A stretch of 64,000 bases of DNA from Eledone cirrhosa (lineage: Eukaryota). The stretch spans positions 34,286,001 to 34,350,000 of the forward strand of contig OZ024747.1 in assembly GCA_964016885.1 (NCBI GenBank). The letters are read 5' to 3'. Made by a program: the position numbers and the translations under genes. This document shows, piece by piece, positions 1-64,000 of the stretch; the stretch's first letter is position 1, and the number at the start of each line of letters is the position of its first letter. Below the pieces are notes generated by a model. It saw nothing but the letters and a program-made list of their open reading frames with translations, did no database searches and was not told the DNA's origin.

Positions 1-2039
1 TATAGAGGAATAGAATAAATTCGTTTCTGTATCATATCTTTACTTCTCAGGATTTTCTGAGTAGAACAAAAGTTGATGCCACTTTGTAGTTTCATCTTTG
101 CAAAATCAATGACCAAGGTAAATATGTTCTCCCAACCTTATACAGATAGCTGATGCTTTGATCAATATTTATAGAACGTCCCTAAATATTCAAGGCTATA
201 GGTAGTAGGCTTAAGGGTATATCTTAGGTGAGCATTAAATACACTGAATATACATACGGTATGGTTACACATACGGACTGTAGTAAATTTAAAAACATCG
301 ATTTTCTGAAACAATGCATGCCATGAGCGGAAAGAAAAACTCCCTCTAGTGTATTTAAATGTAAACACAACAAGTTCGGTGTATAACTGCATTAATATGT
401 TACCGTCATTTTGTAAAATATGGACGATGTATATTGGCGATGATAATAAACTCTATCGTTATTAAAGCTTGTCGCCATGGTACAATCAAACTTATCGTAG
501 CAAATATAGGAATAGGAACAAATTTTTTATTTACAGTAGTTATGAATAATAATGTCAGCAGACTTATTTCTCTCTCCCATAAGCCTGTAGTAACATTGTG
601 AGAAGGATATGTATGCTTGCACAATCTGTCATATTTGCGCCGCGAAATTCATAAAAAAATTCATAGCCTGGACAGGCATTTCCGAATTAACTTAATTTCT
701 CCCATAACCAGTTTATCTACGCCTAATGCAATCTTCTTGACATTGAATACAATTCCTGTGTTAAAAAAATTCTTTAAATCTGATTCTCTTATTTCTTTGT
801 TCATTTATTATCTCTTTCCTTTCTGTATGATCTGTATGGTTCTTGTCATCGAAGTGTAAGTAGGTGTTTATATATTGTGTAATATGTTTAATATTTTGTA
901 CTGTCCATTTGTTGTGTTTGGAGTAATCTTACATTTCATATTCACTAAGCTCCTCAAATACCTTATAAAATTCCATCTTCGCTTTACCCGTTAGTTATCT
1001 TCTCCGCCAAACCACATATTAATAAATTGAAACCATGTGGAATTAAAGTATTGACATTTCCTTCACAATAATATTGAACCATTTAAGGTATTACGTAGCT
1101 CTAATTTCAATGTTGATATCACATATGATATATAATTTCCATTGGACAGAATGCCAGTATATTTACTCGGTTCTACCATAGGAATTCGACATGCCTTAGT
1201 ACTGCATCTACATTATTAGGCGGCTAAATTATCATAATACATATTTTGTTCTAGCCCATAGTTTTCGGATTTCATGTGTTATTTTAACGGGGATATTGTA
1301 GACAGACACTTCATATCTGAACGGAATTTACAAATATGGCTTTTGCACATTTGAACAGTTCTAGATAATGAAACATTACACGATATTCTCCATTATAAAA
1401 TCCGATGAAGGAAAGATATCTCGTCTCAGGCGGACATTCCATTTTGAGAATATTCTCCAGGCTGAACATGCCGATCTATACAATGCCAAATTGGAGAGTT
1501 CGTAAATGTGAAACAATTTCCGGGACGAACTATACAGAATAATCTCACTTGATGACGATTATACAACTTAATGGGCTTCTCTCCTGTAAGACTTTCAATA
1601 TTTACCATCACGTGAGCTTATCTGGCCCAATGAAGTAAGCTTTTACAAGTAGTGTGTAGTCAGATGTCCACTAATGAAAGGTACAAAAACGATGTAAGAC
1701 GCCGTGTTTCAGTACCACAAAATAGTTTATATCTACATGCAAGTATGTCCTTCTACATTTATTCGTTTCTTTTTTTTCTTTTTTGTTTACCTATAGAGAG
1801 CACACCACACTTTTATTAGAATTCATACAATACATATGTATGAGTATCTCTGTGTTCGTGTGTGAACAGTTATGGATATTATTACTTGTGTGGATCAGTA
1901 TATTTTGAGTTAAATGTGTACATACACATATTTCCCTGTCTATACGTGTAAATATACAGCTGTTACATATTGTATGTATGTGCGTAATGTATGGATACCA
2001 GGTTGTATATATGTGTGTTTCTCTTCTCTCTCTACCCCC

Positions 2040-2043
2040 TCTC

Positions 2044-2129
<86 letters not shown>

Positions 2130-2313
2130 GCAATTATGTAGGCTAAATGTTCTAAATGACTAGGATTTTAGTACCATGTTTCGACATTCCTTATGCTCCG
2201 ATGAAACCAGACATCCCTCTGAAAGAAACAATTGTCAGTAAATAAATGTTCTAAACTAAACTTTGATCGTTTTAACACTTTATATATATATATGTATATT
2301 TGTATCATATATA

Positions 2314-2400
<87 letters not shown>
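2040..2400. repeat. (TC)n(TA)n and (TA)n microsatellites
   Basis: Directly visible at ~2040-2126 and 2320-2400. Confidence 0.95.
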
Positions 2401-2404
<4 letters not shown>

Positions 2405-3249
2405 GATTCCTACAGGAATTGCAGGAGATAATGATGATATCAAATAAACATATTTACCGTAAGCCTCTCTCTCTCTCCCTTTATCATTCTTTACATCATT
2501 CTGTAAAGAATGATAAACTATTTTTCTCGCCATGACAAAGAAGGCATCAAATAGCCTTTCAAGGTTTGTTACCGTACACTGACATCCATTTTAGCTGAAC
2601 ATGTAGAAAATGTCAATTGAATGAAACCTAGATATCCCCGCCCGCCATTCAATGAGAAATTGAAATAGAATGGCAATTTCTGAAATAATGAAGCAATCAG
2701 GTAACCGACCGGCCAAACAAGAAATATAAAAACATAAAACACTAAAACCTAGTAGGTTACAGAAAATAGAATTGACCTGTAAAAGATATTGGTTTTTCTT
2801 TTCTTCTGAAAGAACATCGATAGGTGGCTCGTACTGAATGCCAAGTAAACGGGAGAAAATTGAAAAGAAAACAATCAAAATGAAAAGAAAGAAACCCTAT
2901 ATAAAAACAAAAACAAAACAAATCAAAAAATAAAAATGGTTCTTCTCAAATCGTAATGATATCAATTTTCTATTGCTTCTATCAGTATACGTAGTCTGAC
3001 TACCTGCTGCTATCCATTGCATTACTATCTACCACATTACAGGCCCGTTACTTCATCTGTGACTATTGTTATACGAGAATCATCACAAGGGTTGCTCATT
3101 CGTCTTGTCGTAGTCGCCGTCGTCATCTTTGACAATATATCATTTATTAGTGCACTCCTGTCATCGCTATTGCTAATAATATGAATTTTGACATCCTCCT
3201 CTTCCTTCTCCTCCACCATATGTTCATACTTATCCTCCACCACGTGCTT

Positions 3250-3320
3250 TTCCTCCTCCTACTACTACTATTGCTGCTGCTGCTACTACCACTACTACTA
3301 CTACTACCACCACCACCACC

Positions 3321-3367
<47 letters not shown>

Positions 3368-3370
3368 CTA

Positions 3371-3414
<44 letters not shown>

Positions 3415-4430
3415 CTCATCCCTCCCACTGCTTCTCAACCAACTTTTCACCTTCATCCTCCTCTTCCACCACCTTTCCTTATTCCACCGTATCATCAACA
3501 TCATCAGCATATGGCTCATCATTATGATCGACATCTTTTTTATCGTTGTTGTCATCATCACCATCATCACCATCATCACTATCATCACCATTCCTCATCA
3601 TCATCACCATCATCACCATCATCATCATCATCACCATCATCACCATCATGATCACCATCATCACCATCATCATCATTATCACCATGATCACCATGATCAC
3701 CATTCATCATCATCATCACCGTTATCCACTTCTGCCTCCTTCACCTCCTCATCTCCCCCTCATCATTATATCCTCCCACTTCAGCAGGAGACATATCAGC
3801 ACGTTTCCTCCCTCCCTCCCTCCAATTACACATCCTTATAATATTGAAGTCTTAATCACAAGTCTGTTCCCTCCACAGCAAAAATCACACACCACCGTCA
3901 TTCTTTTTATAATGATAGGTTTTCTGCTCCCCATCGTCACCACCATCATCACCACCATCACCACATTTACCACCATCACCACCACCACCACCATCACTAC
4001 CATCACCACCATCACCACCATCACTACCACCACAACCATCACCACTATCACCACCATCACCACGATCACCACCATCACCACCACCACCACCATCACTACC
4101 GTCACCACCATCACCACAATCATTACCATCACCACCACCACCACCATCACCACCATCACCACCACCACCACCATCACTACCATCACCACCATCACCACCA
4201 TCACTACCATCACCACCATCACCACCACCACCACCATCACTACCATCACCACCATCACCACCATCACCACCACCACCACCACCATCACCACCATCACCAC
4301 CACCACCACCACCACCACCACCACCATCACCACCATCACCACCATCACTACCATCACCACCATCACCACCATCACCACCACCACCACCATCACTACCATC
4401 ACCACCATCAACACCGTCACTACCACAATT
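3250..4430. repeat. Compound trinucleotide micro/minisatellite (TAC, CAC, CAT; CACCATCAC units)
   Basis: Directly visible; explains the homopolymeric ORFs here. Confidence 0.95.
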
Positions 4431-4561
4431 AACATAGCCAACACAAGCATAGTTATCCCCATCACCTCCATCGTCGACGTCAAAATAATAATACTAATAA
4501 TAATAATACTTAACGTCATCATCATCATAATCATCATTGTCATTGCCATAGTAGTAATAAT

Positions 4562-5042
4562 TGTTTCTACGTTAGGCACAAGGCCAGCAATTAATAAAGT
4601 ACCTGTAATACACTGGTATTACCGGTACTTTATTTCATCGACCCCATAGTAGTAATAATGATGATGATAATTGTTTCTACTATTGGCACAAGGCCAGCAA
4701 TTATCACAGTGTATTACTGGTACTTTATTTTATTGACCCCGTAAGGATGAAAGGCAAAGTTAACCTTGGCGGGATTTGAACTCAGACCATAAAAGGGACG
4801 TAACTCTATGCTGCAAAGCATGGCGCCCGACCCTCTACCGATACTGCCAGATAACTATAATAATAATTGTTTCTACTTTAGGCACAAGGCCAGCAATTAC
4901 CCAGTGCATTACTGGTACTTTATTTTATCGACCCCGTAAGGATGAAAGGCAAAGTCAACCTCGGCGGGATTTGAACTCAGATCGTAAAGGGACGTAACTA
5001 TGCTGGAAAGCATGGCGTCCAACCCTCTACCGATACTGCCAA
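4562..5042 (-). mobile_element. Three tandem SINE copies (one 5'-truncated, two near full length)
   Basis: Repeated TTGTTTCTAC..GGCACAAGGCCAGCAATT at ~4561, 4671 and 4867. TSD CCATAGTAGTAATAAT at 4546-4561 and 4644-4659. Confidence 0.9.
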
Positions 5043-5044
5043 AT

Positions 5045-5566
5045 GATAATAATCATCATCATTGTGGTAGTAGTTATTGTCGTTGTAGACATCTTCATCA
5101 TCATCATCATCATATTAATCATCATCCCCATCATACAAATTATCATCGTCACCATCAACCCCATCATAATCATATCATCATCATCATCATCATCGTCGTC
5201 ATAAAAGTCACAATTTTCATCAATGTTGCTATCAGCATGGCTGCTGCAGTCACTATCCAAGTGTGATTGATTTAGCAGAGGACTGCTTCATTCAATTTAC
5301 TGCCATGCACGACATAGCGAAGCTTTTTCTACCTCAAGATGATTGCAATACATGAGAGAAAATTGATAACGGAGTATTTCGCTGAAGGCAACTGCACGAT
5401 CCTCCAACTTACTCATCGCTAGTTCATTAGCTCTTGTGTGATATCTACGGTATACAGACAGGTGGTGCACTTATTACCCAGGCTCTTCTTGTTCCTGCTG
5501 CTGTTGTTGCTGTTGTTGTTGTTGTTGTCGTCGTCGCCGTCGTCGTCGTCGTCTTCGTTGTCGTTG

Positions 5567-5606
<40 letters not shown>

Positions 5607-6030
5607 TGCTGTTGTTGCTACTTCTGCTTGTACTGCTGCTGCTTTCATTGCTTGACTGTTTGTCGTTGTCAATATGATCATGAAAAACAATGTTTGTGTT
5701 GATGATATTGATGGTGATTATATTGACCACGATGATGATGATCATCATCATAATGGTGTTGGTGGTGTTGGTGGTGCTGGCAATTGCGGTGATGAGGAGT
5801 GCATTGTTGTGGTTTGTGGTGAAGGTGATGGTGTTGCTGCTGATGGTAATGATAGCAAAGGTGCTGGTGGTGTCGGTGGTGGTGACAATGATGGCGGTTG
5901 TTGTAGTAGTGAATATGTTGTCGGTGGTTGTCGCGGTGACACTGATGTACTGATGATGTTGGTGGATGTGCTAATGGTGATGGGGGTGAAGACACTGGTG
6001 ATTTGATTGTGGGTGATGGAGATGGAGGTC
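5045..6030. repeat. Degenerate trinucleotide repeats (CAT, GTT, GCT, GGT/GAT)
   Basis: Directly visible. Confidence 0.85.
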
Positions 6031-6334
6031 GATTGTGAAGAGAATTATTTTTGCAAAATGTTTTTATTTCAAAATGTCTTGCTTGGTTTGATGAAGATAA
6101 TGTTTACTTGTTGCAGTGACTGTCGAAACTTGCCTGAATTAGTGTTTGTTTGGAGATGGAGTGAATTAGATGTTATATATTACTGCCCTCGAGCAAGCAG
6201 CAGATTAGTGTATGCTTTTAGTAGAAGAATGTTTGAATACTAATATATGTATATACGTACGCATGAACTCATGTATATAGGTATGCAGGCATATCATAAT
6301 ATATATATATACATAACAATATATATACATTAAC

Positions 6335-6382
<48 letters not shown>

Positions 6383-6434
6383 TAATTGTTTCTACTGTTG
6401 GCACAAGGCCAGCAATTACCCAATGCATTACTGG
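6383..6434 (-). mobile_element. SINE 3' fragment within the tail of Tx1 copy A
   Basis: TAATTGTTTCTACTGTTGGCACAAGGCCAGCAATTACCC directly after (AAT)n. Confidence 0.85.
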
Positions 6435-6699
6435 GTAACAATAATGCTTTCTTTATTAACCACAAGGGTTTACATAAAGTAGACATTAAGGAAAGTACAG
6501 GACAATGAAGGACGGTACAAATGGGCATTTCTGCATGTAAAAAAAAAGAAAAACAGAGGATGTAACAAAAAAATAACAATGAAAAATTACCCAATAGGGG
6601 GGAGACTTCCGAGGGACATTTGTGGAGAAAGCCCATTAAAAGGCGACAGTGACCCTGACCACCAGGCCAAGTGCCCTCTCCCAGTTTTCCACCTTTAAT

Positions 6700-9600
6700 T
6701 TACAGACACATACACAGAGTAGGCCCATTCACTCGGGCCATTCTTGTCTCTCCCACCCATCTTTCAACAAAATGCTGGGAAGACAGCACTTCCTTCTCTA
6801 CCATGATTTTCCTTTTCAAATGAAATTTGAAAAAGTTAATCAGGGCATCACCGAAGAGGCAAGTGCTCGTCTTCAGCCCTCTCAAAGGTGTCCACCATAC
6901 TATCTATTTCGCCATGGCCACCAGACAGATAAAAACTGCCTGCCCTTCCCGGCTAAAGGAAGAGGGCGGGACAATCCTCACGATGGATTCAGCTGATAGC
7001 TGCATCCGTCCTACACGTGACAGCAGGTGTTCGACATAAACCCACAAGTCAGCAATGCTCGGACACTGGACGAGTGCGTGCAGGACGGTTTCGTCGCCCT
7101 GCGCGCATCTCGGACATGCCCGGCTGACGACACCTCCATGCCTGTAGAGTTTATCACGAACTGGCAAAGCTCCTCGGTAGAACTGCCAGGCCAGGGAATT
7201 CTGGTAGTTGTCCATAGGCTCCGGCCCGAAAGTTCATCCGAAGAGATTGGCTAGTTGATGTTCGTCGACGCCTAGAGTTTCTCCAAGTACGTCGTCGTTC
7301 TTCCCCTCTACTAATCCTCCATAGAACGCCAAGGTGGAGTTTCCACCGATCACATTGCCCGATTGGTCGAGGGCTGTGAGCGCATGAAGACATTCCAGTC
7401 TCCAAGCACTCCCTCTCGATTTTCGGTTGACCCAGGACAGCATCCCCGTCAAGGAGACGAGCTGGGGAAAGACGCGTCTAGCAAACGGCGACCACACCTG
7501 ATCACGGTCGAGGAAGAGGTGGAGATGTTGTAGCCTGAGCGCGTGTCTGCGCATCATTAGCCACGGCATGCTCAGCCATCCACGTAGCGGGTGTTGACAC
7601 CAGATGGACAGCCTGACCATCAGACCGCGTCCCTTCCACAAAAAGCGAAAGAGCAAACGCTCCAGCGCAGACAGGCGACTCTTTGGATAAGTTACGACGG
7701 TCAGGCAGTAGTAGATGACAGACGCGTTAGCCACCTCCGCTCGACCTTTCAGTGATAGCTTCCTCTACACCCATTTCTGGGTGAGAGAAGCCACCCTGCT
7801 CGTCACCTTGTCCCAGTGTTTGTCCCTCTGGAGGTCCGGACAGATCCAGACCCCTAGCAATTTAACCGGTCCGTCCGTCCAGCGCCCGACGACGCAGTTG
7901 GACTGAATGGACCTGCCTCTCCAGATGCTGAGCTGCAGCTCCACCGACTTTTCCTGGATGATCATTTCTCCTGTCACCGCTTCGTATTCTCTTAGTGTAG
8001 TGACGATCGCCTCAATGTGTTTGGTGTTCGACACCACTACGGTGACATCGTCCGCATATGCTGACACGGATCTTCCATATCCTAGTTCATGCGGGACCAC
8101 CCTCAACGTCACCAGGTCGTGCAGTAATGGCTCGAGAGTCAATACGTACAAGAGCGACGAGAGGGGACATCTTTGGCGGACCGAGCGCATGATGTTGAAC
8201 GATTCCGAAAGGTGACCGTTCACTCTCACCACAGAGCAGTTGCCGCTGTGCATAGCAGCGATCCAGCCTCTGAAGACGGGCCCAAAGCCAGCCGCCTTCA
8301 GGACTGCCGCTAGGTAACAATGGTCGACCCTATCGAAAGCTCTCGACTGATCTAAATTGATCAAGGACCCACCGGTGCCAGGTTCCCTAGCAACCCTCTC
8401 TACGATGTATAGCATGAGGTGGAGGTTCTCGTGGATAGATCTGTCGGGAATGGCGTATGTCTGCGCCTCTCCCACCAGACCACCAACGACAAGCGCCAAC
8501 CTCTTTGCTAGCCCCTTGGCCAAAATCTTGAAATCTGTGTTTAGCAGAATTATGGGTCCAATTTTTCCTTGTTATCCCCCTTGTTCGGATCCTTCTCTCA
8601 GCAGCTCCACCGCTCCTCGCCTCACAGAGCTGGGAATTCTTCTGTTATGCTGCCAGTTGCAGTAGACGTCCGCCAAGAGGCCTCCGAACAAGTCTGGCAT
8701 CTGTACCTAAAGTTCATAGGGTAGACCATCCAAAGCAGGCGATTTACCCCTTGTGCAACCAGTTATTGCTTCCCGTACCTCAGCGGCTGTTATCGGTTTT
8801 CGCAACACTACGCCTCCGTGGCCGAGAGCCGCGGCTGTCCGTCGAGGTAGACACTAAAGTCCATCCCTCGATCCGACCCGCCGCTTCCCGGATCGAGTAT
8901 CATGCGCCCGTCGTGGTCCACCAAAGACCGGATCGTGGCTTTGTTGCCACGACGCGCCTCTGCCACTCGAACCCATTGAACGGCTTTCATCCCCTCGTGT
9001 CTGAGAGCACGCACCCTAGCTCTGACAACGCAGGCTTCGTGCTTTGCATTGAAGAATTGCTCACGGGCATATTTCGCCGCAAGTACGTCGGTCGCGATGC
9101 CTTTGTTAAGCGACTCGTCTAATTTTCTAACTAGTTCTCCTTCTGCTTTATTTTTCTCTATAGCTAAAACCTTACTAAACCTAATGCACTCTATTCTAAT
9201 CGCTCTTTTCAGAGCAAACCACCACTTGTTGTTGACGATGGCCCCCGTCAACGCTCGCTTAATTAGTTCACTATTCCCGTCTCTGTAGGCCTTGCGCGCT
9301 GATAAGGACGCGTTTAGCTTCCAGTAGCCGGGTCCTTGTCTATGAAGCCTATCTAAGTCAACCACACAGATCAAGAATTTGTGGTCCGTGTAGCTGACTA
9401 TCTTGAAATGTGGACATACCTATCTATTTCCCTACAAAATACTCTCTCTAGATATGATATGGATGACCCGATTGGGTTTGTCCAAGTCCACATTGGCACA
9501 TTCAGAAATCCAATCGGTACCTGTCAGACAGTTTAAACGTCTGAGCAGGTTGGTGAGGCGCGAGCACCCCCTCCCTATCCGCTAATCCCACACAGTCCCA

Positions 9601-10047
9601 GCGTTCATCTAAGATCCCGTTCCAGTCGCCCACTAACATTAAAGAGCGGGACGTTCCTAGAAAGGTCTCCAGACGCCGGAAGAAATAAGGCCGCCCTGCT
9701 CCTGTCGAGGCATAGACGGCCACTAGCCTGAAAGCTTGCCCGTCTCCGTTGGTCACGTCCAGCACCACCAACTTACCTTCTGGGTCCAGGAAGGTGGCCC
9801 GTATGGCGAGATCAAAACCTCTCCGAAAAAGAACAGCAACTCCTGCCCCCGATCCAGGACGGCTGGGAGATGCGTACACATCGTAACCGCCGAAGATCAT
9901 TGCGAAGGCCCGTGTTTCGGAGATTCTTGTCTCGCTGATGGCCACTACATCTATGTTTAGTGACCTGAGGTCGTTGAGCCGGTGGCCCTGACTCCATGAC
10001 GACACCAAGCCACGCGCATTTATGCTGCCTATTCTGAGTGAGGTCAT
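6700..10047 (-). pseudogene. Copy A ORF2: AP-endonuclease + reverse transcriptase + C-terminal Cys motif, frameshifted
   Basis: Fragments MTSLRIGSINARGL..SETR..GDWN (APE), GPGYWKLN, LDQSRAFDRVDH, RQRCPLS, AYADDVT (RT), CPRCAQGDETVLHALVQCP. Confidence 0.92.
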
Positions 10048-10179
10048 GTTGAAATGGAGTGGAAAAGGTGGTTTCTCCATCCCTTTACACTTGCTCGTCT
10101 GGTAAGGGACCGTTGAATCGTCCCTTCGGCTTGTCGTCGGCTCTTCTGTGATTATATCCGAATATACTCTCCGGCTGAT

Positions 10180-11491
10180 CTATCCTTCCTGCTTGCCGCC
10201 TGTCCTGTCGATGGTAGCAGTGGTGCCGGTTTCGGAAGGTGGGTTTTTTTTCTCCTTTCTCAGAGTCTTCTTATTGCCATAGGCCCTGAGGTGAGTCTTC
10301 GACCCACAACGAAAGCATTTCGGGCGCTTGCCCTCAACACTTATGGGCAGTTGAGTGCCGTTATCGAAGTCTATCACATCCGGGATAGCTTCGATGCATT
10401 CCTGGTTGGTTTGAATTAACATCTCAATGGAGGTGTCTACCCAATCTTCTCGTACTTTTTTCTGCACTTGCAGTACAGTTGTTTTGTCGTCGATTTCGAC
10501 GAAGACAGACGCGGCCATCCAGAAGGGGCCATCCCGGGGGGACGTGGGTCAGTTCGACCCTCACAATTTTTTGCCCGCAGTAGGAGGCCACCAAAAACAT
10601 TTCCTCGCTCCTTAGGATCACTAAGGAATGAACCTTTTCCTTCTGGGGGGTGGCAAAAAGCACGTCTACGGTGGCATATTTCTTGCCAGAGGTGATATGC
10701 GTTTTCCGCTGACACACAGACCCTTAGGCTTTTTGTATTTGAGCCACTGTGGCTCTTTCAACCCTACTTGATTTTGTGCTTACTGTACGGTACGTGACCG
10801 TACAGTGCTGTTGGGTTTCGATACATTTTTCGGCTGCCTTGCAGATTGATCGGTGTTCGGTTTTAGTCACCATCTTCTTTGCTTCCTGTAATTCCTCATT
10901 TGTTATAAGGATGGTTTCCAGGTTCTTTGCGATACCTGCAAACGAGATTGGTTTTTCTTTCTTGTTGTTGCTGTTGTTGTCGTCAGAGCTGCTGTTACTT
11001 TTGTTGTTGTTGCTTGTACTACGACCGCCGCCGTCGCTGTTGCTGTGGTTGTTGCTGCTGTTGCTGCTGCTGCTGCTATTATTGTTGCTGTTGGTGCCGC
11101 TGATGTTGTTGCGGCTGCTACTAGTGTTTTCCTTGTCACTATTGCTGCTGCTGGTGTTATTACGGCTGCTGCTTCTATTCTTCATGACGGCGGACGAATG
11201 AAATGGCTTGCCGTATTTACCACACACCTTTTTCGTCGTTGTCGTCGTCGTGGAGAAATGTTCCACGGTATGCACGTTCTCTTGGTGAAAGCTACCAGAA
11301 ACTATATTTTTCTTTTTCTTTAATGGTGTCGCTTGCGAAAGAGACGACACCACATTTAGAGAAGGGAGGGAGAGAGAGACATTTAGAGAAGGGAGGGAGT
11401 GTGATAATATTCTCTCTGGTGTAGTGACGATTGAGAAAGAAGAAGACGGAATGAGAGGGAGTGACTTGTGAAAATTCTTTTTTGTATCCAT
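10180..11491 (-). pseudogene. Copy A ORF1 (Ser/Asn-rich N-terminus, putative RRM-like core, gag-type zinc knuckle), frameshifted
   Basis: ORFs 10724-11527, 10424-10717 and 10180-10518. CFRCGSKTHLRAYG is a CX2CX4HX4C knuckle with the last Cys lost. Aligns by eye to copy C ORF1. Confidence 0.8.
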
Positions 11492-11729
11492 GTTTTTTTT
11501 TCGGTTTAAAATGAATATTGGGCACAAAATCCCAATAAGCGGTTATTTAACCAAGAAGGGCCAAATAACGGCCAGAAAGACCCCTCTCACGAGGAGGAGG
11601 GTGTTTTTATCTACAATTTGGATCAAGTTTTAAACAATTTACAATTGTTATAGCGGTTAAAAATTACTATACCTTACTGAGCCGAGCCTCCGTCAACCAT
11701 GGCATTGAATAATAATAATAATAATAATA

Positions 11730-11908
11730 ATTGTTTCTACATTGGGCACAAGGCCAGCAAATACCCTCTGCATTACTGGTACTTTAATTTATCGACCCCG
11801 TTAGGATGAAAGGCTAAGTTAACCTCGGCAAGATTTGAAATCAGAATGGTAAGGGCCGTAACTCTATGCGCCAAAGCATTGCGTCCGACCCTCTACCGAT
11901 ACTGCAAA
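11730..11908 (-). mobile_element. SINE between Tx1 copies A and B
   Basis: Matches the reference SINE; (AAT)n on both sides. Confidence 0.9.
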
Positions 11909-12129
11909 TTAATAATAATAATAATAATTTCATTTAATTGGCCACAAGGCCCGACATATGGGGGACAATACAAAAGACAGTGATAGTGGGCGTTTACATA
12001 TAGAACGTGTAAACAATAAACATAATAATAACAAAATAACAATAAAAATACAATTAACATTCTCCAATAGGGAGGATTAACTCAGGTACCCCACGAATCC
12101 AAAACGCGTGAAAGGCATCTTCTCGTCCT

Positions 12130-15100
12130 CAAATTCACCCACCTACAGCCGCATGTCAGAGTAGGCCCACTCACACGGGCCATTCTTGCCACATTCACCC
12201 ACCTTTCAGCAAATGTACTTGGGGGCAGCACTTCTCTCTCGGCCCTCACCTTCCTTTTCAGCTGAAACTTGAAAATGTTGATGAGGGATTGGCTGAAGAG
12301 AAAAGTATATGTCTTCAGTCCTTTCAACCTGGTCCACCATACAACCTCTTTTGCTACTGCCACCAGACATAGGAAAAATGTCCTGCCTTTCCTGGTCAAA
12401 AGAAGGCGGTGGGTCGATCTTCATTATTCGGCCGGTAGGCGGATGCGTTCTACACGCGAAAACAGCTGTTCGACATAACTTCACAAGTCAGTGATGCACG
12501 GACTCTGGACGATTGCTTGCAGAATGGTATCGTCGCTCTGCGCGCATCTCGGGTATGACCCTCTGACAGATTTCCGTGACTGTAGAGTTTATCTCGAACC
12601 GACAGTGCACCCAGGTAATTCTGCCAAGCGAGGGATTTTGGGAAATTATCCATCGACCCCGGCTCGAACAACCTCTGGAACAGGCTGACTAATTCGACTT
12701 CATCGACGCCCAGAGCCTCTCCGAGTGCGTCGTAGCACTTCCCACCACTAATCCTCTACATAACTCGTGAGTGGAAGATCCACTGATCGCATTTCCCGCC
12801 TGCTAGAGGGCAGTGAGAGCCAGGCAACATTCCAGATGTCAGTCACCCAATCTCGGTCTCTTCTTGACCCAGGATAGCAAATCTATCAAAGAGACGAGCT
12901 GCAGAAAGGCCCGACTGACAAACGGCGACCACACCTGTTCACCGTTTAGGCAGAATATCTGGAGATGCCGCAGCCTCAGCCCATGTCAGCGCATCATCAG
13001 CCATGGCATGCGCTGCCCTCCACATAGAGGGTGCTGGCAGCAGATGGACCGCCTCACTAACGAAACTTGTCCCGTCCACAAGAATGTAAAGGGGAGCAGT
13101 TCAAATTGGCGTGGCGCGAGGGGGAGTGGCGAAAGCCAGGCGGTAGTAGATGACGGATGCGATGTACGCGTTCGCTACCTGCCCGACCTTTCAGTGATAG
13201 CTCCTCGCAGCCCATTTCTGGGGTATACTGGCTACGTTGCCCATCACCTCGTTCCAATGTTTATCCACCTGACGGTCAGGCACGAACCAAACCCCGAGCA
13301 TCCTTACTGGTCCGTCTGTCCAGCACCAAACGCCGCTATTGGACGGCATATACTTGACTCTCCAGGTGTAAGCCCACCGATTTTTCCGTGTTAAGTTTTG
13401 CTCACGTCAACCTTTCATATTCCTACAATAAGTTGCCAATCACATCGATTTCCTAGGTGTCCGACACCATCACGGTGATATCGTCCGCATAAGCCGACAT
13501 AGCCTTTCCATGTCCCGGATCGAGCAGGATGCCCTGCAACAGCTCCAGTCTCTGAAGTAAAGGCTCGAGAGTCAATACGTACCGAAGGGAGGAGAGAGGG
13601 CACCCTTGATGATACGATCGGGTTATCTGAAACGGTTCCAAGAGGTGGCCATTAGCTTTGACCACCGAACAGATGCCGCTGCGCATTGCAACGATCCAAC
13701 TTCTGAAGACGGGGCCGAAGCCAGCTGCTTTGAGAACAGCCTCCATATACCGATGGTCGACCCTATCGAATGCTTTCGGTTGATCTACATTGATCAGAGC
13801 CCCACCGAAACCAGGTTTACACCCTACCCTCTCTATGCTGCATCGCATCAGGTGGAGGTTGTCGTGTATGGACCTGGTCGGGAATGCGCAATTTTGCGCC
13901 TCCCCAGCCAAATCGCCGACCACAAGCGCCAACCTCTTCGGTAACACCTTGGCCAACATTTTTAATTCTGTGTTGAGCAGAATTATGGACCTGAAATTGT
14001 CTAATGTCTCCCTCTTGTTCTCGTCTTTCCTTATCACCGTCCCTACGCACCGGCTCACAGAACAGGGGATATTCCCTTTCTACTGCCATGGCAGTAGAGC
14101 GCTTCGAGGCGATCGAAGAACAAGTCTGGCATATTTACGTAAAGCTTGTAGGGCAGACCATCCAAACCGGGTGACTTCCGCCTCATGCAGCCGACAAGGG
14201 CATCCTGAATCTCGGCTGAAGTAATCGGCCTTTCGCAGCGCTCAGCGTCCGCCGTCGAGAGTTGCGGCAAGCCATCGAGGTAGGGACTGAACTCCGCAAC
14301 CGTCCCCGACACGCCACTTCCGCCGAACAACCGAGCGAATTGTTGGCGAAAGGCCTCACACATCCGCTTGGAATCACTCAGATCGTGTCCGTCTCGGCCG
14401 TCAAAGACCGAATTGTGGTTTTATTACCACGCTGATCCTCTCCCACGCGGGCCCATCGAACAGCTTTGGTGCCCCCGTTTCTCAGAGCACGCGCCTTAGC
14501 TCTCACAATGCAACCTTCGTGTTTCCCAATGAAGAATGGTCTAATGCCATTCTCACCGCTAGAATGTCAGTTACAATGCCACTACCAATAACCTCGTCTA
14601 ACTTATCTACCAACTCCCCCTCTTTATATTTTTCTCTAACGCTACTTCTTTGCTAAACCCTATCGACATTACACTAGTATCTCTGTTGAAAGCCCCCCAC
14701 AATCTATTGTTGACGACTCCCTCTGTCAACCTTTTCTTAACTAAATTGTTGACCTTGTCCCTGTAAGCCATACGTGCTTCCAGTAACCAGGTCCTAACCT
14801 ACGCGTCTTATCTAGGTCGACCATACAGATAACAAACTTGTGATCTGAATAGGCGACGATTTTAAAACGTGGACATCTTACACTATTTCTGTCTATTTTC
14901 CTAATGAATATCCTGTCTATATACGAGCTAGATGACCCTATGCGGTTGGGCCTGGTCCAGACTGGCGCATTAGGGAAATCTAGTCGGTAATTGTCAGGCA
15001 GTTGGAACTGGCTGATCAGGTACTTGAAGCTTTTGCACCCCCCAATTCTATCGGATACTCCCACAGAGTCCCAGCGTACCTCTGAAATGCCGTTCCACTC

Positions 15101-15500
15101 CCCCGCTAACAGTAAAGGAGGAAACGTAACAAGAAAGGCTTCCAGGCGTTTAAAGAAGTGCGGCTGTCCTGCCCCAGTAGGAGCGTAGACGGCCACCAGT
15201 CTAAAGGTACCATCTTCGCTATCGTTCACGTCCAGGAACACGAAAATACCGTTCGGATCCCGGACGAAGGACCATACCTCGAGATCTAGGCCTTTTTTAA
15301 ACAGCACTGCCACTCTACCCCCCATTCCGGCCGACGAACAGATGCGAAGATCTGATAGTCGTCGAAAATGGGGGCTAGTGTGCGCGTGTTGGAAATCCTG
15401 GTCTCGCTGACGGAAATTACATCCATTTCTAGTGAACTGGGGTCGTTGAACAGGTGACTATGCTTCCAGGACAATCCCAGGCCCTGAACATTTGAACTTT
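12130..15500 (-). pseudogene. Copy B ORF2 (APE + RT), frameshifted
   Basis: SVSETRIS, VAVYAPTG, YSDHK, GPGYWK, KSPGLDGLPY, NFRSIILLNTELK, KAFDRVDH, QGCPLS, AYADDIT. Confidence 0.9.
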
Positions 15501-15516
15501 CGGCAATTTTTTTAGG

Positions 15517-16507
15517 CTAAAAGAGAGAGGAAAAGGTGTACTTACCTTCCCGGCTCTTGTGAAGGTCTGGTAATTCAACCCCCATAGTTGGTGGGTTTTT
15601 TGGGGGGAACTCCTTTAAAAGTCTTGTAGTGGGTTTTACGTTCGAGGTTCCCACGGCCCGAGGAAAGCTGTCTCGTATCTGTTTGTATAAATCGAGCCAC
15701 ATTTGCACCAGAAACAAATCTTCCGGCACGCGAAATGTGCTCAATTGAAAAATTTCCCCCTTTTTTGTATTTTTTACTTCGTGCTCCGAGGACCATCAGT
15801 TCCTTCTTGGCCATCCAGACAAGCACGAAGTTTTGTATGTTTTGTTGGTGTGATTTTATTTGTTTGCATGACTCTGGTGGCGGTGGTTTTGTTGGTGTTG
15901 TTTCGGTTGTGTCTGTGTTTGTCGTGAGTGCGGTGACTGCGGTTTCAGTGTTTGCTCGTGTATTTGTTCTTGCGTCTGTTTAAGTTGTTTGCGTTTGGTG
16001 GATTCTGGTGATGGTGATGGTGATGGGGGTTGTTGATGTTAGTGTTGTTGGGGGTTGTTGATGTTAGTGTTGTTGGGGAAAGGTTTGCATGGGTGTTGTC
16101 TGCATTTTTTATTGTGGGTACAGTATGACCTTGCTGATTTTGTAAGGTGTCATAGCATGTTCCATATGAGGGCTTCTGACTTAAACAGCACCGAAATGGT
16201 GCCGTATTTTCTGCCCCTCGCTATGTATTCGGTGTCATCCCCGATGCACTCAGCTCGACATCGACATCTGCTTTTGCAATTAAAGCTGCTCTCTAGGCTT
16301 CTGCTGAGATGCACCTGTAATGCACCGTTCTGCGATCCACTGCTTCAATAGCTTCTACCGGGACAGTTAAGTTGGCCTAGGTTTGCTCTTGCTTGATGAG
16401 CTTTCAGGCCTGGGCTAACATTTCATCTTTGTTAGAGAGGTCCATGCTGAAGCATGTCCTCACTTTAGCTGCTGCAGCAGCGAAAGTCTTCTTCTTGTTG
16501 TCGTTGG

Positions 16508-16540
<33 letters not shown>

Positions 16541-16898
16541 CGTTATTCATGTTGATGTTGTTGCTGGTATCACTGTTGGTTATATCTTTGGTGCAGCGGT
16601 TGTTGTTCTCTGTACAGTTGGTATTGTTGCTGTTGGTGTTGTTATTTGTTTTCATGTTAGTGGTGTTGATATTTTTGTTGCATTTGTTGTCATTTTTTCT
16701 GATGTCTGTATTTTGGTTGTCGCTGTTACTGTCATTTTTTTAAAAATTAGTGTTCTCAGTGGTGTTGTCTTTGTTCACGTTGTTTGTGGTGGTTGTTGTT
16801 GTATCAATTTCTGTAAATTTCGCCGTAGCGCTCCTCTCAACTTTTAAGCCATTGTCCAACAACAGCAGACATATTGCTGGGGGGCGTGGCTCAGCCAT
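15517..16898 (-). pseudogene. Copy B ORF1 remnant
   Basis: ATG follows an A-run; Asn/Thr-rich N-terminus and KKTFAAAAAK motif equivalent to the SFA motif of other copies. The central part appears deleted. Confidence 0.65.
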
Positions 16899-17090
16899 GT
16901 TTTTTTTTTCGATAATTTTTTAAAATATAAAAAGTTCAAATATTATACTTTCCCCTTCACAGGGCTTATATCCCTTACAGAACAATAAAAATGAAACAAT
17001 AAATAAGTTTTGACAGTTAAAAATAGAGACTTACGATAGCGAGCAAAAAGACGTCTGTTCAAACCAGTAAAAATAATAATAATAATAATG

Positions 17091-17124
<34 letters not shown>

Positions 17125-17374
17125 TTTCTTTATTAACCACAAGGGTTTACATAAAGTAGACATTAAGGACAGTGTAGGACAATACAGTACGGTAATAATG
17201 GGCATTTCTGCGTGTAAAAAAACAAAAACAGAGGCTGTAACGAAAAAATAACAATGAAAAATTCCCCAATAGGAGGGAGACTTCGGAGGGACATTTGTGG
17301 AGAAAGCCCAGTAAAAGGCCACAGTGACCCTGACCACCAAGGCAAGTGCCCTCTCCCAGTTTTCCACCTTTAAT

Positions 17375-20300
17375 TTACACATATATACTCAGAGTAGGCC
17401 CATTCACTCGGGCCATTCTTGCTTCTCTCACCCATCTTTCAACAAAATGCTGGGAAGTGAGCACTTCCCTCATTACTCTGATTTTCCTTTTCAAATGAAA
17501 TTTGAAAAAGTCAATCAGGGCATCACCGAAGAGGTAAGTGCTCGTCTTCAGCCCTTTCAAACGTGTCCACCATACTATCTCTTTCGCCATGGCCACCAGA
17601 CAGATAAAAACTGCCTGCCCTTCCCGGCTAAAGGAGGAGGGCGAGGCAATACTCACGATGGACTCAGATGATAGCCGGATCCGTCCTACACGCGACAGCA
17701 GGTGTTCGACATAAACCCACAAGTCAGCAATTTTCGGACACTGTAGAGTTTATCCCGAACTGGCAAAGCTCCCCGGTAGCACTGACAGGCCAGGGATTTC
17801 TGGAAGTTGTTCATAGGCCCCGGCCCGAAAGTCCTTCCGAAGAGATTGGCTAGTTGATTTTCGTCGACGCCTAGAGTTTCTCCAAGTACGTTGTCGCTCT
17901 TCCCCTCCACTAATCCTCTATAGGACGCCAAGGTGGAGTTTCCACCGATCACATTGCCCGATTGGTCGACGGCTGTGAGCGCCTGAAGACATTCCAGTCT
18001 CCAAGCGCTCCCTCTCGGTCTTCGCTTGACCCAGGACTGCAGCTCTGTCAAGGAGACGAGCTTGGGAAAGACGTGTCTAGCAAACGGCGACCACACCTGA
18101 TCGCCGTCGAGGAAGAGGTGGAGATGTCGTAGCCTGAGCGCGTGTCTGCGCATCATCAGCCAGGGCATGCCCAGCCTTCCACGTAGCGGGTGTTGATAGC
18201 AGGTGGACCGCCTGACCATCGGAGCGCGTCCTTTCCACAAAAAGCGAAAGAGCAACGCTCCAGCGCAGTCAAGCGGGGCTTAGGCGGTAGTAGATGACGG
18301 ACGCCATGTACGCGTTAGCCACCTCCGCTCGACCTCTCAGCCCATTTCTGTGTGAGAGAAGCCACCCTGCTGGTCACCTCGTCCCAGTTTTTGTCTGTCT
18401 GGAGGTCTGGACCGAACCAGACCCCTAGCAATTTAACCGGTCCGTCCGACCAGCGCTCGACGACGCTGTTGGACGGCATGGACCTGCCTATCCAGGTGCC
18501 GAGCTGCAGGCCCACTGACTTTTCCTGGTTAATCATTGCTCCTCTCACCGCTTCGTATTCTCTTAGTGTAGTGCCGATCGTCTCGATGTGTTTGGCGTTC
18601 GACACCATTACGGTGACATCGTCCGCATATGCTGACACGGATCATCCGCATCCTAGTTCGCGCGGGACCCCCTCAACGTCTCCAGTTTGTGCAGTAATGG
18701 CTCGAGAGTCAATACGTACAATGGGGACGAGAGGGGACATCCTTGGCGGACCGAGCGCATGCTGTTGAACTGTTCCGAAAGGTGACCGTTCACTCTCACT
18801 ACAGAGCAGATGTCGCTGTGCATGGCAGCGATCCAGCCTCTAAAGACGGGCCCAAAGCCAGCCGCCCTCAGAATTGCCGCTAAGTAACGATGGTCGACCC
18901 TATCGAAGGCTTTTGACTGATCTAAATTGATCAAAGACCCACCCGTGCCAGGTTCCCCAGCTACCCTCTCTACGATGTATCTCATGAGGTGGAGGTTGTC
19001 GTGGCTGGATCTGTCGGGAATGGCGCATTTCTGCGCCTCTCCCACCAGACCACCAACGACAAGCTCCAACCTCTTTGCTAGCACCTTGGCCAAAATCTTG
19101 AAATCTGTGTTTAGCAGAGTTATGGGCCTAACATTATCTATGTTGTCCCCCTTGTTCGGATCCTTTCTCAGCAGCGCCACTGCTCCTTGGCTCACAGAGC
19201 TGGGAATTCTCCCGTTCTGTTGCCAGTTGCAGTAGACGTCCGCCAAGAGGTCTCCGAACAAGTCTGGCATTTGTACGTAAAGTTCATAGGGCAGACCATC
19301 CAAAGCAGGCGATTTACCCCTTGTGCAGCCAGTTACTGCCTCCCGTACCTCAGCGGCTGTTATCGGCTTTTCGCAACACTCCGCCTCAGTGGCCGAGAGC
19401 CGCGGCAGTCCGTCGAGGTAGACACTAAAGTCCATCCCTCGATCCGGCCCGCCACTGCCCCCGAACAGTTGAGCGAAGTGTCGCTGAAAAGCTTCACATA
19501 TTTGCCCGGGATCGAGCAGCATGCGCCCGTCGTGGTCCACCAAAGACCGGATCGTGGCTTTGTTGCCACGACACGCCTCCACCACTCGGGTCCATTGAAC
19601 GGCTTTCGTCCCCTCGTGTCTGAGAGGACGCATCCTATCTCTGACACCACAGCCTTCGTGCTTTGCATTGAAGAATTGGTCAAGGGCCAATTTCGCCGCA
19701 AGTACGTCGGTCGCGATGCCTTTGCAAAGCGCCTCGTCTAATTTTGTAACTAATTCTCCTTCTGCTCAATTTTTCTCTATTGCTAAAGCCTTACTAAACC
19801 TAATGGACTCTATTCTAATTGCTCTTTTCAGAGCAAACCACCACTTGTTGTTGACGATGGCCCCCGTCAACGCCCGCTTAACTAGTTCGCTAATCCGGTC
19901 TCTGTAGGCCTTGCGCGCTGGTAAGGACGCGTTTAGCTTCCAGTAGCCGGGTCCTCGTCTATGAAGCCTATCTAATTCAAGCACACAGATCACGAATTTG
20001 TGGTCCGTGTAGCTGGCTATCTCGAATTGTGGACAGCCTATGCTAAACCTATCTATTTCCCTACGAAATACTCTATCTAGATATGATCTGGATGACCCTA
20101 TGCGATTTCTCCAAGTCCACATTGGTACATTCGGGAAATCCAATCGGTACCTGTCAGACAGTTCAAAACGCCTGAGGAGGTTGGTGAGACTCTTGCACCC
20201 TCCTTGCCTATCCACTAATCCCACACAATCCCAGCGTGCATCTAAGATCCCGTTCCAGTCGCCCACTAACACTAAAGAGCGGTACGTTCCAAGAAAGGTC

Positions 20301-20680
20301 TCCAGACACCGGAAGAAATCAGACCGCCCTGCTCCTGTCGGGGCATAGACGGCCACTAACCTGAAAGCTTGCCCGTCTCCGCTGGTCACGTCCAGCACCA
20401 CCAACTTACCTTCTGGGTCCAGGAATATGGCCCGTATGGCAAGATCCAAACCTCTCCGAAAAAGTACTGCAAATCCTCCCCCCGATCTCGGACGGCTGGG
20501 AGATGCGTACACATCGTAGCCGCCGAAGATCGGTGCGAAGGCCCGTGCTTCGGAGATTCTGGTCTCGCTGATGGCCACTATATCTATGTTTAGTGACCTG
20601 AGGTCGTTGAGCAGATGGCCCTGCTTCCATGACGACCCCAAGCCACGCTCATTTATGCTGCCTATTCTGAGTGAGGTCAT
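17375..20680 (-). pseudogene. Copy C ORF2 (APE + RT), a few stops and frameshifts
   Basis: ORFs 19766-20680 (APE: SETR, GDWN, SYLDR, YTDHK), 18653-19690 (RT: VRPITLLNTDFKILAK, QGCPLSS), 18315-18638 (AYADDVT), 17686-18255 and 17375-17722. Confidence 0.93.
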
Positions 20681-20714
20681 GTTGAAAAGGAGTGGAAAAT
20701 ATTGGAAAGACCAC

Positions 20715-22704
20715 TTACCTTACTTCTCGTAGAGGAAGGACGGTTTTTCTATCCTTTTCAATGATTGTGGCCTCCTCAGGAAGGATGTCCTTATAAATCC
20801 TCCTGGAGAGTGCTTGTCGGAAGTCTCCGATGTCTTTGGGGAATTTTTGTTTTAGTGTAATGTACGTTTTCTGTGTGATGCGAGTGATTTGTATGTGTGT
20901 AGGTGGAGTGAATTTTTGAGTTGTTGTGTAGTCTTTTTCTGTGATGCTGGTGTTGTGTTGGATGTAGTGTAATAATTGGTTGTTGTTCAACTTTAATGCT
21001 GTGTAGTGTGTATCGTTTTTGTTGTTTTGTTTTGTTTGCGTTTGTTGTGGGTTTGTTTCTGTTTCGCATTTTGGTGACTTTTGTGGTGTAGGTGATGGTG
21101 GTGTTGGGGTTAATGATGGTGATGGTGTTGGTGTTTGGGGTGATGGGGTTGGTGATGCTGGTGTGGATGGTGGCATATCTGTCCTAACTTTTTTGTTTGT
21201 TAATTTATTTGTTTCCCTCTGTATTTTGTTTTTGGAGGGAGAAGGAAGGGAATTTTTTCTTTTTTGGTTTTTTTTTTTTCTCCTGATACCGTTTCGCACT
21301 CCTCGTCGTCGCAATCTGTCTCCAGTTGTGATAGGCCGGGGAATGGAAAATCCTCCACAGGCGTTAGTTTTGGTTGTGGCGTGGTGGATGGTGTAGGCCC
21401 TGGTGCTAGTTCTGAAGCGTTTGGTGGTGGTGGTGTTGGTTTTCCTGGTGGTGGTGATGTTGGTTTTGCTACTGTTGCTGGGGCTGTTGCTGTTATAGTT
21501 GCTTCTGTTGTTGCTGCTACAGTTGTTGCTGCCATCTCTGCTACTGGTGGTGTTGATGGTTGAGTCACTGGGGTGGTAGGAGAGGTGGCCTCAACCTTTT
21601 AGCCTGAGGGCAGAAAGCCCTTAGGTGGGTTCCTTCACCACAAACGACACACCTAGGCCCTCTGCCCTCGACAATTACGGTGAGGTGGCTGCCGTCAGTG
21701 AGGTCTATTACCTCTGGGATCTCCTCAATGCTTTTTTGGTCCGCTTGGATCAGGAGCTCCATCCCAGATCCGGACCAGTACTCCTGCTTTTCTTTTGCTA
21801 TTGCTATTATCTTTGTGTTGCCTTCGATGCCGGCGAGGACGGCCGCTATTAGCCAGGGAATTTCGATGGCCGTTGGAACGTGGGTCACCCTGATCGTTAC
21901 GAGACTTTGGCCACAATAGCTTGGGACGAGTGTGAAGTCGTCACTTCTTAATGGGGCCATGGAGTGTTCTCTAGCCTCCTCTGGTATTTCAAAGAACACA
22001 TCCACGGTTCCATACTTCTGCCCACGTCTGATGTGGGTTTTTCTTGCCCACACATGTCCCAAAGCTTTTCGGATTTGGGACTCGGATGTCCGTTCCACTC
22101 GGCGCGATTTTACATTTATTGTTCGATACGACACGGTGCATAGGCGCTGATGCTCCATTTTATTAGGTGTGTGTGTGGGCGGGGGGGGGGGGGTGACCCT
22201 GTACCCATCTTTCTTTACCATTTTTTGGCATTTTCTAATTACTCCTGAGATACCGTAAATGCTTGGCACTGTTTTGCTACTCTGGCAAAACTCAGGGTGT
22301 TTTTTTTTAATTTCATTGTTGTTGTTGTTGATATCGTTATTTTTGTTATTACTAATTTTAGTTTCAGTTGTAGTGGTGGTGACGTCAGTGGAGTTCGGTT
22401 TGGAAGAGTTCATTTTGGTTGAAACTATTTTGAAATCACGAGTCGATTTATTTTTTCCTTTTGTTTCTGTTGTCGCGGTGGTGGTGGGGGTGGGGGTTGT
22501 CGCGGTGGTGGTGGCGGTTTTAACACCTGCAGTCATTGGTAATGGCGGGAAATGAATGTCTGCCTGAGACAAATTTAAAATATTGCTAGTGCTTAAATTG
22601 TTTGTGTTGGCAAACGTAGTATCATTTACAATCGTGGTGTCTATGTGAGGTGTTAATTTGTGAGGAAGGCTTTCAGCTGCTTGGTGCAGAGGTGAATTAG
22701 CCAT
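20715..22704 (-). pseudogene. Copy C ORF1 (low-complexity N-terminus, core, CCHC knuckle, Pro/Thr linker, C-terminal domain)
   Basis: ORFs 21565-22704, 21200-21568 and 20715-21314; intact knuckle CVVCGEGTHLRAFC. Confidence 0.85.
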
Positions 22705-22914
22705 TTTTTTTTCAAAGATATTTTTTGATAATCATAAAAGTTTAAATTTTGGGCACAAGGCCCCAATCTTTTTGTGTGTCCTTTTCGGAAAACAATGTAT
22801 GTGCGCTTATATATAGTTAACAATAAACATTTTCCATAAATGGCAATTTTTAACAAACGGAAATAACAAACTTTTGCGGAGCTCACGATGATACGATTTA
22901 CTACGTAGGTCGCC

Positions 22915-22946
<32 letters not shown>

Positions 22947-22947
<1 letters not shown>

Positions 22948-24330
22948 CTTGGATCACCAAAAGCATAGAGATCGTCAATGTGGTAGATAACATCAGACAG
23001 TTGTGAAGAAAAAGTATGAAGTCCTGGAAAACAGAGTTAACATCAGCTGGAGAATCCGTGGGAGGCGTGAAAATCAAGAGAGGTATCTTCCAGGGAGATA
23101 GTCTGTCCCCTCTGTTGTTTGTCCTTGCCCTGATGCCCCTGACCATTATACTGCGAAAAGTGAGAGTAGGATACAAGTTAGGAAAGGTAGAGCTTACCAT
23201 CAACCACCTCCTCTTCATGGACGAACTTAAGCTCTTCGGGAAGAGTGAGAAGGAGTTGGATGTGCTTGTTGACACTGTCCGTATTTTCAGCAATGATATA
23301 TGTATGCAATTCGGTATTAGTAAGTGTGGAGTCCTTGTGATGAAAAGGGGTAAATTGAGCAGAAGCAACGGAATCCATGTACCAACAGGTAAGATGATAA
23401 AGGAAATTGACACTGAAGAAGGATACAAGTATTTGGGTATTGTGGAGGCTGATGACATAAAGAACAAAAAAAATGAAGGAATAGATATACATTCGGAGGA
23501 AGGAAGGAATACATTCGGAGAGTAAGGAGCGTATTAAAGTCACATCTGAACAGTAGGAATGCCATAAGTGCAGTAAATTCCCGAGCTGTATCTATTATTA
23601 GGTACAGTGCGGGAATTCTGAGATGGAATGTTGCTGAACAAAAAGAAATGGATAGGAAGACTAGGAAGCTATTGACTATCTACAACATGTTCCACAAGAG
23701 GAGTGATGTCGATAGACTCTACTTAAGGAGATCTGAAGGTGGAAGAGGTCTTATCAGCATAGAGGACTGTGTTCAGATAGAGAAAAACAACCTACACAAA
23801 TACGTGACCGATAGTAAGGAGCCAATGCTCAGAGCTGTACTGAAGGAGAGGACAATAGACCAGGGGATGTCCAAGGAGGAAATAACAACGAGGAGAAAGA
23901 GCAACCTTCAGGAAAAATCCTTTCATATTACCTTCTTTGAGAAAACGGAATGGTTTTCGACAAGGAAAAAAGATCGTTCCTGATTGTGGATGATGCCTGC
24001 CCATTCGACACGAGAGTGCAAGAGAAGGAGAGGGAGAAAATTAACCGATACCATGACTTAAAGTGGGAGGTAAAAAGGATTTGGAACTGCCACGAAGTCA
24101 AAGAGGTCCCGATTGTCAAAGGCGCCCTAGTTACTATCTCAAAAAGTATCCAGGGATGGTCAAATAAAATTGGCCCCGCCCCGCTTTTTGGAACACATCA
24201 AAATGCATGCTTGCTGGGAACAGCAAGAACTCTCCGATACGTCCTGAATATTTGAGGCTGCAGGTAGTGGCTTGATATTAATTTCAACAAACTTTCCAGT
24301 TAACTAACATCAATGACTGAGACTCAAAGA
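22947..24330 (+). mobile_element. R4/Dong-clade LINE, 5'-truncated (partial RT + restriction-like endonuclease)
   Basis: RGIFQGDSLSPLLF, HLLFMDELKL, YKYLG, DRLYLRRSEGGRGL, LIVDDACPFD..EKEREKINRY..VPIVKGAL. 3' end CTGAGACTCAAAGA followed by (ATA)n. Confidence 0.88.
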
Positions 24331-24340
24331 ATAATAATAA

Positions 24341-24641
24341 TAATTGTTTCTACTTTAGGCACAAGGCCAGCAATTACCCAATAATAATAATAATAATAAT
24401 AATTGTTTCTACGTTAGGCACAAGGCCAGCAATAACCAGTGCATTACTGGTACTTTATTTTATCGACCCCGTAAGGATGAAAGGCAAAGTCAACCTCGGC
24501 GGGATAATGATAATACTAATTGTTTCTACTTTTGGCACAAGGCCAGCAATTAGCCAGTACATTACTGGTACTTTATTTTATCGACCCCGTAAGGATGAAA
24601 GGCAAAGTTAACCTCGGCGGGATTTGAACTCAGATCGTAAG
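24341..24641 (-). mobile_element. Three 5'-truncated SINE copies separated by (AAT)n
   Basis: Fragments at ~24341-24380, 24401-24503 and 24518-24641. Confidence 0.9.
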
Positions 24642-25343
24642 GAATAATAATAATAATAATAATAGTGAGTGAATTAAAATATGCAGTTGCGATTATCAGT
24701 TTTCGAAATCATGCGGTACTGAGACTTACGAGACCACTAATCATGTGATAACTCGATAGATGCCGATATATAGAGTGGGTATAGAGATATGTAAAATCCC
24801 GAACGCGGCACCAAGCGTTTTCGAAACCGTTGACGAAGTGGTCGGAATTTTACATCTTTCTCTCTCTCTGTTTGTACGTGCCAGTGCAAAATCTGGACAT
24901 GATCAGTTTTTTAGAAGAACATATATTCCTAAAGTAATAATTTTTAGTGGGTGAACTGTTAGATTCGTTTATAGTTAATCGATAATTTTTTTATAGGAAT
25001 CCCATTCGATAAATATCAACCTATAAATGATTCTTCACTATGGACTAGTGAGAATCTATTGGATTAAATCAGGGAGGCTGAAGCCGTATCAGAACCACAC
25101 GACACTTCTTCACCAATCTTTAGACGAGATCGGTCCAACCGAGTCTATTCTAGAATACAATGTTTGGCTCATCCATTTATATGGAATATGTAACCACAGA
25201 GTGTCTGGGGGCAATTCCTTTATCTCAAAATATATCTATCGTAAATGTTTGTACATGACCGTAACGAAATTAAGGTCCTGCTTCAAAACTCTATTAATAT
25301 AAATGAAAAAATTATGAATTGAATCCTTATTGCATAAAAAATG

Positions 25344-25537
25344 TGAGTTGCGGTGAAAAGTTCATAGGCTGGTCAAGATACACTTATGGAATGACCAAAT
25401 GAGAATTAATTTTAAACATGGTTCCCGGAAAGGAAAAATGAAGTCATGAAGAAGAGTTGAAATTAATGCATGTAAGATTTCACAGCTCTAGCATCAATCC
25501 GTCATGGTCCGCCTTTGAACCTTTCAGCCAACACTTG
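25344..25537. mobile_element. Same mariner MITE family, degraded
   Basis: GGTGAAAAGTTCATAGGCTG...GAACCTTTCAGCCAACACTTG; internal AGAGTTGAAATTAATGCATG. Confidence 0.7.
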
Positions 25538-26016
25538 TCTATACAAAATAATCCTTATTGCTGATTACCATTATTGCAGAATTTGCACTTTCAGAAAAAT
25601 CTTCACCAGCCACTTTTAAAACAAACAGTTAATTAACAAGATGACAATATCTTATTTGTTAAAATTTAATTTAATTAATATTATGATCAGAATAATAATT
25701 AATAACTTCTGCACACATTTATAACTTTACGAAATTTAATTTTTTAACAAAGCAAATTTTATTGGACGAATTCAAATGTAAATATTTAAATAAGTTATTT
25801 TTTGAAGGATGTCGATTTCTAATATTATTGGAGATTAGAATTATTAGGGAATCGTTGTAATAGTAACAAAAGTGAATTTTTCATAAACTAAAGTAAACTA
25901 TTAAATGTAATACGCACCAACAAATGGGATGTATATATATATATACATCCCATATATATATATCAAATAAAAAATTAAGTCAAATATTTAAAATTGGCTT
26001 CGTTTATTAAAGGTGT

Positions 26017-26071
26017 ACCGCTATATGTATTTCAGTGACAGCCAACCTCGGCTGTGACCTCTTCAGGCAGT
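26017..26071 (-). ncRNA. Type I hammerhead ribozyme candidate
   Basis: Minus strand ACTGC-CTGAAGA-G-GTCACAGCC(GAGGTT)GGCTGTCAC-T-GAAA-TACATA-TA-GCGGT, followed closely by AATAAA. Confidence 0.65.
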
Positions 26072-26932
26072 CCGAATTGGTGTGGTATAGACAGGTGGTA
26101 CACATGTTGTTGAAGTGTTTAACTCCGGCAATACTCCGATATGCCACGTTCCTGGTTGGGTTGCTATTTTTCTCAGGAACTGGATTCATATGAATTCGAG
26201 AAAACGAATTCCGGCGTCAAAGGATACCCTCTCCTCCCATTGGTCAGTTGTGAGAACATTCCTCAGTCAAAAGTCTATAGAATCTTTTCTGAGGCAAGGC
26301 AATCTCTTATGGTTGTTTTTGTTAAGTACAGCTGACCTCCTCCCTAGTGTTGGTAGTGGTGTTGGTGTTAGGGGATCATTAGTCAGGTCAGCTTTAGTTC
26401 GGCTGCTGCTATGTTTAGAAGAATTTGTGTGTGTGTGTAGGCATCTATCCTGCCACCATTTTCCGTGGTGGTGGTGGTGGGGTGGGTGGGCGTGCCAAAC
26501 AGATGAAGAAATAAGATAAAGTAAAATGGAGAAATAAAAGAATATAAGGCAATAAAAGGAAGAAAATAAAAATATAAAAAATTAAATAAACAAAAAAAAA
26601 TGAATAAGATAATAAAAGAATAAAATAAAATGCGTGTGTGTTATAACCAATCTCAAAGTTTGAAAGATTTGGAAGATATTGACCGAAGTAGAAAGGCTGT
26701 GTATCAGAATCGAGAAGTGCAAAGGATCACAATCTTTACACTATCATGGTGTGGTGCGTTTTAAGAGCAAATGAGACAAGGGTGGAGTATAAAACACCAG
26801 AACCCGAGTGTTAAAATCCGGAAATGCAGAGGACTACAGTTCCTATTTCGGCATAGAGTACATATGCGTGTATGTCAACTCACATCGTTCCAAGCACACA
26901 CGCATAAGCATAGGCCCAAGTGCATCCCCTAT

Positions 26933-26968
<36 letters not shown>

Positions 26969-27000
26969 TATAAACTGAGCGCTTCAAACAGTAGCGGGCT

Positions 27001-29050
27001 TAAGTCACTATGAAAAAACTGGCAACATTGGCCTCACTGAAGGATATCCCCCTACCTGGCAAACAAGAATACACCAGTGATCTCATGAGGAGTACAGACT
27101 CCCTTGTCCGTAGGATGAGATGGAGGGCGTTCCACTTTGATAGAGGAACGCCTAAAATGACCAACACCCAAAACATGGAGTACCTTTTTAGATCAAGGCG
27201 GAACTCTCCCCACAACATGCTAATGGAGGAGTTCGAAAACGAGATGATTAGCATTATCTCCAACCTCCAATTTCCGGAAACCCACCCTGAAGTCAGGAGT
27301 ACCTCAGACACCTGGGAAACGGGATTTTAAAACTTAAATAGACAACTGGATTACTTGTCCATGCCGATAAAACCAACAACCTCTACAACATGGACATTGA
27401 ACTGTATAATAAGATAATTCTCAGGGAACTGAGGAAATGCTAAAAAACACACCTTGATTTACCTTGGATGAGATCAACGCCACATCTTACAGGATTATAT
27501 CCGGACTCGGCATAGAGGACAGGACGGCCCCATATCAACCAAAGGAGCCGCGGATTACCCTTAAAGATCACAAGCCAGAGTTTCAGTCTGACCTCCCGGT
27601 TAGACTAATAGCTCCCCCCAGATCAGACCTAGGGATCGTCAGTAAAAGCATACTAGATAGGATTTTACCCAAGCTTCGGAAAAAAATGATTACAGCAATG
27701 GACATGCACGGGAGAGGTAATAGAATGTTTTAAGATACTACCTGGGAAATGTAGGACCAGCTTTATCCAACTGGATATCGCAGTCTACTCCTCCTCAATC
27801 TCGCCCATAGTACTCAATAAGGCCATTTTTTTAGCGATGTCCAATACGTACCTAACCTGAGAGGAGGTGGGCATCATACACGCCGCCCGAAAGACCTTGA
27901 TCCATTTCATTGGAGATCTTTGGACTAGGCGTGGTTAGCCAAATAACTTTGACATAATGATGGGCTCCAGCGACTCCGCACAGATAACGGACCTGGTTGG
28001 GCTCTTCTTGCTGAAGCAGATAAAAGAAGAAATCCCCTGCCTGGGCGGCAGATTGTATCGTGACGATGCTCTCTTAAGAGTCTATGACCACAGCACCACT
28101 GTGGTGTAGAGAATAAAGAGGCGTATTGGGCATTTATTTAAGAACCAGGGGCTCAGTATCGAACTAGACCCAAAGAAAGGTAGTTAACTCCCTAGACACC
28201 GCCCTAAACCTGAACACCGAGCAATACTACCCCTACCACAAGCCCAACGAGAAACTTGTATGTGATAAGGCCAAGTCAAACCACCGTAAATCCATAATTA
28301 AGGCTGTAGTGAAGAGTGTCTCGGACAGGATCTCCAGCCTGTCCGCAAATAAGGAAATCTTCGATAGCAACGCAGAATATTACAACGCAACTCTAAATAA
28401 AGCGGCGCATGGCCAAAATACATCATATAATCCGAGGCGCCATGGTGGGGATGGCCCGCCGGACACCCCGACCCACGGTATCCGAGAGGGGGGGGGATAA
28501 TAATACAGGCGGAGTGGAAACAACTAAACTCCATAAGCCCGACACCACCACAATGGCGAGGGGGACGCGTACGCATAACCATGGGAGGAAAACTAATACG
28601 AGTAGCAGACTCTGGGGTGATACTAACCACCCTAGGCCCGACGCAAAACACGAGGAGGGACTGATGGAGGACAATCCCATTGTAGAACTCCCAGCATGGG
28701 CAACAGCCACCCCACAGACTCAGGCCGGGAAGTTAGCAAAACACATAGCACCCAAAGGGGAAGCAGCAATGCGGTAACCACTAGCAACCTAACAACTTCC
28801 CAACAGCCCACGGCACGCTCAACCCACCCACATAGGAGTAGACGCAGAAAAACACAGTCAAGTTTGCAATCTTCAACCGTGAACATTGCAAACTTGATTG
28901 TCACCACACAATATGAACCTGAAGATTGCGAAAGCATGAAAGTACTTGTTCAATTAACACTTAACATTTAATATTCTAACATACTATTTCATTCTAATAC
29001 CATTATACATTTTAAAGGATTGTAAATAAAACGAGTAAATCAGAAAAAGT
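27001..29050 (+). mobile_element. Penelope-like retroelement (Naiad-like RT), degraded
   Basis: RRMRWRAFHF, ADKTNNLY, ITLKDHKPEF..RLIAPPRSDLGIVSK, FIQLDI, FDIMMGSSDSAQITDLVG, LYRDDAL, PYHKPN, SVSDRISSLS. Downstream hammerhead motif. Element boundaries are approximate. Confidence 0.8.
28914..28952 (+). ncRNA. Minimal type I hammerhead ribozyme
   Basis: TGAAC-CTGAAGA-T-TGC(GAAA)GCA-T-GAAA-GTAC-TT-GTTCA: stem I TGAAC/GTTCA, CUGANGA and GAAA cores, palindromic GTAC loop III. Confidence 0.8.
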
Positions 29051-29103
29051 TGGAACTCCTTTTATTAATATAATCTTCTATACACAATCATACACGCCCG
29101 TGT

Positions 29104-29246
<143 letters not shown>

Positions 29247-30049
29247 ATACAATAACAGAAATAGTTTAAAGCTAAACTCTGACTGGTAACCATCTCACTC
29301 AACAAACATTAGGTTATATTAAAATATAAACCCAATTTAAGTGTTTGGGGTGCTAACAATATGTATAATGTGGAAAAACCAGTTGTATTATTTTATGAGA
29401 TATAATTAAAGTTAAAGTATATCTCTCTTTCCAAACAATTGTTTCATTATAAGTTTTCTACAAGTTTGGGAGAATGTTTCCAGTTTATGTAGAAGCCTAA
29501 TATATATTCATGTAAGAATATATTTAGCTGGGCACTTATAAATCGTCAGTGGAAGCCCATTAAACATTGATATAAGAAAACAATTTCTTACCGCTGTCAA
29601 AAATCATGTCCGTAAAGTTGGTCTCCCTCACCACGAATGACCGCTAAATTTGAAATTCCAGCAGTTTTTGACTGAGGAAGTATCATAGCGACACGAAGCG
29701 GGAAGGGGAGACAACCCACGAAATGAGGAAAAAAATAATAATATCCACGCGGGTTAATTAGTTTTTTTGAAAACATTATCAATCCAACGTGTTTAAGAAC
29801 TCAATTGAAAATAAAAAAATAAATATATGCTTGTATAAATTACACACGCATATAGATATTTTCTTAGGCTAAATCAGAAGTTGTACCCGAATAAGAACCA
29901 CTTCTCATAACCGCAGTAAATGCAGAAAGTTATATATATATATATATATAAGTACTTTCAGATGTTAGAATCCTTTAATGATAATGCTGTGATACATATT
30001 TCAAAGACGGCAGTGGCCACATTCTTCGGTGTACCCAGTGCCGTGACAT

Positions 30050-30430
30050 CATCAGACACCTTCTTACATAATGAGGTTATTTTCCCGAGGTAATCCAAAT
30101 TGAATCGACAAGGGAACGGACAATGCAGGTGTTCTTGAGTCCTTCGTCTCTTCCCTTGTGAGTCCCAATTCACCCCACCGGAGGAAGTTGACCATCCACT
30201 ACCCCGAAACTCTACGAAATTCGCCTAGGCATAATACCCCAACGAATCAATCACCCTCATCCAGGTCTGTAATATGGGACGGCTATTGTTTACTGCTAGC
30301 AGTCATGCCAGGGGCGGTTGACTGAAACCCAGTGGTAGTGGCAGAGTATGACTCTCAACAGGCCTTAAAACTACCCCTAAATTATACTTGGAGAATAGAA
30401 TTGGGCATCAGCCGCTAAGAGAATCTAACT
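30050..30430 (-). mobile_element. Possible degraded LINE-derived fragment
   Basis: WDSQGKRRR resembles an RTE/RTEX C-terminal motif; GC-richer than the flanks. Confidence 0.3.
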
Positions 30431-31020
30431 TAATTCTAGATGTTATGGTTTCACAGTGGAAATTAGGATTGAAAGTTAGAAATTAAAAAAATTACAAGTT
30501 AAAATCTTGATTGAAGTAAATAAAAAATAAAAAATATATATATATATATATATATATAATAGCTAATAAATAGGGAGATGTTTAGATTATAGTAAGAGGT
30601 TTTGAAAGGGGATCAATATTACAGATATATAGAACCGTACAGTAGAACGGAGGGTAAATTACAGTATGAAATGTAGTAATTGGACAAATAATGAATATCT
30701 TCTTCTATCACATGAATCAAAACAAAATATACATATATGCAAAATGAGAGAGGAGACATGTATGAGAAAAAATACGCGAAAAATATAATGAAAAATACGC
30801 GAGGAAGATAAACTGTGTGGAAATGAGAGTATAAGTGGTTAAAGTGCTGGTCAATTTTGTCCAAGTAGACAACACAGAACATTTCGTCAATCCAAAACAG
30901 ATTTTAGTATTGTCTGAGAAAATTTTATCAGTTTAAGGTAAGCTTTCCAATTGATTCTCATTTTTAGCAAACATTTCGACGTGGAAGAATCCATTTTGTT
31001 AGAATCCTTTTTGATATCTC

Positions 31021-32117
31021 TTAATATATTTTTTTTGTTTCAGTTGTTTCTGTGGTGATGGTGGTAGCAGTGGTGTTGGATGTACTCTTCGACATTGTGG
31101 TGGTGGAGATGGTGGCTTTAACAGCTGCAGACATTGGTAAGGGCGGCAAAATCACATCTGCACGTGACAAACTTAAGTAAACGCCACGGCTGCTGCTGCC
31201 ACGGTTATAGAAAAAAATTTCGGTCTGTGCAAAACCAAATGTGTCTTTTGCTAAAGCGGCGAACAATACGATTGAGGTAAGCCAGGAAGAACTGAATAAA
31301 ATCAAGCGAATGGTAAAAAAATATGGTTACAGGGTCAGCCTAAATCAAATACCATGGAGCATCGGCGCCTATGTACTGTATCTTCGCACAATAAATGTGG
31401 AGTGGGCATCCGAGTTCAAAAAGCAATTGGACATGTGTGGGTTCAAAAATACCACATCACAATTGGACAGAGATATGGAATTGTGGACGTGTTCTTTGAA
31501 ACCCCACAGTAAGCCAGAGAGCACACCATGGCCCCATTAAAAAGTGACGAGTTCACAGTCGTCCCTAGCTATTGTGGTCAGAGGCTGGTAAGAATCAGAA
31601 TGACCCATTTCCGCCGGCCATTGAAATTCCCTGGCTGATGTCTGCCGTATCTGTCTGATGGCTATGGCGAAAGAGAGCGTGTGGTAGACGCGCTTGAAAG
31701 GGCTGAGGACGAGCACTCACCTCTTCGGCAATGCCCTGATTAACTTTTTCAAATCTCATTTGAAAAGGAAAATCAGGGTGGAGAGGAAAGTGCTCTCTTC
31801 CCAGCATTTTATTGAAAGATGGGTGAGAGAGGTAAGCATGACCTGAGTGAGTGGGCCTGCTGTGAGTATGCGCCTGTAAATTGAAGGTGAAAATCTGGGA
31901 GAGGGTACTTGCCCTGGTTTTCAGGATCACCGTGGCTTTTCTAATGGGCTTTCTACACGAGCGTCCCTCTGAAGTCTCCCCCCTATTGCGGAATTTTCCT
32001 CTGTTTCTTTTTTTTTTATTTTCTTTGTATACTCAGAGATGTCCATTTGTACCGTCCCGTACAGTCCTGTCCTTAATGTTATACCTTATGTCAACCCTCG
32101 TGGTTAATAAAGAATAG
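31021..32117 (+). mobile_element. Rearranged Tx1 copy D: inverted ORF1 5' piece, ORF1 core, then ORF2 C-terminus and 3'UTR
   Basis: 31021-31190 (minus) resembles copy C ORF1 (ADVILPPLPMSA). 31215-31650 (plus) has SFAKAA..MVKKYGYRV..IEIPWL. 31650-32117 matches the 3' end of copies A/C and is followed by an ATT tail. Confidence 0.85.
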
Positions 32118-32140
32118 ATTATTATTATCATTATTATTGA

Positions 32141-35100
32141 TCTTTGAGTCTCAGTCTGCCTATCACATCATGTCTCCAGCCTTTATAGGGCTAGGTGTTT
32201 ACACTCGGATACAATATCAGCCACAGTCTCCCCTCTCTCTCTCTCCACAGATCCTACACAGTGAGCTAGCATCCTCCTTGTCAATATGGTGTTTCAACCA
32301 CTTCGTTCTGAGGGCTTGCACTTGCGCAGCGATTAGCATTCCTTCTGTAGCTTTTTTAAGGTCTCCTTTTTTTAACTAGTTCAATGTCTATGGATCACTA
32401 AATTCCGTTTTCTTAAAGAAATTTTTCATGAAGGTTGCTCTTCCTCCTTGTTATTTCCTCCTTGGACATCCCCTGGTCTATTGTCCTCTCCTTCGGTACA
32501 ACTTTTAGCATTGGCTCCCTACTGTCAGACACATACTTGTGCAGGTTGTTTTTCTCTATCTGAACACAGTCCTCTATGCTGATAAGACCTCTTCCGAGAT
32601 CAGATCTCCTTACGTGGAGTCTATCAACATCACTCCTCTTGTGGAACATGCTGTAGGTAATCAATAACTTCCTAATATTCCTATCCATTACTTTTTGTTC
32701 AGCAACATTCCATTTCAGAATTCCCGCACTGTCCCTAATAATTGTTTCTACTTTTGGCACAAGGCCAGCAATTAACCAGTACATTACTGGTACTTTATTT
32801 TATCGACCCCGTAAGGATCAAAGGCAAAGTTAACCTCGGCGGGATTTGAACTCAGACCTTAAAGGAACGTAATTGTGCTGGAAAGCATAGCGTCCAACCT
32901 CTATCGATACTGCCAATTCACACTGTCCCTAATAATAGACACAGCTCGGGAATTTACTGCACTTATGAGATTCCGACTATTTAGGTGTGATTTTATTATG
33001 TTTCTTTCTCTCCTTATGTACCCAGATCTTATCAATTCCGTCATATTTTTTGCCCTTGATGTCATCTCCCTCCATGAAACCAAATATTTGTATCCCTCTT
33101 CATTGTCAATTTTCTTTATCATCTCACCTGTTGGTATCTGGATTCCGTTGCTTCTGTTCAATTTACCCCTCCTCATCACTAGCAATCCACACTTCATTGC
33201 TGAACATACGGACAGTGTTAACAAGTACATCCAACTCCTTCTCACTTTTCCCAAATAGTTTAAGATCGTCCCTGAAGGGGAGGTGGTTGACGGTAAGCTC
33301 TCCTCTTCCCAACTTGCATCCTGCTCTCACTTTTCACAATATAACGGAAAGGTGTATCAGGGCAAATATCAAAGGGGACAAACTATCTCCTTGGGAGATA
33401 ACTCTCTTGATTTTCACGCCTCCCAAGGATTCTCCAGCTGATGTTAACTCTGTTTCCCAGGCCTTCATACTTTTGCTCAACAACTCTCTAATGTTGTATG
33501 CCGCCTTGAAGATCTCTAGGCTTTTGGTTATCCAAGAATGCGGTCCCATGTCGAATTCCTTCTTGTAATCTATCCATCCAATGGCAAGACCAATATGCCT
33601 CCTCTTGCAATTTCTTATTACCATCTTATCAATAAGTAACTGGTATTTTGTACCACGCGACCTCTTTCTGCATCCTTTCTGTTCATCCAGTCGTAAGTTG
33701 TTTATGTGGGGGTGATGGTAGATTTCCTCAGACACAATGTTTGTTAACAGTTTCCACATTATGGATAGACATGTGATGGGCCTATAGTTGGTAACCTCAT
33801 TACGCTTGATTCGGTCTTTCATTACCAGAACCGTGGTTCCTTTTGTCAACTACTCTCCTACTTCACTCGACAGAAAGCAGTCATTGTACATGGCTGTCAG
33901 TTTGGGGTGGAGGGATGTTATATGTTTTATTCAATATACTTGCACACCATCTGGGCCTGGCGATTTCCAGTGGGTTAAATTTTTTGGCCTGCTTTTTAAG
34001 AGTTCCAGCTGTGATACTCAAGTCAGGTTCTTGGTGTGCTTGTTCACTAATCTCCTTTTTAACTGTATCAAACCACCCTGCCTAACTATTATGTTCAACA
34101 TCCTGCTCCCATATTCCTCTCCAGAATGCCTTTGATTGTTGAACCCCAAGGATCACTTCGTTACTATTTTCTTTCCCTTCAAGCTGTTCAAACAACACCT
34201 TCTGGTTGTTGTCGAGCATACAGTTCTGTCTATACTGACTAACTCTGCTCTCATACCGCCTAATATTTGCACTTTTTGCTAAGATGCGTTGCTTCAGTTC
34301 CTCTATGATACTATTTAGCTTTTTCCCCGTAGTTTTGTATTTTATTTTCAATCTATATTTAGTAACTATGATTTGTAATGTCCCATTCAGTAAGGACTCA
34401 AGTGTTCCATGTCTTTTCTCATTTCCTTGATTTGGCCATTAAGTCGTTTCTTCCACCAAGGTTCCGATCTTTCTTGTTTGTTGTTTCCTCTCGTTTTCAT
34501 CCCAAGTAATCTTTTCACCACATTTGCGGTTGATTTGAGGATAGTATTACATCGGTGAAGGTTCCCCGCCTGAAGTTATGGAATGTACCTGTTTACCATA
34601 GGTGTCGTTTCTTTCAAATTTTTCCTGTTTAAAGATTTTAGGTTCCTCTATCATTGTTCATTTCATCTACCACTAAGTTCAGAATATCAACAGAATCTTG
34701 TCCTCACCCGTCAGCATTCATTTCCTCAATGGCCGTATCTTTGTTCCAGGTGTTATTTATTTCAGCATTCACTCCATTGCCTGCTTCCCACTGGCTCATT
34801 TGCCTGATCCCCTCCACTCTCCATTTCCAACTCAATCCCTCTGTTCAGTTCCTTCAGTTCCAACTCGCTTATCCCTCCATTCGTTCTTATTACACGAGCC
34901 TAACTGGCCAATATTTGTTCACGTAATTTAAATAGACCAATCTCGTTCCAGATGTTAATCATCCGTTTCCTATAGCCTTTTTCCATGGGGTTACTCTTCA
35001 GGTAACATTTCATGGCAGTTCTATTCAATTCTTTCGTCCAGTTTGTTCTTGCCCCATTATTCCTTCTTCCTCCAACATCAGCAGTATTTGGATGACAGCC

Positions 35101-35215
35101 AGGGCCCTGCTGCTGGGCCAGGGAGCACTTGCTGGGCGAGAGTCTCTCACATGATGTTCCAGTCTCCTTTTCGCCGTTATTCGAACTGTTTAGGCTCGAC
35201 ATTTAGACACTCATG
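32141..35215 (-). mobile_element. R4/Dong-clade LINE, near full length, degraded, endonuclease region deleted
   Basis: N-terminal NWTKELNRTAMKCY..GYRKRM, NYRPITCL, EQKGC, WIDYKK, QGDSLSP, ATEGMLIAAQ..CRICGE. Same 3' terminus (CTGAGACTCAAAGA) as the 22947 copy. Confidence 0.88.
32743..32920 (-). mobile_element. SINE inserted in the Dong-type LINE
   Basis: 16-bp TSD CACTGTCCCTAATAAT at 32727-32742 and 32921-32936. The homologous site is empty in the other Dong copy (~23590-23610). Confidence 0.92.
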
Positions 35216-36687
35216 ACGTGGATTAATGAATTTTGGGTTGCTCCAGCAGCAGTGTTTTTTAGAAAAAGCGAAAAATTTAAGTTTCCGGGCAATTTATGTG
35301 ACATTTATCTATCATTATTTTTTCTGCTGTTTTTAATGTTTTCCTATTGTGAATCCTGTTTATTTTATAAGTCATTATTATTATCTCATGAAATCGATAA
35401 AACAGAGTCCCAGCAATACACCGGGGCATCTGCCGGCCTCACGCCATAAGCAGAAACATCCAGCATTATCATCAGCATCTACCATTTATGGTCTGAGCAA
35501 AGATCCTGCAGAGTTCAATCGCTGGCCCTGTGACAAAAGCAGATACAATTATTATTATCTTCAGCGTCTGCCATTTATGTTCTGAGCAGAATTCTCACCG
35601 AGGTCAACCCCAGTCCTCACGTCTCCTAGGTCGGCAAGACAAAGCACCAACAATTCACTGGGACAATCACTAGTCCTGTTCCAAAAGTAGAAATAACCAT
35701 TATCATCAGCATCACCACCATCATCATCAACAAATCATCATTTTCATTTTTCGCTGGTAGTCATGGTAGTGGCGATGGTGGTGGTATCATCATTATCATC
35801 GTCGTCGTCGTCATCCTTATCAACATCATCAACACCATTATTTTTCTTGCTATTAATATACATTTTATTAGTTCGTGCCACACAATTATGGAAATATAAC
35901 AATGCTATAGTATGTGCTAAACCACCTAGCAATATTTAGTTTCAGCACTTAAACATCTTTGTTTCTTTCCAGCTAGGATGAATCTTACCGTCATGTTAAG
36001 CAGGCAACTGCATCATGTATTTTGTCATGGTTTTGTAAGGGTTACATGTTTTTTTCTTCTGACTAACCTTTGATTATATATTTCATTAACACTTACTAAT
36101 ATATACATTTCTTGACACATACTAATATTGACACATACTAATATTAACACATACTAATATATACATTTCTTGAATAGTTACTACTTCTTAGTAATCAACT
36201 CAAGTGCACATTTCTGAATATTTCACCATAAATATATTTACGTTTTCCAGGACATAAACGTTTATTGCCATGAACAAACGATGTTCCTCTGTGACTGAAC
36301 TGACATATATGGATATGAAACAAAACCAAAAATGTTATAAAGAAAATAATAACATCATATCACAGAGAGCGAAAAAGAAACAAAACAACAACAAACAACA
36401 AAAAAATATAATTGAAAGAAAAATGTTAGGTCAGCCCAACCATGCATGGAAACGATGCTTCAGAATCGATACTGATACAAGGAACATAAATCTTTGGTAA
36501 TCTTACTCCAATACCGAGCATTCAAAAATAGGACACATGTACAGGCAAACGCATGAACAGATAGACCGATATGCACTAACATCAATCTATGCCTGTGTCG
36601 GAATATGTATATGAGTCTTAGTGGGTGCGTATATACATTTGTTTATATATACATTTATGCACCTGCACAAAATAGTACGTACTCAAT

Positions 36688-36718
<31 letters not shown>

Positions 36719-36801
36719 ATATGTATGTGTGCATATCCCTTCACACACAATCGAGAATGAAGCAGCAAATGCAAATGGCGATCGCTGTGTACGTATGTAT
36801 G

Positions 36802-36857
<56 letters not shown>

Positions 36858-37087
36858 GTGTGTATGTGTGTGTGTGTATGTGTGTGTGTGCGTGCGAGTA
36901 TATATTCACCTATATTTAAACATATAAATGAACCTGCACAAGCACATGAACACATATGCGGTTACATACACTCACATACACACACACACATACACACACA
37001 CACACATATATATATTGAAATAAATGAATATTTCAGGTATCCAAGTATGTATGTATGTAATATACATTTGTAGGATGCAGCCCTAAT

Positions 37088-37230
37088 AATTGTTTCTACT
37101 TTTGGCACAAGAACAGTACATTACTGGTACTTTATTTTATCGACCCCGTAAGGATGAAAGGCAAAGTTAACCTCGGCGGAATTTGGTTAACTTTACCTTT
37201 TATCCTTACGGGGTCGATAAAATAAAGTAC
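37088..37230. mobile_element. SINE fragment with internal inversion (fold-back)
   Basis: GTACTTTATTTTATCGACCCCGTAAGGAT..GTTAAC followed by its reverse complement. Confidence 0.8.
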
Positions 37231-38268
37231 AATCGTAATAATACCAAGACATCATGCTGGATATTTTAGAATGTGTCTGCATTGTCTTTAAATATAGTAG
37301 ACAGGAAAGCAGAGTTTTAAAGATGAAACAACCCTGACCAGCTATAATACGATGTTACATTTTAGATATGAAATTCTCGCAATACTTAGAATCGGAAAGA
37401 TATAGAGATTATACTAAACAACCTGTAATTTAGTAGCTTTCGAACTGATTTGTAGTCAGCGAATGTAAAGACGGGATAATAAATGATGGAAAAAAAGATT
37501 TCCTCATATAAAATTTATGTTTGTATGTATACACGTTTATTTATATACATTATGTATATAAAACCAAGGGAAATATATATACATGTATAGGCATATTGAT
37601 ATATTTTTCAAAGAAATATAAATATATATATATATAAATATTTATATTAGAAAAGTGAAGTAAGGTTCTATACAAGACAGTGGATATAGAGAAAAGGTGA
37701 AGTGGAAACAGCACGGAAAATATATTTAAGGGTCCGTTTTTCTTTTTTTGTCCTTTCTTTGATTCGTCATAGTGACATTATTGAAAAGATAACATTATTG
37801 AAAAAATGAGAGAGACAATTCTTTTTTTTTTTAAAGTGTTATAATGTATATAAAGTATTATCAGTTTCGATGTATTATTAAAATTCATCTTATCAAATGT
37901 TCACTATTGAAATAAAAATTTAAAATTAAAATCAAATGTTGGAGTAAGTTTCTTCCATCTTTCATACTCAAAATTTGATGGTAGCGAAGATAGAAGCAGC
38001 TGTGTTTCGTCACAGAACAAAGTATATCTGATAGTGTTAATTTACTGGTCAATTGTTCAGAAAGGGATGGGGAATTGTAAGCTAGAGGTCAGATATGTGG
38101 CAGCAGCAGGAGTGTAACAGAAAATATATTATTGGAATGTGGTTTTAGGGAGTATATATATATATATATATAATATAAAACGAAAAATCAGTGATCACAC
38201 TCTGCTCTGTAAGAACATAGAGTGCTCAACCGGCATACCGTCTATGGAAGCATCTTAGCTACCATCAG

Positions 38269-38322
<54 letters not shown>

Positions 38323-38671
38323 TTAGGTTTGTTGGTTCACCACTGGATAGAACTGGACATTCCGTATGGTCAATGTGGATGTAATATTATGGAGAGCATT
38401 CAACGTAATGCAACTCACCCGTCTTCGTTTGTGTAGTTGGTTGTGCGAGTACGGAGTTAATTATTATAAAATAACAGGGGGCTGGCTGGTCTAAATCCTT
38501 GAAATGTTTATTATACTATGATGACTTCAATGACCGGGTTCAGTATGAATCCGGTGAAATCATCAGGTATTCAAAATATAACAAAGGAATATAACATATA
38601 AAATCCATGGGGCTGAACATCAGAGACATGAGGACGACCGAGTATTTAGCAGCTTCTACCTCCGTCGGCCG

Positions 38672-38711
<40 letters not shown>

Positions 38712-38777
38712 GTTATTCCGGGTTGAGTCGGAGGTAACCACAGTAAGTAAGGTACTCAATACATTGCAGAGTATAAA

Positions 38778-38893
38778 AGTTTTAATATAGATGAGATTCT
38801 ACAGGACTAGAACTGTTTCATTCTTTAGAAATCATCCTGATGATTTCTAAAGAATGAAACAGTTCTTGTCCTGTAGAATCTCATCTATATTAA

Positions 38894-38897
<4 letters not shown>
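38778..38897. repeat. Near-perfect 120-bp palindrome
   Basis: Arms 38778-38836 and 38839-38897, one mismatch, 2-nt spacer. Confidence 0.92.
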
Positions 38898-38931
<34 letters not shown>

Positions 38932-39434
38932 TGTGTGTAAGTGTGTATATATAACAATGCACACATGTGTGTGTGGCGGTGGGTGGAGGTGGGGGGTTAG
39001 CCGGTCATCACAGATCCCTTTGTGGTGAGAAATTAAGAAAATGTTTTTCTACATAATTCAGAAAATTGTCAAAAACTAAAAACTAAAATCCAATGGATAC
39101 TTAGAATCTAAAAATTAAAAAGAAATTCTTTAAAAAAAGCAAAAGTAGGGTTCAGTAGTGGCTCTCGGGCAGTAACTTCTGCACTGAGTAAATTTTTCTC
39201 TCTTATTTTGTAGTGTGTGTGTTTTCTTCCAGCCTGTTTGTCACAGATCCCTTTGTTGTGGGAAATTAACACCTTTTTCCCCCAACATTCTGAAAATTGT
39301 CAAAAACTAAAGATTATTTTGTGGTGTGTGTGGGGGGAGATCTAATGGGTTGATTACATATTTAGTTTTGGTTTAAATTTATTAATAAATAGTTTTTCCT
39401 TAATTATTCTTTGTTGTCGAGTGAAAGAATCTAA

Positions 39435-39505
<71 letters not shown>

Positions 39506-40365
39506 GTGAGAAGAAAGACTACTGCGTGGTTGCACATGGGTTACATATGATAAAAATAGTCCTTCGTCAGTGATTTTCCAACTTTCATTGGTATTTCATC
39601 GCTTTAAAAATCATATACCTCCGGTTGGTGCGAGCAATAGCTAAATAAAGCTATTGGGACAAGTAAATCGCGTAAAGCGAGCGAGACAAGTAAACAACAG
39701 AGAAGGATAGCAACGCAGAGATAGGAAAAAACAAGCATCAAGGAAATCCGGTCAGCTTAAGCTGGGTGGATTTCATGAGCGAGAGCGATATACAGACCGT
39801 TCGACGTGAGTGAGATGTGAGCAGGAAGAGAACCCACTACAGGCCAAACGAGAGGAAGTGAGAAGGGGAGAAACAGAGAGTGAATGAGTGGAAGTGCGAG
39901 GAAGAGGCATGTCGAGAGAAAGTGTAACTGACAGAGGGGGCGATATATATATATTAAAATAACAGTTTAAAGTGTAAGCAAAGAATCGCTGCTTTCACCC
40001 TTAACGGGATCTTATATATCTGATATATATTTATCCTTATCGAGCCCTCTTTAGATTTTAGTCTTCAAATGAACTATTATTACTCGCCACGCATATATAT
40101 ATATGCGTGTGTGTGTGTGTATGTGCGTGCATGTGTGTGTGTTTGTGTGTCTGTGTCTGTGTAGATTTATATGTATGTGTATATGAACGCACTTATGTGT
40201 ATCGGTGTTTGTGCGTACACAAACACACACACATATACATTTAGAATTATCTAACATACAGCTATGCATGGTCTTTGACATTTGTACAGTAATGAGAAGG
40301 GTTATCACTGAATATGTAGTTGTTTTTTTAAGCTTAGACATACATACTCAAGCGAATATGTACAT

Positions 40366-42349
40366 TATGGTGTTCCAGAATCCCACATTTTACACAAAAG
40401 TATTTTATTCTTAGCTCCCTATGCATCTTCTCATGCCATTTTGTATATTATCAATTTATAATATAATGTTTATTATTTCAGATTAATTTAAGCTTCCCCT
40501 AATAATTGCAAATTGGCAGAATAATCGCGGAAACCAGTGGGCCTAGTTGTAGCTACTCGCTCCGTTGTGATGATCAAGAAATATGGCTCCTGGGCATTAT
40601 GTTTATTCCTGAGGGTGGGACTGACATAGACGCCACAACTCTCTCCAAGAATAGTAGCAGACGTGCAGCTAAGAAGATCAGAACTGTGGGGGCTGAACAC
40701 ATAAAGGAACAATTTGCTGTACCAGACTTTGTTACCTTGCATTGGGATGGCAAAATAATTCCTGCTGACCACGAGAGGCTAGGTGTGCTAGTTGCTGGAA
40801 CTCCGGACTTCAGAGAAGTTAAACTCCTCGGTGTTCCCATAATTCCTGATGGCACTGGAACCACCCAAGCCAAATCATCATTTGATCTTGTTAAAGATTG
40901 GAATGTTGATAGGTCTGTGGTGGGCTTGGTCTTTGACACAACTGCTTCGAATTCTGAATGGGAAAATGGTGCTTGCGTTTTAAACTAGAAGAGATGCTCA
41001 ACAAAAAGTTGTTTTAATTTGCTTGTCAGCACCATGTCATGGAGCGTATCTTGTGTGCAGTGTAGCAACAACTATTCGGAGCAATGTCTAGTCCAAACAA
41101 ACCAGTGTTCAAGAAGTTCAAAACAGATTGGGTGTCACTCACGGACAAGACCAACTTTAAAACATTGAACATTGTCGACCGGAGACTCAAGCGTCTGTGT
41201 TCTGAGAACATCAAGTTCCTCCAAGATTTGCTGACATCCGACGATGGGAAAATGAGTTCTCCTCCACGGGACGACTACCGAGAATGTGGGGAGTTGATGT
41301 TGATTTTGCTTGGTGTCACCCCTCCTTGTGGAATTCATTGGATGCTGCCTGGTGCACATCATAACGCTCGGTGGATGTCCACAATCATCTATAGTGCAAC
41401 GATGTATGCATTTGGTGAGCGACTCAATTACGATCAAGCTAAAATGCTCTGTTCTACGTGCGATACTGGCTGACAGCAGACAAGTGTGCTGATGCACCAT
41501 CCAATGACCTTCAATTCTACGTGGAGTTAACACAGTACAGTAAGGTTGACAGAGATCTCTCGCAAGCAGCCACTACTGCTCTGAGCAGGCATCTTTGGTA
41601 CCTGACGGAGGAAGCCCTTCCGCTAGCACTGTTTTCAAGTAAGGTCCAAGTGTCTGAGAAGAAACAAATAGCCCAACGTCTTGTCAAAACGAAAACATCT
41701 GGGCCTCTCGACCGTGGTGCTCCAGTATTTCCCAAGTTGAAGTCGTCCAAGAAACTGCCTCATCTAGTTGGGAAGAAATCAAGGCTTCTGTTCGATCTCC
41801 TTGGTGTCAACGATACTTGGCTTGAGCTGTCACCTGCAACTTGGTCATCACAAACGTCATATCAAAATGCCTGTGTTGTTGTTCACAATATCACGGTAGT
41901 CAACGATCTGCCGGAGAGAGGAGTCAAATTGATAACTGATTTTGTTGCCATCACCAAGAATGAGGAGGAGAAGCAGTGTGTTCTTCAAGTAATCGAAGCT
42001 CATCGTCGCAAGGTCCCGGATTTCAAAAAAGAAACTTTGAAAAAAATATGACTTGAGTTAACTTAACTGAACTTGTTTTTTCCTTGTACGCCTTTATATT
42101 CAAAGCTGGTTTACTAAATATAATGGGTTGATAAAATAAACAATTATTGTGTGGTCATATTTGGTTTCACATTTTCATGATTTCATGCAACATAATCACA
42201 CTTTCCACTATAATCCCCATAATATAAGCAAGGCTCAAAATAATTTATTTTATACAAAATATGTTTCATTTTACTAAGTGGGGCATTTATAATGGGAAAA
42301 TACACAGGGAGCGTTAGAATTGTGACCTTCCTTTTTATCGCACACCCTA
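40366..42349 (+). mobile_element. hAT-superfamily DNA transposon (hATm-like), internally deleted
   Basis: 8-bp TSD ATGTACAT at 40358-40365 and 42350-42357; termini TATGGTGT...ACACCCTA; contains a transposase remnant. Confidence 0.82.
40480..42051 (+). pseudogene. DDE transposase remnant
   Basis: LHWDGK, FDTTASN, ACQHH (CxxH), PGAHHNARWM, RHLWYL, VVNDLPERGVKL; stops and frameshifts at ~40985-41065 and ~41460. Confidence 0.85.
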
Positions 42350-44459
42350 ATGTACATGTAAATAAATTATTATATTCAATACGAAACATTGTAAGATCCG
42401 AAATAAATGACTGATAAGTTTCAAAACGCCGTTGAAATATGATGGGTAAAACATTACCTTGCTTTGTGTTGTTTGTTATTCTTTGCCCTTTAAATATTTC
42501 CACCGCATAGTACCGACATTTTGAACGCTTTGATACACGTATTTAAAGTACACTATGTCATTAATATATATTCACATTTACTCTCAACATAGGTACTATG
42601 AATCCAAATGACCATCTTCTTTCGTGATTGCTACTTCATTTACTAAGCTCTAAAAGGCCAACAGTTATATGTGTTTCATTGTGTTTCTTTGATGAACAAA
42701 ATATCTAAAGTATCACACGGGCCCGTAGGTTCATTGGGTTGGTGCTTACCGTTGTTTATGTGGCGTTAAGTACTAGTTATTGCTGGTACACTTTTCCAGA
42801 TGAGTATACTGGAACAACGTTAGATGAAGTGTTTTGCTCAAGATCACAACACATAATTAAACTCATGAATCGAACTGATGACATTATAATCGCTATTTCA
42901 ATACCCTTACCACTAGGCCACATGCCCCTCACAAATGCGCCATTTAACAAGACAGCATGTTATGATTTGGTGGATGTTCGTCTCCTACTTTAAACAGCTT
43001 AGCACCCTCGTTAGTGTTTCCTAACTAAATAATGTAATCAGTGTTACAAAGTATGTGTAATGCATTTGATTTTGATTAGGATCAAAATACCTGTATTTTA
43101 GACGTGAGATCAATACGAAACGAAATGTTGGATTGCAGTCTTCCCGCAAATCAGTAAAAGTAAAATAGCTTCAACCAATAATCAAATTGTGGTGTGGCCT
43201 TAATTCTTCAGCATCATACACGCCTCTTACTCTACAGATTCTGCCAGATAATCATACCTCAAATTGATCATATTTAACAAAGCAAACTATTTCTAGCTGC
43301 TCCAACATTTTCGTAAATCTTTACTGTCTTTGTGATTAGAATTTAGCTATAAATATAAAGTCTTTAACGGCAATAAATTACGATAAATATTTGCTTAGTC
43401 ACAGTCTATAAATTGTTACATTAAGTAGTATTAAGCGGTGAGATAAATTTGGATACTAGTGCAATAATGTAATTTACTATTTAAGATGTTTACTATGAAT
43501 AATCAAACTGTTTATAAACTAGTGTTTTCAATGAAACATTTACATTAATTGCTTGTTGATCTTTTAATTGTCAGTGTGGAAGTGAAGTAGACAGTCTGGT
43601 GTCATATAGAATCGGAAGTTCTATTTCCTATTCACAAGGTTCATTGTTTTGAAAGAACAATGTTGTGTCAAATAAATTGTAACTCGGAATATTAGAGATA
43701 GATATTAGAGATGACCCTACCTGGCCATTCACCCTGCTAGAAATACCAACGAATCTCTCAAATAAAGCAATAACTTCATATTGAAAAAAGATACTGAATA
43801 AAAGTCCTCTAAAATGATTGGGTGTCGCAGATAGGAAACTGTACTGGGGATAAGCAAATTCAGTTATTTAATGTATTAGTGTAATGTGTGTATGTATGAA
43901 CCCGTATCCTTTAAAGGAGCCGTATTGACATAAAGCATTTCCAGGACATTTTAAAATCCTGGCGATGTCCATGCCCTCTCCGTGTCTGAACACAACAGAT
44001 TCCTTCCTGAGAAGGAATGAGAGAATGGGAGGGAGAATAAGATATAGAGGAAGATTCGACATCAGTACTTGGCTTGTACTTTTTATCATATGAGTGTATT
44101 TATGTTGATTAAAATAATGGGTTTAGCAGTTATTCTAATACAATTAAACATATATCCCACTGCAAAGAAGCTAAAAGCCACTTCATCTATTTTATAAATG
44201 TTTTAGGCCAGTGCACCATATTTTCGCTTCGTTTTACATGTAAGAATCTATTTATTCTACCAAGGGCATTTTTGAAGCTAATAACCACCACACAGAAATA
44301 TATGAATTAGTAGGGTTATGAATCCTTTTATTACATATTTTGACAAGTCGAAGTTCACTTTTCCTGAAATTTTATGTCATGCTTCCACACAATCCATTCC
44401 ATAACATATTTCTCCACCTCAGCTATTTTTCAACAATAAATATATTCTCTATGTGAAAA

Positions 44460-44720
44460 CTTCTTCTTCGACCAATCATTATTGAGAGAGTCGTGGGGGC
44501 CTGAGTCTTTAAACATTCCTTCCAGCTGGTTAGAAGCAGCCACTTCCAACTCATCAGGCTTGATCCCCAAGCGATACCAGCCGAGCTTATGTATGCTATC
44601 CAAACACCTTGCTCGGGGTCTACCCCTGGGTCTCCTACCTGCTTGTTTTGCCCATAAAATCTGTCCAGCAATTCCTTACTGAGACATTCTAAAAACACTC
44701 CCATAGTATCACATGGGATC
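44460..44720 (-). mobile_element. RTE-like LINE 3' fragment
   Basis: Encodes GRRPRGRPRARCLDSI..LGWYRLGI and ends in GAAGAAGAAG. Homologous to 47200-47475 and 53760-54010. Confidence 0.65.
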
Positions 44721-45849
44721 ATCCCTAGAAATAGATTCTTCTAAAAACTTTTAGAAATAAAAATGAATATCGACCTATTTTTTACCGTTAAGGCTTATTA
44801 GTTGTACATAAAGCCTTGGAGTATTTCAAGGAATAAGTGAATCCCGACATCTGATCTAGATATCAAAACAATTGTAACAAAAATAATCGGAGCTACGCAC
44901 ATTTTATTTTGTTAAGATAGGGGTATGAATTTTTCCATGTTGTAAACATAAACTATGCAATGCTTTTGTCGTTATCCGAAACATTTGGTAAGTAAAAAAG
45001 AAAACAAATAACAATATTTATTGATTTTTGTATGAACCAAATCCATGCTGTAGACCACGCAATCGTTGAGAACTAATTAATTTAGAAGTTTCCTTGTCAA
45101 CATTTCAAACATATTTGTAAACCAACGCTGGCTATGACTCAGAGCCACGAAAGTTACATTATAGTTCACATAATCTTGTTATCTAAAGATTAAATGTATT
45201 TTTTTACAGAAAAATCGTTATTGTACAGAGATGCTATGTACTCTACTCACTTAGTCTGCCAGCTATACTACAGAAATATCCCCCAGCAAATTATGTTCTC
45301 TCTCAGAAGTGTGCACTTCATAATCTAAATCTAATTATATAAAATACAGACTACTGCGGAGAAAGTGTGTTGAACCACAGCTTCCATTGCAAATCGAGTA
45401 CGTCATTTCACCAGATTTCTCCGTACAATGAATCTGCTTAAGTGTTAGGCGCTAATGAAAGTGCCAAACAATTGCCCTTTAATGATGATTCGGATTTAGA
45501 CACAATGGCTAAATGCGGTATCATCATTAAAGAAGAGTCGGGGGGGGGGGGGGATTAATGCAAATAATAACAACTGTACTAATAATGTCAACAATAATAA
45601 TAAGAACAACAATTTACACAAATGGTGGGACCAATAGTCGAACCTGATATATATAGATATAAATTTGATTGATAATCACACGTATTTCTTTGATCTTCTA
45701 AATATAAATCATGATATGACATGATCCTCGCTAATCTAAAACTGTACAACAAAAATTACAACAATTATCATCTCTTATGAATCGTCCAAGAATATTTAAC
45801 ATTTACAATATCAGTAAGCTTAATTTTGTATCCTATATCTTCAGATGAA

Positions 45850-46392
45850 CAGGCATAGAAGTGCCATCAGCCGAGCCTGTCTAAGATCTGCGCATGGAGA
45901 GGAAACCTTCCTGCACTTACTCATCCAGTGTTGCCGACTTGTAGCTTTATGTCGAACACCTGACGTCACCTGTAGGAAGGATTCGGCTATTATTATCTAT
46001 CTGATGGATATGGTGAAAGAGATTGTATGGTGGACATGTTTCAAAGGGTTGAAGACAACTACTTTCCTTTTTGGTGAATCCTTGATTAACTTTTTCAGGT
46101 TTCACTTGCAGAAGAAAATCACGGTGGAGAGGGAAGTACTGCATTTCAGCCAACTTGTTGAACGGTGTGTGACAGAGGCAAACATGGCCTGAGTGAATGG
46201 CCTGCTCTGAGTATGTACTTATAGATTGGAGGAGAATAACTGGGCTATTTTCTTTGGTTTGAATATTTTTAGTTATCTTGTTTTCTGTCATCAGCCTTTT
46301 TACACGAACAAATCACATTGTATCGTCTTGTGCCACCCCGTGCTGTCTTTAATGTTTTCTTTTTGTAAACCCTTTGTGGGAAATGAAGAAAT
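45850..46392 (+). mobile_element. Old 5'-truncated Tx1 copy E
   Basis: RACLRSAHGEETFLHLLIQC, KEIVWWTCFKGLKT; 3' end CCCTTTGTGGGAAATGAAGAAATC plus degenerate ATC/ATT tail. Confidence 0.85.
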
Positions 46393-47199
46393 CATCATCG
46401 TCATGATCATCCTGATCATTATCATCATAATAATAATTATTATTATTACACTTACTATTATTTTCATCATCATCATAAATAATAATCCGTTCTGTTTGTA
46501 AGTAAGCTTTCAACAACAGAAGTAGACAGATCAACAATAATAACTACATTACTTAAAAATCTGAAAGTCTTTTTAAAAGTAGATACATTTTTCTATTTTT
46601 TTTGTTTTTACTTCTATTAGCAAGATTTCTAAGTTTATTTATTAATATATATTCATATATATATTTTTTTGGCTTTCGTATTCCACTTCGATGTCAAGTT
46701 AAGTTGTAGTAGTGTAACAGACTTGTTGACACAAACAGAAAGTTGTCTTTGAAATATTTGAAATAACTTGAGTACTGTATGTGTTTTTAGCTTCACCATA
46801 TTTCATCTGATGCCATTATAATTTTCTTTCATAATGGCATCAGATACAGTTTTTTCTGTTGTTGTTGCTATGTTTCTTCTCCTCCCACACAAAACACTTC
46901 CAACTTTAACTCCATTTAACAATTCTACCATTCCTCCTCTTATCAACTTTTCCCGTCAATTCCACAACCATAACCACTCGGTTTGCTGGAAATAGAAGTG
47001 AAATCTCTTTTGAATGTCACACTATCCTTTTAAAACCTTTAACACCATATAGCGCAAGATACACAACGTGAAAAGAAAAAAAAAAGAAATGATAGCTGCA
47101 TCTAGAATGCCTTTAATTATCAATCTGTCTCATTATCGTGAACCACGCTAGATAACAATGACGGCTGCATAATAAGGAGTACTACAAGGTAACGAAATG

Positions 47200-47475
47200 C
47201 CAGTTAGTTGTCGACGAGTCTTCTCGACATAGCAGCTAAATTTTCCCCGATTATCATCCCCAATACTACGGGTATGTGGTGAGAATGTCCCAGAAAAGAA
47301 TCGGCAGGAGATCCAAGCAAGATGGTTGGATAACATCCATGAGCCCGGTTGGTCTTGCTTGGGAATCTCGCCAGATCAGTTGGAAGAAGTTGCTTCTGAC
47401 ACGACCCGCTTGAAGGAGTGTTTAAGGACTCTGGCCCCACAACTGTCTCAGGAATAAGCGGGCAAAGAAGAAAAA
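47200..47475 (+). mobile_element. RTE-like LINE 3' fragment
   Basis: GGAGATCCAAGCAAGATGGTTGGATAACATC..GGAGTGTTTAAGGACTCTGGCCCCACAAC; same family as 44460. Confidence 0.6.
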
Positions 47476-47983
47476 GTGTATATCCACTAATGACGATAGG
47501 ATATTCAGGGTTCAAATACCTTTGATCATAAGACCAAAAAGTTGATATCAATTTGTGGATTTACAACAGAAATAAAGTACACAAACATTTTGTAACAACA
47601 GCCACTATGAGCACACACATGAAAAAAAACGAGCACGAGGGAACCTCTAATTAGTCATTTAAGTTGCTAAAAGCATCAGCAGAAATCATTAGCATGAGAT
47701 TGAACATGTGTTTATTTGACAGGTGTTGATCTGGATATGAAACAAATTAACAAAACAATACAACCAAGGATCATTTATCTAGTAACTAGTTCGAACTAGA
47801 CAGTTATAAACTACAGGTAGGTGGAATCCAATTTGAAAAATATAGGCTTAAACATATTGAAGTGAACGGATAGAGTGGGGGAAGGGTATCAAGCATGGAA
47901 CATGTTTTATAACATACTTACTCGACCCCTGTTGAGTTGGATACCAAACACCCATCAATAACTTTATACAATAACATTGCATA

Positions 47984-48193
47984 CGAGTATGGGCTGAAAA
48001 GTTCATAGGCTAACTATGAAGTGATGCCAGGCCTGTGAAATCTTGCATGCATTCATTTCAACTTTTCAAATTAATATATTCAATGTTTCCTTCCAAGGAT
48101 TAAGTTACAAAATAACCCCATTTTGCGATTCCATAATATTGTCTTGGTCAGACTATGAATTTTTCAGCCTATGAACCTTTCAGCCGACCCTCG
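47984..48193. mobile_element. Tc1/mariner-derived MITE
   Basis: TA flanks; TIRs CGAGTATGGGCTGAAAAGTTCATAGGCT / AGCCTATGAACCTTTCAGCCGACCCTCG. Confidence 0.8.
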
Positions 48194-48306
48194 TATATCT
48201 AACAAAACGAACACCACTGTTTCAACTTGTTACTTAAGAATATCAAACACATTTCTAATATATTTTAATGTATATAGCGGAAGAACAGTGTAGTCAGTTT
48301 AATATT

Positions 48307-48490
48307 GTTTCTATTTTAGGCACAAGGCCAGCAATTATCCAGTACATTACTGGTACTTTATTTTATCCACCCCGTAAGGATGAAAGGCAAAGTCAACCTT
48401 GGCGAGATTTGAACTCAGATCGTAAAGGGACGTAACTATGCTGGAAAGCATGGCGTCCGACTCTCTAACGATACTGCCAATCCACTGCCC
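48307..48490 (-). mobile_element. Full-length SINE
   Basis: 16-bp TSD TAGTCAGTTTAATATT at 48291-48306 and 48491-48506. Confidence 0.92.
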
Positions 48491-48851
48491 TAGTCAGTTT
48501 AATATTATGCGTGTATTAGGTTTGAAGGTTGACCTGGTAGAGCATTAGTCACAATATACATATTTTATCACATTTTATATATCGGAATCATGTTTTTTTA
48601 CTATCTATGATCTTTCCGGACATAAATACATCAGATCCAAATGTCAATCATACACACCTTGGTATTATGCCAATACTCTATATCATTTCATTCCTTTTAT
48701 TATTAAGGTGTTTGATGTTCTATTGAGAGAATCGATTTTACTGAAAATATCGAATAATGTACACCATTTTACCAGAAAAAAATACTGGTCCACCCACACA
48801 CACACACACATATATACACACATACACACGCGTACATTAACATACAAAGAG

Positions 48852-48887
<36 letters not shown>

Positions 48888-48994
48888 CTCCGTATAAGAC
48901 AAGAGCTGAAAAATATCTTTTAACATGTTAAAATATCCCCCACACACTTACAGAGACGTTCCTACTGACCGTCCCTCTACGACGAATTACTCTG

Positions 48995-49105
<111 letters not shown>

Positions 49106-49455
49106 CACACACACACACTTGTCTTAATAGGCATTTGAACTGTCAACAGGATGCTGTTCGCACACACATCCATGCTGACCATTATAACAACAACGAACCT
49201 CTTTACTACTACTACACACACACATATTTGTTGTGAAAGACTTATTTCTCAGTCAGCCGACACAAACCTACATTTGGCGCAAAATCAATTTTTTACATTC
49301 ACATTACCTCTACTGACCAATCAAAATTGTTTTATGTGTGTTGTGTGAGGCAAATAACTATGTGTATACTCTGGTAATGTATCTTACATTGCCCTTTGAG
49401 TGCGCTGAGATACAACCAGTACTGGCATTGATAAATATGCTGGATCCGTCAACCC

Positions 49456-49528
<73 letters not shown>

Positions 49529-50261
49529 TGTGTCTGTGTAATTTGGATTGTGTGCGAAGCTCTGCCTACGTTCACTTTTATGTAATTTCAAGTTTTTTGT
49601 TTTCCTCTTCTCAAGTACAGCAGAATTCTGGTCTGAATGCAATCACGTACACACTTTTTTCCCCATAACACAATAGAAACAATACAAAGCAGATTTTCTC
49701 TTTCAGAAAGAAGATCAAAATGAAAATCCTTTTGCATTATATACTTACAAAGCGTAACTTTAATCAGAATAAAAGTTAAATAAAACATCAAGCTAGAGAC
49801 ACGCAACGGAAAATTTGAGAAATATTGTTAACAGTGTTGTAGCAAAATGAATTTTTGAAAATCGATCTTCATATTAATGGTAAGTCTGAGTTTAGAAAAC
49901 CTCACAGCGTTTCAGTTAACAGCCAATATTTTTCTTCACGCCATACTCTACTGAATTATATAAAACACACTTTCATATTTTCTATCCATTGTAGTTTGCC
50001 TAAATAATAAATGGGTATTTATCTCATACATATCACAACACTCGATCCAGTTTTGCTCTTGGTCTTTACTGAGATATCAATACATTTGTTCCTGATTATC
50101 AATAACAATATTTTAGTTAAGCTCAAATGACATGTATAATAACTAATCAATTAATTACGAAGATCGGTACAGAAGTGCGGTCAAATTTAACTTGCTATCT
50201 TCAGTTCGGTATTCGTACCGTAGAATACTAGCCAGAAACTGTTCTTTATGAGTCAACATGC

Positions 50262-50335
50262 CTCAAATCGGACAACCCGTCTAACCCATGGTAGCGTGGA
50301 AAGTAGACGTTAAACGATGATGATGATGATGATGT
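50262..50335 (+). mobile_element. Retroposon 3' terminus with (GAT)n tail
   Basis: CCCGTCTAACCCATGGTAGCGTGGAAAGTAGACGTTAAAC(GAT)n; RTE-type tail by inference. Confidence 0.5.
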
Positions 50336-50747
50336 TAAATATATTTATCAGCAAAATAAAGTGATAACGAATATAGAAAACAATATTAAGGATCACGTTT
50401 TATATTCATATTATAACAGACAATGTTAAACATATGAAATATTAGATACAAATACAAATAAGAAATATATTTGTTTATTTGGAAGCTCGGCAATGTGTAT
50501 GTCGTAAAAATGCGATGCTAATAAGAAAGTAGAAGTAAAAAGAACACATTGATGTAAAGTAAAAGAGTGAGGTCGACATGAAGTTACCGTAGCAATTTTT
50601 TGATGATCTGAAATGTTTTGGGATTTGGCATCCATCATCCTGGGAGACCGTAGAGGGCACCACAGAGGGAAACCTGAGAAATGTTGCGGGTGACTGTTCG
50701 ATTTATTTTTGAATGAAAAAATAATCGTTAAAGATCCATGTTGTTTG

Positions 50748-50900
50748 TGCTTTCCAGCATAGTTACGTCCTTTTACGATCTGAGTTCAATTCCCGCCGAG
50801 GTTAACTTTGCCTTTCATCCTTACGGGGTCGATAAAATAAAGTACCAGTAATGTACTGAGATAATTGCTGGCCTTGTGCCAACAAGTAGAAACAATTATT
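50748..50900 (+). mobile_element. 5'-truncated SINE
   Basis: Matches the reference SINE from TGCTTTCCAGCATAG to GAAACAATTATT. Confidence 0.88.
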
Positions 50901-51509
50901 TCTTGAAATTGAATTTCTCAGAAAATATCTCTTAAGTGTGGAGTTCTGATTATTTATGGAATAGTCTGATAGCTATGAACAAAGTAAAAGAATGGCGAAA
51001 AGAGTACTTTATGATCTGTAATTTTTTTCTGAAATTCTCTGCTTATATATCACTGGGATCTATATTTTCTTTTCTGTCTCATTTGTATTGATACAATAAA
51101 TTCCAGGCAGGATTTCAATAAGCTGCATCTTTCCTGTAAAAAATGGCTACTTTGTGTAACTTGTGTAAATATTCCAAGTCAAAATATGGTTTTATGGTAG
51201 ATTGAGAGCTAAAGTGGATTGACACATTTCATAAGAGACTTGATATACTGTTTACGAAAAGGAATATATAGCATGAGGTCTTCTTCTTCTTCTTCTCCCC
51301 TCCTCCTCCTCCTCCTCCTCCTCCTCCTTCTTCTTCTTCTTCTTCTTCTTCTTCTTCTTCTTCTGTATAAGGATTGATGTTGGATATATTTTTACTGGGA
51401 ATATTGGTTCCATAGAGTAATTATGTTTTAGGAAGTTGATTTAGTGGGGTAGGCGTTCCTCATCCATGAATTGGTCAAATATTGTTAACGATCTGGTTGA
51501 TAGACGGAC

Positions 51510-51765
51510 CATTTCTCATGAAATGACCAAATGAAGTTTATTTTTCAATATAGTCCTTGGGAAGACAATGCATCTATTATAGAAGGGTCGGGTGTAAAGT
51601 TCTTTGAATGACCAAGATCCGCTCATGGTTTATTTTTCAACATAGTCCCTGGGAGAAAAACAGTGCAGTTATTAATAACAAGAGTTGAAATTAATGCACG
51701 TAATATTTCATAGCTCTAACATCTCTCATTCATAGTCAGTCTAGAAACTTTTTAGCTGAACTTCG
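51510..51765. mobile_element. Same mariner MITE family, degraded, with partial duplication
   Basis: Shares AATGACCAAATGA, AGAGTTGAAATTAATGCA and a TIR-like end with the 25344 copy. Confidence 0.6.
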
Positions 51766-51879
51766 TAAGTACTATCATACTAATTTAATACTCAACATGA
51801 AGATTACAGACGTTTGTGGTGACACAAAGACTCAGTAAACATTATGATGTGATTTTACTCTTATATTTAGTTAGAATAA

Positions 51880-52575
51880 GGTTGGGAATTGGCAGGATCG
51901 ATATAGCTTTTACGTTCTGCTTTCAAATCCTACCGAGGTTAGCTTTGCCTTACGGGGTCGGTAAATAAAGCTCCAGTAATATACTGGTGGTCGATTTAAA
52001 CGATTTTCTCCTCCCATTCAAATTGCTGGCCTTGTGCTTAAAGTAGAAACAATTATTTAGTTAGAAGAGGATCGTGAATTGAAAGGATCGGTAAAGCGTC
52101 AGACAATATGTTTTGTGGCATATAGTTACGTCCCTTTAAGTTCTGTATTCAAATCACACCGAGGTTAACTTTGCCTTTCCTTCTTAAGGGGCTCGATAAA
52201 ATAAAGAACCAGTAGCAAACTGGCATTGATTTAATCGATTTTTCCGTTTCTCAAAATTGTTGGCCTTGTGCCTAAATCAGAAACCATTATTTGGTTGGAA
52301 GAAGGGCGGTGGATTGGCAGTATCGGTAGAGGGTCGGACGCCATGCTTTCCAGCATAGTTACGTCCCTTTACGATCTGAGTTCAAATCCCGCCGAGGTTG
52401 ACTTTGCCTTTCATCCTTACGGGGTCGATAAAATAAAGTACCAGTAATGCACTGGGTAATTGCTGGCCTTGTGCCTAAAAGTAGAAACAATTATTTGGTT
52501 GGAAGAAGGTGGTGGATTGGCAATATGTGTAGAGCGTCACACATGCTTTGCAGCATGTAGTTACATCCCTTTACC
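51880..52575 (+). mobile_element. Tandem array of four SINE copies (last one partial)
   Basis: Copies start at ~51880, 52069, 52304 and 52508, each preceded by an ATTATTTRGTTRGAAGA-like repeat. Confidence 0.88.
52304..52492 (+). mobile_element. Full-length tRNA-derived SINE (Meta-domain-like centre), reference copy
   Basis: A-box TGGCAGTATCGG (52315-52326), B-box GAGTTCAAATCC (52378-52389), central GCCTTTCATCCTTACGGGGTCGATAAAATAAAGTACCAG, 18-bp TSD. Confidence 0.9.
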
Positions 52576-53759
52576 TGCTGTGGATGTATGTGTGCAATGA
52601 GTTTTTCTTAGAATGTTAGGCTATTTCTAACGTCAGAACGCTACGATAAACGGTCCATTGGGTGGTCGGGATCTTTGAATGTCGTTACGATTATAGATGA
52701 TATGGCTTTTCTTTCTGACAGTGAAGTGAACGTAGATATTGTAAATTAAAACCACAGCATAACTCACACAAGCTATGACTTATTAAAAACATACGTTCTC
52801 TACACGGCCAAATCATTTCTAGATACTCACACATACACCCACTCACACATACACCCAAATAAAGAAAATCATACACGCGTATTAATCGCACGCAGTTACA
52901 AATACAAACCAAGTATACTAAGTACGTTTTCATAAACAGATGGCTATTCGTCTTCAGGAAATTGCTTATAATAGGGTGTCAAACAGCAACGATTATACCC
53001 TCCCTAAATGTCGGGAACTCATGGCCGCTGTTATGGCTCGATAAGGCCTGACAATACTAGTCGTATAGACATATATGGAAGTCTGTGAATGACCCCAAAT
53101 ATATATGGATTAACTACATTTGATCAAGTAGACACCTACTCGTTAGATTAATGTGCAAGCGTTAAAATATTCTATAGGCTTTGAATGCAAATCTTAGAAT
53201 AAGGGTGACCTAATATGACAAAGCAGGATATTTTAACTACATGTACATTCCAGAGAAAGAGAAGTAGGAAAATGGAATCCAACCAATATGTTGATATACA
53301 AAGTGGACCTCGACAGTATTTGATCTTGTAGTACCCTAAGTCGAAGCGAATATTCTAAGTCAATTAATCGCTTTATCCAAATATAGACATGGCATTGCAT
53401 ATTTACAAAAACATAGTTACATTTGTTACAAAAACAGTGGTTCCTGGTTACAAAAAATAGAGTCGTAAAGGTTACATAATAAAATGCTTGTTTTTTTAGT
53501 TGGTGCTTTATTGAAAACTGGCTCTTTGGATGTGCTTATTGGATATTTCTCTCAATGGAACACTTTGATAATTAATTGCAAAGCCAAGAAAACCTCATTC
53601 CCAAGCTCTTTAACCGGATACAAATAACTTAAGTCAAATATCCCCATTTAACAAGATTTATTTTAAGTCAATCTTCCTTGTTAAACTAGATTTATTTAAA
53701 ACAATCTTCCGCGTTCAACTATAGTAAAAGACGTGTGATTGAACGTAAGAAAATATGAT

Positions 53760-54010
53760 TGGTAATGAGGAATGTCTCAGGAAAGAATCCCTGGACAGGT
53801 TTTACGGGCGAAACAAAGCGCCAGCAGACCCAGGGGTGGATCTCAAGAAAGATGGTTGGATAAAGTCTATGAGCTCGGCTTGTCTCGCTTGGATATTCAG
53901 CCGGATTAGTAGAAAACGGTTACTTCTTACAGTATCCGCTGGAAGGAATATTTGAGGACTCTGCCTACACTACCCTCTCATGAATAAGTGGGTAACGAAG
54001 AAAAAGAAGA
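53760..54010 (+). mobile_element. RTE-like LINE 3' fragment
   Basis: GGGCGAAACAAA..AGACCCAGGGGTGGA..GGAAGGAATATTTGAGGACTCTG; same family as 44460. Confidence 0.6.
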
Positions 54011-55034
54011 GGAACGAAGGGTGAGCAAGATCTTTAGCAATATGTTGAAAACTCAGGTGATGTTTCTCACCAGAGAAATATAATCTAATTATTTCTGTAG
54101 CGCGTGTACACTATTTATGAAACAATATATCACATGGCCACAATTAGAACAACTTTGATATTTGGTATTTATTAATACCTGATCTGGTGATAAAGATCAA
54201 CACACATTTCCGACTACAGTATTCTAAATAGTCATAACAAAATACATAGATCTCATCTCCTCTAAAATTCTCCTGGAAAGAAATGATTTGAAGTAGAGTT
54301 TAACCCCAACCAAATGAAAATTACAACACTCTCTTCATCATTTACTATAAAACTTCGTTATATATTTTATTAAAATCCTTTGTCACATGCTGAAACATAA
54401 ATGAAAAAGCCACTTACTATATGTCACAATTGATTTTTCAGTTATATAATAACAATATTAACAACAACAATAACTACAACAATAATAATAATAATAAAAT
54501 AATAATAATAATGATGCATTTTTACAGAGAAAGAATGTTTTCCATTTTAATGATTTTGTCGTAACGTTTTTCTTATTGTATTCAAGATGAAATTTCTTGC
54601 TTCATCTCCTGTCACTTGACAGAAAACAAGTAAAACTTTCCCCATAAAAACAAAAACATTAAATGAAGCCGAAAGCGAATGAATATTTTTAAAATGCAAG
54701 GATTTATTTTCTTTGATTTGTTATTGTTTTTTTCGTGTAAATGTTTCCTTACTTTACAAAGTAACAGATTTCAGCGTGCAATTGCTTTTCCTACAGAAAC
54801 AATATATAAACAAATATAAAACAACATGCTTTTAAAAACAGATATAAACGAAAGACAAACTACTTGTATCATTTATTTATTTATATTGTCTGTTTATATT
54901 TGTCAGGGTCTAATGCACAATACTATTGCTAGTGAATTCGCCTAAAATATTGAGTCACTACTACCTTCGTATTAGTAAGTTGCAGATTATTCTGTATGTA
55001 TAGACACACACAACACACACACGCACACGCACAC

Positions 55035-55136
<102 letters not shown>

Positions 55137-55426
55137 TATTGGTATGTGTACATAGAAAGAAACAGGAGGAAAGTGAGAGAGATAATACGATTATATACAT
55201 ATATACACACATATTTATATATTATTTCATATCTAGCTTCCGTTGGGGAACATTCCCTTCATCACAGATCGATTGTGGTTTGTTAATATTTTGGCATCAT
55301 ATTACTGTTTCCTAAGTATTGAGCAGCATTGATGCTACCAGTGAATGTCTGGTTTGTTTTCGCCGTATTAAAGCATGGTTTTCTCGTTATTTTCTTCGTT
55401 GTCGAAATCAGGATGGTACAACTTCA

Positions 55427-55543
55427 TGAGTTCAAATCCCGCCGATGTTTACTTTGCCTTTCATCCTTACGGGGTCGATAAAATAAAGTACCAATAATGT
55501 ACTGAGTAATTGCTGGCCTTGTGCTAAAGTAGAAACAATTATT
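55427..55543 (+). mobile_element. 5'-truncated SINE
   Basis: Runs from the B-box to the 3' tail GTAGAAACAATTATT. Confidence 0.88.
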
Positions 55544-56561
55544 ATATTCGTGATGCCACCTAGCTCGTTTATTGTGTCAGGAAATGCATTTAATAATGCG
55601 TTCGTATTGACTTGAGTAAATCTGCAGTATTTTCAACTAAATATGTTATGAAGCCATCTAGTGAAGTGAAATTGCTATTGTTATTCAACGTTTGTGCTAC
55701 ATAAATTCTTAGTACTCTATTAACAATATCCTCCCGATAGATAAAGTTAGACTTATTAGGTACTATAAGGTGTCTGACAGCATACTAAAATTGTGGTGTT
55801 TCATATTCTCCCAAGTATTTATTTACATCATTTAAAAAAAATATTTTTGATGGGGGCTATTCCTTGTCAAATGGCAAGTACTATAAAACTGGAAAGACAC
55901 TCACTGAAGGAAACTGCGGCGAACACAATAAAATACTTAGAGTCATATCTACTTTTAAGTTTGCATTTTGTTAGAAATTTTAGATGTTACCGTAGTAGTA
56001 ATTGTAAATGTTGCAAGTGATCTCGGCTCTCTATTTCTTCATTTAACTGTCTCGCAGATATTTGTGGCCATTTTTTATCGTTTTCGTCGTTTCAGCTATC
56101 TCCATATAAGATTCTGTATCCTTTTTAAGAGAAAGCAATCATTTTGCAAATGTAATACACAAACAGGCACTCACTAATATATAAATATATATATATGAAG
56201 AGAGACGGTATCTCGTATACATCAGTTTATTACATCATTTTGGACAGGTTGATGCAATAAAATGAAGATGTATATATGGCACCGAGTCTCTTAATTTTTC
56301 ATAGTATTAACATATCGTCTTATACCTTATTGTACCCACGTCGTGCAGTGCTTACGTCTGATTACACTACACTCAGACACCGATGAGTTGGCTTCTACTG
56401 TGCAGAGATTGCTTTGAGCTCTGTTCAGCAATCTCTCGGGGTATGCAAAAAAGATTACTCTCTGCCCTTCCGAGGTAGATCGATATATTGTCTAAACTTA
56501 CTTAAAGGCAATTTTGAGTTATAAAATCATTATTGACCCCACTATAAACAGGTGGTAACCT

Positions 56562-56624
<63 letters not shown>

Positions 56625-56627
<3 letters not shown>

Positions 56628-57716
56628 CAGGGGTATATATTGAGTTGTGAACTCAAAATAGTCTCTTACAATAAAATAGCTCTAGGAAAGAAATATTTCT
56701 GAGCCGTATATTATAATAGAATATAAAAGAAAAGCGAACACAGGCATATACATATATGTGATCAAATCGTTAGGGACGTGATTCGCTAAGGTGAAAAGAA
56801 TACTAACTATAGACAGTTAGGTTCGCTTGTCTCAATTTAAGAAAAAATTAAGAAAATAAATACAAACCGGAATTGTAGTAACTACCAATCACCCAGAAAA
56901 CTTGTTGTTTCGCAAACTCAATTGTGAATAGAAATACCATCCCAAGCTCATCAGTGGGTGATGAATTAGTATACTAGACATATCTAAGTATGCTATATAT
57001 AAAATATATAAAATAGCGCACATGGCATCCTAGCGTGTCTCACAATTCGGGTTTGTATTTACAACAATTCGGGTTTGTATTTATTTTTTTTTTTTTTCTT
57101 AAATTGAGTCTGGCAAACCCTATTGTCTATAGTTAGTATTCCTTTCATCTTAGCGAATCAGGTCCCTTACGATTTGAACACATATATGTATATGTCTGTG
57201 TTCGCTTTTCTTTTATATTCTATTATAATATAAGGCTCAGAAATATTTCTTTCTTAGAGCTATTTTATTGTAAGAGACTATTTTGAGTTCATAACTCAAT
57301 ATATATACCTTTGATATATTCGGCTCCGATAATTTGTTGAGCTATTTAAAATGTCGAGTAAAGTTGGCTGCTATTTTTAATGGTGTGGGCTTGTGAGACA
57401 CGCTAGGATGCCATGTGCGCTATTTTATATATTTTATATATAGCATACTTAGATGTGTCTAGGATACTACTTCATCAACCACCGATGAGCTTGGATTGGT
57501 ATTTCTATTCACAATTAACTTGGCGAAACAACAAGTTTTCTGGGTGATTGGTAGTTACCACAATTCCACTTTGTATTTATTTTCTTAATTTTTTCTTAAA
57601 TTGAGACAAGCGAACCCAACAGTTTATAGTTAGTATTCTTTTCACCTTAGCGAATCGGATCCCTTACGTTTTGAACACATATGTATATGCCTGTGTTCGC
57701 TTTTCTTTTATATTCT

Positions 57717-57725
<9 letters not shown>
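56625..57725. mobile_element. Non-coding inverted + partial-tandem repeat with hammerheads (non-autonomous Penelope-like/retrozyme-like)
   Basis: 56625-57045 is the reverse complement of segments within 57065-57725, where a ~495-bp unit restarts at ~57561. Flanked on both sides by (TA)n. Confidence 0.65.
56888..56962 (-). ncRNA. Type I hammerhead ribozyme candidate with long stem II region
   Basis: Minus strand ATCACCCA-CTGATGAG...CGAAACAACAAGTTTTC-TGGGTGAT. A mutated second copy lies on plus at ~57474-57548 (CCGATGAG). Confidence 0.6.
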
Positions 57726-57766
<41 letters not shown>

Positions 57767-58298
57767 ATACTTGGGGAGGGTCATATTTGCGTAATATTGC
57801 CAGAATTAATAACAGAACACACTCACTGTTTGGTTGGTTTTCGCTGCTCGCTATCTTTTATATCTGCCATCTAACTTACTCGGTCCTCAATGTTGCCATT
57901 GACTGACCGACGGTCAAAAATAATACATATATATATATATATATTTATTTATATATAAAAGTGGATTAATAATAATATTCGATTCGTTGGAAATTATGCA
58001 TGCAGCCTCTTTTAAGCCACGTCAGTAGATTGAGCCCTTCATTCTTGCTCTTGTGTTGGCATGTAAACAGAACTGCAGACAATAATGTTTCTGGTTGATT
58101 ACCCTTCATCAGTGCAGTTTACTTCTCACCTGCCAAGTATCAGAGCTAGAGAAAATATATGATATTTCCTGAAATATACAGTGACGGATCGGCCAGATTT
58201 GCTAATATACAGATCTGACTGATTAGTCAGTCAGCTAATATGCAAATCAGGCCGTCAGTCACTTAAGTATACTACTATTAGGGTTAATATAATTTTAC

Positions 58299-58350
<52 letters not shown>

Positions 58351-58355
58351 ATATA

Positions 58356-58448
<93 letters not shown>

Positions 58449-59132
58449 ATATATATATAATTACCTCATTCTATAACCCTATATTTCGGTATCCTAATAA
58501 AACTTGCTATAAATGAACATTTTCGTGGATGGTCTGGATTGCAGTTGTATGATTCAACCCAAATACATTCTTGTAGATTTGTTGGTTCAGAACATATACT
58601 TGATATTTTAGATTTATGTAGGGTATAAAAAGCCAAAATATTGCAGAAACCAATAACACTATATCTTAAGGTTTTATATGAAACAAGTTATTTCAGGGAT
58701 TATGAGAACGAAGTGAATAGTTTTATTTTTATTCTTTATTCATAAATTATTTGCTATGTTCACTGACACACAATTACCTGTGTTTATTTTTAAAAATCTC
58801 CATGCATTCCTATATCCGTGAGGAAAATATGTTTTCTTAACGAGTAAGTAGTAACGTGCCTTGATTTTTACATTCAGTTCGAGAGAAAATAACTATTTAT
58901 ATCCTAGAGTTTAATAAAAAATGTTATTGATATAGCTTGAAACGTACAAGCGTGCGTGTACATAAATAATAATATATATATATATATATATATGCATCCA
59001 TATACCTATAAATATCCAGGAATAGGAATATATTTTCATTTATATTAACACACACACACATACACACACATATATATATGCTTATATAACTATATACACA
59101 CTATCGCTTTCATTCCTTGTGCCCTCACTCTC

Positions 59133-59174
<42 letters not shown>

Positions 59175-59479
59175 ACATATATATATTTGTGTGAGTGTGT
59201 AAACAAGGGTGTATGTATTGTTACTTGTGTCATGAACCTTTCCACTTAAACCCTCCTATATATTTTATGCTGAAATAAGTGTAATATTATAGCTAAACCT
59301 TGACAGCAATTTCGTTCAATTCTCACTAGGCAAATACGAGTTTTCCAATGAAAACATACTTTCTGGAGTAATTCTGATATATATATAATATATACTGAAC
59401 CTACAGTTCATTCATAAGCCTATCATATATATATATATTATACATATTTCAGTATTACACGAATGAAATCTATTTTCAG

Positions 59480-59516
<37 letters not shown>

Positions 59517-59589
59517 TATTTAGGAACAGTTTAGGTATGATACATTTTATTACTAATTATATCTAAATGTTTCTTCTCTCTTCATAATG

Positions 59590-60065
<476 letters not shown>

Positions 60066-61507
60066 ACTGAAAATAGATTTCATTCGTGTAATACTGAAAT
60101 ATGTATAATATAGAACTGAACATATAGTTCATTCAAACTATCATTACTACTTCCAGCAAAATAATATCTTGTTTAACTGAGAAATGTAGAAAATAGAATC
60201 AGGGTTGAAACAAATATTTCATAACTATCTGACTATAAGCTATATCATTCATGAAGAAAATATACTACCACACCATTTCTTTTACTTTAACAACGCAAAT
60301 ATGGTATCATAAGAAGTACGTTTGCATTTCCTTAACTTTGTCATTCATTCATTCCTTTATTCTTCTTCTGGTTGTCTTCCACAAACAAACAGGCATATAC
60401 TCACACTTACACATGCACACACTCCCACCAGAAACATCTCTCTTTCCCTAAATATATATTGAAACATACCCCACATCCTCCGAGCGTGAACCTAATATAA
60501 CTGTAATTTTGTCTCGTATGTTTTAATTTTTTCATCTATAAACTATATATATATATATATAGAGAGAGAGAGTGTGTGTGTGCAATATTTATGTAGTGAA
60601 ATATATAAATATATATCATTATCATCCCCATCTCCATCTGTTATATTTTAAAGACTGTTCTTCCGAACAGGCAATTCTGTAACGTGTTCCGCATACATCA
60701 TATTTCTAGAAACATGACGTCAATTGCATATATATAAACATGCATACATGTATATATATATATATACATACAGATAAATCCACCAATTAATAATGGGGCC
60801 CAAGCCGTATGAAGAACTCAATGTAATCCGTATGTAGAAGATGTCGTGAAACAAAGATTAAAATACAAAACTTCAACCTTATAATTCATTGGAACAGAGT
60901 CAATTAATACAAATAGTGAAAACAATGAAATAAAAAAAAATTATTATTTTACGATCGTTTCTGGGGGGGGGGGGGGGTAGTTGTCCGTATGTTCATTCTA
61001 TTAGTGATCTGTGTAAAGTATCTTACAAGTAAGAAAATATACATCTTCCCTACCCGCTGTCTTCAGAAATAATGAGTTTTGTGTATTGAAGAATATAGAA
61101 ACATGTATGAATAAGTAACCCTTTAAGAACAAATTTCAGATTGACCAAAGAAAAGTAAAAGGGAGATAAAAAAATATATAGGTAAGAAAATAATAAAATT
61201 TGTGAAAGTATTGTATTGTGTTAGAGTGGTCAGAATGAAGTTTTACCTGAGGGGAATTTTGTTTTCAAATAAGAAATTGCATTAATAATCTGGTTTTCTT
61301 AATAGGTTTAAATGCATCTCTGTTAAAGTTTTGTTAGAGTGTTGAATATAATGTAATATATAGTCCTCGTTAATATTTAATTATTTAAAACAGTTATAGG
61401 GATGAAATATAGGATTGAATCTATGGAGTAATTCTAATAGTAAAAATATATATATACACATACAGACACAAACACACACATACACACACACACACACACA
61501 CACTCAC

Positions 61508-61577
<70 letters not shown>

Positions 61578-62000
61578 TCTTTTATATATTTTCTTTATTT
61601 GTTTAGTTGTATTTATACAAAGGAAAATATATATATATATATATACAAAATTTAGTACAGCATAATCGAAGCTCTGGCTGCAGCTAAGCTAACGAATGCA
61701 ATCGGGGTGTACAGCTAAGCACTCAATAAGGTATTTTACCTTAGAGTTATGACATTACGTTTAGACAGGTTTGCAAAATGAAGACAGCGACTGATAGGCG
61801 AGCCGCAGTGACCATAGCGACGAAAAAAACTGAACTCATGAACATATGACAAATCTGGACCGTCACGTTGATACCACATATAACATATCATATATAATAT
61901 CTCCGCTAGGATTCTGTAAATCCGAAATCAACAAAATCCACTTGCATATATATATATATATATATATGTATGTATATAAATGTATATATATATGTATATA

Positions 62001-62082
<82 letters not shown>

Positions 62083-62250
62083 TATTTTGGGGCATTTCGG
62101 TGTAATGAGAATATCTGCGTTTATCTAGAAGAAATATTCTTTATATATACTGTTCTTTGTGCGGGTGCGATAGTGGGATTTCAACAATTGGTCAGAATAC
62201 TATTGAATTACTTTTTATAAGAAGGGTTCTGTGTATGTAACTGTGATGTT

Positions 62251-62540
62251 GGATGCGCGTGTCCTAGTGGTATGGGTGCTTTACTTACTATCATAATGTA
62301 GTTGGTTCGATTCTTTGTGGTGTATTGTGGTGTATTGTATCCTTCAACAATGCATTTCATTTCATGTTGCTACAGTGTACTCATCTGAAAATGAGTACCA
62401 GCAGCAATAGCTTGGTATTTAATCCTGCCATGGACTAGCGTGCTGTCCAGGTGGAGGTCTTGTACTCTCAGTTACTCAACGACACAGAAACCGAGATAAA
62501 CGCTGGCTGGATTAGCCTCCGGTCTCTAAAGAAACTTTAG
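62251..62540 (+). mobile_element. Old tRNA-derived SINE of a second family (CORE-like)
   Basis: Degenerate A-box TGTCCTAGTGG, B-box GGTTCGATTC, TGTATCCTT..AAAATGAGTACCAG, CCTGCCATGGACTAGCG..TGTCCAGG. Confidence 0.55.
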
Positions 62541-63569
62541 TCTTTTGTTTATTAATTTTACAGGTATTTTAGTCTTCTCCCGAACGAGTAATATCATACA
62601 GGGTGTTTGTAGGTAGCCCAACCCTCTGAAAAGTATGTATGTTTATGATCAAAATAGTACATTGGTGAAAGGAGAATTAATCATCTCATATATTGATTTA
62701 TTTCTTCAAATCTTTAGTGTATTTGCTGATTATATAACTTTATAGAAAGGGAGAACAATCTACACTGCAGACAATGCCATATTGTTTCGAACATTTTCTA
62801 CAGGAGAAATGCATAATTGAATCTGATTGTTTGAAAATACAAGCCACAACTTTGAGAGAAATTTTAAATTAGATTCCATCATTGACCTTAGGTCTCAACT
62901 ATATAGAACATAATGAATAATATGGTAGACCCAGTTTGCTTGCATCAGGCTACTGTTAATAGTTTAAATCATGTTTTCCTTACTAGTATACGTACAAAGT
63001 TTGTTTTATGCGTTTTATTTAACATGCATTCTTCCAGTTTCATACACTTCTAACACAAACGGTATTTACATCTAGTTCACGTTGGTAGAAATGCTGGGGT
63101 GATTTTTTAATTATTTGTATATTCACGTACAACGTTTTTCTTTTTTTAGTGAAATCATAAAGTGATAATTTATCAACATGGACATGTGTCATAAGCTCAT
63201 CACAAAGTAATATAAGTTGTCAGTTTGTTTACTAGGCAAAGACACAATAGCAGCAATGAATTTGACCTCGGAAGATACGTGAATAGCATAACTACAAGTG
63301 ATGCATATATCTAATCACGAGAAATCTGTTGGCTAATACTTGTCACACTAGAAGGCTCGCTTCGGTCACGAATATTCTTAGTTTTTGCACCTAGAAATTC
63401 CCCTCCCATCATTTTGATGGTGTATTACTATGTTCCAAATCCTCTAATAAAGTAGCCTGGTTATGAAGAAACGATGCTGGAGCTGTGGAATCGTGCTTGC
63501 ATTAATTTCATTCTTATTAATGATTGCATAGTTCCTTTGTAGGGGCTAGGTTAAAAAATAGACCTCATT

Positions 63570-63622
63570 TAGTCATTCCATGAGTATATCTTGGTCAGCC
63601 TATGAGCCTTTCAGCCAGCCCT

Positions 63623-63625
<3 letters not shown>
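63570..63625. mobile_element. Mariner MITE terminal fragment
   Basis: TCTTGGTCAGCCTATGAGCCTTTCAGCCAGCCCTTG followed by (TA)n. Confidence 0.6.
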
Positions 63626-63666
<41 letters not shown>

Positions 63667-64000
63667 AAAGAACACAAGAGCGTCTACAACATCAACACAT
63701 TTTTATTGGCTTACAATGTTTCTTCCATACGTAACCGTAGGATTCGTCAGAGCTATAAAAGGGGTTTGATTGGTGTTATGGACTCTACCAACCAAACATT
63801 CAAGAACAAAGAGTAAAGGGAGTAAAGAGCAAAAGTAGGAGACGATAAGTCTAATTTCGGTGCGGGAGGGTGGGGGGTGGGTCCTTGTTTACTAGCTGCG
63901 GTCATATTCATTCCCGGGAGTCGAGTGGTTAGCTGAACCATAGATGGGGTGGCGTCGATAGTATGGTGCAGAGGGTGTGCAGAGGCTACACAAACACAAA

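What the first reader, a model, noticed from the sequence alone, without database searches (positions are those of the whole stretch)
6335..24665. 18-kb self-regenerating insertion pad: Tx1 LINEs, a Dong LINE and SINEs stacked in one (AAT)n microsatellite
Seen: the order is (AAT)n-SINE-Tx1A-(AAT)n-SINE-(AAT)n-Tx1B-(AAT)n-Tx1C-(AAT)n-Dong-(AAT)n-SINE x3-(AAT)n, with essentially no unique DNA between elements. All three Tx1 copies keep their 5' ends, are different from each other (so not a tandem duplication) and have (AAT)n at both ends. Established: Tx1-clade elements are often target-specific, including for microsatellites. Inference: these families target (ATT)n and end in (ATT)n, so each insertion creates a new target and builds polar head-to-tail arrays. 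I cannot tell from here whether this specificity is already catalogued.
Basis: partly seen in the sequence, partly recalled or inferred. Interest (0 to 1): 0.75.

Follow-up and report, generated by a model that had tools for sequence, protein, structure and literature searches.

The report
ATT-seeking jumping genes stacking with partners
In this likely octopod genome, three decayed jumping genes of one kind, an unrelated one facing the other way and five short hitch-hiker elements sit end to end in one ATT repeat, likely because each insertion copies its ATT landing site and so leaves a new one; this is a known way of stacking, here with a target not found in print for this group.

Summary
The 18.3-kb stack is real. 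It holds three 5'-complete but broken L1/Tx1-group LINEs (A, B, C; minus strand), one truncated R4/Dong-type LINE (plus strand) and five SINE pieces, joined only by (AAT)n.

Targeting holds genome-wide: 83 of 85 other 5'-complete copies sit behind at least four ATT units, against 0.02% of random positions. 52 of 85 follow another Tx1, SINE or Dong. Truncated copies and SINEs show 10-20 bp duplications starting ATTAT. The SINE shares a 3' hairpin with the LINEs (loop CUUGU, stems changed on both sides), so it likely borrows their enzymes.

Corrections: Dong faces the other way and targets (AAT)n; growth is not polar; A and C share ORF2; four of five SINEs are fragments. Tx1 membership is favoured, not proven. 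Microsatellite-targeting Tx1 (Kibi, Koshi) and TAA-targeting Dong are published; an ATT target for Tx1 was not found in nine searches, but Repbase was not searchable. This scan has noted the same phenomenon eight times on other pieces of this genome. New variant, moderate interest.

The parts
6335..6382 (.). (AAT)16, left end of the host microsatellite
6383..6436 (-). SINE 3' fragment, about 50 bp
6437..6445 (.). minimal spacer AAC-AAT-AAT (tail of element A)
6446..11707 (-). LINE A, L1/Tx1 group: 5'-complete; ORF1 with one CCHC-type knuckle in relatives; APE-RT ORF2; broken by frameshifts and an internal deletion; 5' module A on an ORF2 shared with C
11708..11731 (.). (AAT)8
11732..11910 (-). 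near full-length tRNA-type SINE (A-box-like TGGCAGTATCGG, B-box-like GTTCAAATC in relatives), 3' CUUGU hairpin, ATT tail
11911..11928 (.). (AAT)6
11929..17065 (-). LINE B, L1/Tx1 group: 5'-complete, most diverged, many frameshifts
17066..17122 (.). interrupted (AAT)~18
17123..22914 (-). LINE C, L1/Tx1 group: 5'-complete, least diverged (96-97% to closest relatives), APE frame open, RT frameshifted
22915..22947 (.). (AAT)11 shared by the 5' end of C and the truncated 5' end of Dong
22948..24329 (+). R4/Dong-type LINE fragment: end of RT plus end of a restriction-like endonuclease, about 410 bp internal deletion, (AAT)n tail
24330..24344 (.). (AAT)5, tail-to-tail junction of Dong and SINE
24345..24379 (-). 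SINE 3' fragment, 35 bp
24380..24403 (.). (AAT)8
24404..24505 (-). SINE 3' fragment, about 100 bp
24506..24519 (.). degenerate AAT spacer
24520..24642 (-). SINE 3' fragment, about 120 bp
24643..24663 (.). (AAT)7, right end of the host microsatellite

Best explanation
The stretch is one ATT/AAT microsatellite that holds nine retrotransposon copies of different families and ages, likely inserted one after another because the L1/Tx1-group LINEs, the SINE that likely borrows their enzymes and an inverted Dong element all prefer this repeat and duplicate it on insertion. Shown: 5' junctions in (ATT)n, (ATT)n tails, 10-20 bp duplications beginning ATTAT, opposite strand use by Dong, and a shared 3' hairpin. 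Inferred: the APE endonuclease nicks the AAT strand, probably at a TpA step. The freed AAT end pairs with the (AUU)n RNA tail and primes reverse transcription. A second nick 10-20 bp on duplicates the target, leaving (ATT)n on both sides, which slippage then resizes. Dong's restriction-like endonuclease would do the mirror reaction on the other strand. Any spacer can take the next copy, so growth goes both ways.
For: 5'-complete copies: C 29 of 29, A 29 of 29 and B 25 of 27 located (2 of 29 B loci had no anchor) follow four or more ATT units; 81 of 85 end exactly ATT before the element's first base; background 0.021%. The C query held only one base of the repeat. Tracts vary from 4 to 27 units in C and A, with different upstream DNA. 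11 of 15 truncated C-family copies also have an ATT hexamer at the junction (read by eye; background 1.7%), so the repeat there is not part of the element's 5' end. Non-repeat duplications flank truncated copies: L170 12 bp, L193 17 bp, L202 18-19 bp. An interruption is mirrored on both sides of L266. SINE: 15 of 31 unselected copies have 10-20 bp non-repeat duplications, against 1.05 in mispaired controls; 22 of 31 3' flanks start ATTATT. Hairpin stems around CUUGU are AACC/GGUU in A and C (79 of 86), GGCC/GGCC in B (23 of 37) and UGGC/GCCW in the SINE (86 of 112). Upstream neighbours of 85 full-length copies: 31 Tx1 tails, 10 SINE tails, 11 Dong. Dong: 61 of 61 tails AAT, 28 tail-to-tail with a Tx1 or SINE; 13 of 19 truncated 5' junctions in AAT.
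Against: No empty site and no enzyme assay. Only the 30 best-scoring of 667-2,822 candidates per query were fetched, so the samples favour well-preserved copies. Older truncated B-type copies show ATT at the 5' junction in only about 9 of 23 cases (by eye). One truncated copy has (CTT)n at its 5' junction (L173). L267 has a short 3' tail and a 5' flank that do not form a duplication. The SINE uses short ATTAT sites (0 of 13 unselected heads behind four ATT units), so the nuclease preference alone does not explain why full-length LINEs are so strict. The SINE hairpin was not the minimum-energy fold in a 61-nt context. Local duplication also builds some arrays (L070/L071 share 2.9 kb at 97.6%). 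Array contiguity was not read-verified.
Confidence: 0.85

Rival explanations
1. The 5' (ATT)n of full-length copies is partly carried by the RNA: transcription starts inside the donor's upstream tract, and the cDNA's (AAT)k end anneals to the target to make the 5' joint. Strictness would then come from both ends of the RNA, not only from the nuclease.
For: Fixed phase ATT|G in 81 of 85 full-length junctions across three unrelated 5' ends, while SINEs and some truncated copies accept short sites.
Against: No full-length copy was found with a unique duplication followed by an extra ATT leader among the copies of the 60 long loci whose 3' end was located (about a third had no 3' end called). L266 mirrors a target interruption at both ends. 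This rival refines the main model rather than replacing it.
Confidence: 0.3
2. Insertion needs only a short ATTAT site, and the excess of full-length LINEs in long tracts and stacks reflects survival: copies in microsatellites or other repeats are purged less.
For: The SINE and some truncated copies use short sites in unique DNA.
Against: Selection would not place 83 of 85 copies directly against a motif found at 0.02% of positions, nor fix the phase. 33 of 85 copies have no recognised element upstream.
Confidence: 0.08
3. The array arose by tandem duplication, gene conversion or assembly collapse of repeat copies.
For: Some arrays elsewhere hold near-identical neighbours (L070/L071; L154). 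Contiguity was not verified by reads.
Against: A, B and C have three different 5' modules. Each is closer to dispersed relatives than to its neighbours: A versus C is 88% over ORF2, versus 93-96% to relatives. The junction types recur genome-wide.
Confidence: 0.05

Closest known systems
Kibi (TC)n, Koshi (TTC)n and crocodilian (TTCC)n/(TTTC)n Tx1-clade LINEs (PMC4494074 passages and section 15; PMC3812793 passage)
   Same: APE-RT LINEs of the L1/Tx1 group whose copies sit in one microsatellite type.
   Different: The target here is (ATT)n. The lineage is octopod-like and only 29% identical in ORF2 to Xenopus Tx1. It shares the repeat with an inverted Dong and a SINE.
Dong (Bombyx mori), DongAg, DongBg, Darwinula Dong; R4 clade (PMC3812793, PMC7998251 passages)
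   Same: RT followed by a CCHC knuckle and a PD-(D/E)xK-like nuclease; (TAA)n target, reported in molluscs too.
   Different: Nothing essential; here it shares tracts with Tx1-group LINEs in opposite orientation.
SINEU mobilised by Tx1-Mar in crocodilians (PMC4494074 passages)
   Same: A SINE inferred to use Tx1 enzymes from a shared target preference; tandem copies sandwich a target duplication.
   Different: SINEU has snRNA heads and poly(A) tails, and no LINE sharing the SINEU-1 3' end was found. Here the SINE has a tRNA-type head and shares a 3' hairpin and an ATT tail with the LINEs.
Tandem TE arrays by repeated insertion at one target (PMC5932611 passages); tail-repeat/target concordance in RTE elements (PMC6007223 passages)
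   Same: The target is preserved at tandem junctions; the 3' microsatellite tail matches the start of the duplication.
   Different: Those cases are Drosophila TEs and RTE-clade elements; this one is a multi-family, two-strand stack in a trinucleotide repeat.

Membership tests
L1/Tx1 group LINE | ORF2 with N-terminal APE endonuclease, RT and C-terminal zinc-binding motif | tested here: met
   Pfam Exo_endo_phos and RVT_1 above cut-off; zf-RVT below cut-off at E 5e-4; best solved match is human L1 ORF2
L1/Tx1 group LINE | separate upstream ORF1 | tested here: met
   ORF1 with a CCHC-type knuckle in relatives of A, B and C; cores 29-52% identical to each other; no Pfam family
Tx1 clade | RT groups with Tx1 to the exclusion of L1 | tested here: inconclusive
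   260 bits to Xenopus Tx1 (P0267) versus about 148 to human L1; Tx1 versus L1 without endonuclease 178. The quick tree had no L1 outgroup and puts the family on its own branch with unnamed 41-42% relatives
Tx1 clade | target-sequence preference | tested here: met
   83 of 85 full-length copies behind four or more ATT units
Kibi/Koshi families | (TC)n or (TTC)n target | tested here: not met
   target is (ATT)n; 1 of 15 truncated copies had (CTT)n
Kibi/Koshi families | RT phylogeny with Kibi/Koshi | not testable with these tools
   no Repbase sequences available
R4/Dong | RT plus C-terminal CCHC and restriction-like endonuclease in one ORF | tested here: met
   1071-aa open frame in relative L100; RT piece matches only R2 structures
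R4/Dong | (TAA)n target and tail | tested here: met
   61 of 61 tails; 13 of 19 truncated 5' junctions
R4/Dong | RT groups with R4/Dong rather than other RLE clades | not tested
   no reference sequences fetched
tRNA-derived SINE | Pol III A and B boxes in the head | tested here: inconclusive
   box-like motifs seen by eye against recalled consensus; no Rfam tRNA match
SINE partnered to the Tx1-group LINE | shared 3' tail structure and insertion signature | tested here: met
   mobilisation itself untested
Named octopus SINEs (OK, OR1, OR2) or Deu/Nin superfamily | sequence match to the published consensus | not testable with these tools
   no consensus available; resemblance of the core to Deu/Nin is recalled only

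The most novel reading that the evidence does not exclude
An octopod lineage runs a two-enzyme microsatellite ecosystem. A Tx1-group LINE recognises its RNA by a small CUUGU hairpin and reads ATT with both its nuclease and its RNA ends. It powers a highly abundant tRNA-type SINE, and it shares the same repeat with an unrelated restriction-like-nuclease element on the other strand. Full-length LINEs insert only in long tracts in fixed phase while the SINE, on the same machinery, takes any ATTAT, so the RNA's 5' end rather than the nuclease sets the strict specificity.
Probability: 0.3. Interest if true: 0.6.

Novelty: new variant of a known kind. Interest (0 to 1): 0.4.

Why it matters
It adds (ATT)n to the targets of L1/Tx1-group LINEs and names a likely partner LINE for an abundant octopod SINE, with a hairpin whose stems change on both sides between families. 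The contrast between strict full-length LINEs and relaxed SINEs on likely the same enzyme is a natural test of how much nuclease and RNA each contribute to target choice. These families are not rare: Tx1-group 5.3%, SINE 1.5% and Dong 0.6% of 200 kb sampled at round positions. Such stacks may explain some reported TE hotspots in octopus and make AAT microsatellite markers unreliable (inference). All copies in this window are dead, and the principle of stacking at a duplicated target is known.

Tried and rejected
Read support: contigs and RAD reads of four runs were too short and too multi-copy to test the array; no habitat or organism was inferred from them. Targets of the 41-42% sister lineage: the metagenome scan with P0012 found no locus. 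The protein atlas gave no answer. Rfam found nothing at gathering score in 4000-26000. The careful tree did not finish; the quick tree lacks an L1 outgroup. Polar, telomere-like growth was rejected: closest-relative identity in RT is A 93%, B 89%, C 96%, with Dong at 95%. Copying of the neighbour's 5' half, proposed in earlier notes, is not seen here: A, B and C carry three different 5' modules, and in the 60 long loci the downstream 5' end was usually of another family (for example L228, L229, L256, L257, L260, L262, read by eye). An element-borne ATT leader after a unique duplication was sought and not found. The supplement of PMC4494074, which lists Tx1 targets, could not be read and may bear on novelty.
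Full report
Setting. The window is G000:C7:34286001-34350000 of a 3.0-Gb genome. The closest named ORF2 relative is an Argonauta hians protein at 67%, so the host is likely an octopod (inference).

Observation. Pfam finds APE and RT pieces on the minus strand for A and C, RT for B, and RT on the plus strand at 23007-23525. Against natural relatives all three LINEs are 5'-complete but frameshifted or deleted. A and C share ORF2 and the 3' end (88-92% in the window; 93-95% between relatives) but have different 5' UTRs and ORF1 cores about 52% identical; B is about 70% identical to both. Four of the five SINEs are 3' fragments. A's tail is only three units, one imperfect.

Is the 5' repeat general? 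I searched the genome with the 5' ends of C, B and A and fetched the 30 best of 2,822, 1,839 and 1,490 candidates. Leaving out the self hits: C 29 of 29, A 29 of 29 and B 25 of 27 lie behind four or more ATT units (two B loci had no anchor and were dropped). 81 of 85 end exactly in ATT before the element's first base, nearly always a G. Background is 0.021% of 388,000 positions in 20 stretches taken at round coordinates. The C query held one base of the repeat; the A and B queries held 3-4. Upstream of the tract lie 31 Tx1 tails, 10 SINE tails, 11 Dong pieces (10 inverted) and 33 other sequences. Sixty 10-kb loci show the same mixed stacks on many chromosomes.

Target or element? Searches with 3' ends gave truncated copies. 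Of 15 C-family copies truncated within 1.7 kb, 11 have an ATT hexamer at the junction (by eye; background 1.7%). Older B-type copies are weaker, about 9 of 23. Non-repeat duplications flank L170 (12 bp), L193 (17 bp) and L202 (18-19 bp), each starting at the ATT-like register. L266 mirrors an interrupted repeat at both ends. So the repeat is mostly target DNA duplicated on insertion. Against a simple picture: L173 has (CTT)n upstream, and L267's flanks do not match.

SINE. Among 31 unselected copies with intact 3' ends, 15 have 10-20 bp non-repeat duplications (mispaired control mean 1.05, maximum 4), and 22 flanks begin ATTATT. Across all loci the count is 48 of 157 (control 4.95). The last 30 bases align with the LINE 3' ends. 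A search anchored on the loop and the tail, not the stem, found AACC-CUUGU-GGUU in A and C (79 of 86), GGCC-CUUGU-GGCC in B (23 of 37) and UGGC-CUUGU-GCCW in the SINE (86 of 112). The stem changes on both sides between families, but these are few independent events, and the stem appears in the minimum-energy fold only for the LINE ends. A shared tail and insertion signature are the usual grounds for a SINE-LINE pair (PMC4824008, PMC4494074, passages). The SINE is less strict: 0 of 13 unselected heads follow four ATT units, and 10 of 13 have ATTAT nearby. Why full-length LINEs are stricter is unexplained; see the first rival.

Dong. A relative gives a 1071-aa frame with RT, a CCHC knuckle and a PD-(D/E)xK-like nuclease, and the RT piece matches only R2 structures. 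All 61 tails are AAT-type and 28 meet a Tx1 or SINE tail to tail (loci were partly chosen around LINEs). 13 of 19 truncated 5' junctions, the window's own included, lie in AAT. (TAA)n targeting by Dong is published, molluscs included (PMC3812793, PMC7998251, passages).

History. Identity to the closest fetched relative in RT is A 93%, B 89% and C 96%; Dong is 95%, the middle SINE 90% and the right SINE fragments 97%. The oldest LINE is in the middle, so growth was two-sided. Neighbours are not each other's closest relatives, which argues against local duplication here, though it occurs elsewhere (L070/L071).

Classification. ORF2 scores 260 bits to Xenopus Tx1 (P0267) against about 148 to human L1; Tx1 itself scores 178 to the endonuclease-less L1 construct. 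A quick tree puts the family with the Argonauta protein and three unnamed proteins on a strongly supported branch apart from the vertebrate Tx1 set, without an L1 outgroup. L1/Tx1 group is shown; Tx1 clade is favoured.

Literature. Nine searches found no report of an ATT-targeting Tx1 element or of a Tx1-partnered SINE in cephalopods. Seen as passages: PMC4494074 (plus section 15; supplement unreadable), PMC3812793, PMC7998251, PMC6007223, PMC5932611, PMC4758252 and PMC4824008. Seen as parts 1-2 of 3 of the text: PMC13282606, which lists recently active L1-Tx1 and Dong-R4 families and TE hotspots in Octopus vulgaris with no target analysis in those parts. Repbase, Dfam and most subscription papers were not searchable, so prior cataloguing is possible.

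Earlier notes. Eight unreviewed notes on other pieces of this genome describe the same ATT stacking; none lies near this window, and a word search for the hairpin found none. They are not independent support.

Verdict. Real; mechanism likely as described (0.85); a new target variant of a known kind, already seen repeatedly in this scan. The hairpin-sharing SINE and the strict-versus-relaxed contrast are what this window adds. Interest 0.4.

Noticed in passing
window 32380-33600: An older Dong copy (79-90% to the array's) interrupted by a full-length SINE at 32736-32916 with an 18-bp duplication starting ATTATT: the SINE uses short ATT sites inside other elements.
   Followed up: partly
window 31348-32138: Plus-strand Tx1-group remnant with an ORF1 piece joined directly to the 3' end; its ATT tail runs into a short sequence like an inverted Dong 3' end.
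   Followed up: no
window 45849-46449: Minus-strand Tx1-group 3' fragment, about 77% identical, with a decayed AAT tract.
   Followed up: no
window 38778-38897: Near-perfect 120-bp palindrome (96.7%) next to a (TA)n tract; possibly a small fold-back element.
   Followed up: no
window 6446-11707 and 17123-22914: Families A and C share ORF2 (93-95% between relatives) under different 5' UTR/ORF1 modules: a 5' module swap.
   Followed up: partly
L211, L213, L223, L227, L241, L167, just after the ATT tail: The same unknown sequence follows the tail in six loci; likely the inverted end of another AAT-tailed family.
   Followed up: no
L070/L071 (G000:C6:45.09-45.10 Mb); L154: Neighbouring copies share flank and junction (2.9 kb at 97.6%), pointing to local duplication in some arrays.
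   Followed up: partly
L173: Truncated C-family copy with a long (CTT)n tract at its 5' junction and an AAT/ATT tract at its 3' end.
   Followed up: no
window 4548-5063: A smaller stack of three SINE pieces with short ATT spacers, 1.3 kb left of the array.
   Followed up: no
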